DNA from: an uncultured Bacilli bacterium | Lineage (GTDB): Bacteria; Bacillota_I; Bacilli_A; RF39; UBA660 | NCBI GenBank assembly: GCA_934086955.1 | Contig: CAKOIN010000004.1 | Coordinates: 46,719 to 110,718 of the forward strand | DNA length: 64,000 bases | Direction of reading: 5' to 3' | Shown: positions 1 through 64,000 of the stretch, piece by piece | Numbering within the stretch: position 1 is the stretch's first letter | Layout: the number at the start of each line of letters is the position of its first letter | Notes under the pieces: model-generated | Told to the model about the DNA's origin: nothing | Database searches by the model: none | What the model saw: the letters and a program-made list of their open reading frames with translations, nothing else | Made by a program: the position numbers and the translations under genes

Positions 1-148
1 TAACAACTTTAAATGAATATGGAGCATATTTCTCATATGTACCTGCTACTTGATCTGCTAAAAATTTATATGAATTATCGCCTGTATTCTTACGATAAAA
101 ATATATAAATGCAATAATAGCAGCAACAACAAATATCTCAATATACAT
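1..148 (-). CDS. Partial membrane protein; N-terminus present (MYIEIFVVAAIIAFIYFYRK...), C-terminus lies beyond window start. Sits where TadB-like genes are found downstream of a CpaF/TadA ATPase.
   Basis: ATG at 146-148 (minus) preceded by GGAGGTG; hand translation of the reverse complement gives an open frame with a hydrophobic N-terminus to position 1. Too short for the ORF track. Confidence 0.3.
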   Translation of the reverse strand, partial: MYIEIFVVAAIIAFIYFYRKNTGDNSYKFLADQVAGTYEKYAPYSFKVV

Positions 149-159
149 TATTTCACCTC

Positions 160-1359
160 CTATATATCAACAATTTCAAGTTTGGAATTGTCATTTACAC
201 TTTGATTAACTGTATTTACAGACCCATTTACAGTAGTGTTAACATTAGAATCAAGTTCACTTGTTCCAACATCACTATCTGTAGATTTAAGTTCACTACC
301 CTTTGGTATAAACGGATCTTCCGGCATCATAACACCTTGACTAGCTAAATAATCAATTAAATGACTAGTCGGATTATTATAAACTTCATTATCCACTAAA
401 TCTCTTGAATAAAGAACATTAACTTTTGCTTTATTATCAGTATCATCTACATAAAATTCTACAACTTGTGTAATCTCTCTTTGAAATCTATTATATTTCT
501 TAGAAAAGAAACCTTTAATATGTACTCCAAGTTGAATATATCTATGCATTGATGCAACAAATTGATCTATATCTTGACTAGATTCTAAAAGTGAATATAA
601 ACGCATTGGAATACTTGATGCTTTATCAGAGTGTATTGTTGATAAAATATTGTGTCCTGATGAAATTGAGTTACGAACAGCAAGAACAGCTTCAGCAGAA
701 CGAACCTCTGAAAGTAAAATCCATCTTGGGTTTTGTCTCATACAAGCCACCAAAACATCAGAATATGAAGCAATATTATTTGTTTTCATCGCAACAATAT
801 CACGATTAGGATAAATCTTATCTAAATGAAGTTCCAAAGTATCTTCAATAGTAATTATCTTTTCATCTTCTTTTATATTACTAGCAAGATATTTAATAAA
901 CTCTGTTTTACCTGAACCAGTTTCTCCACTAACAAGTATATTGCAGTGACCACTAACACAAGTAATTAAGAAATCATGTAATTTAAGAGATACATAATCT
1001 TCTTTAACAAGCTTATCTTTATTAAGTCTTATCATGGCTGGAGTTTTTCTTATAAGCAAAGCTATTCCATTAGTCGCTATAGAATCATGTACGAAGTTAA
1101 GACGAAGCTCAGCACTCTCAGCATCCAAAAGTGGATGAGCCATATTAAATGTCTTACCCATAACATTTGAACATTGAAATGCTAACTTTTCAACAACTTC
1201 ATTATTTATACCTTCAATCTTAACTGGATATACACCTTTACTAAGTGTTTTAACCCATAATTGACCACCATTAGAATATGAAATATCTGTTATATCATCA
1301 TTTTCTAATAAAGGCATAAATAAACCAAAATCTATTTGTGAAAAAACAACATTATCCAT
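160..1359 (-). CDS. CpaF/TadA/VirB11-family secretion ATPase (T2SS/T4P E-type) with a Ser/Thr/Asn-rich C-terminal tail
   Basis: Walker A 'VSGETGSGKTEF', 'ITIEDTLEL' Asp box and His-box region typical of PF00437 ATPases; ATG start; sits directly downstream of two CpaB-like genes. Confidence 0.8.
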   Translation of the reverse strand: MDNVVFSQIDFGLFMPLLENDDITDISYSNGGQLWVKTLSKGVYPVKIEGINNEVVEKLAFQCSNVMGKTFNMAHPLLDAESAELRLNFVHDSIATNGIALLIRKTPAMIRLNKDKLVKEDYVSLKLHDFLITCVSGHCNILVSGETGSGKTEFIKYLASNIKEDEKIITIEDTLELHLDKIYPNRDIVAMKTNNIASYSDVLVACMRQNPRWILLSEVRSAEAVLAVRNSISSGHNILSTIHSDKASSIPMRLYSLLESSQDIDQFVASMHRYIQLGVHIKGFFSKKYNRFQREITQVVEFYVDDTDNKAKVNVLYSRDLVDNEVYNNPTSHLIDYLASQGVMMPEDPFIPKGSELKSTDSDVGTSELDSNVNTTVNGSVNTVNQSVNDNSKLEIVDI

Positions 1360-1381
1360 GAAAAACCCTTTCTATATCTTT

Positions 1382-2179
1382 TTATTCATTTACTTTTATA
1401 TTATCGTCTCCTGCACCATTATCATCAATAATATCAGGAACAACCTTCTCACATCTACTTTCAATCAAATTTCTTAAATAAGTACTACTAATATTAGTTG
1501 TTTTATCATAATTCTTATTTCTTGGAACAGGAATTAAAGTACCAGATAAATACATAGCTTGTCTTAAAAGAATATGATATTCTTCAGAAACACTAAATAT
1601 TAATGCACTAGCATCTTTTTGATTTGAACCTTTTTTAAATATATGACTACCATCTTTATCTTTAACAGCAAGTATTGTAATACCTTCTATTAACTTACCT
1701 AAAACAAGTTGACCACTATCATCTTTAGTTTGATAATATAAATCAATCTTATCATTAGGGAATATTGAGTTACCATAAGTAGTCATAGTACTAACTGGAA
1801 GTGAGAATACTGTATCACCAGTTGGAATACTTGACCAAGCTGAATCTGGCATTCTCTTCCACTCTATAATAGCTGATGCATAAAATGCACTACCAGCTGG
1901 AATATATGTATTATAATTAACATACTTTCCAATTATACTTTTCTTATCTCTAATAACATTACTATTAAGCATAGATGCTGCTACTTCTATTTCCTCTATT
2001 AAATCCTCAGTTATTTCAGTTCTAGCAGGAATAGTTTCCTTAGCAACATAAATCTTAACTTTATTAATTTCTTTACTAACCCTATATTCATAAGCAAAAT
2101 ATAGAATTAATAAACACACTATACCCAAAACAATAGTAACTACTGTTTTATTTTCAAAAATCTTTTTTAGTCCCTTCAT
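1382..2179 (-). CDS. CpaB/RcpC-like Flp-pilus assembly protein (N-terminal TM plus SAF-like domain)
   Basis: N-terminal TM helix then 'IYVAKETIPARTEITEDLIEEIEV', matching the SAF/CpaB pattern; AGGAGGT RBS; 1-nt stop/start overlap with the upstream paralog. Confidence 0.6.
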   Translation of the reverse strand: MKGLKKIFENKTVVTIVLGIVCLLILYFAYEYRVSKEINKVKIYVAKETIPARTEITEDLIEEIEVAASMLNSNVIRDKKSIIGKYVNYNTYIPAGSAFYASAIIEWKRMPDSAWSSIPTGDTVFSLPVSTMTTYGNSIFPNDKIDLYYQTKDDSGQLVLGKLIEGITILAVKDKDGSHIFKKGSNQKDASALIFSVSEEYHILLRQAMYLSGTLIPVPRNKNYDKTTNISSTYLRNLIESRCEKVVPDIIDDNGAGDDNIKVNE

Positions 2180-2985
2180 TATTGATTACCTCCTTGAATA
2201 GGATTCATCTCTAAATCTTTTTCAGATACATCAACAGTTCTCTTTTCTATTATGCTCTTAATGTATGCACTACTAATTCTAGTAGGCTTTGGATTTAAAG
2301 AATATTCAGCATTTCTTGGTACTGGAATCAAAGTAATATCTTTATAAATTGCCTTTCTTAATAATAAGTGTAATTCTTCAGGAACAGTAAACATTAAATA
2401 TGCTGGAGATTCAACCTTAGTACTCTTTTCAAATATATTATTACCATCAGAATCAATAACAGCTAAAACTCTAATACTTTCAATAAACTTAGCAACTATT
2501 AACTTATCTTGTTCACCATAACCAACATAATATAAATCAATATAATTACCTGTGAATATTGAATTACCATATGTAGTTTCAAGTGAAACTGGCAATGTTA
2601 TAACTGTATAATCATCAGGGATATCTTCAAATAAACTTGATGGAAGTTCATCCCATGTCTTAATAGTATCTTTATAAAATAAACTACCAAGTGGTATCTC
2701 TACATCTTGAGATACATACTTACCAACAATCAAAGAAGAACTTATAATAACATCTCTTGTTATCATTCCACCAGGAACTTTCTTAATACCAATATCTTTA
2801 TTAACTATTTCAGTTCTTGGCTCTAATCTTCTTACCGCATAAGGTACACTTATTGGTTCAGTAGCTTTTTTAATTCTCAAATTATATGCATAATATAGTA
2901 TCGCAAGTGATGCTAATAATGCAAAAATAGTAACCGTATTTTTATTTTTTAAAAATCTTTTCAATGCAACTTTAATATTTCCCAT
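2179..2985 (-). CDS. CpaB/RcpC-like protein, second tandem paralog
   Basis: Same architecture (TM then 'PYAVRRLEPRTEIVNKDIGIKKV'); shared C-terminal 'TLIPVPRN' motif with 1382..2179. Start moved to the internal ATG (MGNIK) preceded by GGAGGA plus a 7-nt spacer. Confidence 0.6.
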   Translation of the reverse strand: MGNIKVALKRFLKNKNTVTIFALLASLAILYYAYNLRIKKATEPISVPYAVRRLEPRTEIVNKDIGIKKVPGGMITRDVIISSSLIVGKYVSQDVEIPLGSLFYKDTIKTWDELPSSLFEDIPDDYTVITLPVSLETTYGNSIFTGNYIDLYYVGYGEQDKLIVAKFIESIRVLAVIDSDGNNIFEKSTKVESPAYLMFTVPEELHLLLRKAIYKDITLIPVPRNAEYSLNPKPTRISSAYIKSIIEKRTVDVSEKDLEMNPIQGGNQ

Positions 2986-3062
2986 TCTTTTTTCCTCCAT
3001 AGACTTTTACTACTATCTATTCTAATTAATTATAACACATCAAATAAAAATATTTCAATATA

Positions 3063-4235
3063 TTATTCATTATAAATACAATAATCATGAAATTTTTCAC
3101 ATATAAATTTTTTATTAATCGAAAGTCCAAAATTATTATTAAACTTATTTTTATTAGATATTTTATTTCTTAAATCAACAATTCTTTTAGCAGAATCATC
3201 AATCATTTTTTCATCTATTTCTCCACTCTTAACAGCTTTTTCTATTAAATCTATAACTCTTTTTGAACCATTTGGCATAATAAACATATTCACACCTGCA
3301 TTAATAGCTTTAACATATATATCCTTTTCTGAATAATTATTCGAAATAGTTCCCATATTTACCGCATCAATCATAACCACACCATCAAACTTTAATTCAT
3401 TTCTTAATATATCATTTACAATAACAGATGATAATGAAGCTGGCAAATTATCATTAGTTATTTTAGGATAACTAGAATGCCCTACCATTATTACTTCAAC
3501 ACCCTCATTAATTAATTTAATAAACGGTTGTAAATCTGTATTATAAAGTTCTTCATAAGTTTTATTAACAATAGATACCTTAGAATCATGAGTATCATCA
3601 ACAGTATCACCAATACCAGGAAAATGTTTCACAATAGATATAACATCATTATCAATAATACCTTTGTATATTTCACTAGCATTAGAAATAACAATATCTT
3701 TATCATCTGATATCATTCTTTTACCCATAGCTGATGTTTTATAATCTCCAATATCAAGTACAGGAGAAAACACAGCATTAGCTCCAATACTTGATACCTC
3801 AGTACCAATAATATTACCTATTTTATATGAAACAGATTTATCATTAAGACTTCCAATATCATAAGCATTTGGTATAAATGTAGCTTTCTTATCTTTAATA
3901 TCATATAGTCTTTGAACACTACCGCCTTCTTGATCAACAGCTACAATCATATTCTTACCACCATATTTATATAAATCTGATATAAACTTTCTTGTTCTAT
4001 CATAACTAATTAAATTAGCTCCAGTTAAAATAAAACCACCAGGATTATTCTCTTTTAAAGAAGTTATTAAATCTTCATCAACTTCATCTAAATTATAATA
4101 TACCATTAACATTTGACCTATTTTTTCTCTTAGTGACATATTATCAATAGATAATTTATTATTTTTATTATAAATAAATATTACAGTTATAAATGCTATA
4201 ATACAAATTAATATTATAATTACTTTCTTTTTCAT
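3063..4235 (-). CDS. Glycoside hydrolase family 3 beta-N-acetylhexosaminidase (NagZ-like), N-terminally membrane-anchored so probably extracytoplasmic
   Basis: GH3 signature 'KHFPGIGDTVDDTHD' and 'GFILTGAN'; TM helix at N-terminus. The ORF-track start is GTG; I used the internal ATG (MKKK) with a GGTGAAG RBS. Confidence 0.7.
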   Translation of the reverse strand: MKKKVIIILICIIAFITVIFIYNKNNKLSIDNMSLREKIGQMLMVYYNLDEVDEDLITSLKENNPGGFILTGANLISYDRTRKFISDLYKYGGKNMIVAVDQEGGSVQRLYDIKDKKATFIPNAYDIGSLNDKSVSYKIGNIIGTEVSSIGANAVFSPVLDIGDYKTSAMGKRMISDDKDIVISNASEIYKGIIDNDVISIVKHFPGIGDTVDDTHDSKVSIVNKTYEELYNTDLQPFIKLINEGVEVIMVGHSSYPKITNDNLPASLSSVIVNDILRNELKFDGVVMIDAVNMGTISNNYSEKDIYVKAINAGVNMFIMPNGSKRVIDLIEKAVKSGEIDEKMIDDSAKRIVDLRNKISNKNKFNNNFGLSINKKFICEKFHDYCIYNE

Positions 4236-4270
4236 TACTTCACCTATCATATATAACAATGTTAGCACAT

Positions 4271-4313
4271 TTCATAAAAATTAAAAAGAGATAACTTTGT
4301 TAGCTATCTCTTA
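4271..4313 (-). terminator. Putative terminator/attenuator between the C39-peptidase gene and the GH3 gene
   Basis: aagagata-(11-nt loop)-tatctctt stem, followed on minus by UUUAAUUUUUAUGAA. Confidence 0.4.
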
Positions 4314-4317
4314 TTTA

Positions 4318-5457
4318 TTATTTTAATTTATATGAAGCTCCAAACCAGATACCACATTCATTAGTAGTACTGCATTTACCATGCCAATTAGTAAGAGCTG
4401 TATTATTAAATAAGCTATCTACATTATATGTACCATTTTGTTCACCAGCCCAAGGATTACATACTTGAATCTTATCAGGAGAACCCGAAATAGCAATATA
4501 ATGATTTGGAATTCTTAATATAATTGTTTCACCTCTGTTAAGTGCATCAGTTACAGCTTTCTTTCTATCAGCTACACTACTAGCACTATTAAATAGCTGT
4601 TTTCCTTCTAATCCTAACTTATCCATCAAACTTGAATCGGTAAGTGTAGAAGTAGCAACTCTACCACAAGTAGTAGAACCTTGTACTCCTTTACATTCTT
4701 CTGACTTTTGAGCAGGTATACTACTAGTTGCATGATTTGGACCATCCCATATTGTATTTTTTACATCATTAGGAGAAATATTTTTTCCAAATGCACTTGC
4801 AACCATCGAAATTGAAGTATATCCGCATCCTTGATTATATAAGTTTGCACCATTAGCAAATCCTGTTTTACTAGAATCATAATCATTTCTATTATAACTA
4901 GTTTGATATCCACAAGTTAATGGCGGTGCCACTTTTGTTTCCTCAACAGGTTCTTCTTCATCACCATCATCAGATGGAGGTAAAGCACCTGTACCAGCAG
5001 TTCCAATTCCAGAACCAGTTTGAGAAGGTAAAACATTAGAATTAAAATCAATACCATAAACTGTTTCTAAAATACCATGCATATAAGTATCTAATTTAAT
5101 ATCAAAACTACCAGACTTTAATGTTGCCTCTCCACTTACTGTTCTAATTCTAACAGTAGCCTTAGGAGGTTCTTCATAAATATCATAAAAATCTAACTGA
5201 TAATCTTTATTATTAGTAACATTCTCAGCAAATCTACGAATAAAAACTTCAACAAACTTTTCTTGAGACATTACTACTCTACCACTAGCTCTAAAAGTTC
5301 CATAATCTACAGCATCTAACATTGATGCTTCCATTATCTCTCTACCTAAATAGAAATCTTCTTCAGTAGTAGTTGTCATTCTCTGAACTAATAGAAGGAT
5401 AACTATTACTATAATAGCAAGTACTAAGATTAGATATCCCCATATTGACTCTTTCAT
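4318..5457 (-). CDS. Membrane-anchored protein with a C-terminal papain-fold C39-like cysteine peptidase domain
   Basis: N-terminal TM; C-terminal 'NQGCGYTSISMVASAFG' (Cys box) and later 'IPNHYIAISG' (His box) resemble Peptidase_C39_2/CHAP-like domains. Confidence 0.45.
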   Translation of the reverse strand: MKESIWGYLILVLAIIVIVILLLVQRMTTTTEEDFYLGREIMEASMLDAVDYGTFRASGRVVMSQEKFVEVFIRRFAENVTNNKDYQLDFYDIYEEPPKATVRIRTVSGEATLKSGSFDIKLDTYMHGILETVYGIDFNSNVLPSQTGSGIGTAGTGALPPSDDGDEEEPVEETKVAPPLTCGYQTSYNRNDYDSSKTGFANGANLYNQGCGYTSISMVASAFGKNISPNDVKNTIWDGPNHATSSIPAQKSEECKGVQGSTTCGRVATSTLTDSSLMDKLGLEGKQLFNSASSVADRKKAVTDALNRGETIILRIPNHYIAISGSPDKIQVCNPWAGEQNGTYNVDSLFNNTALTNWHGKCSTTNECGIWFGASYKLK

Positions 5458-5460
5458 ATA

Positions 5461-8400
5461 TTAATAGTCATCTCCTTTCACTCCATCAGATTTAATAACT
5501 TGAATACCAAAGTTATTACTATTAGTTCTAATTTCATTCATAAACGAAGTAGTACATTCATAGAATCCTCCAGTTGAATCACTTATAGGTACAGCATAAC
5601 ATTGATCGTAAGAGTTATCTATATATCCACCTCTAACATTTTTATTTTTATTGTATTCTTTTATTTTCTTAATAGCATCACTATTTAATATGAAGCTATA
5701 TTGTAAGTATTTATTACCATTGCTATACATATCACTAGCAGTTGCTTCAATAGCATCTTTTATATCAGAATTTTCTAACCAGTTATTACCAATAGGTCTT
5801 TCAGCTGGGAATAGATTTCCTAATTCAACATTTCTATAAATAAATCCATATCCTTTGGAATTAGTATTTTTATCACTCCAGTGAGCACAAGCACCTTCTT
5901 CACGAATTATTGGTACTCCGTTTTTTATTTCATAACATAAGTTATTACAAGCATCAGATAAATCAACATTACCAGCATCATCAACTTGAAGTTCACAATC
6001 ATATAAATTAGTTATATTATAAACTTCATATTGACAAGTAAATTCATAATAATCATGATTTAATATACCAGATTTACTTAATTTAGAACCAACTTTAGTA
6101 TATCTATGTTTTATATCATAAGCTTTTGTTGAACCACTTTCAGTATCCATACTTACAGGGAATACATATTTATCTAAGCTAAGTGAATTACCAGAACCAG
6201 CTCCTTCCCTAACTATCCCAGTATAAGCTTCTGTAGAATATTCTTTTGGCTGCCAGAAATCAGCTTCACTAACAACTGTAAATATAGCAAAGTCATTAAT
6301 AGGAAGTTCAATTTGTTTACCGCTAACAGCATTCTTCTCACATTTAGCATTAGTGTCATAGCCACTACAAGAAACTAAATCATGTTTTCCTAATAAATTT
6401 GATGCAGATAAATCAACTTCAGAGTTGAAATCACCATTATAGCAACTAGCATAATATGAATTTCCACCCTTCTTTTCATTTTCATCATTAACACAATATT
6501 TAGTTTGTTGTTCTTGTTCTTTAATATCTTCAATTTGTGTTAAAATTTCAACTTCTTTGCCAAAAGTAGTTGTTGCACCATAATTATGATCATCATAAGT
6601 TATGTCTAAACCAATACATTCTTCTTCATTTTCACAGTTAGCAAGTTTAAGAATATAGTCCTTAGTTGTTCCACCATCTATTGCATGAGTGAATGTTCCT
6701 TGATACTTAGGTCTATGTGGAGTATACCCACTAAAGTCAACATAACTCGCACTATTGTAATATAAATTCAAATCAGTACTTCTATATAAGTTACAGTTTT
6801 CCAATTCATATATTAATTGAGTAACATTATTAACAGCAGATTTAAATGCACCCCATAATGCTGCCTCTCGATCTTTAACTTTACAAGGCTCGTCACCCGC
6901 CTCGCCTTCTACACATCCAGAAGAGGCACCAGCAGTACAACTATAATGATGACAAGTATCTTTCTTTCCATTTATAGTACATGAATAAGAATCACACTCA
7001 CTATATGATGTTCCGTTACTTTGATGATATCTACCATCAATATCACTTGGAGCCACTGGACTACTACTAATATTAAATGTTACTTTATTTGAAGTGTTTT
7101 TACTATTATTATTTATATTATAGCCATTTCCACTACCAGTAGTTGATTTTGTATATCGTGGGCTGCCACTGTAAGGCCAAGTAAATACATGATCAAAACC
7201 TTCAAGTGTATCAGAAACAGGACAGGTACTTGGACAACCGCTACCACTGTTATAACAAAATACAGTAGGAGCATGATTTAATTTAGGATTACAACTACCC
7301 CAACCTTCATTTTTATGTAGTGTCTCATATGCTTTCCAACTTGACCAAGCATCAACCATATCTTTAACAGCTTTACCATACATTTTTTGCCATGTATTAT
7401 ATCCTTGTTTAATATAGGAATCATACTTAGAAGTTGTAGTCGAATAATTATATCTTGGATTTCTGTGGTCATAATATATCTCTGAAGCACATTGTCTCTT
7501 TTGAAGAACCATTGCTGTAAGAGAATGACCATTTGTTAATTTTCTCTTATCACCAAGAACATTTTCTATTTGATATTTAAATTGCATTCCAGCATAAACT
7601 CTTGTTTTATTTGCCATATAGAATTCAATCTCTTCACGACAGAATATTCTACATATACCAACATCAACACCATATTTATCGCTGAAATCATATTGATTTC
7701 TTTCACTAACATTACAAGCATTCATAATACAGTTCATGTAAGGCTCTTCAACAGTACCTTGATCGTAAGTATCATAAATACCTTGATTAAATTCTCCATA
7801 ATTTGAACAATATCCAGGAAGTGAATTTTGTACTTCAAAATTATCACATCTCTTTATTGGACCATTGCTTTCACAAGGACATACAACTGTAGTAGTCTTT
7901 GTTGCTATTTGTTCTAAGTCTTCTTTTTTAACTGTACTACCTGGAGTTACATCCTCATCCCCAGGAGTCTTACCATTAGTTTGCCAACCATTTATATCAA
8001 AACCTACAAATTGCTGAGCAATTTCACCGCTAGCAGTTACATAGTTTTTAATAAATGCATTTGGCCCACTACCGCTTTTCCCACCTGGAACACCATATAT
8101 GTGAACAACTAAATAATTATCAGTTTGAGTTGTCTCAGTTTGAGTACACATTTGAGAATATTTAGCAGTAAATTTACAATAATTTTTATCACAACCACCA
8201 GGCAAATTCTCAGTTGGAATAACTCTACCATATTTATCAGTAACAGTAATAACAACATTACATCCATCATCTAACTCATTACAGTATTTAACTGGAACTT
8301 CAATAGGAGTATCTTTTGTTACTATAGTTGAACCAATAAACATTTTTTTGAATTCTAATTCTATTTGAACATTTTTATTCTTTTTATCAAATTCAAAGTT

Positions 8401-9594
8401 AGCATCTATATCTTTTGAAGTTCCTATAGAAACATCACCTGAAGCCTCAGTATTAGATTGAACTTGATTAATAAAATCTGCTAATTTAGAATTCTGAGGA
8501 TTTTTAGCAAAATCAACAGCACTTTGTAATAATGATGCAAAATCTTCTATATTTTTTTTCTGAGTATCATTGCTATAACAAAATACACCTTTATTTTTAC
8601 AAGCATCATTACAGCTTATTGGTGTTCCTCCCTTAAGATAATATTCCATACTTTTATCATAAACATCAGTTGCTGAGTAATAATCAAATGCAGAAGCTTC
8701 AGCACTTGATGCTCCTGAACTTACACTACCATCAGAATCTTTGATTCCACCTTGACCATCTATATATTTATGATAATATGCTACATAAGCTCTTAGGGCT
8801 GAAGAAACTGAAGCATAAGAGTAACCAGCATCACTCTTTGATATATTACCATTTGCATCAAAACTTACATTAGCAGAATTAAGTAATACAGAAGCAAGAC
8901 CACATTGATATGAGTAACTACTATCACCTGTACAATTAGATAAATCAAAGTTCTCAAGAGCTTTATAATTCATTGCACTCTTGTCTGGACCACTTCTACC
9001 TTGTTGCAAACAATATATTCTTTCACTTATATTTGCAAAATCTGGATTAGATGAATTATATTCAACAGCAGGCATTGGTCTAACACTAGTATGTTTTTCT
9101 ACTGAAGTTTTATAATAAGAAAAGGTTGCCGTACAAGTAAATGATACAGGTGCTTCTCCAAGTCTAAGTTTTTGAACTGTATAATCATCATCAACACCAG
9201 CACTCATTAAAGTTGGCATATTATTCTTTGAGTCACTAATTTGATATTGAGTACCACTTCTTAAACAAGTTGCTTGTTGCACATTAGTAACTGTATAACC
9301 ATTCTTCTTTGCTTGAGCAACTCTTAGCTCAAGCTGTTTATTAACTTCCTTCATTAATTCTGGTCTTTTTGTTCCAGATCTTCTTATAGTTGCTGGAATT
9401 GCTTTTCCATCCTTTTTACTTGTCCAATCAATACAATAACTAAGATCTGTTGTAGAAGTCTTGCCTGAATTAAATATTTTAATATTAGTAGAACTTCCAG
9501 AATCACCAGTAACTGCAAAAGTTAAATCTATATTTAAGAAAAATATATTTAGAACTATTAATAAAACTAAAATTAATTTATTATTCTTTTTCAT
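5461..9594 (-). CDS. 1377-aa secreted cysteine-rich protein of unknown function (signal peptide; no C-terminal anchor or sorting motif seen)
   Basis: Long ORF with ATG start; classic signal peptide 'MKKNNKLILVLLIVLNIFFLNIDLTFA'; dozens of Cys throughout; 4-nt ATGA overlap with the upstream gene implies coupling. Confidence 0.8.
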   Translation of the reverse strand: MKKNNKLILVLLIVLNIFFLNIDLTFAVTGDSGSSTNIKIFNSGKTSTTDLSYCIDWTSKKDGKAIPATIRRSGTKRPELMKEVNKQLELRVAQAKKNGYTVTNVQQATCLRSGTQYQISDSKNNMPTLMSAGVDDDYTVQKLRLGEAPVSFTCTATFSYYKTSVEKHTSVRPMPAVEYNSSNPDFANISERIYCLQQGRSGPDKSAMNYKALENFDLSNCTGDSSYSYQCGLASVLLNSANVSFDANGNISKSDAGYSYASVSSALRAYVAYYHKYIDGQGGIKDSDGSVSSGASSAEASAFDYYSATDVYDKSMEYYLKGGTPISCNDACKNKGVFCYSNDTQKKNIEDFASLLQSAVDFAKNPQNSKLADFINQVQSNTEASGDVSIGTSKDIDANFEFDKKNKNVQIELEFKKMFIGSTIVTKDTPIEVPVKYCNELDDGCNVVITVTDKYGRVIPTENLPGGCDKNYCKFTAKYSQMCTQTETTQTDNYLVVHIYGVPGGKSGSGPNAFIKNYVTASGEIAQQFVGFDINGWQTNGKTPGDEDVTPGSTVKKEDLEQIATKTTTVVCPCESNGPIKRCDNFEVQNSLPGYCSNYGEFNQGIYDTYDQGTVEEPYMNCIMNACNVSERNQYDFSDKYGVDVGICRIFCREEIEFYMANKTRVYAGMQFKYQIENVLGDKRKLTNGHSLTAMVLQKRQCASEIYYDHRNPRYNYSTTTSKYDSYIKQGYNTWQKMYGKAVKDMVDAWSSWKAYETLHKNEGWGSCNPKLNHAPTVFCYNSGSGCPSTCPVSDTLEGFDHVFTWPYSGSPRYTKSTTGSGNGYNINNNSKNTSNKVTFNISSSPVAPSDIDGRYHQSNGTSYSECDSYSCTINGKKDTCHHYSCTAGASSGCVEGEAGDEPCKVKDREAALWGAFKSAVNNVTQLIYELENCNLYRSTDLNLYYNSASYVDFSGYTPHRPKYQGTFTHAIDGGTTKDYILKLANCENEEECIGLDITYDDHNYGATTTFGKEVEILTQIEDIKEQEQQTKYCVNDENEKKGGNSYYASCYNGDFNSEVDLSASNLLGKHDLVSCSGYDTNAKCEKNAVSGKQIELPINDFAIFTVVSEADFWQPKEYSTEAYTGIVREGAGSGNSLSLDKYVFPVSMDTESGSTKAYDIKHRYTKVGSKLSKSGILNHDYYEFTCQYEVYNITNLYDCELQVDDAGNVDLSDACNNLCYEIKNGVPIIREEGACAHWSDKNTNSKGYGFIYRNVELGNLFPAERPIGNNWLENSDIKDAIEATASDMYSNGNKYLQYSFILNSDAIKKIKEYNKNKNVRGGYIDNSYDQCYAVPISDSTGGFYECTTSFMNEIRTNSNNFGIQVIKSDGVKGDDY

Positions 9595-10280
9595 TCGTTA
9601 TCCACCTTCTTTTTATATAAATGAATCTTTATAGCATAGAAAGCAGCAACTAATACTACAGGTATAACAGCAAAATACCAATTCTTTTTAATATAATACC
9701 AAACTTTTTGAATGAAATTCATATTTTCTAATTCATGTTGTTTTTCAGCATTTTTAACAAGCCTACCGAACTCTTTATCTGTAACATCTTTCATATCATT
9801 ACTATAAGTTTTACATATATCATCAGAAGGATTATTTATACAATACTCTCTCTGAGAAAAAATATTATATGGTGGAACTGTATATTCTAAACTTTTAAGT
9901 AAAACGCCTGGACATGCTGAATTCTTACCTCCATAAAAAGAGAAAGTATATGTTTTACTATCCATATGAACATATGAACCTAAAACATTAGTGCCATATA
10001 AATCATCATACTCTATTTCAATATCTTTATTAGTATGATTATTTCTAGCCATAACCTTTATATTTTTATTATAAGGATAAATAAATAGAAGATATGAATA
10101 TTCTTTTTCTCTAATAATATTTCCTTTTTCATCTCCAACTCCCAAATCCTCATCATAATTGATATAAACATTCTCTGCCCACTCATTCAAATCTTTATCA
10201 TTACAAGTAGCTGCATTTACTCCAAATGAAAAGACAAATAAGCAAAAAATACTAAATAAAATTTTTTTCAATTCCTTCAT
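9591..10280 (-). CDS. Small secreted protein with signal peptide and C-terminal TM anchor
   Basis: ATG with AGGTGA RBS; signal peptide '...FSFGVNAATC'; C-terminal hydrophobic 'YFAVIPVVLVAAFYAI' followed by a basic tail. Confidence 0.65.
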   Translation of the reverse strand: MKELKKILFSIFCLFVFSFGVNAATCNDKDLNEWAENVYINYDEDLGVGDEKGNIIREKEYSYLLFIYPYNKNIKVMARNNHTNKDIEIEYDDLYGTNVLGSYVHMDSKTYTFSFYGGKNSACPGVLLKSLEYTVPPYNIFSQREYCINNPSDDICKTYSNDMKDVTDKEFGRLVKNAEKQHELENMNFIQKVWYYIKKNWYFAVIPVVLVAAFYAIKIHLYKKKVDNE

Positions 10281-10359
10281 ATTTCACCTACTTTATTCTA
10301 GAAAAATTATAACATAACTAATTAAAAATGTCATTAAAATATTAAAAAACATGATACTT

Positions 10360-11013
10360 TTATATACCATGTTTAACTTTCTTAAATATCTTATTTCCAA
10401 TTAATGCAGTAATTGCACCAAATACAACAAATACAATTATATTAATACCCCAGGAAAAAAAGAAATCTTTAGCAGCATCTACAATCAATTCAAATGTAGT
10501 TTTCTTAGGAGTTTCCGGTTTAACTACAGGATCTATTTTTTTTTCAATTTGAGCTATCGCATCATCTAATATCTCCTCTGTTAATCTATAAGATAAAAAT
10601 TTAGATGAACAAAGTTTTAATTTATCTTCGTATGGTTCACACTTTTGTGTTCTAAAAAATGAATTATAATAAGGAAGAGTAATAAATATTGTATTTAAAG
10701 TGCCTGTACAATCTCCTGAAGCTTCCACATAAACAGTTAAATATTTTCCTTCTTCTTGACCACTTAATGTGACAGCATAATTATCACTACCATTACTTAT
10801 ATACACATTTTTATTAATCATTAAATACATCCCAGGAAACACATTATAAAAAGTAACAGTAAATGTTTTACTACTCATACTATAAGATGTTTCATAAGTT
10901 ATATCACTCGCTAAACCTTTTAATTCATTATATTTTGAATCAGTACACTCTGCTTTAATAGAACCTAACATCAAAAACATACTAATAAATATTATAAATA
11001 TTTTTTTCTTCAT
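10360..11013 (-). CDS. Small secreted protein with signal peptide and C-terminal TM anchor (same topology as 9591..10280)
   Basis: ATG with AGGATGGTGA RBS; signal peptide 'MLGSIKAEC'; C-terminal 'INIIVFVVFGAITALIG' then KKVKHGI. Confidence 0.65.
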   Translation of the reverse strand: MKKKIFIIFISMFLMLGSIKAECTDSKYNELKGLASDITYETSYSMSSKTFTVTFYNVFPGMYLMINKNVYISNGSDNYAVTLSGQEEGKYLTVYVEASGDCTGTLNTIFITLPYYNSFFRTQKCEPYEDKLKLCSSKFLSYRLTEEILDDAIAQIEKKIDPVVKPETPKKTTFELIVDAAKDFFFSWGINIIVFVVFGAITALIGNKIFKKVKHGI

Positions 11014-12620
11014 TATTCACCATCCTTAATAAGTACTGCATGAACAACCATTCTTCTATTTCCTCCACCAGCACAAGTAGATAATGTTAATATTTTATCT
11101 CCGTATTCAACTGTATCTTTTGTTTTAAAACCACTTCTTTTTCTAATCATTTTAACAAAAGCATCGAAGTCTTCTTTACTATCAAAATTATCAACTAAAT
11201 AATCAGTAGTATAATCCACTCTATAAGCAGCAAATATTTTAAACTTATATGATTTAGCCGGAGTATCTAATGAAATAATCATATTTTCACTATTTTTTCT
11301 AAAGCTACTATTTAGAACTCTATGTAATGTCCCAAACATAGTTCCATTTAACATACTATGACCATAAACAATACTATTATCATCAAGTTCACTCATATTA
11401 TTTCTATAATCTAAATATATCCATCCCATACTAGTTTTCTTTTTATAGAAATCTCTTTTTAAATAATAACTATTATCAGAATGTTGTACTAAAGGATAAG
11501 ATATATTAGTACCATTAACAACTAAATAACCTACTGTTTCATTATTAATTTTTTTTAATTTAGAAAATACTTTATCAAAAGTATATTTATCTTTAACTTG
11601 TTTATCATTTAATTTCTGATCAAGTATAACTCCATCATTAGTTAATTCATCTTCGCTAACATTATCTGGTAAAGCAAAAGAACTATTTATTATTTCTTGA
11701 TTAACTTCATCTATACTCATCTTTTCTATATATTCATATGATTTATATATAAGTAAACAAACAACACTTACATATACAGCCATTATAGATATAAGTTTTA
11801 AATTATTAAATGTTAATTGTTTAAACAAATTATTTCTTAAAAAATCATTTGAATATAATATTCTAAATTCACATGTATAATCTTCTTTACATTTCTTATT
11901 TAATTCTTTTAACCATGCAAAATTATTTACTATAAAGTTACCTTTATCTTTTCCTTGATGTAAAAACACTATTATATTTCTTGCTTCATCATTTTTAACT
12001 AAATCTATTACATTACTTATTAATTCCTTAGAAAATACATAAATATGTATTGATTTTAAATTATAATTAATTCTTAAGAATTCTTTTATATCATCAAGTA
12101 AACCAGGATATTCTTCTCTTATTTCTAACATCTTTCTATAATACAATGTTTCATAATCAAAAGAATCCTGTGATATCATAAATCTATCACTTACTTTATT
12201 ACGATTATATAAATTAACTACAACACCTTTATCATTAAATTTATCTTTAATAAAAGATGGCATAAAATAACAATCTATTTGTTTTAAAGTATTAACTGTT
12301 AAAAATAATTCATAATCATTTAAACCAATAGTGGATGGAATATCTAATTTTAAATATTTCATCTTAAGTCTTATCATCATAATAACTACATATTTAAATG
12401 TAACTAATCTTCTTACATTCATAGTATCTAAATTATTATAATTTTCTTTTATTTTATTAATTATCTTTTCATAGTTATTACTGTAATATCTCATAGAATA
12501 ATATAAAGTATTATCATTAAACTCATTTTTATTAACAAATTTAGATAATGATTCATCAATAGACTTAAAATCATATGTAAGTACATTATCTTTAATTGAA
12601 ATAATTAAATACTCTTTCAT
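11013..12620 (-). CDS. srtB: Class B sortase with a roughly 300-aa N-terminal extension and internal TM segment
   Basis: Catalytic motifs 'SIVYGHSM' (His) and 'ILTLSTCAGGGNRRMVVHAVL' (TLSTC Cys plus Arg), which is class-B-like; AGGAGA RBS. Confidence 0.7.
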   Translation of the reverse strand: MKEYLIISIKDNVLTYDFKSIDESLSKFVNKNEFNDNTLYYSMRYYSNNYEKIINKIKENYNNLDTMNVRRLVTFKYVVIMMIRLKMKYLKLDIPSTIGLNDYELFLTVNTLKQIDCYFMPSFIKDKFNDKGVVVNLYNRNKVSDRFMISQDSFDYETLYYRKMLEIREEYPGLLDDIKEFLRINYNLKSIHIYVFSKELISNVIDLVKNDEARNIIVFLHQGKDKGNFIVNNFAWLKELNKKCKEDYTCEFRILYSNDFLRNNLFKQLTFNNLKLISIMAVYVSVVCLLIYKSYEYIEKMSIDEVNQEIINSSFALPDNVSEDELTNDGVILDQKLNDKQVKDKYTFDKVFSKLKKINNETVGYLVVNGTNISYPLVQHSDNSYYLKRDFYKKKTSMGWIYLDYRNNMSELDDNSIVYGHSMLNGTMFGTLHRVLNSSFRKNSENMIISLDTPAKSYKFKIFAAYRVDYTTDYLVDNFDSKEDFDAFVKMIRKRSGFKTKDTVEYGDKILTLSTCAGGGNRRMVVHAVLIKDGE

Positions 12621-12689
12621 ATCCTATTCTCCTATTAAAATAATTTTATCACAAAAACAATTAAAAAAAAATAGATTAAATATATAAAT

Positions 12690-13808
12690 TTAACCTATTC
12701 TAAATGCTGGTGAAACTCCACCTAACCCATTTGGCTCAGTACCTAGCCAACCACCATGACTATATACTAAATAAAAAGTATCATTTAAACAAGAAAAAGT
12801 TGAACGAAGCCACCACCAAGTAGCAACAGTTCCTTTTTTCTTTATTGCACCACTATAACTATCTGTAGTAACTCCTAAATTTTGATAATAATCTAACTGT
12901 CTTGTTAAATTACTTGTAGTATCATAATCTATTGTACTTGTTGTTCCTTGTTCCCATACCTCTACTGTACTAAGTAAATATAATTTATCTATTGATACAA
13001 AATTATCTGTATCTTCACTTCCATGACCAGAAACCACTCTAGTATCTATTATTACACTCTTTAAATCATTTGGTAGTGCATTATATATATCGTTATTTAC
13101 AAATAAATACAAGTTTGATGCAGGCCATCCATCCTTATTCCACCCTTGATAATAATTTTTCCCTTTATAAATACCACCAGGATTCATAATATGAGTAGTT
13201 ATTATATCTGCAAACTCAATAACAAATCCACAAGCTGTTTGTGAGAAACCTTCTGTTGAACATTCACTTGGTGTTGATACATTTGCTATTCTTACTGTAT
13301 GTGTACCATAAGTTCCTAAATCTATCTCTTTTGTATCTCCTACATTATAACCTTCAATATCAGAATTTCTAACATTATCTACTATTGTTTCCCATGAATC
13401 GTTTTTAAATGATTTTTTTAATTTTTGACACTCACCTTCAGTAATCTTGTCAATTGTTAATTCACTTAAATTTTTAAATTTTCCACTTAAACAATATGTA
13501 TCATTACTTACTTGAAAATCTTTAATATTGCCTTTGCTGTCTAATTTAATATTGTAATCTAAATTATTTGAGTCTAAATCCAACTTATTACTTGAATTAG
13601 ATATATTGTTAACTTTATTACCCTTCATATTTTCAGATATATATTTTTTAGATACTTCTTTATATATAGTTTTAGCTTCTGTTAAAAACACATCTTTCTT
13701 AGCTTGATTAAACATATTAAGTACATTAGGAAGAGCTATAATAACAAGTAAAGCAAGTATTGCTATAACAGCTAATAATTCTACAAGAGTAAAACCATTT
13801 TTATTCAT
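12690..13808 (-). CDS. Type IV pilin/pseudopilin-like protein (class III signal peptide) with a 340-aa globular C-terminal region
   Basis: N-terminus 'MNKNGFTLVELLAVIAILALLVIIALP' is the prepilin-peptidase cleavage/N-methylation motif (G/F-T-L-V-E); GAGGTG RBS. Confidence 0.75.
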   Translation of the reverse strand: MNKNGFTLVELLAVIAILALLVIIALPNVLNMFNQAKKDVFLTEAKTIYKEVSKKYISENMKGNKVNNISNSSNKLDLDSNNLDYNIKLDSKGNIKDFQVSNDTYCLSGKFKNLSELTIDKITEGECQKLKKSFKNDSWETIVDNVRNSDIEGYNVGDTKEIDLGTYGTHTVRIANVSTPSECSTEGFSQTACGFVIEFADIITTHIMNPGGIYKGKNYYQGWNKDGWPASNLYLFVNNDIYNALPNDLKSVIIDTRVVSGHGSEDTDNFVSIDKLYLLSTVEVWEQGTTSTIDYDTTSNLTRQLDYYQNLGVTTDSYSGAIKKKGTVATWWWLRSTFSCLNDTFYLVYSHGGWLGTEPNGLGGVSPAFRIG

Positions 13809-13860
13809 ATATACACCTCTACCATAAACATTATATAATCAATTATTTAAATATTCAATT

Positions 13861-13891
13861 ACAATAAAAAAGAAATCAATTAAGATTTCTA
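13861..13891 (-). terminator. Terminator after the 13889..14404 membrane-protein gene, separating it from the pilin/sortase operon
   Basis: agaaatc-ttaatt-gatttct overlapping the TAG stop, followed on minus by UUUUUUAUU. Confidence 0.5.
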
Positions 13892-14404
13892 TTCAATATC
13901 ATACTTTGATACTAATTTATTAAATACTTTATAATCAACCATTTTAAGTTCACTACTCATAGCTTCAATACCTTTTCCATCTTTTATATATATAAATAAC
14001 GGAGCTGAATTTATTTGATCCTTTATTTCAGGAAATCTCTTTCTTAAAGTTTCAATATATTTATCATCCTTACTATTAGTAACATCCCAATATATTATTT
14101 TATCAGTAAGATTCTTGTTTTCTATTTCTTTATATAATCTACTTTCTATATTATTTATATCAGAAGAACCAGTATAACTTACATAAAGTATTACTTCACT
14201 ACCAACTTCACTTAAAGCATAACTAAAATCATCTGTATTTATTTGACTTATTTTTTGATTATTAAATACACTTTCATTAATTTTACTGTTTTTATAATTC
14301 AGATAAAAATTTCTAGCATACAATATAACTACCATAATAAGTACTGATACTACTATAACAATAAAATAATTACGACTTGGTATTTCTTTTCTCTTTTTTT
14401 CCAT
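13889..14404 (-). CDS. Membrane-anchored hypothetical protein
   Basis: Start moved to the internal ATG (MEKKRK), which has a GGAGAG RBS; the first ATG has none. TM 'YFIVIVVSVLIMVVILY'. Confidence 0.55.
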   Translation of the reverse strand: MEKKRKEIPSRNYFIVIVVSVLIMVVILYARNFYLNYKNSKINESVFNNQKISQINTDDFSYALSEVGSEVILYVSYTGSSDINNIESRLYKEIENKNLTDKIIYWDVTNSKDDKYIETLRKRFPEIKDQINSAPLFIYIKDGKGIEAMSSELKMVDYKVFNKLVSKYDIE

Positions 14405-14549
14405 ATAAGTCTCTCCATTCTTATAAATCAATTTTAACATAAAATAATTTATATTTCAAATGCTTTACATAAATTTTAACATATTAATATAAAGTATGAT
14501 TTTAGTATTATATTTATTAAATAATATAGAAAAAAATATACTTTTATAT

Positions 14550-14555
14550 TATAAT
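14550..14555 (+). promoter_or_regulatory. Candidate -10 box (TATAAT) for the HD-hydrolase gene in the divergent intergenic region
   Basis: TATAAT about 19 nt upstream of the ATG with an AATGAGG RBS between; no convincing -35 element. Confidence 0.25.
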
Positions 14556-14574
14556 CTTAAATGAGGTTTTATTT

Positions 14575-15144
14575 ATGCATACAGATTTTAATAAAGAAAT
14601 AAGTTATATAAAAAATGAAAGAATAAGAAATAGTTTGATAACAATATTAGATTTATTACCAGAATATTTCTATCAAATACCAGCATCATCTACTGGTAAA
14701 TATCATCCTGAATTTACTCTTGGTGAAAAAGGTTTAGTAAGACATACAAAAGCAGCTGTTAGAATTGCTTATGAGTTATTACAAGACTCATCTGTAAATA
14801 ATTTTACAGACGATGAAAAGGATTTACTACTATTTGCATTAACTGTACATGATGGTCTTAAAAATGGTAGAGAACATGGCAAATATACTGCATTTGATCA
14901 TCCACTTTTAATAAGTAAATTCTTAAGAGAAAATAAAGATAAACTAGAACTAACAGATAAAGAATTAGATTTAGTTTGTTCAGCAGTTGAAACACATATG
15001 GGACCATGGACAACAGATTATAATGGAAATGAAATATTACAAAAACCAAAAACAAAATACCAATGCTTTGTACATATGGCAGACTATTTAGCTAGTAGAA
15101 AGTTTTTAAATATTAAGTTTGAAAATAATGATATTGTAGATTAA
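14575..15144 (+). CDS. HD-domain phosphohydrolase
   Basis: 'GKYHPEF...VRHTKAAVRIAYELL...TVHDGLKNG' carries the H...HD...H..D metal-binding pattern; RBS AATGAGG. Confidence 0.65.
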   Translation: MHTDFNKEISYIKNERIRNSLITILDLLPEYFYQIPASSTGKYHPEFTLGEKGLVRHTKAAVRIAYELLQDSSVNNFTDDEKDLLLFALTVHDGLKNGREHGKYTAFDHPLLISKFLRENKDKLELTDKELDLVCSAVETHMGPWTTDYNGNEILQKPKTKYQCFVHMADYLASRKFLNIKFENNDIVD

Positions 15145-15146
15145 AA

Positions 15147-15179
15147 GGAAGTGATTTTAAAATCACTTCCTTTTTTAAT
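15147..15179 (+). terminator. Bidirectional rho-independent terminator between the convergent HD-hydrolase gene and the 865-aa gene/small ORF
   Basis: Perfect palindrome ggaagtgat-tttaaa-atcacttcc followed by TTTTTT; the preceding TTAAAA provides a weak T-run for the minus strand. Confidence 0.6.
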
Positions 15180-15342
15180 AATAAATTTCTTCTTTCTTAT
15201 TAATATTTATCTTTTTAAACAATTCATTATATTCATTTACTTCTTGAGCTTTTTTTATAGAACAATAATTACTAATAAGTTTTTTACATATACCTTTATC
15301 TTTTTTTAATTCTTGTATTTTTTCTTTAATCTTACTATTCAT
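15175..15342 (-). CDS. Possible 55-aa small ORF (MNSKIKEKIQELKKDKGICKKLISNYCSIKKAQEVNEYNELFKKININKKEEIYY) coupled to the upstream 865-aa gene
   Basis: ATG 6 nt after AGGTGG, which lies inside the end of the 865-aa gene; open to TAA just before the bidirectional terminator. Below the ORF-track size cutoff. Confidence 0.25.
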   Translation of the reverse strand: MNSKIKEKIQELKKDKGICKKLISNYCSIKKAQEVNEYNELFKKININKKEEIYY

Positions 15343-15345
15343 AAT

Positions 15346-17943
15346 TTACCACCTACCCTCAACATAAACAACTTTTAAATTATTAGTTTTAGCAATATTG
15401 ATTATATCATCAGTAAGTTTACCTACTACTACAATGAACTCAGCTTTCATATTAACTTTATTTTTATTATCTTTATTAACCTTAATACAAGTTCCATTCT
15501 TAGAATCACTTAATCTTATACTATATTCATCACTTAATTTATTATAACAATAACAATTTAATGATAATAACGAAACATTAACATACTTATAATTAATACC
15601 ATCATCACTCTCTGAACATAATACTTTAAAGTCTTGACCTACTACTGTATAAATATCAACACCATTCTTATTTTCATATTTAACCATATCAGGACTATCT
15701 TTATAAAGATCAATAATATCATCAATACCAACTAAATTATTATTAATAATATTTCTCATATATTTTTTAATTTTATTAAAGAAATTAATACTAAACATAA
15801 CATTTCTCTTATATTTATCATTCATTAAATTATTAATATATTCAAATACTATATCAATAGATAACTTATCAAACATAACATTTAATAATGATAAAAATAA
15901 TACTTCTTCTTCACTAAATACTTTTGAACCATCTATTTCAAAAGATTCAATTGAATCTATATCAAATGTATCAATAATTTGTTTTATAGTTGATACCTCA
16001 AGAAAACCATGATTACCTTGAATATCATATGATTTATTAAATAAATAACTACATAATAAATTAGAATAAATACTTATATCACTATCTTTAAGCATAGATA
16101 GTTCACTAACAAATTTCTTAATTAAAGTTAATTCATAACTTGGTAATTGACCTCTTCTAGTAATATTATTAAAGTTACCAAATGAAGATAAAACATCAAC
16201 CAAAGCAGTTATTTCCTCATCACTTAAATCACAATCAACAACATCACTTAATAACTCTTTATAATAAGTAAAGTTTTCAACTGCTCTAAATAATGATTCC
16301 TTAGATTCACCATATATATCAAATATAATTTCTAAATAAAACTTAAATAATTTTAAACTACTCTCATTCTTTACAATAAATAATAAAGTACTAAAATTAG
16401 TAAAATTATAACTATTAAAATCACTCAGTAAATTAAATGGTATAAAAGATAATCTATCATCAAATATCTCAAGTGAAAATGTATCATATAATGATTTATT
16501 CAAATTAACAGTTCTCTTATATGCATTAGTTAATATTTCATTTAATAATTTACTAGTAACTTTCCTTGTTCTATCATTTTCTTTACCCTTATAAAACATT
16601 GACATACCAATAAATAAACTAACTTTATCAAAAGAATTATTTAACATTATTTTCTTATTAAATAATATTTTAAATAAATCAAAAACAGCATTATAATCCT
16701 TAGTAAAATCATAAGAATTTATATTACTTAAATATTCATCAAATATTTTATTTATAACCTTATAATATTTATTATATATTTCTTCATCATCATAATAAGC
16801 TTTAAATAAATTTAAACATCTAAAATCACAATCAATAACTATCTTTTCTTTATCTCTACTACTAGTATTATCATTATATACTGGAGCTATATAAGGTAAA
16901 ACATAATTAACATCAATATTTATTAATGGTATCATTTGATCAATACTAAGACTTTGAATAGATTTAATAAGTCTCTTAGTATATTGATAAGTTATATCAT
17001 TACTTTTAGGATCAAATCTAAATAATTTACCTTTAGCATTAAATAATCCTTTATCAACCATAATATTAACTATATCTTTAACAGATTTATTTTCTATATC
17101 AGATATAACTTCATATATAATTTCTATACTTTTATCTTCTTCTCTTTTAAAAGATGAAATATTAATATATTTTAATAAATCAATATCATATTTTAATAGT
17201 TCAACAACAGTTTGACTACTTATATAATTTATCATATATGGATATCTACTTATATATTCACATTTTATATCAATAGAAGCATCATTTAATAAAGAATTAT
17301 CTTCTTTAATCTTTTTTATTTCTTCATCAATATATTTCTTTTTAGCATCTCCATTTATATACATTATATAATCTTTATTAAGTGAATATTTATCTTGTAC
17401 ATCTTGAGGAGCATACTTAATTAATGAAGCCTCAGCTTTAACAATATATTCCCACTGTCTACTAGTAAATTTGCTAGATACTTCTTTAATTAATTCTTCT
17501 GTTTCTTTAGGATTAGATTTAAATAATATCGCTATAACTGTTCTTAAATCATCCATATATAATTTTAAAATATCTTCTTTTTGTTGAAAATATATTTTTA
17601 AATAACTATTATATTCTTCTTCATCCATATTCATAGAAGTAGCATTCATGAAAAATTTATTATCTTTCATCCAATCAGAAACAAGAGACTTTCTTGCTTC
17701 AACACTACCACTTCTAAACATAGAAAGATTACTATTAATTCTCGATTTTTGAAAATCAACAGGTAAAATTCTTATTAAAGATGGATATTTAAAAAATAAG
17801 AAACTAAGTACAATTTCATTATTGGTAAATTCTTTGTTATCTAAATAAGCTTGTTCAACTTCTTTATCACTCTTTCCTTCTAAGCTTTTTACAAATGCAT
17901 TAGCTCTTTTTTGAAGTTGTCTCATTTTCATTTCTTTAAACAT
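15346..17943 (-). CDS. 865-aa hypothetical protein, Asn/Lys/Ile-rich, with no signal peptide or recognisable motif
   Basis: Long ORF, ATG start with AGAGGT RBS. Confidence 0.7.
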   Translation of the reverse strand: MFKEMKMRQLQKRANAFVKSLEGKSDKEVEQAYLDNKEFTNNEIVLSFLFFKYPSLIRILPVDFQKSRINSNLSMFRSGSVEARKSLVSDWMKDNKFFMNATSMNMDEEEYNSYLKIYFQQKEDILKLYMDDLRTVIAILFKSNPKETEELIKEVSSKFTSRQWEYIVKAEASLIKYAPQDVQDKYSLNKDYIMYINGDAKKKYIDEEIKKIKEDNSLLNDASIDIKCEYISRYPYMINYISSQTVVELLKYDIDLLKYINISSFKREEDKSIEIIYEVISDIENKSVKDIVNIMVDKGLFNAKGKLFRFDPKSNDITYQYTKRLIKSIQSLSIDQMIPLINIDVNYVLPYIAPVYNDNTSSRDKEKIVIDCDFRCLNLFKAYYDDEEIYNKYYKVINKIFDEYLSNINSYDFTKDYNAVFDLFKILFNKKIMLNNSFDKVSLFIGMSMFYKGKENDRTRKVTSKLLNEILTNAYKRTVNLNKSLYDTFSLEIFDDRLSFIPFNLLSDFNSYNFTNFSTLLFIVKNESSLKLFKFYLEIIFDIYGESKESLFRAVENFTYYKELLSDVVDCDLSDEEITALVDVLSSFGNFNNITRRGQLPSYELTLIKKFVSELSMLKDSDISIYSNLLCSYLFNKSYDIQGNHGFLEVSTIKQIIDTFDIDSIESFEIDGSKVFSEEEVLFLSLLNVMFDKLSIDIVFEYINNLMNDKYKRNVMFSINFFNKIKKYMRNIINNNLVGIDDIIDLYKDSPDMVKYENKNGVDIYTVVGQDFKVLCSESDDGINYKYVNVSLLSLNCYCYNKLSDEYSIRLSDSKNGTCIKVNKDNKNKVNMKAEFIVVVGKLTDDIINIAKTNNLKVVYVEGRW

Positions 17944-18052
17944 ATCCCTAACCTCTTTATTCTAAAAAGATTATATCATATATTTTATAGACTTTACATA
18001 GTAACATTGACTTTTTAATAAAATATTTATATATTTATTATAGAGGTGGAAC

Positions 18053-18811
18053 ATGGAAAATAGCAAATTCAGAGCTACTCAAGAAGACATAGATATGAGT
18101 GCAATTAATACAATGTTTAACAGAAGAGATACACAAAGAGTTGTCGAAAATTATGAAGCAAGTATGCGAACTAGCAACAATAATAGAAGAAGACCTAGAA
18201 GAAGAGTTACAAATGCTAAAAAGTTTTTAACAGCAATAGCTGCTTTAGCAATGGCTGGTGGTATAACAATCGGAGCATTCGTAAATCAAACAATAAATGA
18301 TATGCCAAAAGGTTCTTTAAATAGTATTAGTGGTCAAATTGGAGAAATAGTTTTTGTAAAAGGTGATGATTTTATAGAGGGACTTGATAGAACTGATGTA
18401 AGTATATTATCACAAAACACAAAAAGAAATGCAATTGACTATTATTATAATCACGAAGGTATAGCAAAAGACTTATTAAAATTAGATGATGAATTACTTG
18501 ATATAGGATTCTGCTCTGTATGTGAAAATATGGCTGAAAACAAATATAATAAAGTCGGTCCAAATAAAGAAACAAATGTTGATTTAGTAATAGAAAATAT
18601 TAAGAGATTAGCACCCGAAGGAAGTTATGCTGAAGAATCATTCGGAGATGTTGATAATCTTGATGAATGGTTACTTAAAAATCATTTCGTAGATAAAGAA
18701 GGAAAACCAAGCTTAAGAGATGCAATTGATTTCTACTCTCTTAGAGTTAATGATTATATTCCAATAATTGAAGCTGAAAAACAAGCGAAAGAAGGTGCAA
18801 AACTACAATGA
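18053..18811 (+). CDS. Hypothetical bitopic membrane protein (Arg-rich cytoplasmic N-terminus, one TM, 180-aa extracytoplasmic domain)
   Basis: ATG start; 'NNNRRRPRRRVTNAKKFLTAIAALAMAGGITIGAFV' TM segment. Confidence 0.6.
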   Translation: MENSKFRATQEDIDMSAINTMFNRRDTQRVVENYEASMRTSNNNRRRPRRRVTNAKKFLTAIAALAMAGGITIGAFVNQTINDMPKGSLNSISGQIGEIVFVKGDDFIEGLDRTDVSILSQNTKRNAIDYYYNHEGIAKDLLKLDDELLDIGFCSVCENMAENKYNKVGPNKETNVDLVIENIKRLAPEGSYAEESFGDVDNLDEWLLKNHFVDKEGKPSLRDAIDFYSLRVNDYIPIIEAEKQAKEGAKLQ

Positions 18812-19044
18812 TAGTAAACACAGTAGAAATAGATGGTAAAGAATATGATGAATTAGATGTTATTACAATTAATGACACTAAATATGCATATCTATCAAGC
18901 ATAAATGATGAACTAGATATATTAATACAAAGAATAGTAACAAAAAATGATGAAGAATATTATGAAGCATTAGATTCAAAAGAAGAATTTGAAAATGCTC
19001 TTAAAGAATTCTATAAAAAACATAAAGATATAATTAAAAACTAA
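18808..19044 (+). CDS. Small acidic hypothetical protein (78 aa), translationally coupled to 18053..18811
   Basis: ATGA overlap with the upstream gene; followed by a terminator hairpin. Confidence 0.5.
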   Translation: MIVNTVEIDGKEYDELDVITINDTKYAYLSSINDELDILIQRIVTKNDEEYYEALDSKEEFENALKEFYKKHKDIIKN

Positions 19045-19046
19045 AC

Positions 19047-19080
19047 AAAAAAATCTTTCTTAATTGAAAGATTTTATTTT
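19047..19080 (+). terminator. Rho-independent terminator after 18808..19044
   Basis: aaatctttc-ttaatt-gaaagattt then TATTTT. Confidence 0.5.
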
Positions 19081-19107
19081 GCTTAAATATAACTAATTAA
19101 ACTAACA

Positions 19108-19143
19108 AAATATAAAAGACAAGTTATTTGTTAATAACTTGTC
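19108..19143 (-). terminator. Putative terminator after pcrA
   Basis: gacaagttatt-tgtt-aataacttgtc (11-bp stem), preceded on plus by AAATATAAAA, which is the T-run on minus. Confidence 0.4.
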
Positions 19144-19157
19144 AATATACAATTAAT

Positions 19158-21236
19158 TTACTTTTTAGATAAATATTTATGATTAGCAGCTATACTCTTA
19201 ATACCAATTCCATACTTAAATGCAATAGTAGCAATATTACCACTTATCTTAACAATTACCCCTTCTCCAAAGATAGTATGGATAACTGTATCTCCTGCTT
19301 TAAGTCCATCAACAGTAGTATTATTATACATATTACCTACTTTTTTAGTTTCCTCTTTCTTTACACTTTCATTCTTAATATTTATTACTGAAGAATCAAT
19401 TTCTTTAATAAATCTACTTTCAATAGTACCACTAGTTTTACCATATAAAGTTCTTGTTTTAGCAGAAAGTAAATATAATTTTTTCTTAGCTCTCGTTATA
19501 CCAACATAACAAAGTCTTCTTTCTTCTTCAAGTTCCTTAGCAGATTCAAAACTTCTACTATGAGGGAATATTCCTTCTTCCATACCAAGTATAAATACCA
19601 CATTAAATTCAAGACCTTTTGCTGAATGTAATGTCATAACATTAACTTTATTATCATCTTCTGTATATTGTCCTTTATCACTAACTAACATAATATTTTC
19701 TAAGAAAGTTGATAAGTCATATATACCATTATCTTCAAAGTTAACAGCTAAACTCTTAAACTCATTTAAGTTCTCTACCTTAGTATCACTTTCAATTGAT
19801 TTATCAAGTTCATATTCTCTTCTTAAACCAGTTTTAACAAGAACATCTTCAATTAAATCTGATAAGTTTAAACTCTTAGAGTCTTCAATTAATTCTAATA
19901 TCAATTTTTTAAATTCTAATTCTTTACCACTATCAATAGCATCAAATAATGATAAATCATTCATATTGGCTTTTTCTCTTATATTATCAATAGTCTTAGT
20001 ACCAATACCTCTTTTAGGAGTATTAATAACTCTTTCTAAGCTTACTGAATCATTAGTATTATATATTAAGTTTAAATAAGCAATTAAATCTTTAATTTCT
20101 TTTCTATTATAGAAATAATAACTACCTATTATATTATATGGAATATTATTTCTAACAAAAGCTTCTTCAACTGTTCTACTTTGAGCATTAGTTCTATAAA
20201 GAACAGCAAAGTCACTATAACTATAACCCAAGCTAACTAAATCTTTTATTTTATTAATAACAAAACTACTTTCTTTAATTTCATCTTCAACTTTTATGTA
20301 TTCAATCTTTTCACCTTCATCAAGAGATGTCCATAAATTAAGTTTAGTTCCTTCACTATTATTTTTAATAACAGAATTAGCCGCTGTTAAGATAGAATTA
20401 GTACTTCTATAATTCTCTTCAAGTAAAACTACATGAGCATTCTTATAATCTTTTTCAAAATTAAGTATATTTCTATAATCAGCATTTCTCCATGAATATA
20501 TAGATTGATTAGCATCACCTACTACAAAAATATTATTATATTTTTTAGCAAGTAACTTACATAATTCATATTGAATACTATTAGTATCTTGATACTCATC
20601 TACTAAAATATATCTAAATCTTTCTTGATATTTTTCTAATATATCTTTTCTTTTCTTAAATATTTCAACTGGTTTTAATAATAAATCATCAAAATCAACT
20701 GAATTATTTTCTTTTAATAATTTTAAATACTTTTCATATACAAGACCTATTACTTTATCATGTTCATTTAAAAATAATTTAGAAAATTCAAGAGGACTTA
20801 TACCATCATTTTTAGCTGAACTTATTCTACTTATAATATGTTTTATATCATAATCAGCTGGATCATAACTATTCTCTTTTAATATCCTTTTAATTAATGA
20901 TTTAGTATCATCTGTATCCAATATTGTAATATTTGATGAATAACCTATCGCATCATAATTTTCTCTTAATATTCTAAGTCCAAAAGAATGAAATGTACCA
21001 ATAAATATAGAATCAGCTACACTACCAATTTTATTTTGAACCCTAACTCTCATTTCTTTTGCGGCTTTATTTGTAAATGTTATTGCTAATATATTATATG
21101 GACTAACACCATCATCAATAAGTTTTATTATTCTTTCAGTTAATACTCTTGTTTTACCACTTCCAGCTCCTGCTAAGACTAAACAAGGTCCTTCTGTATG
21201 ATTAACTGCTTCTAATTGTTTATCATTTAATGTCAT
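19158..21236 (-). CDS. pcrA: ATP-dependent DNA helicase PcrA (UvrD family)
   Basis: 'LAGAGSGKTRVLTERI' Walker A, 'VDEYQDTN' motif II, 'TLHSAKGLEF' and 'VGITRAK' motifs; AGAGGT RBS. Confidence 0.9.
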   Translation of the reverse strand: MTLNDKQLEAVNHTEGPCLVLAGAGSGKTRVLTERIIKLIDDGVSPYNILAITFTNKAAKEMRVRVQNKIGSVADSIFIGTFHSFGLRILRENYDAIGYSSNITILDTDDTKSLIKRILKENSYDPADYDIKHIISRISSAKNDGISPLEFSKLFLNEHDKVIGLVYEKYLKLLKENNSVDFDDLLLKPVEIFKKRKDILEKYQERFRYILVDEYQDTNSIQYELCKLLAKKYNNIFVVGDANQSIYSWRNADYRNILNFEKDYKNAHVVLLEENYRSTNSILTAANSVIKNNSEGTKLNLWTSLDEGEKIEYIKVEDEIKESSFVINKIKDLVSLGYSYSDFAVLYRTNAQSRTVEEAFVRNNIPYNIIGSYYFYNRKEIKDLIAYLNLIYNTNDSVSLERVINTPKRGIGTKTIDNIREKANMNDLSLFDAIDSGKELEFKKLILELIEDSKSLNLSDLIEDVLVKTGLRREYELDKSIESDTKVENLNEFKSLAVNFEDNGIYDLSTFLENIMLVSDKGQYTEDDNKVNVMTLHSAKGLEFNVVFILGMEEGIFPHSRSFESAKELEEERRLCYVGITRAKKKLYLLSAKTRTLYGKTSGTIESRFIKEIDSSVINIKNESVKKEETKKVGNMYNNTTVDGLKAGDTVIHTIFGEGVIVKISGNIATIAFKYGIGIKSIAANHKYLSKK

Positions 21237-21345
21237 ATTTTTTACCTCTTACTCATTATAACATTTAAGATTTATTATTAAAAGCAAACAATTAAAATTA
21301 TTTTAATCTCATTGAACATTTTTGCCGTTTCCGTCATTTTTGTTC

Positions 21346-21372
21346 AATGAAAAAGAAGTATCTCTACTTCTA
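21346..21372 (-). terminator. Terminator immediately after the 2443-aa LRR gene
   Basis: gaagta-tctc-tacttc hairpin abutting the TAG stop, followed on minus by UUUUUCAUU. Confidence 0.4.
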
Positions 21373-24300
21373 ATTCTGTATTAAATAACTATTATATCGT
21401 TTAAAATATACATCTGTTCTATAATTGCTATAATAATCAGTTGGGACATATATTGTTAAATTATATGAATTGTTGAATGTTTCATATGCGGTTAGTTTTG
21501 GTGTGTCAGTATAGAAATAATATGTAGATAAATTAGTACAACCACTAAATGCATAAGCACCAATACTTTCAAGATTATCACTCATATAAACAGTATATAA
21601 ATTAGTTTGATTAGCAAATGATCTATAAGCAATAGTTTTAACTGTATCAGGTATAGTATATATTTGACTTGTTTTTCCATTTGGATATCTAATTAATGTA
21701 GTTTCATCTTTATCAAATAATACACCATTTAGTGATGTAAATGAAGTATTACTACTACTTACATAAATATTAGTTATTTCAGTATTTCCATCTAAGAATC
21801 CATCTGGTATTTCTACTAAATATGCTGGTAAAGTTAAGTTTCTAACATAATTATTACCATCAAAAGCATCAGCAGCAATTGTTGTAACTCTTCTACTAAC
21901 ACCATTAACATCAAGAGTATCAGGAATAGTAACTGAACTATTATTACCTGTATAAGATGTTATTTTTATTTGATTATTATTATCTAGTATATATAAGAAA
22001 TCAGATGAATATTGAGCACTTGAATAATTATGATATCTCCATGGAGTAGCATTTCTAAAATCATTTAATACTGATGATGGAACTGAATATGTAAAGTGTG
22101 ATCTATAAATTAAACCGAAAAGTACAGTGTCATAATCTGGTAATGCAGTTGAAGCTGTTGTTGGAACAGATCCTACTTGCATACTAAGTGTTGTATTAGG
22201 CCCACCTTGATATGGGTTGTATAAAGCATAATCATTAATAGCAGTAGTACCAGTACCAAATTGAATATATGAAATAGAGCCACAACTATATAAACAATAA
22301 TCATCAGCTATAACTACACTATTAAATACTGCATTAGTTAATTTTTCACAATCAGCAAATGAATATTTTCCAAGTCTAGTTATTTGGTTACCAGTAATTC
22401 TTGAAATATCAGTCTTATAGAAAGCATAATCTCCGATTAGAACTACACTATTTGGTAAATTAACAATCCATTGTTCACCAGTTTGAACAGAAACACCATA
22501 ATAAGCATAAGTACCAATAGATACAACATCTAAATTTTGTCCACCAGCTGTTATAGTATTAGGTATTTCAAATGATGAATTTATATCTGGTCCATGATAT
22601 TCAATTATTTCCCAACCTGTTACATCAGCATTATACATATTTTTAAGAGTAACTTCTCTTACACTATATTCACCTATATCATAAGGAAGAGCTCCATATT
22701 TATAACTACCAATAATATATCCAGTTGGATAAATATAATCTTTAACATTAGATGGGAAAGTCTTTTTATATGCTTCTTGATAAGTAACATCAGATGTACC
22801 AATATTACCATCAGGAACATAAATTCTAAATCTCTTACCTAATGTTGTACCAACATTATAGAAAGAATTAACTCCAACACCAATTTTCATACCACTAGCA
22901 CCACTATCTGCCTCAGTTGAAGCAAAGAACATTTGCTCCATACCAATACATCCATAGAATGCTCCTTCACCTATACTAGTAACAGGTCCTGCATTAACAT
23001 AATTAAGACTTGTATTATTAGCATAAGCATAAGCACCTAATTCAACAAGACTAGTAGTTGTTGCTTTATATAATTTATTATTAAAGAATGCATAATTTCC
23101 AATATAATCTGTATTTGGTAAATTTATTTCATGAACACCTTGTAAATTATAAAATGCATAATCATAAACATATCTTATACTTGTAGCTACTATATCAAAT
23201 TCTCCTCCAGAATCCATTGTAGCCCATCTATAAGCTCTATCACCTATTCCAATAACATCATATGTTTTATCATCTATTGTTAATGATGATGGAATAATAT
23301 ATCTAGAATTCAAATTAGCTCCATGATATTCAACTATTTCCCAACCAGTAACTGTTTCACCCGCTTTTGTTGTATAATCTCTTAAAACAACACTATATTC
23401 TCCAATATTATATGGAATAGATGAAGTTGAGAATGTTCCTAAAATAGTTCCATAATCATAGAAATAATCTTTATATTCAGTCCTAAATGAATTAGCATAT
23501 ATATCAGTTAAATAATCATTTTTAGTAGTTGTATTAGTTGTATAATAAGTACCATTTGAATCAAATAAATGATTATTTAAATAATTCCAAGTTGAATAAT
23601 TACTATTAGATCTTACAACAAATGTAAATGTAGTACTTTGTCCATTTGCTAAAACTCCATTAGCACTAGTATTATTAAATTTAACACTTGTACTAGATGT
23701 TTCATATGATACATCTGTTGAAGATTGAAAAGATGTATTACCTAAATTAATTGATGTAGTCCAACTAGATAACTCATGCCCTGTATTATTTGTAACTGTA
23801 ACTGTACATGTATAAGTATATCTTCTATTAGTTGTAGTTCTCCTACAACTATCAGTTACATTAATAGCAGTAGTTGTAGGAACTTTAGTTTCACTACTAA
23901 TTACTGATTCAGCAACATAAAATCTTATTCTATTACTTGTAAGAGTACCAACATCAGTAAATGCATATTGGTCAAATACCTTTGTTTCCTCTGGTGGTGT
24001 AAAGAATACTTGTACTAAGTTTGGTAAATTAAATACAGCATTTGATTCCATATTATAAACTTTACCAAGATTTATTTTATATAAACTATTTATATTAGCA
24101 AGAGCATATGAACCAATACTTCTTAAATTAGGAGCATCAAAATATATAAGTGAACCATTATTAAATGCATAACTCTTTAAATCAAGTAAACTATTTGAAG
24201 TAAATGAATTTATGGCTTTTATTCCTTCAAAAGCATGATCATTAATAACTAACAATTTATTATTAATAATATCACTACCAGTAGTACCATTTACTTTTGT

Positions 24301-27300
24301 ATGTCTAAAAGCATAAGTACCAATTGAAATAACATCCTTACTTACTCCATCAACTGTAACTGTCTCTGGTATCATAAATGTATTTGTGATGTCTTCGCCA
24401 TGATATTCAATTATTTCATAACCAACAACATCTTCATTATTTCTATTTTTAATAGTTACTTCTCTTACACTATACTCTCCAATATCAAAAGGAATTGGTG
24501 TGTTTATAAAACTACCAACAATAGTACCAGTCGGATATACATATTCAGCATAAGTACTAAATAATGTTTTATAGAAATCAACTTTTCCTTCTGGCACATA
24601 TATTCTAAGTCTATTATTAGTATTAGTACCAATATTTAATATGGCAGTTGAATGTATTGACATATTAGCTGTATCAGTAGTACCAATAAATACTTGTTCT
24701 AAGTTAGGGTTATTACTAATAGCATTCTCACCCATTACTTTAATATTACCTAAGTTAACACTATAAAGTGTATCCATACCAGACATAGCAAAGTTACCAA
24801 GTGAATTCAAATTAGGAAGTGCAACTATTTGAAGTGCTGTATTATATAGTCCATAATCACCTATTGAAACTAAACTGCTTGATGTAAGTGATTTAACAGA
24901 AATATTCTCTAAACCATGAGCATCAATATTAAGTAAGTTATTAGCTACTAAATCTATAGTTTGATTTTCTTTTGAGACTGTATGTCTATAAGCATATTCA
25001 CCAATTGATATTATATTCATAACTGGTGTACTTGAAGAATAAGCACTAAGAACTGATGCTGATAAACTTTGACTAATCGTATCATAATAGAAAGATATAT
25101 TTATACTACTATTTGCATTAATTGTTCCATTATATGTTGCATTAGATAGTGTCAATATATTTCCATCTATATTCTCTACTGCATTAGTATATGTACTTCC
25201 CCAAGTAACTCCATCAGGAAGAGCTATTCTAACAAACCAATCAGTAACAGCAGTATCCATATTATTCTTAATGTTAATTGTACCACCATATCTATATCCA
25301 GAACCTTGTTGCCATGAATTACCACTAATAGTAGCAGTAAGCCCTTCGCCAATTGATATTATATCTGGAATTTGATAACTACTTGTTAAATCAGCTCCAT
25401 GATATTCAATTATTTCATAAGCAGTTACATCATTACCTGCACCATTTTTCTTAGTAACAGTTCTAACACTATATTCACCCCAATCATAAGGTATAGCTAC
25501 ATGTTTATAATTACCTATGATTGTACCCATTGGATAAATAAATGCACTGCTTCCTTGGAATAATTTCTTATATCCATTTAAATAATTAAATCCTTCATCA
25601 TCACTACCATCAGGAACATATACTCTAAGTCTTCCATCAAGATACATTCCCCAGTTAGTGAATACAGCATTTTCTCCAACAGTTAAATTTATACTTTTAC
25701 CATTGTTAACAACAACAGTACTCATATTTCTAAACCATACTCTACCAAGTTGAGGACAATTATAAAATGCATAATCGCCAATATATGTAACAGGACCTAA
25801 ATCCATTTCATATAAAGTAGTACTATTAGTAAATGCATACTTACCAATTCTATCTATTTTACCAAGAGATATGTAAGTAATAGGATTTTCATAAAAACCA
25901 TAATCACCTATACTAGTTATTGTATTTGATTCTAACTTAGTTAACTTAGTTTTATAAAATGCATATGAATTAATAATCTCAACATTAGATAAATTTATAT
26001 TAGTTATATTATCTTCATAAAATGCATAACTATTTATTAATTTAACAGTGTTTGGTATTACTACACTAACACCAGTAGCTGGTGTAATTAATTTTCTATA
26101 TGAATTATATCCAAGAGCAGTAATATTTTTAGTTATAGAATTCATTGTTATTGTATTTGGTATTGTTAAATTAGATCCAACAGATACACTATTTATAAAA
26201 TATGATATTCCATATCCATCTTCATAATCATATAAGAAATATTGTTTATTGTCTGATAATTTAGCTGCATAATATATATATGCTTCATTAATATTATTAG
26301 CATCTCTATAAGCAGTTATAGCTCCCTCTGGTACAAAGAATTTAGTACCATTAGATACATCATTAAATGCTCCACTCGCAACAGTTGGAGGAATTTGTCC
26401 TTCAAAGTTAACATATTTTGCATTCTTAAATGCTCCACTTCCTATACTAGTAACAGAACTTGGTATAGATAAGAAACTAAATGTTCTGTTTGTACTTATT
26501 CTACCTAAATTAACATTAGCAAAAGCATTATCACCAATAGTAGTAAGTGTTTTAGATAATATTAATGTTTTAATAGAAGTTTTATCTTTTAATGTATTAT
26601 TAGCTATCTTATTAATAGTTTTATTATCACTTATAGTTGCATTTTGAAGCCCTAAATATTCTATATCAGGCATTGCATCACTAGCGATATAATCAAAGTC
26701 ATCATTTTCAAAATATGCTTGATTTAATGTATAAATAACTAACTTTTTAATAGCAGATATTCTATCAGTTGTAGTAATTGGATCAATCTCATCAAAATAT
26801 GCGGTTAAAAGTCCTTCAAGAGTTTCTTTATTATCTCTTATATAAACATAATATGAATCTTCTTCACCTTGTATTGGAACAACAGAATCTTCAGGTGCTC
26901 CTTGATTAATATCATCTCCAGTATAGTGATCACTACCAGAAACAGTTATATCATTAGAACTAACACCTCTAATAATTAATGTATTACCAGTATTAGGTCC
27001 AGTATAAGGAGTTGAGTTTGATGGCAACATAATTGATGAACCACCAAGTACTCCAAGTATTGTATTTAAGTTATAAATATATATTTGATATTTAGAGAAA
27101 GAATCAATAAGATTCATATCTTGTAATTGTATTTGAGTAATTGTTCCGTTATTTAATATTTCTATATTTGTACTTCCAGGAGCACCTATTACATAATTAA
27201 GTTCAACATTAGGTGCTATTGTAAGTCTTGTATTAGATAAAACTATAATATCAGCAGGAATATTTCCTATCTTATTTTTAACAATTCTTACTGCTTCTAA

Positions 27301-28701
27301 AAGTACTCCATCTTCTTCTTCATTTTGAATACCATTAACAGTAAACTCTCCGCCAACAAAAATATCATAATCTTTATTAAGACCAGTAAAATGTATTTGT
27401 GATTTAGGAGCATTAACATATAGTCTATTATCAACATCAATCTTACCACCACCAGATGTATCTATTTTTAATTTTCCTAGTTCTACAAAATCATAAACAA
27501 GATCTCCAGTAACATGTAAATTATATGTATCAGTATCAATTCCTACTCTTCTTTGAAAATCAATACTACCATTAATAGTTATATCATCTGCAAGTTTAAT
27601 AGTATCACCACTTAAAGCATTAAGCACAGCATCTCTAAATTGTTCTTCATTTTCAACAAGCCATATTTGACCTTCATTTATAAGACTCGCATCTATTCCT
27701 CTTTGAGTACAATAAACATTAGCATGAACTGCGACAGAAGCACCAGAATATAGTGTTGAATTAACACTTTGATACATACCATAATCTATTCTAAAATATT
27801 TATAATTATTTTCAGGATTATCCTCATCCTTATCAATTTCACCTTTAATTAATACTTGTGGTATCGTAGTCATATTAGAAACTGGATTAACAGCATCAGT
27901 TTCCAAATTATCAGGTGTTGGATTATTTTTAGCATAAGCTTCAAGTTTACTACTAACTCCCTCAGTAACAGTACTACTTAAAACCTCTTCTGTTATATCA
28001 ATAACCCTATAATAAAGTACACCAGCATTAGACATAGTTCCATCTAATGTAAATGTTAAATTATAATCTAAATCAAGAGAACCAGTATTCTTTATTTCAA
28101 CATATCTTGTATTCTTAAATGTATTAGCAAGATTATCTTCTTCAACAACAGTAACAGTATCTCCTTCTATACCAATTAAATTACCATTTTTATCATATTG
28201 ATTAACAATATGTTCAACAATACCAAGAGCAATCTTAGTTCCTTTACTTACATATTCATTATAAAACCAAGAATAAGCATCATATATCAAAAATACAGAT
28301 AATGCAGCAAGTACAAGAGTTTTAGCAACTATTCTCTTAGTACAATATTTAGAATATTTATCTTTTACATCATTAATTTTATCCTTAGTATCATATCTAA
28401 CTTCAAGTAAATATGTTTGATAATCATATTTAGCTTCTTCTAATTTAACAATAGACTTCTTATATAAAAGTTTACTCTCTTTTCTAAACCTCTTAAATAT
28501 ACTTAAACAATGTATCTTATATAAAAACCTATAAAAATAAACAGATAAAGCAACAACACCAAGTATTTCATAATAGTAAAATTTTCTTAGCTTTCTTTTA
28601 GTTCTTCTTTTAAACTTATAAAATCTTTTTTTAGCCACATGAAAGAAATCAATTAAATAATTGATAATCGCATTATAAATTTTATTAATGCTTTCTTTCA
28701 T
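21370..28701 (-). CDS. 2443-aa surface protein with N-terminal membrane anchor, four large (~350 aa) internal repeats, BspA-type leucine-rich repeats and CBM-like beta-sandwich segments
   Basis: Repeated modules '...Y(I/V)YPTGTI(I/V)GS...IPYDIGEYSVREVT.KN...DV.G(Y/W)EIIEYHG' appear four times; LRR_5-like 'I.SYAFY....T.I.L' blocks; AGGAG RBS overlapping the sipW stop. Confidence 0.85.
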   Translation of the reverse strand: MKESINKIYNAIINYLIDFFHVAKKRFYKFKRRTKRKLRKFYYYEILGVVALSVYFYRFLYKIHCLSIFKRFRKESKLLYKKSIVKLEEAKYDYQTYLLEVRYDTKDKINDVKDKYSKYCTKRIVAKTLVLAALSVFLIYDAYSWFYNEYVSKGTKIALGIVEHIVNQYDKNGNLIGIEGDTVTVVEEDNLANTFKNTRYVEIKNTGSLDLDYNLTFTLDGTMSNAGVLYYRVIDITEEVLSSTVTEGVSSKLEAYAKNNPTPDNLETDAVNPVSNMTTIPQVLIKGEIDKDEDNPENNYKYFRIDYGMYQSVNSTLYSGASVAVHANVYCTQRGIDASLINEGQIWLVENEEQFRDAVLNALSGDTIKLADDITINGSIDFQRRVGIDTDTYNLHVTGDLVYDFVELGKLKIDTSGGGKIDVDNRLYVNAPKSQIHFTGLNKDYDIFVGGEFTVNGIQNEEEDGVLLEAVRIVKNKIGNIPADIIVLSNTRLTIAPNVELNYVIGAPGSTNIEILNNGTITQIQLQDMNLIDSFSKYQIYIYNLNTILGVLGGSSIMLPSNSTPYTGPNTGNTLIIRGVSSNDITVSGSDHYTGDDINQGAPEDSVVPIQGEEDSYYVYIRDNKETLEGLLTAYFDEIDPITTTDRISAIKKLVIYTLNQAYFENDDFDYIASDAMPDIEYLGLQNATISDNKTINKIANNTLKDKTSIKTLILSKTLTTIGDNAFANVNLGRISTNRTFSFLSIPSSVTSIGSGAFKNAKYVNFEGQIPPTVASGAFNDVSNGTKFFVPEGAITAYRDANNINEAYIYYAAKLSDNKQYFLYDYEDGYGISYFINSVSVGSNLTIPNTITMNSITKNITALGYNSYRKLITPATGVSVVIPNTVKLINSYAFYEDNITNINLSNVEIINSYAFYKTKLTKLESNTITSIGDYGFYENPITYISLGKIDRIGKYAFTNSTTLYEMDLGPVTYIGDYAFYNCPQLGRVWFRNMSTVVVNNGKSINLTVGENAVFTNWGMYLDGRLRVYVPDGSDDEGFNYLNGYKKLFQGSSAFIYPMGTIIGNYKHVAIPYDWGEYSVRTVTKKNGAGNDVTAYEIIEYHGADLTSSYQIPDIISIGEGLTATISGNSWQQGSGYRYGGTINIKNNMDTAVTDWFVRIALPDGVTWGSTYTNAVENIDGNILTLSNATYNGTINANSSINISFYYDTISQSLSASVLSAYSSSTPVMNIISIGEYAYRHTVSKENQTIDLVANNLLNIDAHGLENISVKSLTSSSLVSIGDYGLYNTALQIVALPNLNSLGNFAMSGMDTLYSVNLGNIKVMGENAISNNPNLEQVFIGTTDTANMSIHSTAILNIGTNTNNRLRIYVPEGKVDFYKTLFSTYAEYVYPTGTIVGSFINTPIPFDIGEYSVREVTIKNRNNEDVVGYEIIEYHGEDITNTFMIPETVTVDGVSKDVISIGTYAFRHTKVNGTTGSDIINNKLLVINDHAFEGIKAINSFTSNSLLDLKSYAFNNGSLIYFDAPNLRSIGSYALANINSLYKINLGKVYNMESNAVFNLPNLVQVFFTPPEETKVFDQYAFTDVGTLTSNRIRFYVAESVISSETKVPTTTAINVTDSCRRTTTNRRYTYTCTVTVTNNTGHELSSWTTSINLGNTSFQSSTDVSYETSSTSVKFNNTSANGVLANGQSTTFTFVVRSNSNYSTWNYLNNHLFDSNGTYYTTNTTTKNDYLTDIYANSFRTEYKDYFYDYGTILGTFSTSSIPYNIGEYSVVLRDYTTKAGETVTGWEIVEYHGANLNSRYIIPSSLTIDDKTYDVIGIGDRAYRWATMDSGGEFDIVATSIRYVYDYAFYNLQGVHEINLPNTDYIGNYAFFNNKLYKATTTSLVELGAYAYANNTSLNYVNAGPVTSIGEGAFYGCIGMEQMFFASTEADSGASGMKIGVGVNSFYNVGTTLGKRFRIYVPDGNIGTSDVTYQEAYKKTFPSNVKDYIYPTGYIIGSYKYGALPYDIGEYSVREVTLKNMYNADVTGWEIIEYHGPDINSSFEIPNTITAGGQNLDVVSIGTYAYYGVSVQTGEQWIVNLPNSVVLIGDYAFYKTDISRITGNQITRLGKYSFADCEKLTNAVFNSVVIADDYCLYSCGSISYIQFGTGTTAINDYALYNPYQGGPNTTLSMQVGSVPTTASTALPDYDTVLFGLIYRSHFTYSVPSSVLNDFRNATPWRYHNYSSAQYSSDFLYILDNNNQIKITSYTGNNSSVTIPDTLDVNGVSRRVTTIAADAFDGNNYVRNLTLPAYLVEIPDGFLDGNTEITNIYVSSSNTSFTSLNGVLFDKDETTLIRYPNGKTSQIYTIPDTVKTIAYRSFANQTNLYTVYMSDNLESIGAYAFSGCTNLSTYYFYTDTPKLTAYETFNNSYNLTIYVPTDYYSNYRTDVYFKRYNSYLIQN

Positions 28702-28707
28702 TTAATA

Positions 28708-29253
28708 CTACTCCTTATTCTTAATCTTCTTTACATCTTTTATTATATCTCTTATTTCATAAAAATAAATATACCCTAATGGAATAATTATAATAAGAAC
28801 AAATCCTATTTTAGTATCCATTATCTTTTCAATTAAACTAAAAAACTTAAATTTATAAATATATTTACCTAATATTTCTTCTTCATAAACAGCTGGATCT
28901 TCACTTATATTTTGTATACCTTTTGTATAAAATATATTTCTTCCATTTTCAAGTTTTATACCAACTATTTTATGAGTAACTATTTTTCCTTTTAAATTAC
29001 CACTAGATCCCTTAAAAGTAATAATATCTCCTACTTTATATGAATCAGTACTTCTTTCTTGTACAAGAATTACATCACCTTTATGTAAAACAGGTTCCAT
29101 ACTTTTAGTAATAATAGAATATGTTCTAAAACCAAAAACACTAGGATTATTTGGAAATACTTTTTGATATACAGTAAATATAGCAAATAATATCAATAAT
29201 ACTAATATAATTATTTTTAAAATATCAAATATTTTTTTTATTACCTTTTTCAT
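28708..29253 (-). CDS. sipW: Signal peptidase I, ER/archaeal type (SipW-like)
   Basis: 'IITKSMEPVLHKGDVILV' has the S-M-E-P Ser box with a His; N-terminal TM and a C-terminal TM; adjacent to 'YAWF'-type substrates. Confidence 0.7.
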   Translation of the reverse strand: MKKVIKKIFDILKIIILVLLILFAIFTVYQKVFPNNPSVFGFRTYSIITKSMEPVLHKGDVILVQERSTDSYKVGDIITFKGSSGNLKGKIVTHKIVGIKLENGRNIFYTKGIQNISEDPAVYEEEILGKYIYKFKFFSLIEKIMDTKIGFVLIIIIPLGYIYFYEIRDIIKDVKKIKNKE

Positions 29254-29269
29254 ATGAATCCTTTCTAAA

Positions 29270-29845
29270 TTATGATGGTTTAATAAACATAATTTTATTT
29301 ATTCTTAAATTTGTATTTTGAAGTGCATTTGGAGCATCTATATCAATTTCAATGTTCCAATAATAATTAAGTGTTGATTCTGCTGGTATAGTAACACTAT
29401 TAGCAAAATCAAAGAAATATCTATCATCATCAGTATTATGTTCTAACCTATCAGACAATTTAAAATTATCAATAATAGGATTAGTAATACCAATTTTTAA
29501 ATAATTTTTAAGTAAATTTATATTTCCTGTTATCTCAGTAAATACAATTTTTACTCTTGCAGGTGTTGGATTAATGTTAGTAAGTTCAAATCTATATCTT
29601 TGTATTTTACCTGGATACATAAGATCAAGATTAAGAAGTTCATCATCTGAATATTGACCTTGTAAAACATATTTATTATCAATAAGAGCATATAACTTAA
29701 CTTGTATATCACTATCAGTTATATAAAAATCTCTATTGTATTCTACATTTTCTCCAAGTGATGGTTCTGTTTGCATCCAAGCATAAGCACTAACTGTAAG
29801 TAATATTATAATTACTATACTTAATAATATTGATATCTTTTTCAT
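29270..29845 (-). CDS. TasA/camelysin-like secreted protein with SipW-cognate signal peptide
   Basis: 'LLTVSAYAWMQTEPSLG' matches the SipW-cognate class signal; GAGGTGA RBS. Confidence 0.6.
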   Translation of the reverse strand: MKKISILLSIVIIILLTVSAYAWMQTEPSLGENVEYNRDFYITDSDIQVKLYALIDNKYVLQGQYSDDELLNLDLMYPGKIQRYRFELTNINPTPARVKIVFTEITGNINLLKNYLKIGITNPIIDNFKLSDRLEHNTDDDRYFFDFANSVTIPAESTLNYYWNIEIDIDAPNALQNTNLRINKIMFIKPS

Positions 29846-29853
29846 GCTTCACC

Positions 29854-38603: not shown

Positions 38604-39719
38604 CTACTTATAAACCTTATAAGCATTACCTTCATTTTCTATTATCGTAACTCCAATACTCTTAGAAAATTCAATAGTACTGTTATAATTAGACACCTTA
38701 TCATGTTTAAAATAAACATAATCAACAACATTCCTTAGTTTATAACTTTTGCTTTCAACAGTGTTAAAATCATATACACCTAACTTAAATCCAAAATTTT
38801 TAAGTTCTTTAACCTTAACATCTCTACTTATAAATTCCTTATATGGAACTAAAAATACAATGTTTTTAATAGTTTTAGGTTCAACAATATTACACATTTT
38901 AGTAACATTAGTCATAAGCCTAAAGAAGTTCTCTGGAAGCTTTATAAAATACAATGTGTTAGCCTTATTATCAAAATAATTTTTAATAATTTCAAAAGAT
39001 GTATGTTCTGCTTCAATATACTTAAAATCTTCAGCAAAACCATATTTAACAAAAGCATCAAAAGCATGAGATTCATCTATTCCTTCAAAATATTTTTTAT
39101 CGAAATTAACTTTAGATATAAATAGATTAGTATTATCTATTTTACCCATATAATCATAATAAACTTTTAAAGGACTTTTAGAAAGAGTATTTAAACATTT
39201 CTTACTAGCATTAACACTTTTAGTAATGTTCTTCATAATCTTCAAATAATTATCATTAAATAACTTTTTAGATTCATCATCAAATAGATAATCATTTTTC
39301 TTTTCTAATATCTTAATAGCAGTATAATAATCAACCTTAGGAACAGTAAGTGAATTAGTTAATTCTTCTAACATAATACATAAAAGCATCATTTTAGCAA
39401 CTAAATAATACCATTCAAATTCCACAGGATTATTAATAATATCTAAATAATCAATAACAGTTTCAAAAAATATTAAAAGCATTCTTTTTATTACGATATT
39501 ATCAACATCATACTTATTAAAAATATCCTCATACTCATTTAAAGCGGTAGTTATATCCCTTTTACCAAATATAAAATATTCATAAAATTTATCAACACAA
39601 ATTTCAAAATCTTCTATATTCTTAGGATAGGGTTTTAATTCCTTAGAAATAAGTACATCTACATTTTTAAGAATGCATTTAGCTTTTTGTTTCAAAAAAA
39701 CATTTGCTAAGCACCTCAT
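38604..39719 (-). CDS. Cytoplasmic protein with a C-terminal degenerate EAL-like domain (candidate c-di-GMP-related regulator)
   Basis: 'GFKLGVYDFNTVESKSYKLRNVVDYVYFKHD' aligns to the EAL pattern G..laiDDFGtGySsl..L..l.vD.lKiD, and 'IGVTIIENEG' to 'vvAEGVE'; strong AAGGAGG RBS. Confidence 0.4.
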   Translation of the reverse strand: MRCLANVFLKQKAKCILKNVDVLISKELKPYPKNIEDFEICVDKFYEYFIFGKRDITTALNEYEDIFNKYDVDNIVIKRMLLIFFETVIDYLDIINNPVEFEWYYLVAKMMLLCIMLEELTNSLTVPKVDYYTAIKILEKKNDYLFDDESKKLFNDNYLKIMKNITKSVNASKKCLNTLSKSPLKVYYDYMGKIDNTNLFISKVNFDKKYFEGIDESHAFDAFVKYGFAEDFKYIEAEHTSFEIIKNYFDNKANTLYFIKLPENFFRLMTNVTKMCNIVEPKTIKNIVFLVPYKEFISRDVKVKELKNFGFKLGVYDFNTVESKSYKLRNVVDYVYFKHDKVSNYNSTIEFSKSIGVTIIENEGNAYKVYK

Positions 39720-39836
39720 TACATCCTCCTTACCTTCACATTATACAAATTAATTATATAATGTCTTTTAAAATAATTCAATATAAAATAACAAAATATT
39801 AATCTTTGAATATATTAAATATGAAAGCGAGGATAT

Positions 39837-40820
39837 ATGAAAAAAATATTTTTAACTATTTTCTCATTAATAGCAATAATTATTCTAAGTATAATAATAG
39901 GAATAAGAGAAAAAGATAGTAGAAATGATAAATTAGTTGTTTCAGAGGTAACACATTCAGTTTTCTATACACCATGGTATGTATCAATTGAAAAAGGATA
40001 TTTTAAAGACAACAATATTGATCTAGAAGTTATTCTTACCCCAGGAGCAGATAAAGTTGCAACTGCTGTTTTAAGTAACGATGTTAATATTGGTTTTTCT
40101 GGCCCAGAAGCTACAGTTTACATCTATAATAATTCTAAAGAAAAGCTTCTAACATTCGCATCTTTAACAAAAAGAGATGGACAATTTATAGTTGGAGATT
40201 GTAAACTAAAAGATAACTTTACACTTAATGATTTAAAAGGCAAAAAAGTTTTAGCCGGAAGAAGCGGCGGTATGCCTTTATTAATGTTTAAATATGCACT
40301 TAAAGAAAATGGACTAAATGAAAATGATGTAATAATTGATTCAAGTGTAGAATTTTCTGCATTAACTGGTGCTTATATAAGTGGTCAAGGTGACTTTGTA
40401 AATCTATTCGAACCAAATGCATTAAATCTAGAAAAACAAGGTTATGGCTGCCCCCTTACATCACTTGGTAACTTATCAGGAACAGTACCATATACAGCAT
40501 TCTATGCAAAAGAAGAGTTTATTAATAATAATAAAGACTTAATAAAAAGATTTAATAATGCATTAAACAAAGGAATAAAATTCACAAAAGAAAATGATTC
40601 AGAAACAATCGCAAAAGCAATAATAAATCAATTCCCAGATACAAGTTTAAAAGATTTAACTACACTTGTTGATAGATATAAAACTGCAGACTCATGGTAT
40701 GATTCAACATTTGTTAATAATAAAGATTATGACAAATTAATGGATATACTTTATTATGGAAAACTTATAGAAAATAAACTAGATTCTAATATTTTAATAA
40801 CAAATGAATTCAACAAATAA
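39837..40820 (+). CDS. ABC transporter substrate-binding protein, NitT/TauT (NMT1/SsuA-like) family
   Basis: N-terminal anchor/signal; 'LAGRSGGMPLLMFKYALKENGL' region typical of the SsuA/NMT1 fold; GAGGA RBS. Confidence 0.65.
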   Translation: MKKIFLTIFSLIAIIILSIIIGIREKDSRNDKLVVSEVTHSVFYTPWYVSIEKGYFKDNNIDLEVILTPGADKVATAVLSNDVNIGFSGPEATVYIYNNSKEKLLTFASLTKRDGQFIVGDCKLKDNFTLNDLKGKKVLAGRSGGMPLLMFKYALKENGLNENDVIIDSSVEFSALTGAYISGQGDFVNLFEPNALNLEKQGYGCPLTSLGNLSGTVPYTAFYAKEEFINNNKDLIKRFNNALNKGIKFTKENDSETIAKAIINQFPDTSLKDLTTLVDRYKTADSWYDSTFVNNKDYDKLMDILYYGKLIENKLDSNILITNEFNK

Positions 40821-41556
40821 ATTATTAACACTTAAAAATATATCAAAAACATATCACTCAATAAAAGGAGAAACAACAGCAATAAAAGATATATCATTTG
40901 ATTTATATAATAATGAATTTGTAGGTATAATTGGTCCTTCCGGATGTGGTAAAAGTTCAATATTAAATATAATATCAGGTTTAGATAATGAATACTCTGG
41001 AACTATATCTATAAAAGATAATGTATCAATCGGATATATGCTTCAAGATGCTTGTTTATTTCCTTGGCTAACAATATATGAAAATTCAATATTAGGTTTA
41101 AAAATATCAAGGAAGTTAAATAATGATAGTAAAAACTTCACAATAAACTTATTAAAAAAATATGGTCTATATGATTTTAAAGATAAATATCCAAATGAAC
41201 TATCAGGTGGTATGAAACAAAGATTAGCACTTATTAGAACACTTGCCTGTAACCCAGATATTCTCTTACTAGATGAGCCTTTCGGAGCATTAGACTATCA
41301 AACAAGATTAAAAGTAAGTAACGATGTTTATAACATTATAAAAGAAGAACAAAAAACAGTTCTAATCGTAACACATGATATTTCAGAAGCTATATCTATG
41401 TGTGACAAAATAATAGTACTATCAAATAGACCAGCCATAATCAAAAATATACATAATATTGTATTAGAAAATAAAAAAGGTCCAATAGAAAATAGAAAAG
41501 ACCCATTATTTAGAGAATATTATGACATAATATGGAAGGAAATAGATAATGAGTAA
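40804..41556 (+). CDS. ABC transporter ATP-binding protein (SsuB/TauB-like)
   Basis: 'GPSGCGKSS' Walker A, 'LSGGMKQRLALIR' signature, 'ILLLDEPFGALD' Walker B. Confidence 0.8.
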   Translation: MNSTNKLLTLKNISKTYHSIKGETTAIKDISFDLYNNEFVGIIGPSGCGKSSILNIISGLDNEYSGTISIKDNVSIGYMLQDACLFPWLTIYENSILGLKISRKLNNDSKNFTINLLKKYGLYDFKDKYPNELSGGMKQRLALIRTLACNPDILLLDEPFGALDYQTRLKVSNDVYNIIKEEQKTVLIVTHDISEAISMCDKIIVLSNRPAIIKNIHNIVLENKKGPIENRKDPLFREYYDIIWKEIDNE

Positions 41557-42322
41557 TGAACAAAAACAATATTTAAAAAATATTAAAAAACAAAAAATAA
41601 AAATAATATTTACTCAAATACTAATATTCATACTATTTATAACATTATGGCAAATATTTGCTAATAAAAATATTATTAATACCTTCATCACCAGCTCACC
41701 TAAACAAATCTTTATAACTATTAAAAACCTTTATATTCAAAATAACTTATTTCCACATATACTCATTACTATAAAAGAAACAATCATTTCATTTGTATTA
41801 ACAAGTATACTATCAATAATAATATCAATATTACTTTATAATCACAATTTCATAGCAAAAGTATTAGACCCTTATTTAACAATATTAAATAGTCTTCCAA
41901 AAGTAGCATTAGGTCCAATTATTATAATATGGATTGGTGCAAATACAAAAAGTATTATTTTAATGGCAATATTAATATCACTAATAGTAAGTATACAAAC
42001 TATATATAATGGTTTTATAAACACAGATAAATTAAAAATAAAATTATTAAAAACTTTTAATGCATCAAAAAAAGATATATTAATAAATGTCGTTTTAAAA
42101 GAAAATAAAAGTACAATACTAAATAGTTTTAAAATAAATATATCAATGTGTTTAATAGGTGTTATTATGGGAGAATTTTTAACATCAAAAGCTGGAATCG
42201 GATATCTTATTCTTTATGGTTCACAAGTATTTAATCTAAATCTTGTAATGAGTGGAATTTTTATATTAACAATAATTTCAATAATTATGTATAAATTAAT
42301 ATCAAAAAATACAGATAAATAA
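41549..42322 (+). CDS. ABC transporter permease (binding-protein-dependent inner-membrane component)
   Basis: Six predicted TM helices; overlaps the ATPase gene; same operon as the SBP and ATPase. Confidence 0.7.
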   Translation: MSNEQKQYLKNIKKQKIKIIFTQILIFILFITLWQIFANKNIINTFITSSPKQIFITIKNLYIQNNLFPHILITIKETIISFVLTSILSIIISILLYNHNFIAKVLDPYLTILNSLPKVALGPIIIIWIGANTKSIILMAILISLIVSIQTIYNGFINTDKLKIKLLKTFNASKKDILINVVLKENKSTILNSFKINISMCLIGVIMGEFLTSKAGIGYLILYGSQVFNLNLVMSGIFILTIISIIMYKLISKNTDK

Positions 42323-42395
42323 TTTCTGTATTTTTATATAGTTAAAACTAATTATCATCATTATAATGAATTAATATAATAATATAGGAGGAAAT

Positions 42396-43070
42396 ATGAG
42401 TAATAATTGTAAATTAATGCCACCAATATATACATGTTATGGACCTACTGGTCCTACTGGGCCTACAGGACCAAGTGGAGGAGCTACTGGACCAACTGGA
42501 CCAACAGGTGCAACGGGACCAACAGGACCTACAGGACCACAAGGTCTACAAGGAATTCAAGGAGTTGCCGGAGCAACAGGTGCAACAGGACCTACTGGAC
42601 CAACAGGTGCAACGGGACCAACTGGACCACAAGGATTACAAGGAATTCAAGGAATTGCCGGAGCAACAGGTGCAACAGGACCTACTGGGCCTACAGGCAC
42701 AACAGGACCAACTGGACCTACAGGACCACAAGGTCTACAAGGAATTCAAGGAATTGCCGGAGCAACAGGTGCAACAGGACCTACTGGGCCTACAGGCACA
42801 ACAGGACCAACTGGACCTACAGGACCACAAGGTCTACAAGGAATTCAAGGAGTTGCCGGAGCAACAGGTGCAACAGGACCTACTGGGCCTACAGGGCCAA
42901 CAGGCGAAACAGGACCTGCAGGAGCCGCTGGCGAAACACCAGTAATAACTATCGGAACAGTAACTACTGGTGATCCAGGAACACAAGCACAAGCCAATAT
43001 AACAGGAGATGCTCCAAACTTTGTTTTAAACTTAACAATACCACAAGGACCTACTGGACCATCTGCCTAA
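42396..43070 (+). CDS. Collagen-like triple-helix repeat protein (BclA-like): Thr-rich G-X-T repeats with a globular C-terminal domain
   Basis: About 55 uninterrupted GXY triplets '[22 protein letters not shown]...'; AGGAGGA RBS; C-terminal '[30 protein letters not shown]'. Confidence 0.8.
42440..42910 (+). repeat. 9-nt (GXY) coding repeats with a higher-order ~117-nt unit inside the collagen-like gene
   Basis: Direct reading: 'ggaccaactggacctacaggaccacaaggtctacaaggaattcaagga...' recurs about four times. Confidence 0.8.
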
Positions 43071-43072
43071 TA

Positions 43073-44140
43073 ATGAAAAAATATAAAATATGTGTTTATG
43101 CAATATGCAAAAATGAAGAAAAATTTATTGAAAGATGGTATAAAAGTATAAAAGAAGCAGATTATATAGTAGTATTAGATACAGGTTCTACTGATAATTC
43201 AATCAAAAAGTTCAAAGAATTAGGAATAAAGTATGAAACAAAAACAATAAATCCTTGGAGATTTGATATAGCAAGAAATGAATCATTAAAACTAATACCA
43301 GAAGATACAGATATATGTATTTGTTTAGATTTAGATGAAATAATGCTACCAGGATGGAAAAATGAATTATTAAAACTATGGAATAACAATATAACAAGAA
43401 TTAAATATTTATATAATTGGAAACTAGATGAAAATAATAAACCATTAATTAGTTTTTATGCAAATAAAATACATAAAAATAAATATTATAAATGGACTCA
43501 TCCAGTTCATGAAATATTAAGTACAGATATAAATGAAAACATAATTCAAACAGATAAAATAATAATAAATCACTATCCTGATAACAATAAATCAAGAAGT
43601 TCATACCTTAAATTATTAGAACTTTCAGTAAAAGAAGATCCAAATGATGATAGAAATATGCACTATCTTGGAAGAGAATATATGTATTATAAAAAATGGA
43701 ATAAATGCATAGATACATTAATAAAACATTTAAGTTTAAAATCATCAACATGGAAAGATGAAAGAGCTGCTTCAATGAGATACATTGCTAGAAGTTATAT
43801 AGCATTAAAAAGATATGAAGAAGCTAAGATGTGGTATAAACTTGGTATAAAAGAAGCACCCTATTTAAAAGAATCATATATTGAATTAATGATATTATAT
43901 TATAATTTAAAAGAATATAATGAAGCAATTAAATATGGTAAGAAATCATTAAAAATCAAAAATAATAATCTTACTTATATAAATGAAATATTTTCAAAAG
44001 ATGAAACAGTTGATGACATACTAAGTATTTGTTATTATTATATAGGTAACAAAAAAGAAGGTTTAAAACATATTAAAAAAGCATTAAAAATTAATCCTAA
44101 TAATAAAAGAATAATAGAAAATAAAAAGTTTTTTGAATAA
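43073..44140 (+). CDS. Glycosyltransferase family 2-like N-terminal domain fused to TPR repeats (SgtA-like; candidate collagen-like protein glycosyltransferase)
   Basis: 'KICVYAICKNEEKFIERWYKSIKEADYIVVLDTGSTD' is the GT2 DXD-type N-terminus; TPR-like C-terminus; starts 2 nt after the collagen-like gene. Confidence 0.55.
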   Translation: MKKYKICVYAICKNEEKFIERWYKSIKEADYIVVLDTGSTDNSIKKFKELGIKYETKTINPWRFDIARNESLKLIPEDTDICICLDLDEIMLPGWKNELLKLWNNNITRIKYLYNWKLDENNKPLISFYANKIHKNKYYKWTHPVHEILSTDINENIIQTDKIIINHYPDNNKSRSSYLKLLELSVKEDPNDDRNMHYLGREYMYYKKWNKCIDTLIKHLSLKSSTWKDERAASMRYIARSYIALKRYEEAKMWYKLGIKEAPYLKESYIELMILYYNLKEYNEAIKYGKKSLKIKNNNLTYINEIFSKDETVDDILSICYYYIGNKKEGLKHIKKALKINPNNKRIIENKKFFE

Positions 44141-44160
44141 AAATCAAAAAACTTTTTTAT
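44127..44160. terminator. Bidirectional terminator between the convergent GT2-TPR gene and the third SipW-like gene
   Basis: 10-bp stem agttttttga / tcaaaaaact with loop ataaaaa, then TTTTTAT; the stop codon TAA sits in the loop. Confidence 0.55.
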
Positions 44161-44771
44161 ATATTACCATGTTGATTTTCTAAACTTAATAATTTACTTT
44201 TAAGTAAAAATAATCTAAATATTTTATAAACATCATAAGATATTATTGCAAGAGCTGGTATTAATATTGCAACTAACCAACCACTTTTTGAAGCTAAAAA
44301 AAATTGAATTCTTCCAAGTTGTGGTATTTTAAAATATACTTTACCAACTACATTACTTGGTTTTACTTTTTCATCATCGGCTTTAGCATTCGCATCACCT
44401 TGAACCATGAATAATCTTCCTGTATCTGGTGAATCTATAACTTTAACTATTCTATGTGTTATAGGTGTTCCGCCAAAGAAAGTATTCTCTGAATAAAAAG
44501 TAATAATATCTCCTTCTTTTAAAGTATCAGTATTAACTCGTTTTACAAATGCAACATCATATACATTAATAGTTCCAGTCATACTTGGACTAATTATAGT
44601 AAACAATCCAAACATAGGAGTTTTACCCCTACTCTTACATACTTTACCATCAATAACATAAAATACTAAAAACGAACCAATAATCATTAATATAGCTATT
44701 AGTGTATAACTAAATATATTAGAAATCATATGCAAAGTTCTTTTTCTTTTAAGCTTTTTATCCTCTTCCAT
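44157..44771 (-). CDS. Signal peptidase I-like protein (third, divergent SipW-like paralog)
   Basis: 'FTIISPSMTGTINVYDVAFVKR' Ser box; N-terminal and C-terminal TM helices; AGGTGAAG RBS; upstream of two SipW-cognate substrates. Confidence 0.55.
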   Translation of the reverse strand: MEEDKKLKRKRTLHMISNIFSYTLIAILMIIGSFLVFYVIDGKVCKSRGKTPMFGLFTIISPSMTGTINVYDVAFVKRVNTDTLKEGDIITFYSENTFFGGTPITHRIVKVIDSPDTGRLFMVQGDANAKADDEKVKPSNVVGKVYFKIPQLGRIQFFLASKSGWLVAILIPALAIISYDVYKIFRLFLLKSKLLSLENQHGNI

Positions 44772-44781
44772 AATACTTCAC

Positions 44782-45339
44782 CTATTCGTAATCCTTTTCT
44801 ACAACTATTTTAGCTATAAAAGTTTTACCAGATAAATAATTCTGATTTTGATTATTTTCTTTTAGTTTTATAGTTAATTTATATTCATGCATTGTCTCAG
44901 GTGTTATTATACCTTTACCTATTAAAGAAGTTTCAACAGGAACTAAAGTTTCATTAACTTCAATCACCGTATTATTAGAACTATTCTTATTAGATTTTCC
45001 AGTAATAGAATAAACAAAATTTTCATCAACTTTATCTATTAAAGGACTTTCTATTTCTAATTTTATTTTATATTTACCAACTGTATCTGTACTATAATTT
45101 TCAATTGAAAAATCAAGTGAAGTTTCAAAACCTGGTTCAATATTAGCTGCATTAATTTCGTTCTTCTCTGCATATCTCATTAACATATTAGCAGTTTTAA
45201 TAACAACCCTAGATTCGTCACCATTTTTAATTTTCTTAACATAGTAAGCATATGAAGTTCCAATAAGCATAGTAAACAAAACTATCAAAACAAGTAAATA
45301 AATAATAGTATTACATTTATTAACATACTTACCCTCCAT
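44782..45339 (-). CDS. TasA-like secreted protein (SipW-cognate signal)
   Basis: 'LIGTSYAYYVKKIKNG'; GGAGGA RBS; C-terminus 'YKLTIKLKENNQNQNYLSGKTFIAKIVV' shared with 45468 and 48657. Confidence 0.55.
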   Translation of the reverse strand: MEGKYVNKCNTIIYLLVLIVLFTMLIGTSYAYYVKKIKNGDESRVVIKTANMLMRYAEKNEINAANIEPGFETSLDFSIENYSTDTVGKYKIKLEIESPLIDKVDENFVYSITGKSNKNSSNNTVIEVNETLVPVETSLIGKGIITPETMHEYKLTIKLKENNQNQNYLSGKTFIAKIVVEKDYE

Positions 45340-45429
45340 AAACTATCCTCCATACTAATAATATGATAACAAAAATATTAAAAATATACAATAATTCAAA
45401 TAAAAAAGAATAAAATTTAACATTTTATT

Positions 45430-45463
45430 CTCATAAAATAAAAAGTAGTTTTAAACTACTTTT
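45430..45463 (-). terminator. Terminator after TasA-like gene 45468..46061
   Basis: aaaagtagttt-t-aaactactttt palindrome, followed on minus by UAUUUUAUGAG. Confidence 0.5.
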
Positions 45464-45467
45464 ATAT

Positions 45468-46061
45468 TTATTCAGTAATACCTTGAATAGTATCTGTTTC
45501 TAATGCAACATTAATCTTTGCACCAAATTTAGCTCCTTGAGCAGCATTTTGATCAGAACCAGTTTCTTTAAAATGAATAGTATAAGTATAAGTATGCTTT
45601 TCATATCCATTTAAAACTCCGTGTCCTAAAATTTTACTTGCAGTAGGAACTTGTTCTTCTGGAATAGAAACTAAAGTACCAACATTACTTGTTTTATCAC
45701 TAACACCTGTTAAACTATGAACAAATGCATCGCCAGCAGCTGCTGATAAAGTGTTAACATCGATAACAAGACCAATCTTATAAGCAATGCTTTCTGTAGC
45801 TTCAGAATCAGTATTAGCTATAGTGAATGTTTTAGTATCTTGTGGATCATCTTCTGGTCTAACATTTGTCATATTGATTAAACTACCATCAGTATATTCT
45901 ACACTACCTAACTTAGCAGTAGTAACGATAATACTAGAAGCATTAGCATTTCCACTAACAGAGATACTGAACCATGCAAATGTTGCACCAACAATTGCTA
46001 CTAATAAAGTTGCAATTCCAATTACAGATAAGAATATTGTTTGACCCTTACTGTTATCCAT
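45468..46061 (-). CDS. TasA-like secreted protein (SipW-cognate signal)
   Basis: 'VAIVGATFAWFSISVSGNANASS'; strong AAGGAGGA RBS; own terminator. Confidence 0.65.
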   Translation of the reverse strand: MDNSKGQTIFLSVIGIATLLVAIVGATFAWFSISVSGNANASSIIVTTAKLGSVEYTDGSLINMTNVRPEDDPQDTKTFTIANTDSEATESIAYKIGLVIDVNTLSAAAGDAFVHSLTGVSDKTSNVGTLVSIPEEQVPTASKILGHGVLNGYEKHTYTYTIHFKETGSDQNAAQGAKFGAKINVALETDTIQGITE

Positions 46062-46157
46062 TTTCGTATCCTCCTTTTATGATATAATCATAACATTATT
46101 TTTTTTATAATTCAATTATTTTTATAAAATTTATGATAAAATATCTTTGTGATAAAC

Positions 46158-48653
46158 ATGAAAAATAAAATTAAAAAAAACATACCAGAACTATTATCAT
46201 TCGTAATTCCAATATTAATAATGTTAATAGCTTGTTTAATAAGTAAAACTTATCCTCTAGGTGAACAAGCACTTTCAAAATATGATGGATACTACCAATA
46301 CATTGGCTTTACAAATTATTACAAAACAGTATTATTAGGAAAAAATAGTTTATTTTATTCATTTAAAGGTTTATTAGGATTTAACTTCTATGCTACTGCT
46401 ATATATTATTTATTTAATCCAACTAACCTACTTTGTATATTTAGTACTAATAACACTATATTAGAATATTATACCTTAATAATATTTTTAAGAATTGGTC
46501 TTTCAGGATTTACAATGTGTAAATATATTAAATATAAATATCCTAAACAATCTAATATAACATACATAATATTTAGTATCACTTATGCATTAATGGCTTA
46601 TAATGTAACATATTATTTTAATTATATGTTCTTTGATACAATAGTTTTATTTCCAATAACTATGTTAGGTCTTCAAAAACTAATAGATAAAAATGATAAC
46701 AGGCTTTATATAATATCTTTAACCCTATCAATACTGTCTAATTATTATATAGGATATATGGTATGTATATTCTCATTATTATATTTTATATATCAATCTT
46801 ATATTTATAAAAAAGATAAAAAAACAATTAAAAATTTTATAATATCAAGTTTATTATCAGGATTTATTTGTTCAATAATATTAATACCAGAAGCATTAGA
46901 ACTATTAGAGGGAAAAGCTTTATTATACAAAAGTGCTGATCAAACAGACTATTTCAAATTCAATTTAAATTTTTTAAATATATTTTATAAAGCATTTCCA
47001 GGAACAATAAATAATTATGATCTTAAATATGGTATGGTTAATATATATATTTCAATGTTAGTTATAGTTTTAGACATAAAATATTTCTTTAATAAGAAAA
47101 TTACTAAAAGAGAAAAGAAAGCAACAGCTATATTTATATTATTCTTCTTATTAAGTATTAGTTTTAATTTAATTGATTATGCATGGCAATTATTTCAAAG
47201 ACCAATATGGTATCCTAATAGATATATTTTTACATTTTCATTTTTATTGATAGTGATAGCTATAAAAGAACTTATAAACATAGAAAATAAGACTAATATA
47301 AAAAGAAATATATTATTAATACTTATATACATTTTATTAACAATTTATCCAATGTTAACAAGTAATGCAAATAACAATATAGTTAAAATAATAGCTTATA
47401 CACTTGGAATATTATTATTAATACAAAATACATTCTTTTTAAATAATAAAAATGCTAAATATCTTATAATATTATTATTCTTTATAGAAATAATATTTAA
47501 TACAATCATAACAATAAAATCAATGCCATTTTCTACAACAATAGAATATTATAAATTAAATAATGATTTAAATGAAAAAGCTGTTAATGAAATCAAAAAA
47601 CTAGAAAACAAAGATAGTTTTTATAGAATGGAAATAAACTCTAATGATATAAATAATACTGGACTTATTTATAACTATAATGGTATTAATCATTTTAATT
47701 CTATAAGAAATGGTAGAATAATAACTTTCTTTAAAAGATTTAATTATAAAACTAATAGTGATGCAAGTGTAACATTTGATAATTATAATCCATATATAAC
47801 ATCACTACTAGGAATAAAGTATATTAATGGAAGTAATAATGAATTTTATTATAAAAATATATATAATACTAATCCATATATCTATTTAAACAATGATTAT
47901 CTTAGCCTAGGATATATGATTAATTATAATGATATAAAATTCACTAACAGTAGTTATAAAAACACAGAATTATTAGTAAATTCAATGTTAAATAAAAATG
48001 AAAATATATATGAAATTGAAAAAATAAAACTACATAAAATAAATATAATTAATCAAAATAATACAAAATATATAAAACCCGAATCAGATACAGAGTCATA
48101 TATAGAAATATCTAATAAAGCAAAACAAGATATATTTCTTATACCTAATAAAAATATAACATATGAATTTGACTACAAAGTTTATATAAATAGCAAAGAA
48201 ATAAAAAATGCTTCATCAAAAAAATTTCCATTATTTATTAAAAAAGACGATAATTATAAAATAATAATGAAAACAAGTATAGCAAAACTTGAATATAATA
48301 ATACAAATTGGTATAAAATTGATTATGATAAATATATTAACTTTATTAATGAACTTAAAAAAAATCAATTAAAAATTACTAAATATAACAAAGATAATAA
48401 TATTGAAGGAAATATAATTGTTAATGAAAGAAAAACATTATTGTTAACAATTCCATATAACAAAGGATGGAATATAAAAGTTGATAATAAAAAAGTAGAA
48501 TATAAATCATGTTATGATACATTTATATGTTTAGATCTACAAGAAGGTAAACATAATATTAAATTAAATTATATACCAAGAGGTTTTATAATAGGTTCAA
48601 TCATCTCATTAGTTACATTAATTATTTCAATAATTTATATAAGAAAAAAATAA
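46158..48653 (+). CDS. YfhO-family polytopic membrane protein (putative glycosyl-transfer/glycopolymer modification)
   Basis: N-terminus 'KTYPLGEQALSKYDGYYQYIGFTNYYK...LFYSFKGLLGFNFYATAIYYLFNPTNLL' matches the YfhO N-terminal pattern (YPFG..QY..F..SFfYSFskgLGG..YYLlSP.NLL); 12+ TM helices. ATG start used instead of the ORF-track GTG. Confidence 0.6.
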   Translation: MKNKIKKNIPELLSFVIPILIMLIACLISKTYPLGEQALSKYDGYYQYIGFTNYYKTVLLGKNSLFYSFKGLLGFNFYATAIYYLFNPTNLLCIFSTNNTILEYYTLIIFLRIGLSGFTMCKYIKYKYPKQSNITYIIFSITYALMAYNVTYYFNYMFFDTIVLFPITMLGLQKLIDKNDNRLYIISLTLSILSNYYIGYMVCIFSLLYFIYQSYIYKKDKKTIKNFIISSLLSGFICSIILIPEALELLEGKALLYKSADQTDYFKFNLNFLNIFYKAFPGTINNYDLKYGMVNIYISMLVIVLDIKYFFNKKITKREKKATAIFILFFLLSISFNLIDYAWQLFQRPIWYPNRYIFTFSFLLIVIAIKELINIENKTNIKRNILLILIYILLTIYPMLTSNANNNIVKIIAYTLGILLLIQNTFFLNNKNAKYLIILLFFIEIIFNTIITIKSMPFSTTIEYYKLNNDLNEKAVNEIKKLENKDSFYRMEINSNDINNTGLIYNYNGINHFNSIRNGRIITFFKRFNYKTNSDASVTFDNYNPYITSLLGIKYINGSNNEFYYKNIYNTNPYIYLNNDYLSLGYMINYNDIKFTNSSYKNTELLVNSMLNKNENIYEIEKIKLHKINIINQNNTKYIKPESDTESYIEISNKAKQDIFLIPNKNITYEFDYKVYINSKEIKNASSKKFPLFIKKDDNYKIIMKTSIAKLEYNNTNWYKIDYDKYINFINELKKNQLKITKYNKDNNIEGNIIVNERKTLLLTIPYNKGWNIKVDNKKVEYKSCYDTFICLDLQEGKHNIKLNYIPRGFIIGSIISLVTLIISIIYIRKK

Positions 48654-48656
48654 TAG

Positions 48657-58143: not shown

Positions 58144-59670
58144 TTTTTCTTCAATTCTATTAAATAATATTGTTGATTCATTAAGCTTAATATCAGTTTC
58201 CAAATTACCAAATTCTAATGTATCAAAATCAATATTATTAGTATTTAACATATTAAATACTTTATCACAAGTATCTGGTATATAAGGTCTTAATAATACA
58301 GTAGCAATTCTAATACCTTCAAGTAAATTATAAAGTACAGTTTTAAGTCTATCTGATTTAGTTTCATCCTTAGCAAGTATCCAAGGAGTAGTATCATCAA
58401 TATACTTATTACATTTCTTTAATAATTCAAATATACTTTCAAGAGCTTCATTAACTTTTAATGAATCCATCTTTTCATATACAATACTAGGTAATTCTTT
58501 AGCATAATTAATTACTGAATTATCTACTTCTTCATATACATTTGGATTAGTAACAACAGAATCAAAATATTTCTTACTCATTGCGATTGTTCTATTAACT
58601 AAATTACCATAAGTATTAACAAGATCACTATTTGTTCTAGAAATTAATGCATCTTCTGAAAAGTTACCATCATTACCAAAAGGTACTTCTCTTAAAGCAA
58701 AATATCTAACAGCATCTACTCCATAAGAACTAATATATTCTCTTGGGTCTTTATAATTACCTAATGATTTAGAAATTTTACCACCATCAATAATTAACCA
58801 ACCATGACCAAATACTTGTTTAGGTAAATCTATACCTAAACTCATACACATACAAGGCCAAATAATTGTATGAAATCTTACTATTTCTTTACCAACTAAA
58901 TGTAAATCAGCAGGCCAATATTTATTAAACTTTTCAGTGTTTTCTGGATAACCAAGTGATGTAATATAGTTAGATAATGCATCTACCCATACATAAATAA
59001 CATGCTTAGTATCAAAACTAACAGGTATTCCCCAAGTAAATGATGTTCTAGAAACACATAAGTCAGAAAGACCTGGGTTAATAAAGTTATTTAACATTTC
59101 ATTCTTTCTACTAAGTGGAAGTATAAAATTAGGATTATCTTCATAAAACTTAACTAATTTATCTTGATATTTAGATAATTTAAAGAAATATGCTTCTTCA
59201 CTTACTTCGTGTACTTCTCTATGACAATCAGGACACATACCATTTTCATCAAGTTGACTTTCAGTCCAGAATGATTCGCAAGGTGTACAATAAAGTCCTT
59301 TATATTCTCCTTTATAAATGTCACCTTTATCATACATTATCTTAAAAATCTCTTGAACTCTTCTCTCATGATCACTATCAGTTGTTCTAATGAAATAATC
59401 ATAAGAAATATTTAAACTCTTCCATAAATCCTTAGCATTATCAATAATAGGATTTATATAATCAATTGGACTTACACCAGCATCTTGTGCTTTCTTTTCA
59501 ATCTTTTGACCATGTTCATCTGTACCTGTTTGAAAAAACACATCATATCCTTTTAATCTTTTATATCTAGCAATTGCATCAGCTATAATAGTTGTATAAC
59601 AATGCCCAATATGAAAATCAGCACTAGGATAATATATAGGTGTTGTAATATAAAATTTTTCTTTTTCCAT
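58141..59670 (-). CDS. metG: Methionyl-tRNA synthetase (short form lacking the C-terminal tRNA-binding domain)
   Basis: HIGH motif 'DFHIGHCYT', KMSKS 'GGKISKSLGN', Zn knuckle 'CTPCE...CPDCH'; AAGGAGGAAUU RBS; T-box leader upstream. Confidence 0.95.
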   Translation of the reverse strand: MEKEKFYITTPIYYPSADFHIGHCYTTIIADAIARYKRLKGYDVFFQTGTDEHGQKIEKKAQDAGVSPIDYINPIIDNAKDLWKSLNISYDYFIRTTDSDHERRVQEIFKIMYDKGDIYKGEYKGLYCTPCESFWTESQLDENGMCPDCHREVHEVSEEAYFFKLSKYQDKLVKFYEDNPNFILPLSRKNEMLNNFINPGLSDLCVSRTSFTWGIPVSFDTKHVIYVWVDALSNYITSLGYPENTEKFNKYWPADLHLVGKEIVRFHTIIWPCMCMSLGIDLPKQVFGHGWLIIDGGKISKSLGNYKDPREYISSYGVDAVRYFALREVPFGNDGNFSEDALISRTNSDLVNTYGNLVNRTIAMSKKYFDSVVTNPNVYEEVDNSVINYAKELPSIVYEKMDSLKVNEALESIFELLKKCNKYIDDTTPWILAKDETKSDRLKTVLYNLLEGIRIATVLLRPYIPDTCDKVFNMLNTNNIDFDTLEFGNLETDIKLNESTILFNRIEEK

Positions 59671-59870
59671 AATTCCTCCTTATAAATAAAAAAGTCATAA
59701 ACTAAGGACGATATAAAACCGCGGTACCACCTTAATTCATGACTAACATGCAACTTAATATTTAACGCATATATACGATTTGACTCCAGAACCATTTAAA
59801 AGAACCATCATATTAGTTTACACCAAACACTAACTCTCTATAAATCAAGTATCTTCTTCTTTCCTTCTTC
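59671..59870 (-). promoter_or_regulatory. T-box riboswitch leader (Met specifier) controlling metG
   Basis: Minus-strand T-box sequence AAUUAAGGUGGUACCGCGG (reverse complement of 59719-59737). A 15-bp terminator helix (59730-59744 pairing 59693-59707) is followed by UUUUUU, then RBS and AUG. Stem I region has AGAGAG and a candidate specifier 'AAUAUGAUG' (AUG followed by a purine). Confidence 0.8.
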
Positions 59871-59915
59871 ATCAATTACAATAGATTTTAACATAAAATA
59901 TATTAAATGTCTATA

Positions 59916-62357
59916 CTAAATATCATTTCTAGATAATATTTTAGCTGGAGTTTTACTAACAATTCCAATAACAGGTAAAAGACCAATTAATATATTAAAT
60001 ACATAAATAAATAATACAATACCAATAAATATAAAACCATTCATATAATAATTATTAGAAATATATTGAATCTTTGATAATTGACTAATAACATAAGTCA
60101 TAAATACAACACCCAACATACTAAATATACTAGTAATTGTAAATATCTCTCCAAAAAACATCTTATAAATATCAATTTTCTTCATACCGATTGCTCTAAA
60201 AATACCAACTTCTTTTATTCTAGATAAGAATGATGATCTAACAATTAAATATATCTCAATTAATGATACAGACATAATTATTATTGCAAATATAACATTT
60301 GATTTAGCAGCAATTCTTCTATCTTTAATATAATTACTTTTACTATAATTATAAGAATCTCTAATATTAAGTTTTAAATCACTATATTTTTTTAATGCAG
60401 CATCTTTATCTTTAGCATATATAACAAATCCATCATTATTTCTTATATTATTATATTTAATAGTATTATTATTTACAAAATAATAGTCTATATCAATATT
60501 AGATGAAGTATAATATCCAACTACTTTTAATTTATTATCATTAACTTTATAATCTAGATATTTACCTATTTTATATTCCTCACTATGAATTTCATTTATA
60601 ATAACTTCATAATCATTAACAGGATAATTACCTTTTTTTAACTTTATACTATCTTTGTATAATTCATAATCAAATAATAAATTATTACTTACTTCTTCTT
60701 CAACATAACTTCCATATATAGTACTAGTAACACTTTTACTAAGAGAAATTATATTAGTAAATTCACTTTCATAAGTATATATTGATGGACTATTTGTATT
60801 ACTAATACCAACTATTGTATATTTTAAATTTCCTAAATATATTTGTCTATTTAACATATCTCCAACAGTTAATACACCAGCATTTTTAACACTAACACTA
60901 GGATTCAATAAAATATTATCATAAATCATTTTATCAATTACAACTTCATTCTTGTTTTTAGCAATTCTTCCATTAATTATATCTTGACTGCTTAACATAT
61001 TAATACTTGATAATGACCCCATCATATTAAACTCATAATCGCTTGTTTGATGAAAATCATTAATTTCAAAACTAAAATTAACTGTACTTTTACCAGGAAT
61101 AACATAATTAACATTAGGATCCCTCTCAATATCTTCGATTTCCTTTGTTGTTACATTCATTTTATCAACAACTAAATAATTTTTATTTAAAGTAACAAAA
61201 TCACTATCATTAATATTATTAACTGAAAATAATGAAGAAGCCGAATATGTAACAAAAATACCAGATACAAAAAATCCAAATAATAATACTTTCTTTATAA
61301 AAGAATAATTTCTAATTTTAGAAAATCCATTTTTAATAGAATTAAATATATTATATACTGATGAATATTTTTTCTTATAATTATTATCTATAATTTCATG
61401 AAAATCAAAATTATATTCATTATAAATATTTTTTGATATTTTTTGATAATGATCATTAACAAGTTCTATACCAGAATTTGAATCAATAACATCTACTTTA
61501 TTTTTACTTTTAATATATATATTTCCATTTTGAACAACAATTGTTATGTCTAGTTTATTATCTGAATCACTATAATAATCTATATTTACATTTTCATTAT
61601 CTATATTTTTATGATTTTTCATATCAAGTAAATATACTTTATTATCCATTTTATAATCCAGATCAATATCATGACTATTAGTTTCATCACTTACAATAGT
61701 TCCATCTTCTATTTTTAATATTCTAGAAGCATAAAACATCGCAAGTTCACTTTCGTGAGTTACTAATATAACAAGCCTATCTTTTGATATTGCTTTTATT
61801 ATATTCATAATTTCAATAGTATTTTTACTATCTAAATTACCAGTTGGTTCATCAGCAATAATAATACTTGGATCCTTAACAATAGCTCTTGCTATACCAA
61901 CTCTTTGTCTTTCACCACCAGAAAGCATAGATGCAGCTCTATTTCTATATCTATACATTCCAACTTTCTCTAAAACAAAGTTAACTCTCTTCTTTATTTC
62001 TTCTTTATTTTTAATACCACATAGCTTTAATGATAAAGCAACATTATCAAATACAGACATATCATCAACTAAATAATAATCTTGAAAAATATAACCTATA
62101 TTTAAGTTTCTAATTTTATCTACAGAATGACTACTTCTTTTAGAAATTCTTTCACCATTAATATAAATAGAACCACTATTAATAGTATCAAGACCACCTA
62201 TTGCATTCAATAATGTAGTTTTACCACAACCAGAAGGTCCAAGTAAAGCTACAAGACCAGTATCATCAAGTTTTAAACTTGTATTATTAATAACATGAAT
62301 TTCATTCTTTTTTCTTCTATAAAAATATTTATTAACATTCTTAAGTTCAATCATCAT
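59916..62357 (-). CDS. Fused ABC transporter ATPase–FtsX-like permease (MacB-type)
   Basis: 'GPSGCGKTTLLNAIGGLD', 'LSGGERQRVGIARAI', 'IIIADEPTGNLD'; C-terminal four-TM FtsX-like region. Confidence 0.8.
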   Translation of the reverse strand: MMIELKNVNKYFYRRKKNEIHVINNTSLKLDDTGLVALLGPSGCGKTTLLNAIGGLDTINSGSIYINGERISKRSSHSVDKIRNLNIGYIFQDYYLVDDMSVFDNVALSLKLCGIKNKEEIKKRVNFVLEKVGMYRYRNRAASMLSGGERQRVGIARAIVKDPSIIIADEPTGNLDSKNTIEIMNIIKAISKDRLVILVTHESELAMFYASRILKIEDGTIVSDETNSHDIDLDYKMDNKVYLLDMKNHKNIDNENVNIDYYSDSDNKLDITIVVQNGNIYIKSKNKVDVIDSNSGIELVNDHYQKISKNIYNEYNFDFHEIIDNNYKKKYSSVYNIFNSIKNGFSKIRNYSFIKKVLLFGFFVSGIFVTYSASSLFSVNNINDSDFVTLNKNYLVVDKMNVTTKEIEDIERDPNVNYVIPGKSTVNFSFEINDFHQTSDYEFNMMGSLSSINMLSSQDIINGRIAKNKNEVVIDKMIYDNILLNPSVSVKNAGVLTVGDMLNRQIYLGNLKYTIVGISNTNSPSIYTYESEFTNIISLSKSVTSTIYGSYVEEEVSNNLLFDYELYKDSIKLKKGNYPVNDYEVIINEIHSEEYKIGKYLDYKVNDNKLKVVGYYTSSNIDIDYYFVNNNTIKYNNIRNNDGFVIYAKDKDAALKKYSDLKLNIRDSYNYSKSNYIKDRRIAAKSNVIFAIIIMSVSLIEIYLIVRSSFLSRIKEVGIFRAIGMKKIDIYKMFFGEIFTITSIFSMLGVVFMTYVISQLSKIQYISNNYYMNGFIFIGIVLFIYVFNILIGLLPVIGIVSKTPAKILSRNDI

Positions 62358-64000
62358 TACACCTCTTCCCTATATGTATTCATAACAGAATTCTTAAATA
62401 ACTTTCTAGAATATCTATTAGAAATAAGAAGTGTCATTACCATTAAACAAATATACATAATTACATAATTACCAAAAGTTAAATAATCACAAGATTCTTT
62501 AATATTTTGTAAATTAATAACTCCAAAATAATTAAGTAAAACATATATCGTAAATACTATAAAAGCAGTATGAGATATAGTAAGTAACTCTATTTTAAGT
62601 AAATCACTAGTGGCCTTTGATGAAGAACCAAGTATTCTAAGAGTTGAATAATATACATTTCTAGACTTTAATATCAATCTTATTATAAAATATGAAATAA
62701 AGAATAAGAAAATCAATAATAATGTTAATGCACATAACATAACAATTCTAATAATATATGAAAAAGCATTATCTGTAGTTAATGTATCAACTAGATATAA
62801 TGTCTTATATCCCATATCATTAAGTTCAACAATAGTTTTTCTAACATCTTTAACATTTAAAACAAACACTGAACTTTGAAAATATTCTTCACTAAATAAT
62901 GAATCATAATCTTTATCATTAATAAATATACAATTATTATAGTTTTCATAGTTATATCCAGTAAGATTTGTAAAATTCTTTTTATCAGTATTACCAATTA
63001 CAGTATAATTAGTATTTTTATTAAAATACATATTTGAAATATTAATTTTAAAAGATTCATTCTTACAATTATTATCTTTACATCTATAACTATACTCTTC
63101 AGGTATTAGTACCTTACCTTTTGAAACTTTACTACTGGGTAATATTTCATATTTATATGATTGATAATATGAAGTATTATCTACACCCATAAAACTATAC
63201 TTTACATTACTAGCCGCTCTATTAAGATTCTTATTAAGATCATCTTGAAACTTGCTAGGAATATAAAAATGTACATCATAATCATTATCATAATCATCTC
63301 TACATATAATACCAACAATTTTTACCACATATTTCTTATTATATGTAGTAAGATTTTCAACAACAAATTCAGTATTTAATTTATTCTTACTTAAACTTTT
63401 AAAATAAAAATTATCTTTACTCATTTCAATTACAACTTCATCATCCTTTTTAGGAAGATCACCATAATCTACTTCATTAATAAATGATAAACTTGATACT
63501 TTACCAGAAAGATAATAATTATCACTTGATAAAACTAAACTAGTTTCAACAAGCAAATCATTTTTAACAACATAATCAACATTAGATAATTTTTCTATAT
63601 TCTTATAATCTTCATCAGTTATACTAGTTTTATCATTTTTTCTTATTATAATTCTTTTATCATTGTTATATGAAAAGAACATATTATATCCATTAGTACT
63701 AGCCTCATATTCTACTTGTTTAAATGAAGAATATGAAAAAAATATAGATGATAATACAAATAAATATACAGCAAATATTAATATGAATTTAGAAAATATA
63801 TTAAATGCATTTCTTACACCTAATCTGATCTTATTAGATAATTTAATATCACTAAAATCAGTAACATTACTTTCAGTTACTTTTTCATAATCTCTAATCT
63901 TTTGATCATTAATAACTTTACCATCATGCATAGTAATCTTTCTAGTTACATACTTTTCTATTTGATCATAATTATGAGTTACTACTATTACAAGTTTATC
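62357..64000 (-). CDS. Second fused ABC ATPase–FtsX-like permease, 5' end beyond the window; the ORF-track ATG at 63931 is internal
   Basis: Hand translation upstream of 63931 stays open to position 64000 and reads '...DKLVIVVTHNYDQIEKYVTRKIT-MHDGKV', an ABC H-loop/D-loop tail; the C-terminus has FtsX-like TM helices. Confidence 0.7.
   Translation of the reverse strand, partial: DKLVIVVTHNYDQIEKYVTRKITMHDGKVINDQKIRDYEKVTESNVTDFSDIKLSNKIRLGVRNAFNIFSKFILIFAVYLFVLSSIFFSYSSFKQVEYEASTNGYNMFFSYNNDKRIIIRKNDKTSITDEDYKNIEKLSNVDYVVKNDLLVETSLVLSSDNYYLSGKVSSLSFINEVDYGDLPKKDDEVVIEMSKDNFYFKSLSKNKLNTEFVVENLTTYNKKYVVKIVGIICRDDYDNDYDVHFYIPSKFQDDLNKNLNRAASNVKYSFMGVDNTSYYQSYKYEILPSSKVSKGKVLIPEEYSYRCKDNNCKNESFKINISNMYFNKNTNYTVIGNTDKKNFTNLTGYNYENYNNCIFINDKDYDSLFSEEYFQSSVFVLNVKDVRKTIVELNDMGYKTLYLVDTLTTDNAFSYIIRIVMLCALTLLLIFLFFISYFIIRLILKSRNVYYSTLRILGSSSKATSDLLKIELLTISHTAFIVFTIYVLLNYFGVINLQNIKESCDYLTFGNYVIMYICLMVMTLLISNRYSRKLFKNSVMNTYREEV

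What the first reader, a model, noticed from the sequence alone, without database searches (positions are those of the whole stretch)
1..4235. Tad/Cpa-like module (two CpaB, CpaF/TadA ATPase, partial membrane protein) led by a membrane-anchored GH3 hexosaminidase, with no Flp pilin in view
Two tandem CpaB/RcpC paralogs plus a CpaF-type ATPase indicate a Tad-type machine, but it is headed by an extracytoplasmic NagZ-like GH3 enzyme and sits next to the pilin/sortase operon. The GH3 enzyme, together with the C39-like peptidase upstream, may locally remodel peptidoglycan for an envelope-spanning structure. No small Flp-type pilin ORF is visible in the window.
Basis: partly seen in the sequence, partly recalled or inferred. 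Interest (0 to 1): 0.5.

Follow-up and report, generated by a model that had tools for sequence, protein, structure and literature searches.

The report
Divergent Tad-like pilus locus, GH3 inserted
The window's left end holds part of a highly divergent, unannotated Tad-type pilus machine that is conserved across hundreds of uncultured gut Bacilli, and the glycosidase that seems to lead it is a recent insertion in one species group, not part of the machine.

Summary
They are the start of a membrane protein (1-148), a secretion-type ATPase (160-1359), two CpaB-like paralogs (1382-2179 and 2179-3000) and a membrane-anchored NagZ-type GH3 enzyme (3063-4235). No Flp-type ORF lies in the window.

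The locus continues past the window edge. Identical metagenome contigs show a 299-aa and a 263-aa membrane protein, then a 100-aa candidate pilin, then 176-aa, 314-aa and 115-aa proteins.

The 299-aa protein has no Pfam hit. Its model matches the PilC/EpsF cytoplasmic fold, and it aligns to an annotated T2SS-F protein in a syntenic Priestia plasmid locus.

The core order DUF5411, CpaB, ATPase, TadB-like, TadC-like, pilin recurs in nearly all 86 related loci.

The GH3 gene occurs only in the closest relatives. It sits between a terminator-like hairpin and the conserved cpaB promoter. A 67%-identical ortholog checked in another species lies beside glmS.

The "Tad-type machine" reading is therefore supported. 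The "GH3-led wall remodelling" reading is not. The system is a new variant of a known kind. It lacks an Flp-family pilin and a detectable TadZ, and no prepilin peptidase was found nearby. It is related to pLS20 conjugation genes 37-38.

The parts
1..148 (-). First 49 codons of a 299-aa TadB-like platform protein (start ATG at 148..146); the rest lies beyond the window edge
160..1359 (-). Secretion ATPase of the CpaF/FlaI/VirB11 group (399 aa). Walker A GETGSGKT, Asp box IEDTLEL, SEVR and His box HS are readable in the sequence. Low-complexity C-terminal tail.
   Evidence: Pfam T2SSE 4e-27. PDB: FlaI 2.5e-18, CpaF 3.9e-18, VirB11 2.7e-15. NCBIfam: VirB11, TadA, TrbB and FlaI models, all below cut-off. 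At least 551 related stretches in species-representative genomes.
1382..2179 (-). CpaB-like protein 2 (265 aa): N-terminal membrane helix, SAF domain and RcpC-like domain
   Evidence: TIGR03177 8.8e-12, RcpC 1.2e-5, SAF 2e-3. 29% identity, E=5e-27, to the SAF-domain protein next to DUF5411 in the Priestia plasmid locus.
2179..3000 (-). CpaB-like protein 1 (273 aa as the longest ORF; the probable start at 2985 gives 268 aa). A lineage-specific duplicate of CpaB.
   Evidence: TIGR03177 1.7e-6, RcpC 6.5e-5. 43% identical to CpaB-like 2. Only one copy in most distant loci. Called as 268 aa on metagenome contigs.
3029..3058 (-). Sigma-70-like promoter TTGAAA-18-TATAAT with TG extension, directly upstream of cpaB1. 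Probable start of the machinery operon.
   Evidence: 11 of 12 match. The same sequence is conserved upstream of cpaB1 in L009, which lacks GH3. Consensus matches in AT-rich DNA are common, so function is inferred.
3063..4235 (-). Membrane-anchored single-domain GH3 beta-N-acetylglucosaminidase (NagZ type, 390 aa), inserted in this lineage only
   Evidence: Pfam 4.6e-65; NF003740 1.9e-48. PDB: 6k5j 6.9e-49, B. subtilis YbbD/NagZ 7.5e-44, with KHFPGIGDTVDDTH and MIDAVNM aligned to the catalytic motifs. Present only in L001-L008 and L090/L091.
4286..4312 (-). Terminator-like hairpin plus T-run directly after the DUF5411 gene. Separates the adhesin/DUF5411 unit from GH3 and the machinery operon.
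   Evidence: 11-pair stem. The hairpin is conserved in L009.
4318..5457 (-). DUF5411 protein (379 aa): conserved N-terminal membrane-anchored DUF5411 module (1-132) plus a lineage-specific C39-like cysteine peptidase domain
   Evidence: DUF5411 4.3e-47; Peptidase_C39_2 3.4e-5. DUF5411 lies directly upstream of cpaB in nearly all loci. The C39-like part is in 9 of 66. The C-terminal domains vary, 134-573 aa.
5461..9594 (-). 1377-aa secreted cysteine-rich protein with no known domain; candidate adhesin or cargo of the system
   Evidence: No Pfam or NCBIfam hit. Always directly upstream of DUF5411, and the cassette is duplicated in L025. 64% identity between strains whose machinery genes are 96-100% identical. 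The same position is held by an Ig-like or thioester adhesin in plasmid relatives.
9591..10280 (-). 229-aa protein with signal peptide and C-terminal membrane anchor; part of the cassette 229-aa protein, large protein, DUF5411
   Evidence: No family hit.

Best explanation
Window 1-3058, together with about 4 kb beyond the window edge, encodes the machinery operon of a divergent Tad-like (type IV filament) system of a wall-bearing, reduced-genome gut Bacillus-class bacterium. The MAGs are labelled Mycoplasmatota, Tenericutes or Bacilli; I infer the RF39 type.

Proposed mechanism, inferred from the known working of Tad, type IV pilus and archaellum machines:
- The hexameric CpaF/FlaI-like ATPase drives a membrane platform made of the two paralogous GspF-fold proteins (299 and 263 aa).
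- The platform lifts a small pilin out of the membrane and polymerises it. The pilin is about 100 aa, with a nearly invariant N-terminus MKEATG|ELNMT, a hydrophobic helix and a variable Cys-containing C-terminus.
- The bitopic CpaB-like proteins, duplicated in this lineage, form the extracytoplasmic collar.
- The DUF5411 protein and the 176-aa protein are membrane-anchored accessory or minor subunits.
- The large hypervariable protein encoded just upstream is the likely adhesin.

Shown here: homology of the ATPase, CpaB and platform proteins, and the conserved synteny. Inferred: filament formation, pilin processing and the adhesin role.

The GH3 gene is a NagZ-type exo-glucosaminidase that landed in the intergenic gap between the adhesin/DUF5411 unit and the machinery operon in one species group. 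It most likely serves amino-sugar scavenging or muropeptide turnover, not pilus assembly.
For: ATPase family and nearest structures.
CpaB-like assignments.

Platform proteins:
- The 299-aa family aligns to the Priestia T2SS-F family protein at 98.8%, E=1.2e-16. That protein itself hits Pfam T2SSF at 3.4e-5.
- The 263-aa family aligns to the next Priestia gene at 97.6%, E=3.9e-12.
- The two families align to each other over 231 columns, E=5e-4.

Synteny: the core order is conserved in nearly all of 86 loci. Relatives occur in at least 551 stretches of species-representative genomes.

Pilin candidate: residues 1-10 are nearly invariant across 57 distinct sequences while the C-terminus varies.

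GH3 as an insertion.
GH3 catalytic motifs.
Adhesin position and strain hypervariability.

Literature: a DUF5411 + CpaF + PilC/GspF operon was predicted in gut Clostridia (PMC9523054, section 10). A Tad-like cluster recognisable mainly by structure was described in TANB77 (PMC11680825).
Against: - No Flp-family pilin. None of the 57 small proteins hits Pfam Flp_Fap, and the putative mature N-terminus has Glu at +1 rather than the Flp EY motif.
- No A24 prepilin peptidase in the 64-kb window or in the 10 kb beyond it.
- No detectable TadZ/CpaE. The 314-aa protein has no Pfam, PDB or Priestia AAA_31-like match.
- The platform proteins have no direct Pfam or PDB sequence hit.
- The CpaB hits are below the curated cut-offs.
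- The locus also carries a T4SS_pilin-like 115-aa protein (32 of 39 members, best 2e-7), and the ATPase's best NCBIfam model is VirB11.
- GH3 has no terminator-like site after it, so read-through into cpaB is possible and co-expression cannot be excluded.
- No filament has been seen; the organism is uncultured.
Confidence: 0.72

Rival explanations
1. One reading: the GH3 hexosaminidase, with the C39-like peptidase, is a dedicated wall-remodelling component that opens peptidoglycan for the envelope-spanning Tad structure.
For: GH3 lies directly upstream of cpaB1 on the same strand, with no terminator-like site between them. It is extracytoplasmic by its N-terminal anchor and has intact catalytic motifs. 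The arrangement is kept across a clade whose GH3 proteins diverge to 85% identity. A 67% ortholog elsewhere also sits among type-IV-pilin-like N_methyl genes.
Against: GH3 is absent from 78 of 86 related loci, including the nearest sister species. It is flanked by a conserved terminator-like hairpin and the conserved cpaB promoter. The same slot is empty or holds unrelated genes elsewhere. NagZ-type GH3 enzymes are exo-glycosidases that do not cut glycan strands internally (established knowledge of the family). The C39-like domain is in only 9 of 66 DUF5411 proteins. The machine is therefore built without either enzyme in most species.
Confidence: 0.08
2. The module is a relic or part of a Gram-positive type IV secretion (conjugation) system: a VirB11-type ATPase with a VirB2-like pilin, rather than a Tad-type pilus.
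For: The best NCBIfam model for the ATPase is VirB11, 1.1e-32. The nearest plasmid homologs include pLS20-family gene 37, called 'putative VirB11', 30.7% identity, E=2e-29 (PMC8557374). The 115-aa protein family hits Pfam T4SS_pilin in 32 of 39 members. The pLS20 gene 38 product is homologous to the 299-aa family, 97.2%, E=4.3e-11.
Against: No VirB4, VirD4, VirB6, VirB8 or relaxase in the window or within 10 kb beyond it. The locus is chromosomal and syntenic across hundreds of species, next to ltaS and lytR. The partner membrane proteins have the GspF/PilC fold, which belongs to type IV filament machines and not to T4SS. CpaB-like proteins are Tad components. Among solved structures the ATPase scores higher with FlaI and CpaF than with VirB11.
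Confidence: 0.1
3. The machine assembles or exports the classical GFTLVE-type (N_methyl) pilin-fusion proteins that are abundant in these genomes (for example 12690-13808 and 34886-36133). The 100-aa protein would then not be the major subunit.
For: An N_methyl + DUF6273 gene lies in the same gene string about 9 kb upstream on the same strand. A second N_methyl + DUF285 gene is in the window. No PilB/ComGA-type assembly ATPase was seen in the window.
Against: The N_methyl genes are not conserved next to the machinery in related loci, whereas the 100-aa gene is. A PilB/ComG system may simply lie elsewhere in the genome. Tad-type platforms are not known to take type IVa-like pilins (established knowledge).
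Confidence: 0.1

Closest known systems
Tad/Flp (type IVc) pilus systems, e.g. Caulobacter Cpa and Aggregatibacter Tad
   Same: A CpaF/TadA-group ATPase, two paralogous single-domain GspF-fold platform proteins directly downstream, CpaB/RcpC-like bitopic protein(s) upstream, and a small pilin-like gene in the operon.
   Different: No Flp-family pilin or G/XXXXEY motif. No TadV/CpaA peptidase nearby. No recognisable TadZ/CpaE. No secretin, as expected in a monoderm. The platform proteins escape Pfam T2SSF. CpaB is duplicated. DUF5411 and a T4SS_pilin-like protein are extra conserved members.
DUF5411-associated CpaF + PilC/GspF operon predicted in gut Clostridia (Miller et al. 2022, PMC9523054), and the same architecture on a Priestia koreensis plasmid (NZ_CP061869)
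   Same: The order large surface protein, DUF5411, SAF/CpaB, ATPase, T2SS-F protein, second membrane protein. Protein-level homology for CpaB and both platform proteins.
   Different: Priestia has an AAA_31-like (TadZ-like) gene between CpaB and the ATPase. Here that position holds a second CpaB, and the 314-aa downstream protein shows no similarity to it. Sequence identity is low: 36% for the ATPase and under 20% for the platform.
pLS20-family conjugation operon genes 34-45 (Val-Calvo et al. 2021, PMC8557374): Tie adhesin, 'putative VirB11' (gene 37) and unknowns 36, 38-41, 45
   Same: The same gene order: adhesin, small N-terminally anchored protein, ATPase, about 268-aa and about 243-aa membrane proteins, about 120-aa N-terminally anchored protein, small one-helix protein(s), two-helix 76-aa protein. 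ATPase 30.7% identity. Gene 38 is homologous to the 299-aa family, 97.2%, E=4.3e-11.
   Different: The pLS20 module lies inside a conjugation operon with VirD4, VirB4 and VirB6, and lacks CpaB. Homology of gene 39 is weak (32%). Homology of the small proteins is not detectable. The locus here is chromosomal with no DNA-transfer genes nearby.
Tad-like pilus cluster of the uncultured gut clade TANB77 (PMC11680825)
   Same: A monoderm gut lineage with a reduced genome. CpaB, TadA and TadB/TadC are recognisable mainly by structure, followed by several short one-helix 'pilin-like' proteins without family hits.
   Different: TANB77 has a fused TadC-TadB (693 aa), a 640-aa ATPase and recognisable TadZ/CpaE.
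Bacillus subtilis NagZ/YbbD (GH3 exo-beta-N-acetylglucosaminidase)
   Same: GH3 N-terminal catalytic domain with the Asp-His dyad motif and the nucleophile Asp aligned. Extracytoplasmic location.
   Different: Single-domain, 390 aa against 642 aa. Membrane-anchored by an uncleaved-looking N-terminal helix instead of a lipoprotein signal. Sits in a pilus locus in this species group only.

Membership tests
Tad/Flp (type IVc) pilus system | CpaF/TadA-type secretion ATPase (T2SSE fold with Walker A/B, Asp and His boxes) | tested here: met
   T2SSE 4e-27. CpaF 3.9e-18 and FlaI 2.5e-18 are the top PDB hits. The motifs GETGSGKT, IEDTLEL, SEVR and TIHS are read in the sequence. It cannot be separated from FlaI or VirB11 by score alone.
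Tad/Flp (type IVc) pilus system | Two paralogous platform proteins, TadB and TadC, each with one T2SSF (GspF) domain, directly after the ATPase | tested here: met
Tad/Flp (type IVc) pilus system | Flp-family prepilin (Pfam Flp_Fap; G/XXXXEY processing motif) | tested here: not met
   No such ORF in the window. The conserved 76-109-aa candidate outside the window has MKEATG|ELNMT and no Flp_Fap hit in 57 sequences.
Tad/Flp (type IVc) pilus system | Dedicated A24 prepilin peptidase (TadV/CpaA) in or near the locus | tested here: inconclusive
   No Peptidase_A24 hit among the window ORFs scanned, or among the precomputed Pfam of genes within 10 kb beyond. It may lie elsewhere in the genome, which could not be searched.
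Tad/Flp (type IVc) pilus system | TadZ/CpaE (ParA/MinD-like localisation protein) | tested here: inconclusive
   The 314-aa conserved protein has no Pfam hit in 40 members, no PDB hit, and no similarity to the AAA_31-like protein of the Priestia locus. A degenerate P-loop-like stretch (GFKNMTQHAGATT) is only my reading.
Tad/Flp (type IVc) pilus system | CpaB/RcpC (SAF + RcpC domains, N-terminal anchor) | tested here: met
   TIGR03177 8.8e-12 and 1.7e-6; RcpC 1.2e-5 and 6.5e-5. Both are below the curated cut-offs but significant.
Type IV secretion (VirB/D4-type conjugation) system | VirB4 and VirD4 ATPases, VirB6/VirB8 channel proteins and a relaxase | tested here: not met
   None found in the window or within 10 kb beyond it. 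Only a VirB11-like score for the ATPase and a T4SS_pilin-like 115-aa protein.
GH3 NagZ-type beta-N-acetylglucosaminidase | GH3 catalytic domain with the motif KH(F/I)PG(H/L)GX4D(S/T)H (Asp-His dyad) and the nucleophile Asp | tested here: met
   KHFPGIGDTVDDTH and GVVMIDAVNM align to KHFPGHGDTDVDSH and GVIVTDALNM of B. subtilis YbbD. NF003740 1.9e-48 is below the equivalog cut-off of 207 bits. The motif definition comes from my knowledge of the family.
GH3 NagZ-type beta-N-acetylglucosaminidase | Exo-hydrolysis of terminal GlcNAc from muropeptides | not testable with these tools
   Needs an enzyme assay.
pLS20-type adhesin and ATPase module (genes 34-45) | Homologous ATPase followed by homologs of genes 38 and 39 in the same order | tested here: met
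   ATPase 30.7% identity, E=2e-29. Gene 38: 97.2%, E=4.3e-11. Gene 39: only 32%, E=4.8e-4, but 89% for the Paraclostridium plasmid homolog. Gene order.

The most novel reading that the evidence does not exclude
The RF39-type chromosomal locus, the DUF5411-linked loci of Clostridia and Bacillales, and pLS20 genes 36-45 together form one distinct monoderm branch of the type IV filament superfamily. It would have its own pilin class (short leader MKEATG, Glu at +1, no Flp motif), platform proteins invisible to current models, and a VirB2-like two-helix subunit. It would display large hypervariable adhesins. In reduced-genome gut Bacilli it would be the main attachment organelle, possibly for living on other cells. 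In pLS20-type plasmids it would be a real mating pilus in Gram-positive conjugation, which is generally held to lack one.
Probability: 0.3. Interest if true: 0.75.

Novelty: new variant of a known kind. Interest (0 to 1): 0.45.

Why it matters
The specific claim, a Tad machine led by a wall-remodelling GH3 enzyme, turns out to be an ordinary gene insertion.

What lies under it is more useful. A whole pilus-type machine is conserved in at least 551 related stretches in a one-genome-per-species collection of uncultured, auxotrophic gut Bacilli. Public records name nearly all its parts 'hypothetical protein'. Only the ATPase, one CpaB-like protein (named as a SAF-domain protein) and DUF5411 carry family-level labels.

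Recognising the 299/263-aa pair as TadB/TadC-like gives these lineages a candidate attachment organelle, with a strain-variable adhesin cassette.

It also gives a testable function to pLS20 conjugation genes 37-38, with weaker sequence support for gene 39. Gene 37 is annotated 'putative VirB11' and genes 38 and 39 'unknown'. pLS20 is genetically tractable in B. subtilis, unlike RF39.

Tried and rejected
- Direct Pfam scans of the 299-, 263-, 100-, 176- and 314-aa proteins gave nothing useful.
- Profiles of the 299-, 263- and 314-aa families against PDB sequences gave nothing.
- The word-indexed homolog search with the 299-aa profile was saturated by close relatives, all unnamed.
- The exhaustive representative search found only 300 hits. 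The distant full-length ones carry no Pfam domain.
- The first AF2 model, from a shallow alignment, was poor (pLDDT 62) and was not used. Adding distant members raised pLDDT to 80.
- The afdb50 fold library was unavailable.
- The 314-aa protein could not be tied to TadZ.
- The 176-aa, 100-aa and 115-aa families gave no significant hhalign match to the small proteins of the Priestia, Paraclostridium or pLS20-family loci.
- I first read DUF5411 as a pseudopilin with a conserved Gly cleavage site. I dropped this because the Gly at position 7 is not conserved across loci (W[GATF]Y).
- Promoter-like matches are no more frequent than in shuffled sequence. Only the two sites conserved in L009 are used.

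Full report
**What is in the window**

The region 1-13808 is a single string of genes on the minus strand in DNA of about 28% G+C. In the direction of transcription the genes are:

- An N_methyl (GFTLVE) pilin-like protein with DUF6273 (12690-13808).
- A 535-aa class B sortase (11013-12620).
- Two small proteins with a signal peptide and a C-terminal anchor (10360-11013 and 9591-10280).
- A 1377-aa secreted cysteine-rich protein with no family hit (5461-9594).
- A DUF5411 protein with a C39-like C-terminal domain (4318-5457).
- A GH3 enzyme (3063-4235).
- Two CpaB-like proteins (2179-3000 and 1382-2179).
- A T2SSE-family ATPase (160-1359).
- The first 49 codons of a membrane protein (148-1).

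That includes the absence of a Flp-type ORF. A motif scan of every ORF of at least 25 aa gave only two spurious matches.

**What lies beyond the window edge**

The exact ATPase sequence occurs on many gut-metagenome contigs. On a 157-kb contig identical to the window (L002), the ATPase is followed by these genes:

- A 299-aa and a 263-aa polytopic protein.
- A 100-aa protein with one hydrophobic helix.
- A 176-aa N-terminally anchored protein.
- A 314-aa soluble protein.
- A 115-aa two-helix protein.
- ltaS and two small genes, then lytR on the other strand.

None of the first five has a Pfam hit.

**Organism and spread**

A scan of one genome per species found at least 551 stretches encoding relatives of the ATPase. 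The best 80 come from uncultured gut MAGs labelled Bacilli, Tenericutes/Mycoplasmatota, 'Clostridium sp. CAG:1000', 'CAG:628' and 'Firmicutes CAG:321'. I take these to be the RF39-type reduced-genome Bacilli. That is my inference from the names, not a test.

The window also carries metG, pcrA/uvrD and ABC transporters. The locus is therefore chromosomal.

**The conserved core**

I ran tblastn with 20 locus proteins against 86 loci. One order on one strand recurs in almost all of them:

- DUF5411
- CpaB-like, in one or two copies
- ATPase
- the 299-aa protein
- the 263-aa protein
- the roughly 100-aa protein
- the roughly 176-aa protein
- the roughly 314-aa protein
- the roughly 115-aa protein

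The second CpaB copy is confined to the closer clade and a few others. The two copies here are 43% identical.

Upstream, the cassette of a 229-aa protein, a large protein and DUF5411 is conserved. It is duplicated in L025.

**The GH3 gene is an insertion**

- GH3 is found only in L001-L008, where the ATPase is at least 97% identical. It is absent from L009, which also has 97% ATPase identity but is clearly another species by its other genes. There DUF5411 is followed directly by cpaB1. It is also absent from all 77 other loci within 10 kb.
- Aligning the junctions shows two conserved elements in L009. One is a terminator-like hairpin directly after the DUF5411 stop (window 4312..4286). The other is a TTGAAA-18-TG-TATAAT promoter-like site directly before cpaB1 (3058..3029). 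The GH3 gene sits exactly between them.
- In other species the slot is variable. It is empty in L009 and L010. It holds a 229-aa lipoprotein in L012 and L030, and an 845-aa polytopic protein in L019.
- GH3 relatives of 85-100% identity lie in this same locus. The one 60-70%-identical relative checked (P0150, 67%), from another Bacilli MAG, lies elsewhere, between N_methyl/DUF285 genes next to glmS.
- The enzyme is a normal NagZ-type GH3. It aligns to B. subtilis YbbD/NagZ at 7.5e-44, with the Asp-His dyad motif and the nucleophile Asp in place.
- By established knowledge such enzymes remove terminal GlcNAc. They do not cleave glycan strands internally, so they are poor candidates for opening a path through the wall.
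- The C39-like domain is likewise found in only 9 of 66 DUF5411 proteins. Half of the DUF5411 proteins are just the 135-150-aa DUF5411 module.

**What the machine is**

ATPase:
- Among solved structures it scores best with FlaI (2.5e-18) and CpaF (3.9e-18). An archaeal GspE-like protein and VirB11 follow.
- NCBIfam gives VirB11, the actinobacterial TadA, TrbB and FlaI models, all far below their cut-offs.

Platform proteins:
- The 299- and 263-aa families resemble each other weakly over their whole length (hhalign E=5e-4, 231 columns). This is what a TadB/TadC-type pair would show.
- Sequence methods alone failed. There was no PDB hit. The 299-aa family has more than 8000 90%-identity clusters, none of them named. 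It has only 300 representatives among 1.84 billion, and the distant ones lack any domain.
- The bridge came from plasmids. The best tblastn hit of the ATPase (36% identity, 5e-47) is on a Priestia koreensis plasmid.
- There the gene order is: Ig-like large protein, DUF5411, SAF/CpaB, an AAA_31-like protein, a CpaF/VirB11 ATPase, a 'type II secretion system F family protein', a 279-aa protein and a DUF4320-like protein.
- The 299-aa family aligns to that T2SS-F protein at 98.8% probability, E=1.2e-16.
- The 263-aa family aligns to the 279-aa protein at 97.6%, E=3.9e-12.

The two membrane proteins are therefore GspF-fold platform proteins, and the machine belongs to the type IV filament superfamily with Tad-like composition.

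**The pilin candidate**

- The roughly 100-aa family has an almost invariant N-terminus, MKEATGELNMT.
- A hydrophobic helix ending in WP follows, then a variable C-terminal part with conserved cysteines.
- This is the layout of a type IV pilin with a short leader.
- It is not an Flp pilin. None of the 57 sequences hits Flp_Fap. If cleavage follows Gly6, the mature protein starts with Glu.
- No A24 prepilin peptidase is encoded in the window or within the next 10 kb.
- Processing and polymerisation are inferred, not shown.

**Other conserved members**

- The 115-aa family hits Pfam T4SS_pilin in 32 of 39 members, best 2e-7. That is unexpected in a Tad-type locus.
- The 314-aa protein could not be assigned.
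- Its position and a degenerate P-loop-like stretch make it a possible TadZ analogue. This remains untested.

**Relation to known systems**

- Miller et al. 2022 predicted a 'secretion-related' operon in Roseburia, Ruminococcus and Eubacterium with CpaF, PilC/GspF, DUF5411 and an internalin-like protein (PMC9523054, section 10).
- Kim et al. 2024 described a Tad-like cluster in TANB77, recognisable mostly by structure (PMC11680825).
- The ATPase also matches pLS20-family plasmids at 30.7% identity, E=2e-29.
- The pNARUSE region reads: thioester adhesin, 120 aa, 126 aa, ATPase (402 aa), 267 aa, 245 aa, 120 aa, 47 aa twice, 71, 63 and 76 aa, and further on VirD4.
- This corresponds to pLS20 genes 34-48. 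In the published annotation gene 37 is 'putative VirB11' and genes 36, 38-41 and 45 are 'unknown' (PMC8557374).
- Gene 38 is homologous to the 299-aa family, 97.2%, E=4.3e-11.
- Gene 39 is only weakly similar to the 263-aa family, 32%. The Paraclostridium plasmid homolog reaches 89%.
- The chromosomal locus here is thus a relative of a module that also travels with Gram-positive conjugation systems. It has CpaB added and no DNA-transfer genes nearby.

**Adhesin cassette**

- Some strains have machinery genes 96-100% identical to the window (L001, L004, L006). In those strains the large protein is only 64% identical and the DUF5411 protein 70% identical. The C39-like part is 53% identical.
- Plasmid relatives carry an Ig-like or thioester adhesin in the same position.
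- This supports, but does not prove, that the large protein is a surface adhesin shown by or with the filament.

**Verdict**

The Tad-type reading is supported and extended. The GH3-led, wall-remodelling reading is not supported.

The locus is not a canonical Tad locus. Three defining features fail or could not be shown: the Flp pilin, the TadV peptidase and TadZ. It is best filed as a new variant of a known kind.

Interest is moderate. The flagged oddity is ordinary. The underlying machine is widespread and almost wholly unannotated, and it links to genes of unknown function in a tractable conjugative plasmid.

Noticed in passing
L002:14957-15304 (about 3.6 kb beyond the window's left edge); family alignment A9: A conserved 115-aa two-helix protein at the end of the Tad-like operon belongs to Pfam T4SS_pilin (VirB2-like). 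32 of 39 family members hit it, best 2e-7. A T4SS-type pilin homolog inside a Tad-type locus is unexplained.
   Followed up: partly
L094 (pNARUSE, pLS20 family) 5452-10271; L093 (Paraclostridium plasmid) 8350-13168: pLS20 genes 36-45 ('putative VirB11' plus unknowns) have the gene order of a small Tad-like machine behind the Tie thioester adhesin. Gene 38 is homologous to the TadB-like family (97.2%, E=4.3e-11). This suggests a pilus-type module within a Gram-positive conjugation operon.
   Followed up: partly
window 5461-9594 and 4318-5457, compared with L001, L004 and L006: The 1377-aa protein is 64% identical and the DUF5411/C39 protein 70% identical between strains whose flanking machinery genes are 96-100% identical. 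This is an allelic hot spot, as expected for a surface-exposed adhesin cassette.
   Followed up: partly
window 12690-13808 and 34886-36133; L087-L089 4137-11227: Large proteins with a classical type IV prepilin N-terminus (GFTLVE, N_methyl) fused to DUF6273 or DUF285 domains are multi-copy in these genomes. No PilB/PilC/PilD was seen nearby. In L087-L089 a GH3 ortholog sits among four such genes next to glmS.
   Followed up: no
window 28708-29253 and 36224-36778: Two S26 signal-peptidase-like genes, each at the downstream end of a run of unannotated genes. One lies next to the N_methyl/DUF285 gene and the other next to a 2443-aa BspA-type LRR + CBM2 surface protein (21370-28701). They may be dedicated processing enzymes.
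   Followed up: no
window 11013-12620: The class B sortase (TIGR03064 1.2e-49) carries a roughly 290-aa N-terminal cytoplasmic extension and a membrane helix. The neighbouring 217- and 229-aa proteins have C-terminal anchors with positive tails but no clear sorting motif.
   Followed up: no
window 3000-4320 compared with L009, L010, L012, L019 and L030: The intergenic gap between the DUF5411 terminator-like hairpin and the cpaB promoter is a variable slot. Different species carry GH3, a 229-aa lipoprotein, an 845-aa polytopic protein or nothing there.
   Followed up: yes
window 42396-43070 and 43073-44140: A collagen-triple-helix-repeat protein is followed by a GT2 glycosyltransferase with TPR repeats. 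A YfhO-family protein lies at 46149-48653.
   Followed up: no
window 160-310 (C-terminal tail of the ATPase): The last 40 or so residues of the ATPase are a Ser/Asn/Val-rich low-complexity tail. It is not conserved in relatives, where matches end near residues 350-370.
   Followed up: no

Follow-up and report, generated by a model that had tools for sequence, protein, structure and literature searches.

A candidate Tad-like filament machine with its own class B sortase in uncultured gut Bacilli

Type IVa pili possess PilY1/minor-pilin tip complexes. Interchangeable minor-pilin "Tips" have been described in the Kil Tad pilus of Myxococcus (PMC12075869), and a Tad-like pilus cluster described as restricted to TANB77, an order of uncultured gut Firmicutes, comprises CpaB, TadZ, CpaE, a 640-aa TadA, a fused 693-aa TadC/B and seven pilin-like proteins; it has a large "minor pilin" with a TadE/PilV-like N-terminal quarter and extra domains (PMC11680825). 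A predicted "membrane machinery" made up of CpaF, PilC, DUF5411 and an internalin-like protein has been reported in Roseburia, Ruminococcus and Eubacterium (Miller, Stern and Burstein 2022, PMC9523054). The known class B sortases include the SrtB enzymes of S. aureus and B. anthracis, involved in the anchoring of haem-uptake proteins, SrtB of C. perfringens, Spy0129 of S. pyogenes and SrtB of the S. pneumoniae type II pilus. The locus analyzed in this work brings together a class B sortase and parts of the type-IV-filament type, a neighbourhood of which no description was found in the literature searched.

The locus lies on the minus strand of a 64-kb stretch of DNA (64,000 nucleotides, hereafter the window) from an uncultured Bacilli bacterium. 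A first-pass annotation had recognized an operon at 4318-13808, and its six minus-strand ORFs were recovered at exactly the same coordinates (12690-13808, 11013-12620, 10360-11013, 9591-10280, 5461-9594 and 4318-5457), with the tight packing that it had described: from the sortase gene on, the junctions are a 1-nt overlap, a 79-nt gap, a 4-nt overlap and a 3-nt gap. The limits assigned to the unit must be moved, since conserved synteny reaches the DUF6568 gene upstream (13889-14440) and, on the other side, runs to position 1 and beyond. Indeed, in 77 related loci from MAGs of uncultured gut Bacilli (sampled with the DUF5411 profile from 486 relatives in species-representative genomes, the gene orders being read from a tblastn table and an HMM-based gene-order table) the genes follow one another in the order DUF6568, sortase, a217 and a229 (two small secreted proteins of 217 and 229 aa), a giant secreted protein, DUF5411, CpaB, ATPase, two membrane proteins, small pilin-like proteins, a 314-aa protein and a small two-TM protein. 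The core, shared by dozens of species, consists of a229, the giant, DUF5411, one or two CpaB-like proteins, a FlaI/CpaF-type ATPase, two polytopic membrane proteins, one to three small proteins of 75-105 aa, one or two proteins of about 170 aa, the 314-aa protein and one to four small two-TM proteins; a second module (DUF6568, the LRR-sortase B and a217) is joined to it in about 45 loci. The sortase-to-DUF5411 stretch is thus kept in related genomes, and does not show the lack of conservation that would have spoken against the first-pass reading. We consider it somewhat probable that 4318-13808 is one half, upstream and facing the envelope, of a conserved cluster with about 15 genes, and that this cluster encodes a divergent Tad-like (type IVc/archaeal-type) type IV filament machine in wall-bearing gut Bacilli with reduced genomes.

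The other half begins with two CpaB/RcpC-like SAF-domain proteins. The first (2179-3000), kept in about 60 loci, matches RcpC (6.5e-5) and TIGR03177 (1.7e-6), both below cutoff, and the second (1382-2179) matches TIGR03177 (8.8e-12), RcpC (1.2e-5) and SAF (2e-3). A PilB/TadA-class ATPase is not lacking, being encoded on the same strand about 3 kb downstream of the annotated operon (160-1359): it is a secretion ATPase of the FlaI/CpaF(TadA)/VirB11 clade (PF00437, T2SSE, 4e-27, 95.3 bits, cutoff 24.9), 66-98% identical across loci. The window ends within the next gene, of which only the 5' end (1-148) is included; its product, "B", is a polytopic membrane protein of 299 aa that is TadB-like in its position and size, and the translated start is, apart from a few residues, the N-terminus of the protein encoded at 15298-16197 of locus L003. 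The family of this protein has a mean column identity of 81% and gave no T2SSF or PDB match.

As in the Tad/Flp (type IVc) pili of Aggregatibacter (tad), Caulobacter (cpa) and Bifidobacterium breve (tad), the FlaI/CpaF-clade ATPase is followed by two polytopic membrane proteins of about 260-300 aa and accompanied by CpaB-like SAF-domain proteins, by very small candidate filament subunits in one to three tandem copies and by larger subunits, TadE/F-like in position, whose N-terminus is hydrophobic. The ATPase and the two membrane proteins would form the motor and the platform, and the small protein starting with the invariant MKEATGELNMTV might be the major filament subunit. However, no T2SSF, TadZ or Flp signature is detectable: neither single sequences nor profiles of the two membrane proteins and the 314-aa protein showed detectable similarity to TadB/TadC/T2SSF or TadZ, and the Flp G/XXXXEY motif is absent from the putative major subunit, whose leader is MKEATG/ELN. 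The cluster also differs from Tad loci in lacking TadV/CpaA (neither the window nor the 20-kb loci encode an A24 prepilin peptidase) and in its extra components, that is, the sortase, DUF6568, the anchored a217 and a229 and an orphan secreted protein of more than 1000 aa. The TANB77 cluster is likewise divergent, Tad-like and conserved across its order, but its composition is different and neither a sortase nor a giant was reported in it (PMC11680825). The machinery of the Clostridia shares with ours the association of DUF5411 with a CpaF-type ATPase and a platform protein, and both are gut-associated and uncharacterised; in that variant, however, a 434-aa PilC-like protein, several very small proteins and a 478-aa internalin-like protein are listed, and sortase, giant and a217/a229 are not (PMC9523054).

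A further issue is whether the two halves belong together. The hairpin at 4286-4312 (minus strand, 11-bp stem plus T-run, 3' of the DUF5411 gene), which had been taken to close the unit, does exist as a terminator-like structure, but the conserved synteny continues past it; the hairpin scan of the region returned two such sites, against 2.4 expected by chance. Just past it lies a gene for a GH3 protein of the NagZ-like beta-N-acetylhexosaminidase family with an N-terminal TM (3063-4268, minus strand; PF00933, 4.6e-65), which has a counterpart only in L003 and L005 and is a lineage-specific insertion within the cluster; a promoter-like site (3058-3029) then precedes the first CpaB/RcpC-like gene. 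The fact that in this genome hairpin, insertion and promoter-like site part the halves counts against a single machine, and would fit two independent neighbours, namely, a SrtB-with-substrate anchoring operon (DUF6568, sortase and a217, with a229 and the giant as possible further members) and a Tad-like pilus operon of its own, which would start at the CpaB-like genes. The sortase module is moreover an accessory one, because most of the more distant loci (L062-L079) do not have it in their 10-kb flanks, and its placement with respect to a229 and the giant varies (for example, in L023, L026 and L034). Nevertheless, the adjacency persists where the proteins have diverged to 30-50% identity; a229, giant and DUF5411 stand beside the ATPase genes in nearly every locus, with or without the sortase; and DUF5411, independently reported within CpaF and PilC operons of Clostridia (PMC9523054), is here on the "sortase side" of the hairpin. 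Besides, all the full-length homologues found of the N-terminal domain of the sortase carry a sortase domain. Two independent systems appear rather unlikely to us.

In the single machine that we favour, the a229-giant-DUF5411 triad, present in one or two copies and duplicated as a unit in several loci, would be the exposed part. The product of a229 (9591-10280, minus strand) belongs to the same HMM family as its paralogue a217 (128 members in 71 loci), and its gene always lies before one for a giant, which it overlaps here. The giant (5461-9594, minus strand) was correctly described as a secreted Cys-rich protein: it has 1377 aa, a signal-like N-terminus and 47 Cys, and it sits upstream of DUF5411 in nearly all loci. 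It gave no Pfam, NCBIfam or PDB match, whether as a single sequence or as a 35-member profile. Among 1.84 billion proteins its family is represented by only 162 representative clusters, nearly all of them with lengths of 1000-1600 aa; it has conserved Cys and sequence patches and no internal repeats. No relatives were detectable outside this system, to which this orphan family is specific. The DUF5411 protein (4318-5457, minus strand; 159.8 bits) is the one previously designated a C39-like peptidase, and a borderline Peptidase_C39_2 match (24.9 bits, cutoff 24) agrees with that designation. Residues 1-132, comprising an N-terminal hydrophobic helix (47 residues in the model) and a small three-stranded sheet, have a pilin-like architecture and are followed by a disordered linker and a papain/C39-like head (aa ~205-375). 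Structure searches with the N-domain returned no pilins, and hhalign found no link beyond seven residues between DUF5411 and the ~170-aa family. The pilin-like N-termini are invariant across families, and DUF5411 and the ~170-aa protein, both starting with a leader M[KR]E[SA]xxG followed by a hydrophobic helix, may act as minor, priming or tip subunits. As for the giant and its translationally coupled anchored partner a229, we can only speculate that they might serve at the tip as an adhesin or cargo, in analogy with PilY1 or with Tad "Tip" complexes. As in the Kil Tips (PMC12075869) and PilY1 complexes, a filament machine would bear alternative, duplicated modules exposing large variable domains; no sequence relation to either exists, and a tip role is suggested only by gene order and duplication.

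The same proteins might instead be the cargo of a monoderm protein-secretion or contact-dependent delivery system (T2SS-like or T4SS-like), whose short pseudopilus would push the giant and the DUF5411 heads through the wall. The best NCBIfam match of the ATPase (among VirB11/TadA/TrbB/FlaI) is VirB11, at 113 bits and below cutoff; the last gene family has a weak, below-cutoff resemblance to the VirB2-type pilins of T4SSs (PF18895, E=4e-4); the DUF5411 heads are interchangeable and enzyme-like or adhesin-like; and the giants, secreted, non-repetitive and conserved, are unlike typical repeat adhesins. We regard this possibility as unlikely, since VirB4, VirD4, VirB6 and relaxase are all absent, the ATPase is equally near FlaI and CpaF (PDB matches: FlaI 2.5e-18, CpaF 3.9e-18, VirB11 2.7e-15) and CpaB-like proteins are Tad-associated. 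As regards a pilus or a pseudopilus, the data fit either.

The gene that had suggested the link between sortase and type IV pilins is the least conserved of the set. It codes (12690-13808, minus strand) for a 372-aa prepilin-type protein that starts with MNKNGFTLVELL, bears the class III signal GFTLVE (Pfam N_methyl 27.8 bits, cutoff 21.2; TIGR02532 27 bits, cutoff 16.3) and has a DUF6273 head (52.5 bits, cutoff 23.5); its assignment as type-IV-pilin-like is confirmed. The gene adjoins that of the sortase (69-nt gap), pilin/DUF6273 genes do so also in L003, L006 and L008, and short canonical GFTLxE pilins, matched in the family search, are neighbours of DUF5411 or gene C in L051, L055 and L063. 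All this might suggest a hybrid pilus, in which the pilin-like protein is handled or polymerised by the sortase and the downstream secreted proteins are further subunits. However, the DUF6273 pilin is confined to the closest relatives: full-length copies adjoin the cluster only in L003, L006 and L037 (fragments in L004 and L008), about 40 sortase-bearing loci lack the pilin, and in L001 an AbiE toxin-antitoxin cassette occupies its slot. The gene follows a weak hairpin and has its own promoter-like site (13858-13830), and the protein, ending in GVSPAFRIG, has neither a C-terminal TM nor a sorting signal. It is identical to its L003 orthologue over residues 1-60 and 62% identical overall, with neighbour genes at 97-99%. 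LPXTG pilins, pilin motif and E-box are all absent, and the only substrates of sortase-like architecture, a217 and a229, have no canonical motif, so that a sortase-polymerised pilus finds no support. The hybrid pilus, already contradicted by synteny, is largely refuted and in our opinion very improbable: the combination of sortase and filament-type parts does stand, but not through this gene, which is a lineage-specific, strain-variable accessory in a variable slot. Its product, like the modular pilins PilB and PilC of S. sanguinis (PMC8179133, PMC9934059), joins a canonical prepilin N-terminus to a grafted C-terminal module, here DUF6273, and DUF5411 proteins also combine a conserved N-module with variable heads. 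Unlike in the case of PilB/PilC, no assembly machinery was identified for it, and DUF6273 has otherwise been discussed as a variable domain for receptor binding in phages and as a DGR target. It may be a separate modular pilin, possibly displayed by this or another type IV machine.

The sortase module opens with a DUF6568/PedC-like membrane-anchored thioredoxin-like protein (minus strand; PF20207, 80.1 bits); the CxxC motif is absent from every member of the family, and the protein has here no Cys. The sortase occurs in all 32 loci having DUF6568 and together with a217 in 37 of 39. As proposed earlier, the enzyme (11013-12620, minus strand; 535 aa) is a class B sortase with the TLSTC motif (TIGR03064 168.8 bits, cutoff 153.75) and a long N-terminal extension, residues 1-320 of which match nothing known. 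An LRR-like N-domain (aa 1-257), confidently modelled and strongly conserved, is followed by a TM helix that forms part of a longer one (aa 258-312) and, after a linker, by the catalytic domain (aa ~345-532); the catalytic residues are invariant and the model confirms the fold. The protein is a genuine class B sortase joined to a conserved, predicted cytoplasmic LRR-like domain. This domain of about 257 aa before the TM distinguishes it from the known class B sortases, as do its genomic context, a type IV filament-like machine, and its candidate substrate, which lacks an NPxTx, (S/P)PxTG or xVPTG-type motif. The annotation of a217 and a229 as C-terminally anchored secreted proteins is well founded, both beginning with a signal-like sequence and ending in a hydrophobic segment and a basic tail, and sorting motifs are indeed missing, no LPXTG, NPxTx or similar motif being found near any C-terminus in the whole window. 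In a217 (10360-11013, minus strand), a candidate sortase partner or substrate, a signal peptide, a Cys-containing ectodomain, a variable linker, an amphipathic juxtamembrane segment and a TM precede a near-invariant K.RKIKHGI-COOH tail. This tail is the best-conserved part ([YF]RK[VI]KH[GK][IL] is kept even at ~30% identity); no sortase motif is conserved, the only candidate being a T-[FIL]-[LIF]-[DE], itself weakly conserved, some 12 residues ahead of the TM.

It is possible that the LRR-like domain of the membrane-embedded sortase lies in the cytoplasm and docks onto the machine, onto the conserved KHGI tail of a217, or onto both. The outer catalytic domain would cleave a217 near the juxtamembrane segment, linking the ectodomain to peptidoglycan; wall-linked a217 might then fix a wall-spanning part of the apparatus. 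The cluster is best read as a divergent filament machine of the Tad-like kind that has a sortase module of its own, with a mechanism that we infer. Most likely, these gut Bacilli build a Tad-like (type IV filament) surface machine from an unusual cluster endowed with its own sortase with a large cytoplasmic domain.

The six minus-strand open reading frames (ORFs) that the first-pass annotation had grouped into one unit were recovered at precisely the same coordinates. They encode a pilin-like protein (12690-13808) matching the prepilin N-methylation models and DUF6273, a sortase (11013-12620) matching the NCBI class B sortase model and carrying TLSTC, two proteins of 217 and 229 aa (a217, 10360-11013, and a229, 9591-10280), each with a signal-like N-terminus, a C-terminal hydrophobic segment, and a basic tail, a giant protein of 1377 aa with a signal-like N-terminus and 47 Cys residues (5461-9594), and a DUF5411 protein (4318-5457; 159.8 bits), whose residues ~205-375 form a candidate C39-like/papain-fold part with a borderline match to C39_2 (24.9 bits, cutoff 24). 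The spacing of the genes was also reproduced (a 69-nt gap, a 1-nt overlap, a 79-nt gap, a 4-nt overlap, and a 3-nt gap), as was the lack of LPXTG, NPxTx, or related motifs near the C-terminus of any ORF of the 64-kb window. Likewise, a regex and hydropathy scan of all the window ORFs found no canonical sorting signal, and revealed only a217 and a229 as proteins with a secreted, C-terminally anchored architecture. The hairpin at 4312..4286 with its T-run was detected as well, and on all these points the raw observation stands. However, this hairpin cannot be taken as the boundary of the unit, because synteny runs past it; two hairpin sites of this type occur in 15 kb, the same number as in shuffled sequence. 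Indeed, the same strand holds further cluster genes on both sides, that is, downstream, a GH3 (NagZ-like) gene, two CpaB/RcpC-like SAF-domain proteins, a secretion ATPase (Pfam T2SSE, 95 bits), and a membrane protein that leaves the window after its first 49 codons, and, upstream, a DUF6568/PedC-like membrane protein (13889-14440). Given the downstream T2SSE-family ATPase, the assumption that the unit lacks a motor of the PilB type does not hold.

The window is AT-rich (G+C about 20-33%) and has a chromosomal look, encoding MetRS, a PcrA/UvrD helicase, ABC transporters, and YfhO; no tRNA gene was found in it. An origin from a mobile element or a phage was rejected on the basis of the first three of these functions and of the lack of tRNA or integrase signals in the window.

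A homologue search with the DUF5411 protein returned 114 clusters, and scanning a single genome for each species with a profile gave 486 relatives, mostly from uncultured gut lineages with small genomes. The 77 related loci that were kept all belong to MAGs labelled as uncultured gut [quoted passage not shown]. The contig of one relative shows a gene order identical to that of the window, plus the rest of the cluster. In locus L003 (Mycoplasmatota bacterium SUG767) most cluster genes are 97-99% identical to those of the window, with lower values for GH3 (88%) and the giant (94%), and the two genomes represent effectively the same species. The gene orders given by tblastn and by iterated HMM searches were consistent. 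A core present in nearly every locus opens with an a229-type protein, a giant of ~1000-1560 aa, the DUF5411 protein, one or two CpaB-like proteins, and the ATPase, continues with two polytopic membrane proteins (B, ~299 aa, and C, ~263 aa) and one to three copies of a small pilin-like protein, and ends with one or two copies of a ~170-aa protein, a 314-aa protein, and one to four copies of a small two-TM protein. The a229-giant-DUF5411 triad is doubled in loci L009, L010, L018, L024, L038, L042, and L078. GH3 is found in the cluster of L003 and L005 only, and is therefore an insertion.

A second module, composed of DUF6568, the sortase, and a217, occurs in 46 loci; its placement shifts, either before or after a229-giant, and in most of the remoter loci (L062-L079) it was not found within 10 kb on either side. 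Within it, the sortase is accompanied by a217 in 37 of 39 loci and by DUF6568 in all 32 of 32. The shifting placement, and the distant loci without the module, speak for two independent systems that are merely adjacent to each other, an explanation that we consider rather improbable.

As for the motor, the ATPase (160-1359) belongs to the TadA/CpaF, T2SSE family (PF00437, 95.3 bits, cutoff 24.9), its nearest solved structures in the PDB being FlaI (2.5e-18), CpaF (3.9e-18), and VirB11 (2.7e-15); it scores below the equivalog cutoff of each of the NCBIfam TadA, VirB11, and FlaI models, so that its assignment holds at the level of the family. The CpaB-like pair matches TIGR03177 (8.8e-12 and 1.7e-6) and RcpC (1e-5), in all cases below the cutoffs. 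B and C (299 and 263 aa) lie straight after the ATPase and resemble TadB/TadC in size, position, and TM pattern only; neither matched T2SSF even at E<=1, and a PDB search with a 25-member profile was empty. B, C, and the 314-aa protein (candidate TadZ) had no match at E<=1 in either Pfam or NCBIfam, the PDB profile searches with B and with the 314-aa protein were likewise empty, and the latter gave no match to the three databases either alone or as a profile. Similarity of these proteins to TadB/C or TadZ was not detected, and their Tad names are assigned by position only; within their families they are extremely conserved (mean column identity of 81% for B and 71% for the 314-aa protein).

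The proteins of 75-105 aa found in L003 and other loci are pilin-like in that they are small, occur in tandem, and have a hydrophobic helix at the N-terminus, and their N-terminal sequence is nearly invariant (MKEATGELNMTV[IV]T.IA[IV]AA); with respect to the G/XXXXEY motif of Flp pilins, they lack EY at +5/+6. The ~170-aa family begins with MRE[SA]IGG.WLF and the DUF5411 proteins with MKES.WGY, and the M[KR]E[SA]xxG that they have in common, with the hydrophobic helix after it, resembles a short leader of the class III type; only those 7 leader residues align when the DUF5411 and ~170-aa families are compared with hhalign. The N-domain of DUF5411, which retains 60-70% identity between distant relatives, was modelled as a 47-residue N-terminal helix, hydrophobic in its first half, followed by two short helices and a three-stranded sheet, an arrangement that would be compatible with a pilin "lollipop"; the C-terminal parts vary among the 114 clusters (C39-like, Flg_new, dockerin, EF-hand, or none). 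No A24 prepilin peptidase (TadV/CpaA) was matched among the window ORFs scanned, and in the related loci the cluster contains neither an additional conserved polytopic gene nor a prepilin peptidase gene. The last cluster gene (19045-19392 in L003, and its equivalents) encodes a small protein with two TM segments and Cys in its tail; it is present in 1-4 tandem copies, and its likeness to the T4SS_pilin family of VirB2-type pilins is weak (E=4e-4, below cutoff). It has to be considered that the cluster might encode a secretion or delivery system and no pilus at all; this reading, which the VirB11 match of the motor and the VirB2 likeness of the last gene favour and the equal closeness of the motor to FlaI and CpaF opposes, seems to us unlikely.

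The pilin-like protein at 12690-13808 begins with MNKNGFTLVELL and carries a class III signal, MNKNG/FTLVELLAVIAILALLV, with G at -1, E at +5, and then a hydrophobic helix; both prepilin models were passed (PF07963, 27.8 bits, cutoff 21.2; TIGR02532, 27 bits, cutoff 16.3). An iterated search retrieved 10 family members from 8 loci, full-length DUF6273 pilins being restricted to L003, L006 (two copies), and L037, with fragments in L004 and L008, and short canonical pilins of 123-204 aa in L051, L055, and L063. These short GFTLxE pilins (L051, 14786-15172; L055, 12151-14065; L063, 10416-11027) directly follow DUF5411 or C, in distant loci where the MKEATG-type small proteins are missing; some functional tie to type IV pilins is possible. 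In L001 an AbiEii-type toxin-antitoxin pair (1692-3135) lies between DUF6568 and the sortase, that is, in the pilin slot, which is therefore a variable insertion site. The pilin gene has promoter-like hexamers of its own and lies behind a weak hairpin, which is AT-rich and carries a T-run. Compared with its L003 orthologue (1680-2771), the protein is identical in residues 1-60 and 62% identical overall, and the divergence peaks in the head, in the last ~50 residues before the conserved GVSPAFRIG end; since the neighbouring genes are 97-99% identical, this suggests that the head may be under diversifying selection or allele exchange. In published work, DUF6273 figures as a variable domain for receptor binding in phage proteins and in DGR targets; targeting of this pilin by a DGR was discarded, a template-like repeat not being found in the window. 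Our preferred reading is that the gene encodes a "modular pilin", in the sense established for S. sanguinis PilB (PMC8179133), and that it varies between strains and occupies a hot spot without belonging to the core; its accessory status is firm. It follows that, while the association of a sortase with type IV filament parts suggested by the first-pass annotation is retained, the argument through the pilin gene is not, this gene being accessory and variable. The corresponding model, in which the sortase handles a type IV pilin, has in its favour the position of the pilin gene beside the sortase and against it this variability, and we regard it as very improbable.

The sortase is of class B according to its sequence model (168.8 bits, cutoff 153.75), its fold (solved SrtB structures matched across residues ~345-532, TLSTC included), and its catalytic residues, His421, Cys516, and Arg523 being invariant. 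A sortase-assembled (LPXTG) pilus is contradicted by this class, which is B and not C, and by the lack of LPXTG-type proteins in the window. Residues 1-320 matched nothing; the N-terminal 330 residues have 296 homologues, and every full-length one is fused to a sortase domain. The more distant relatives among the matches listed are 51-65% identical, and this part is better conserved than the secreted proteins of the cluster. The AlphaFold2 model (30 homologues) gave a confident N-domain (pLDDT 85-93) made of repeated strand-helix units, followed by a long helix with a TM segment, a disordered linker, and the catalytic domain. Because the latter must be extracellular and an N-terminal signal is absent, the LRR-like domain should lie in the cytoplasm, and we consider it firm that the enzyme is a true class B sortase whose LRR-like domain, in all likelihood cytoplasmic, is conserved.

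Concerning its possible substrate, a217 and a229 form a single family (128 members, 71 loci), in which the a217 subfamily is always located 3' of the sortase. The family consensus retains the TM segment and the basic tail and no fixed sorting motif, and no neighbour of the sortase among the window ORFs carries a recognisable NPxTx, (S/P)PxTG, or similar signal. The region before the TM segment of a217 is a charged, variable linker with only a weakly conserved T-[FIL]-[LIF]-[DE]; therefore, a217 is a candidate substrate by architecture and adjacency, without a motif, and we hold the sortase-a217 step to be quite possible, if somewhat short of probable. The best-conserved stretch of a217 is instead its extreme C-terminus (...K.RKIKHGI), kept as [YF]RK[VI]KH[GK][IL] where the remaining protein is ~30% identical. 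A tail that only stops transfer is not usually so conserved, which points to a partner in the cytoplasm; the LRR-like domain of the sortase would be the obvious candidate. The DUF6568/PedC-like proteins (13889-14440 and 32 orthologues) are thioredoxin-like by family name and strictly linked to the LRR-sortase; a role as disulfide oxidoreductases for the Cys-rich proteins was rejected, since the 32 members have no CxxC and mostly no Cys.

The giant has no relatives in Pfam, NCBIfam, or the PDB, either as a single sequence or as a 35-member profile, and self-BLAST did not find internal repeats; conserved Cys residues and sequence patches extend along its full length. A word-based search retrieved 6 close relatives only, and an exhaustive search of 1.84 billion representatives only 162 clusters, nearly all of 1000-1600 aa. 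The giants thus make up an orphan family linked to this system.

Related arrangements have been reported. DUF5411 beside CpaF and a PilC-like protein was predicted to belong to an uncharacterised "membrane machinery" in Roseburia/Ruminococcus/Eubacterium (PMC9523054), whose gene list, unlike the present cluster, lacks a sortase, a giant, and anchored proteins. Another Tad-like cluster is conserved across the order TANB77 (PMC11680825), and Bulleidia has a canonical tad operon including TadV (PMC12786226). In a survey of Mycoplasmatales-related orders, srtA/B were missing in RFN20 and ML615J-28, the sole losses among the peptidoglycan genes shared with RF39 (PMC10868615); this would be compatible with the window coming from an RF39-like bacterium. 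Our literature search, incomplete in coverage, retrieved no sortase within a Tad-like locus and no sortase with an LRR-like cytoplasmic domain.

Elsewhere in the window, in 28708-39719 (minus strand) and 21370-28701, two Peptidase_S26 signal-peptidase-like genes (28708-29253 and 36224-36778), each with a C-terminal TM segment, lie among unannotated secreted proteins, another N_methyl protein of prepilin type, which is fused to DUF285 (34886-36133), and a 2443-aa BspA-LRR/CBM2 protein; these genes may represent signal-peptidase-dependent surface fibre clusters. A collagen triple-helix repeat protein with 9-nt repeats (42396-44140, plus strand) is directly followed by a glycosyltransferase-2 and TPR gene, and a 763-aa protein (48657-50948, minus strand) consists mostly of ~28 tandem 36-nt (12-aa) repeats.

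The conserved synteny, the FlaI/CpaF-clade ATPase, the CpaB-like proteins, the LRR class B sortase, and the accessory pilin are firm points, and from them we infer that the cluster encodes a divergent Tad-like type IV filament machine. This system is widespread in uncultured gut Bacilli; what we infer about its mechanism is as follows. The small MKEATG protein would be the filament subunit, the ~170-aa and DUF5411 proteins might be minor or tip subunits, and a229 and the giant might form a tip or cargo module, similar to the interchangeable Tad tips of Myxococcus (PMC12075869) or to PilY1. The accessory DUF6568/LRR-sortase/a217 module would tie a part of the apparatus covalently to peptidoglycan. 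In its full form this proposal, which we advance as a tentative one with a rather low likelihood of being correct throughout, sees the LRR-sortase as a dedicated part of an undescribed class of type IV filament machines of wall-bearing, genome-reduced gut Bacilli; it would choose its substrate by a novel mechanism, the LRR-like domain binding the motor or, on a217, the KHGI tail, and not an extracellular LPXTG-type motif, so as to give a wall-spanning collar fixed covalently to peptidoglycan, which in a monoderm would serve as the functional equivalent of the secretin/alignment complex, with the giant as filament tip or cargo.

If true, this coupling of a Tad-like motor to a sortase would offer a concrete and testable answer to the question of how type IV filaments cross, and stay held in, the wall of single-membrane bacteria; moreover, a large and highly conserved cytoplasmic domain for protein binding would take the biology of sortases past motif-driven anchoring. 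The DUF6273 pilin, the DUF5411 C-domains, that is, the strain-variable heads, and the orphans of more than 1000 aa are the likely determinants of the binding targets.

Follow-up and report, generated by a model that had tools for sequence, protein, structure and literature searches.

Does a locus at which a threonine-rich collagen-like protein and a glycosyltransferase adjoin a SipW-type signal peptidase, TasA-like proteins and a YfhO-family membrane protein specify one glycosylated surface appendage, as a sequence-only reading had proposed, or does it hold more than one system? The genes lie in a window of 64 kb (the whole stretch of DNA that was analysed) from an uncultured, small-genome bacterium of the human gut, representing a Bacilli/"Tenericutes" MAG lineage; an ORF check of the window recovered all six ORFs of the earlier reading in the places it had assigned them (Table 1). 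The best explanation, to which as a whole we give a probability of roughly 0.6, is that the locus holds two unrelated things: a cassette consisting of the collagen-like gene and a GT2-TPR glycosyltransferase (GT) gene, and a SipW/TasA-like fibre module together with YfhO. The collagen/GT pair is a system of an already known kind.

Table 1. Features of the locus, in coordinates of the window.
Feature	Coordinates	Strand	Supporting evidence
Cassette promoter and ribosome-binding region	42352-42391	+	sigma-70-like elements and GGAGG
Collagen-like protein, 224 aa	42396-43070	+	Pfam Collagen, E 4e-24
Predicted GT2+TPR protein glycosyltransferase, 355 aa	43073-44140	+	PF00535, E 2.6e-10; TPR_2, E 8e-12
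SipW-type (archaeal/ER-type) signal peptidase I	44157-44771	-	TIGR02228, E 1.9e-24, 86.3 bits
Exported 185-aa paralogue of the 197-aa protein	44782-45339	-	E 2e-21; N-terminal hydrophobic segment
Exported 197-aa TasA-like beta-sandwich protein	45468-46061	-	signal ...IVGATFAWFS
YfhO-family (GT-C type) membrane glycosyltransferase, 834 aa	46149-48653	+	PF09586, E 5.5e-153
Exported 763-aa Asp/Cys-rich repeat protein	48657-50948	-	58 Cys; C-terminus similar to the 197-aa protein

The two genes of the cassette are read from the same (+) strand with 2 nt between the stop codon of the first and the start of the second, and are probably co-transcribed. The collagen-like protein has a short N-terminus bearing a Cys (residues 1-15), a stalk of GPT-rich collagen triplets (residues 16-181; 55 G-X-Y triplets, in which Thr fills 64% of the Y positions and Pro 49% of the X positions) and, after the triplets, a beta module of 43 residues (182-224); its gene contains a 99-bp unit repeated 4.5 times in tandem (42489-42923). 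In the GT, the catalytic domain (residues ~1-170) is followed by TPR helices (~178-355), to which further Pfam TPR models also match. Structure prediction returned a GT-A fold (pLDDT 90.9) with helical repeats at residues 178-354, and DTGS-D and the DLD(E) DxD motif, aligned to LDADD of the Clostridioides difficile enzyme SgtA, are invariant in 15 homologues. A scan of both sequences found no signal peptide, LPXTG motif or transmembrane (TM) segment: the collagen-like protein reaches a maximal hydropathy of 0.58 (KD19, 19-residue window), with no TM-like segment, and the GT, having no hydrophobic segment, is predicted to be cytoplasmic. Because it is without a TM segment, the GT is not a polyprenol-phosphate GT. 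The collagen/GT operon itself includes no dedicated exporter.

These features resemble those of the sgtA-bclA3 genes of C. difficile, which specify an O-GlcNAc transferase and its exosporium collagen-like glycoprotein and are likewise adjacent and on one strand. SgtA, with 358 residues a near match in length, has the same architecture, GT-A with a C-terminal TPR region (GT, 1-260; TPR, 262-358), and puts beta-O-GlcNAc on Thr of the BclA3 collagen repeats in vitro (PMC7157674). The BLASTP alignment of the window GT with SgtA runs from end to end (residues 6-354 against 4-352; 25% identity, 47% positives, E 3e-25), at a level that makes the relationship a distant one, below that of orthologues. 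BclA3, too, is a Thr-rich GXT collagen-like substrate; it lacks a signal peptide and has Cys just before its repeats. The two systems differ in gene order (sgtA then bclA3; here collagen then GT) and in the C-terminal part of the collagen-like protein, which in BclA3 comprises ~150 residues, whereas the window protein has no large globular domain. With just 43 residues past its triplets, the latter gave no Pfam match to the BclA_C head (PF18573); the BclA-like C1q-fold C-terminal domain that the sequence-only reading had proposed to look for is thus absent, and the tail matches instead a phage minor-tail module (PHROGs 4120 and 6614, ~2e-8).

A GPT collagen stalk and short N-terminus are shared also with the BclA family of the B. 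cereus group (BclA, L-BclA, F-BclA, F-Anchor), and partner proteins in MAGs of relatives, unlike the window protein, carry the Pfam BclA_C domain. Other enzymes build the glycans of Bacillus BclA. The L-BclA-type tip fibrils have a Cys/CC N-terminal connector, and F-BclA has a glycosyltransferase gene nearby (PMC12357932). The F-Anchor leader (...ALPPIYIPTG) resembles LMPPIY in the window N-terminus, a short motif that offers only a lead, and genes for ExsF/BxpB, ENA (DUF3992) or F-ENA (DUF4183) were not seen. SunS, the sublancin S-glycosyltransferase of the SPbeta prophage, was also compared with the GT and differs from it: the two are 15-17% identical, and SunS modifies Cys of a small bacteriocin precursor, for which there is no gene here.

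The pairing is widely conserved. In 50 of 79 related genomes, defined by GTs 55-83% identical to that of the window (the best 80 bacterial loci), a GPT-type collagen-like ORF lies directly upstream of the orthologous GT on the same strand; nine further contigs break off within 900 bp of the GT on its upstream side, several of them inside or beside a repeat gene. The same pairing occurs in a high-GC contig from faeces whose GT is 45% identical. Partner proteins in these bacteria have Cys-bearing N-termini of 15-40 residues, with Cys or a CC motif at the point where the GPT run begins, a feature shared with BclA3, and BclA_C occurs in those of loci L078 (E 8e-18) and L084 (E 9e-19) and weakly in those of L046 and L048. 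Because the collagen-like gene adjoins the GT in these 50 genomes and also in 40 of 80 viral contigs described below, the two products appear to be a dedicated enzyme-substrate pair, the collagen-like protein being the predicted substrate. The earlier suggestion that the pair mirrors BclA and SgtA is therefore supported, by the full-length SgtA homologue of identical architecture, by the pairing, by BclA_C in some partners and by the enrichment of a sigmaK/sigmaE-type -10 element in the family.

From these comparisons a mechanism can be proposed. Both proteins would be made in the cytoplasm, where the TPR half of the GT may hold the extended Gly-Pro-Thr chain while the GT-A half moves a sugar from a nucleotide-sugar to Thr at the Y position of the triplets. 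The linkage would be beta, because GT2 enzymes invert, and the sugar could, by analogy with SgtA, be GlcNAc donated by UDP-GlcNAc. The C-terminal beta module may nucleate trimerisation of the stalk. A glycosylated fibre with no export signal would have to be placed on a structure that forms within a cell. For this bacterial clade the likeliest target is the surface of the spore, which the mother cell would furnish as for BclA3/SgtA, and there the N-terminal Cys may cross-link the fibre; in phages with a homologous enzyme the target would be the collagen-like tail fibre. The assignment to the spore is especially uncertain for the present species.

Promoter sequences bear on this assignment in two ways. 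Across the family, CATAnnnTA with a Shine-Dalgarno sequence precedes 23 of 40 collagen genes, against 17 of 314 other genes (Fisher p = 4e-15). Among the 17 controls with the motif, eleven are stand-alone copies of the window-type GT, and one encodes a 5xLysM protein and has a SleC-like gene as its neighbour. The dinucleotide AC stands 16-17 nt upstream in 12 of 35 promoters, compared with 5.8% at other offsets, and in the C. difficile control AC-17-CATAnnnTA lies ahead of both sgtA and bclA3, which are sigmaK-dependent genes (PMC3789822). In a sister species (L104) the corresponding site carries a perfect AC-17-CATACACTA; compared with it by eye, the window promoter has lost 7 nt and its -10 is changed. 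Upstream of the window cassette no canonical sigmaK-type CATAnnnTA was found; the sequence there is sigma-70-like, TTATCA-17-TATAAT (42352-42380), followed by GGAGG (42387-42391). The sigK/sigE-type promoter motif, which the sequence-only reading had proposed to look for, is thus enriched in the family but missing from the window's own copy, which differs in this respect from C. difficile as well.

The near-consensus sigma-70 promoter hints at expression outside sporulation and invites an alternative that we consider improbable, though deserving of attention: a BclA-like cassette rewired to a housekeeping promoter, its head lost, whose glycosylated stalk serves elsewhere than on spores, perhaps as a matrix or surface component that leaves the cell on lysis or through some other export route. 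Erosion of the sigmaK-type element relative to the sister species, the same CATA-less promoter type in L018, L020 and L044, and the absence of BclA_C are consistent with such a change, as is the lack of sporulation genes in the window and in the ~10 kb beyond its start. RF39-type Bacilli are predicted spore-formers (PMC10868615), and related orders include both sporulating and non-sporulating species. Against vegetative use stand the absence of signal peptide, LPXTG motif and TM segment from both proteins and the lack of an exporter in the operon; moreover, in DNA of ~75% A+T, sigma-70-like hexamers are no commoner than in shuffled sequence (59 found, 65.7 expected).

A phage origin was given about the same low likelihood. 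The cassette would then be a domesticated or remnant tail-fibre gene with its fibre-glycosylating enzyme, decorating a phage or tailocin-like particle or acting as a decoy, rather than serving the spore. The collagen-like protein and its C-terminal module match tail-fibre and minor-tail PHROGs, the GT matches PHROG 13126 (E 1e-103), and GT homologues occur in at least 591 viral contigs, the best 80 of which encode enzymes 36-48% identical to the window GT and thus closer to it than SgtA (25%). In 40 of these best 80 contigs a GPT-rich, collagen-like ORF lies within 3 kb of the GT, the full-length homologues concerned being 39-48% identical to the window GT; 47 of 49 such ORFs are on the strand of the GT, and several of the partners are bona fide tail fibres. 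The phage homologues are annotated automatically as "beta-1,4-glycosyltransferase", a label that we counted against the best explanation, and our search of the literature found no functional test of phage GT2-TPR enzymes. Other observations count against this reading. Phage partners are fibres of 270-1400 aa with virion-attachment N-termini, whereas those in bacteria have the BclA-like Cys N-termini; the surroundings of the cassette in the window include no genes for phage structure, lysis or integration, and the 79 bacterial loci are flanked by diverse housekeeping contexts. All bacterial GTs among the best 80 loci share 55-83% identity with that of the window and the best viral ones 36-48%, consistent with a distinct bacterial group among the small-genome Bacilli of the gut, and the cassette family carries the sigmaK/E-type promoter motif.

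Assignment of the collagen/GT pair to a cassette of its own leaves the neighbouring module to be considered. The SipW-type peptidase exceeds the TIGR02228 cut-off (51.85 bits); the SipW model itself matches with E 2.9e-23, under the equivalog cut-off. Its gene is the last of a separate three-gene operon with those of the 185- and 197-aa proteins, which are 29% identical to one another and carry N-terminal export signals, a single hydrophobic segment in the case of the 185-aa protein. We retain the earlier label "TasA-like" with moderate confidence: neither protein has a direct Pfam or NCBIfam match or a PDB profile match to TasA, and the link is an indirect one, PF12389 (camelysin/TasA) being recorded for 3 of 120 homologues. 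The 197-aa protein is the probable major, SipW-processed fibre subunit and the 185-aa protein probably a minor or second one. The 763-aa protein, with one N-terminal hydrophobic segment and CDLNCDT(D/N)KDGK-type repeats, is part of this fibre module and not of the cassette: its C-terminal 100 residues align to the 197-aa protein (E 2e-5), and in L017 and L020 a homologue comes after the SipW operon. The module, but not the cassette, resembles tapA-sipW-tasA of B. subtilis in its SipW-type peptidase, its small exported beta-sandwich proteins with an ...ATFAWF signal end and its putative fold match to the TasA fibre; it differs in gene order, subunit sizes, the lack of a direct PF12389 match and the presence of three SipW paralogues in the window. 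The SipW-dependent operon would supply secreted TasA-like subunits and their 763-aa relative, functionally apart from the cassette.

YfhO, whose family identity is confirmed by a full-length match to PF09586 (residues 17-820) and which has at least nine TM-like segments, is independent of the cassette. Teichoic acid is the usual substrate of such enzymes, and lipoteichoic acid would be the predicted default here; in a contig from this strain or a close relative of it, genes for LtaS and LytR_cpsA_psr lie ~5 and ~9 kb past the point where the window starts. That the collagen glycoprotein, GT, SipW, TasA-like proteins and YfhO jointly make one glycosylated appendage, as first proposed, is very unlikely: the genes adjoin in the window and its closest relatives, and streptococcal YfhO-family enzymes can glycosylate surface proteins, but similarity to PgfM1/M2 is here partial (E 1e-67) and far under the equivalog cut-offs (228 and 222 bits against 1400 and 1500), adjacency is gone at GT identities of 74% or less, a syntenic relative has YfhO and the SipW operon with other genes where the cassette would be, YfhO is missing from another relative that keeps the SipW operon, transcription of the two gene sets is convergent, and cytoplasmic cassette proteins and Sec/SipW-exported fibre subunits follow incompatible routes. 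Among the 79 loci, SipW, TasA-like or YfhO genes flank the GT only in L017, L020 and L104. The SipW operon is kept in L097-L100 and L104; YfhO adjoins it in L097 and is absent from L100 and L020. In L044, a SipW gene and one for an Asp/Cys-repeat protein lie some kilobases from the GT.

The collagen-like gene and the adjoining gene for a GT2-TPR glycosyltransferase (hereafter the GT) form a cassette that belongs to an already known kind of system, a collagen-like protein plus a glycosyltransferase, and all six ORFs named in the sequence-only reading were recovered with unchanged coordinates (see table). The collagen-like protein contains 55 G-X-Y triplets, in which Thr occupies 64% of the Y positions and Pro 49% of the X positions; part of its gene is made up of 4.5 copies of a 99-bp unit, and the GT gene starts 2 bases past its stop codon. 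The C1q head that had been predicted is absent from this copy, which lacks a BclA_C domain and extends only 43 residues past the collagen region, as a module matching phage minor-tail proteins. Assignment to the secreted collagen adhesins of Scl/Lcl type, for which NCBIfam scores fall far below cut-off, was dropped, as the protein has neither signal peptide nor LPXTG motif. The N-terminus encoded at 42396-42440, like those in four related loci (L018, L020, L044 and the sister species L104), resembles the exosporium leader of Bacillus F-Anchor (...SALPPIYIPTG; PMC12357932) and, as in F-Anchor, directly precedes the collagen repeats, a likeness too short for statistics.

Features of the window discussed in the text
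Feature	Coordinates	Strand	Basis or remarks
Other surface machinery: T2SSE-type ATPase, 535-aa sortase-domain protein, two prepilin N-methylation-motif proteins fused to DUF6273 or DUF285 repeats	160-1359; 11013-12620; 12690-13808; 34886-36133
UvrD-type helicase ORF	19158-21236
RF03531 match (n00280, "C. difficile sRNA included into helicase gene")	19456-19553	-	Rfam, 66.9 bits; gathering score 65.2
LRR_5 protein, exported, 2443 aa	21370-28701		neighbour of SipW paralogue
SipW-type paralogue	28708-29253	-
SipW-type paralogue	36224-36778	-
364-aa and 230-aa pair, exported	36797-38596		neighbours of SipW paralogue
Collagen-like protein, 224 aa	42396-43070	+	Pfam Collagen, E 4e-24
GT2 domain plus TPR repeats (GT), 355 aa	43073-44140	+	domain matches
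SipW-type signal peptidase	44157-44771	-	TIGR02228, above cut-off
185-aa protein, exported	44782-45339	-	no family match
197-aa protein, exported	45468-46061	-	no family match
YfhO protein, full length	46149-48653	+	PF09586, E 5.5e-153
763-aa exported protein	48657-50948	-	about 30 CDLNCDT(D/N)KDGK-like repeats, 58 Cys, Asp-rich, calcium-binding-like

The C. difficile sgtA-bclA3 locus was retrieved by its published cloning primer. SgtA, a 358-residue protein of GT-A and TPR architecture, adds beta-O-GlcNAc in vitro to Thr of collagen-repeat peptides derived from the exosporium glycoprotein BclA3 and, where test peptides were substituted, also to Ser (PMC7157674). The GT aligns with SgtA over residues 6 to 354 at 25% identity (E = 3e-25), the two having DTGS-D and DxD motifs in common, and the proposed analogy to a BclA-type protein with an SgtA-like enzyme stands as regards mechanism and distant homology. 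To our knowledge, SgtA is the sole characterised member of the GT2-TPR enzyme type. The AlphaFold model of the GT is confident (pLDDT 90.9), and since the protein contains no hydrophobic segment it is cytoplasmic and not a polyprenol-phosphate glycosyltransferase. A role as CsbB/GtrB-like partner of YfhO was rejected on the lack of transmembrane helices and the absence of YfhO from nearly all loci. Searching the PDB with the GT sequence returned generic TPR designs only, SunS being reached by fold search and not by sequence; a sub-threshold match to PF23558, the collagen-peptide-binding TPR of prolyl 4-hydroxylase (E = 3.5e-4), is a hint only. Annotators should avoid calling the GT a polysaccharide "beta-1,4-glycosyltransferase".

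Near-identical or identical genes occur on human-gut metagenome contigs, Hadza samples among them, and a protein in the GT's 90% cluster carries the NCBI label [quoted passage not shown]. When relatives were scanned with one genome per species, at least 593 genomes were found to encode a GT relative. With few exceptions, the 80 best (55-83% identical) are MAGs of uncultured "Bacilli", "Tenericutes", Clostridium sp. CAG:451 or CAG:710 and Ca. Onthousia, complete chromosomes of about 1.5 Mb included, and correspond to small-genome Bacilli of the RF39/RFN20/ML615J-28 type. A GPT-type collagen-like ORF lies just upstream of the GT on the same strand at 42 of 79 loci if 8 or more triplets are strictly required, and at 50 of 79 when short-repeat proteins are added; nine more contigs are cut off upstream of the GT at a distance of under 900 bp, several of them in or next to a repeat gene. 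A faecal contig of high GC, with a GT at 45% identity, shows the arrangement too. Breaks or N-gaps are frequent inside the collagen-repeat gene (about 9500-9600 in L001; the starts of L017, L022, L043, L052 and others), one contig of the window's own species has the gene broken by a scaffold gap, and in L001 it is not called at all; these genes are therefore often lost in MAG assemblies and the collagen-like partners under-counted in their annotations.

The pairing extends to viruses. Full-length GT homologues were found on at least 591 IMG/VR contigs, and among the best 80 (36-48% identical) a collagen-like ORF lies within 3 kb of the homologue in 40. Nearly all such ORFs (47/49) share the strand of the GT, and their density near it is about four times that of more distant flanks. 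They are GPT-rich (among the 16 examined, Thr fills 37-92% of the Y positions), and the non-collagen domains of several mark them as bona fide tail fibres. From this conserved linkage and the SgtA precedent, we infer that the GT family is probably a dedicated partner of Thr-rich collagen-like proteins, in which case SgtA would be a model for a much larger family. The most interesting by-product of the analysis is this broader pattern, with one GT type recurring next to Thr-rich collagen fibres across gut Bacilli genomes and phage contigs by the hundred; this architecture beside the tail fibres of many phages predicts widespread phage fibre glycosylation. The literature searched yielded no description of this pattern across gut Bacilli and phages, and nothing relevant on glycosylated collagen-like tail fibres.

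Several features of the bacterial family as a whole fit a BclA-type role. The partner proteins have short N-termini in which Cys or CC immediately precedes the GPT run, just as BclA3 places ...CCPPSCVGPTGP just before its repeats, and a CC connector is known in Bacillus tip fibrils (PMC12357932). True BclA_C domains are present in some partners (L078, E = 8e-18; L084, E = 9e-19). The consensus sigmaK/sigmaE -10 element, CATAnnnTA, with a Shine-Dalgarno sequence after it, stands before 23 of 40 collagen genes versus 17 of 314 other genes at the same loci (p = 4e-15); of those 17, 11 are stand-alone copies of the GT and one encodes the 5xLysM protein described below. In 12 of 35 promoters an "AC" is placed 16-17 nt upstream, versus 5.8% at other offsets. 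These counts come from related sequences and are not fully independent. As a positive control, AC-17-CATAnnnTA was found before both sgtA and bclA3 of C. difficile, and bclA1-3 depend on sigmaK (PMC3789822). Gene content predicts both sporulating and non-sporulating species in the orders RF39, RFN20 and ML615J-28, with RF39 predicted to sporulate (PMC10868615). Should the two genes act as the inferred pair, members of this uncultured, reduced-genome gut lineage would, recorded among MAGs as Bacilli, Tenericutes or Mycoplasmatota, make glycosylated BclA-like fibres; this would be independent, testable evidence that a decorated spore surface is still built in the lineage, with a bearing on host-to-host transmission.

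Other genes in the MAG flanks also lie behind CATAnnnTA and a Shine-Dalgarno sequence (L053 4902-5822; L078 6260-7180, minus strand; L091 5290-7884), among them two 306-aa short-chain dehydrogenases and a 5xLysM protein whose gene adjoins a SleC-like gene with SpoIID and PG_binding_1 domains; the dehydrogenases and the 5xLysM gene are candidate mother-cell-expressed genes of uncultured Bacilli. In three related MAGs a module of about 40 residues ("...A.V.ITP / ..Y.IDF.IPQG") is split over two consecutive ORFs upstream of the GT (L078 1-851; L084 7061-7923; L085), its first half ending the collagen ORF and its second beginning the next, BclA_C-bearing ORF; a frameshift, an artefact of assembly or two separate chains might account for the split.

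For the window's own copy the evidence for a spore role is weaker than for the family. The suggested check for sigK/sigE-type promoters came out divided: the motif is enriched before the family's collagen genes, but is missing upstream of the window's. In the sister species L104, whose GT is 84% identical, positions 8230-8317 hold a perfect AC-17-CATACACTA; relative to it, the window at 42330-42395 has a 7-nt deletion, substitutions and a changed -10 that leave a sigma-70-like TTATCA-17-TATAAT, the downstream ATTAATATAATAATATAGGAGG being identical in both. In this comparison, made by eye, the promoter looks like a case of lineage-specific erosion or rewiring. Sigma-70 and terminator scans of the window gave counts at or below shuffled expectation and are uninformative in such AT-rich DNA (G+C about 19-31% in 2-kb windows). 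The one further gene in the window behind CATAnnnTA and a Shine-Dalgarno sequence, the third SipW gene (motif at about 29274), is compatible with chance, and no sporulation genes were seen in the window or in the Pfam tables of flanking genes. A broader proposal would recognise a general class of "collagen-repeat threonine glycosyltransferases", new to description, that serves the tail fibres of phages (viral contigs in the hundreds) as well as BclA-like fibres in uncultured gut Bacilli with small genomes, the cassette in the window's lineage having lost head and sigmaK-type promoter and perhaps been repurposed for a non-spore function; we consider this unlikely, at perhaps one chance in five. 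If true, a spore or phage fibre module would have been rewired during genome reduction.

The sequence-only reading had joined the cassette, the SipW and TasA-like proteins and YfhO in one appendage locus, a view that synteny does not support. In L097 the interval from the ABC transporter to SipW is filled by other genes in the cassette's place, and at 74% GT identity the cassette adjoins SMC and RNase III; gene order shows that the cassette is an insertion beside a separate SipW operon. The 185- and 197-aa proteins are paralogues (E = 2e-21), and the C-terminal domain of the 763-aa Asp/Cys-repeat protein downstream of YfhO is related to the latter (E = 2e-5); each of the three has a single N-terminal hydrophobic segment. 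PF12389 was found on a few homologues of the small proteins, and the order 197-aa protein, 185-aa protein, SipW is kept in species where the 197-aa protein shows 50-65% identity. Paralogy, N-terminal segments, PF12389 in homologues and kept gene order therefore point to a SipW-dependent, TasA-like fibre operon of its own. A profile of the 197-aa family retrieved nothing from PDB sequences, TasA included, and for the small proteins no SipW-cognate or TasA model came up in NCBIfam, even with E allowed up to 10. YfhO lies beside the SipW operon in L097 and L104, not in L100 or L020. Its usual substrate is lipoteichoic acid, which is probably made here because LtaS and an LCP enzyme are encoded near the window start (about 5 and 9 kb beyond it, in a matching contig).

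The 763-aa protein differs in length by strain, with 745 residues in L001 and 733 in L002. The three SipW-type paralogues lie within 16 kb, each with a different set of exported neighbours, and suggest that a single small genome has several modules dedicated to SipW substrates. The RF03531 match, inside the helicase ORF, probably reflects conserved coding sequence. The window is also dense in other surface machinery, as listed in the table.
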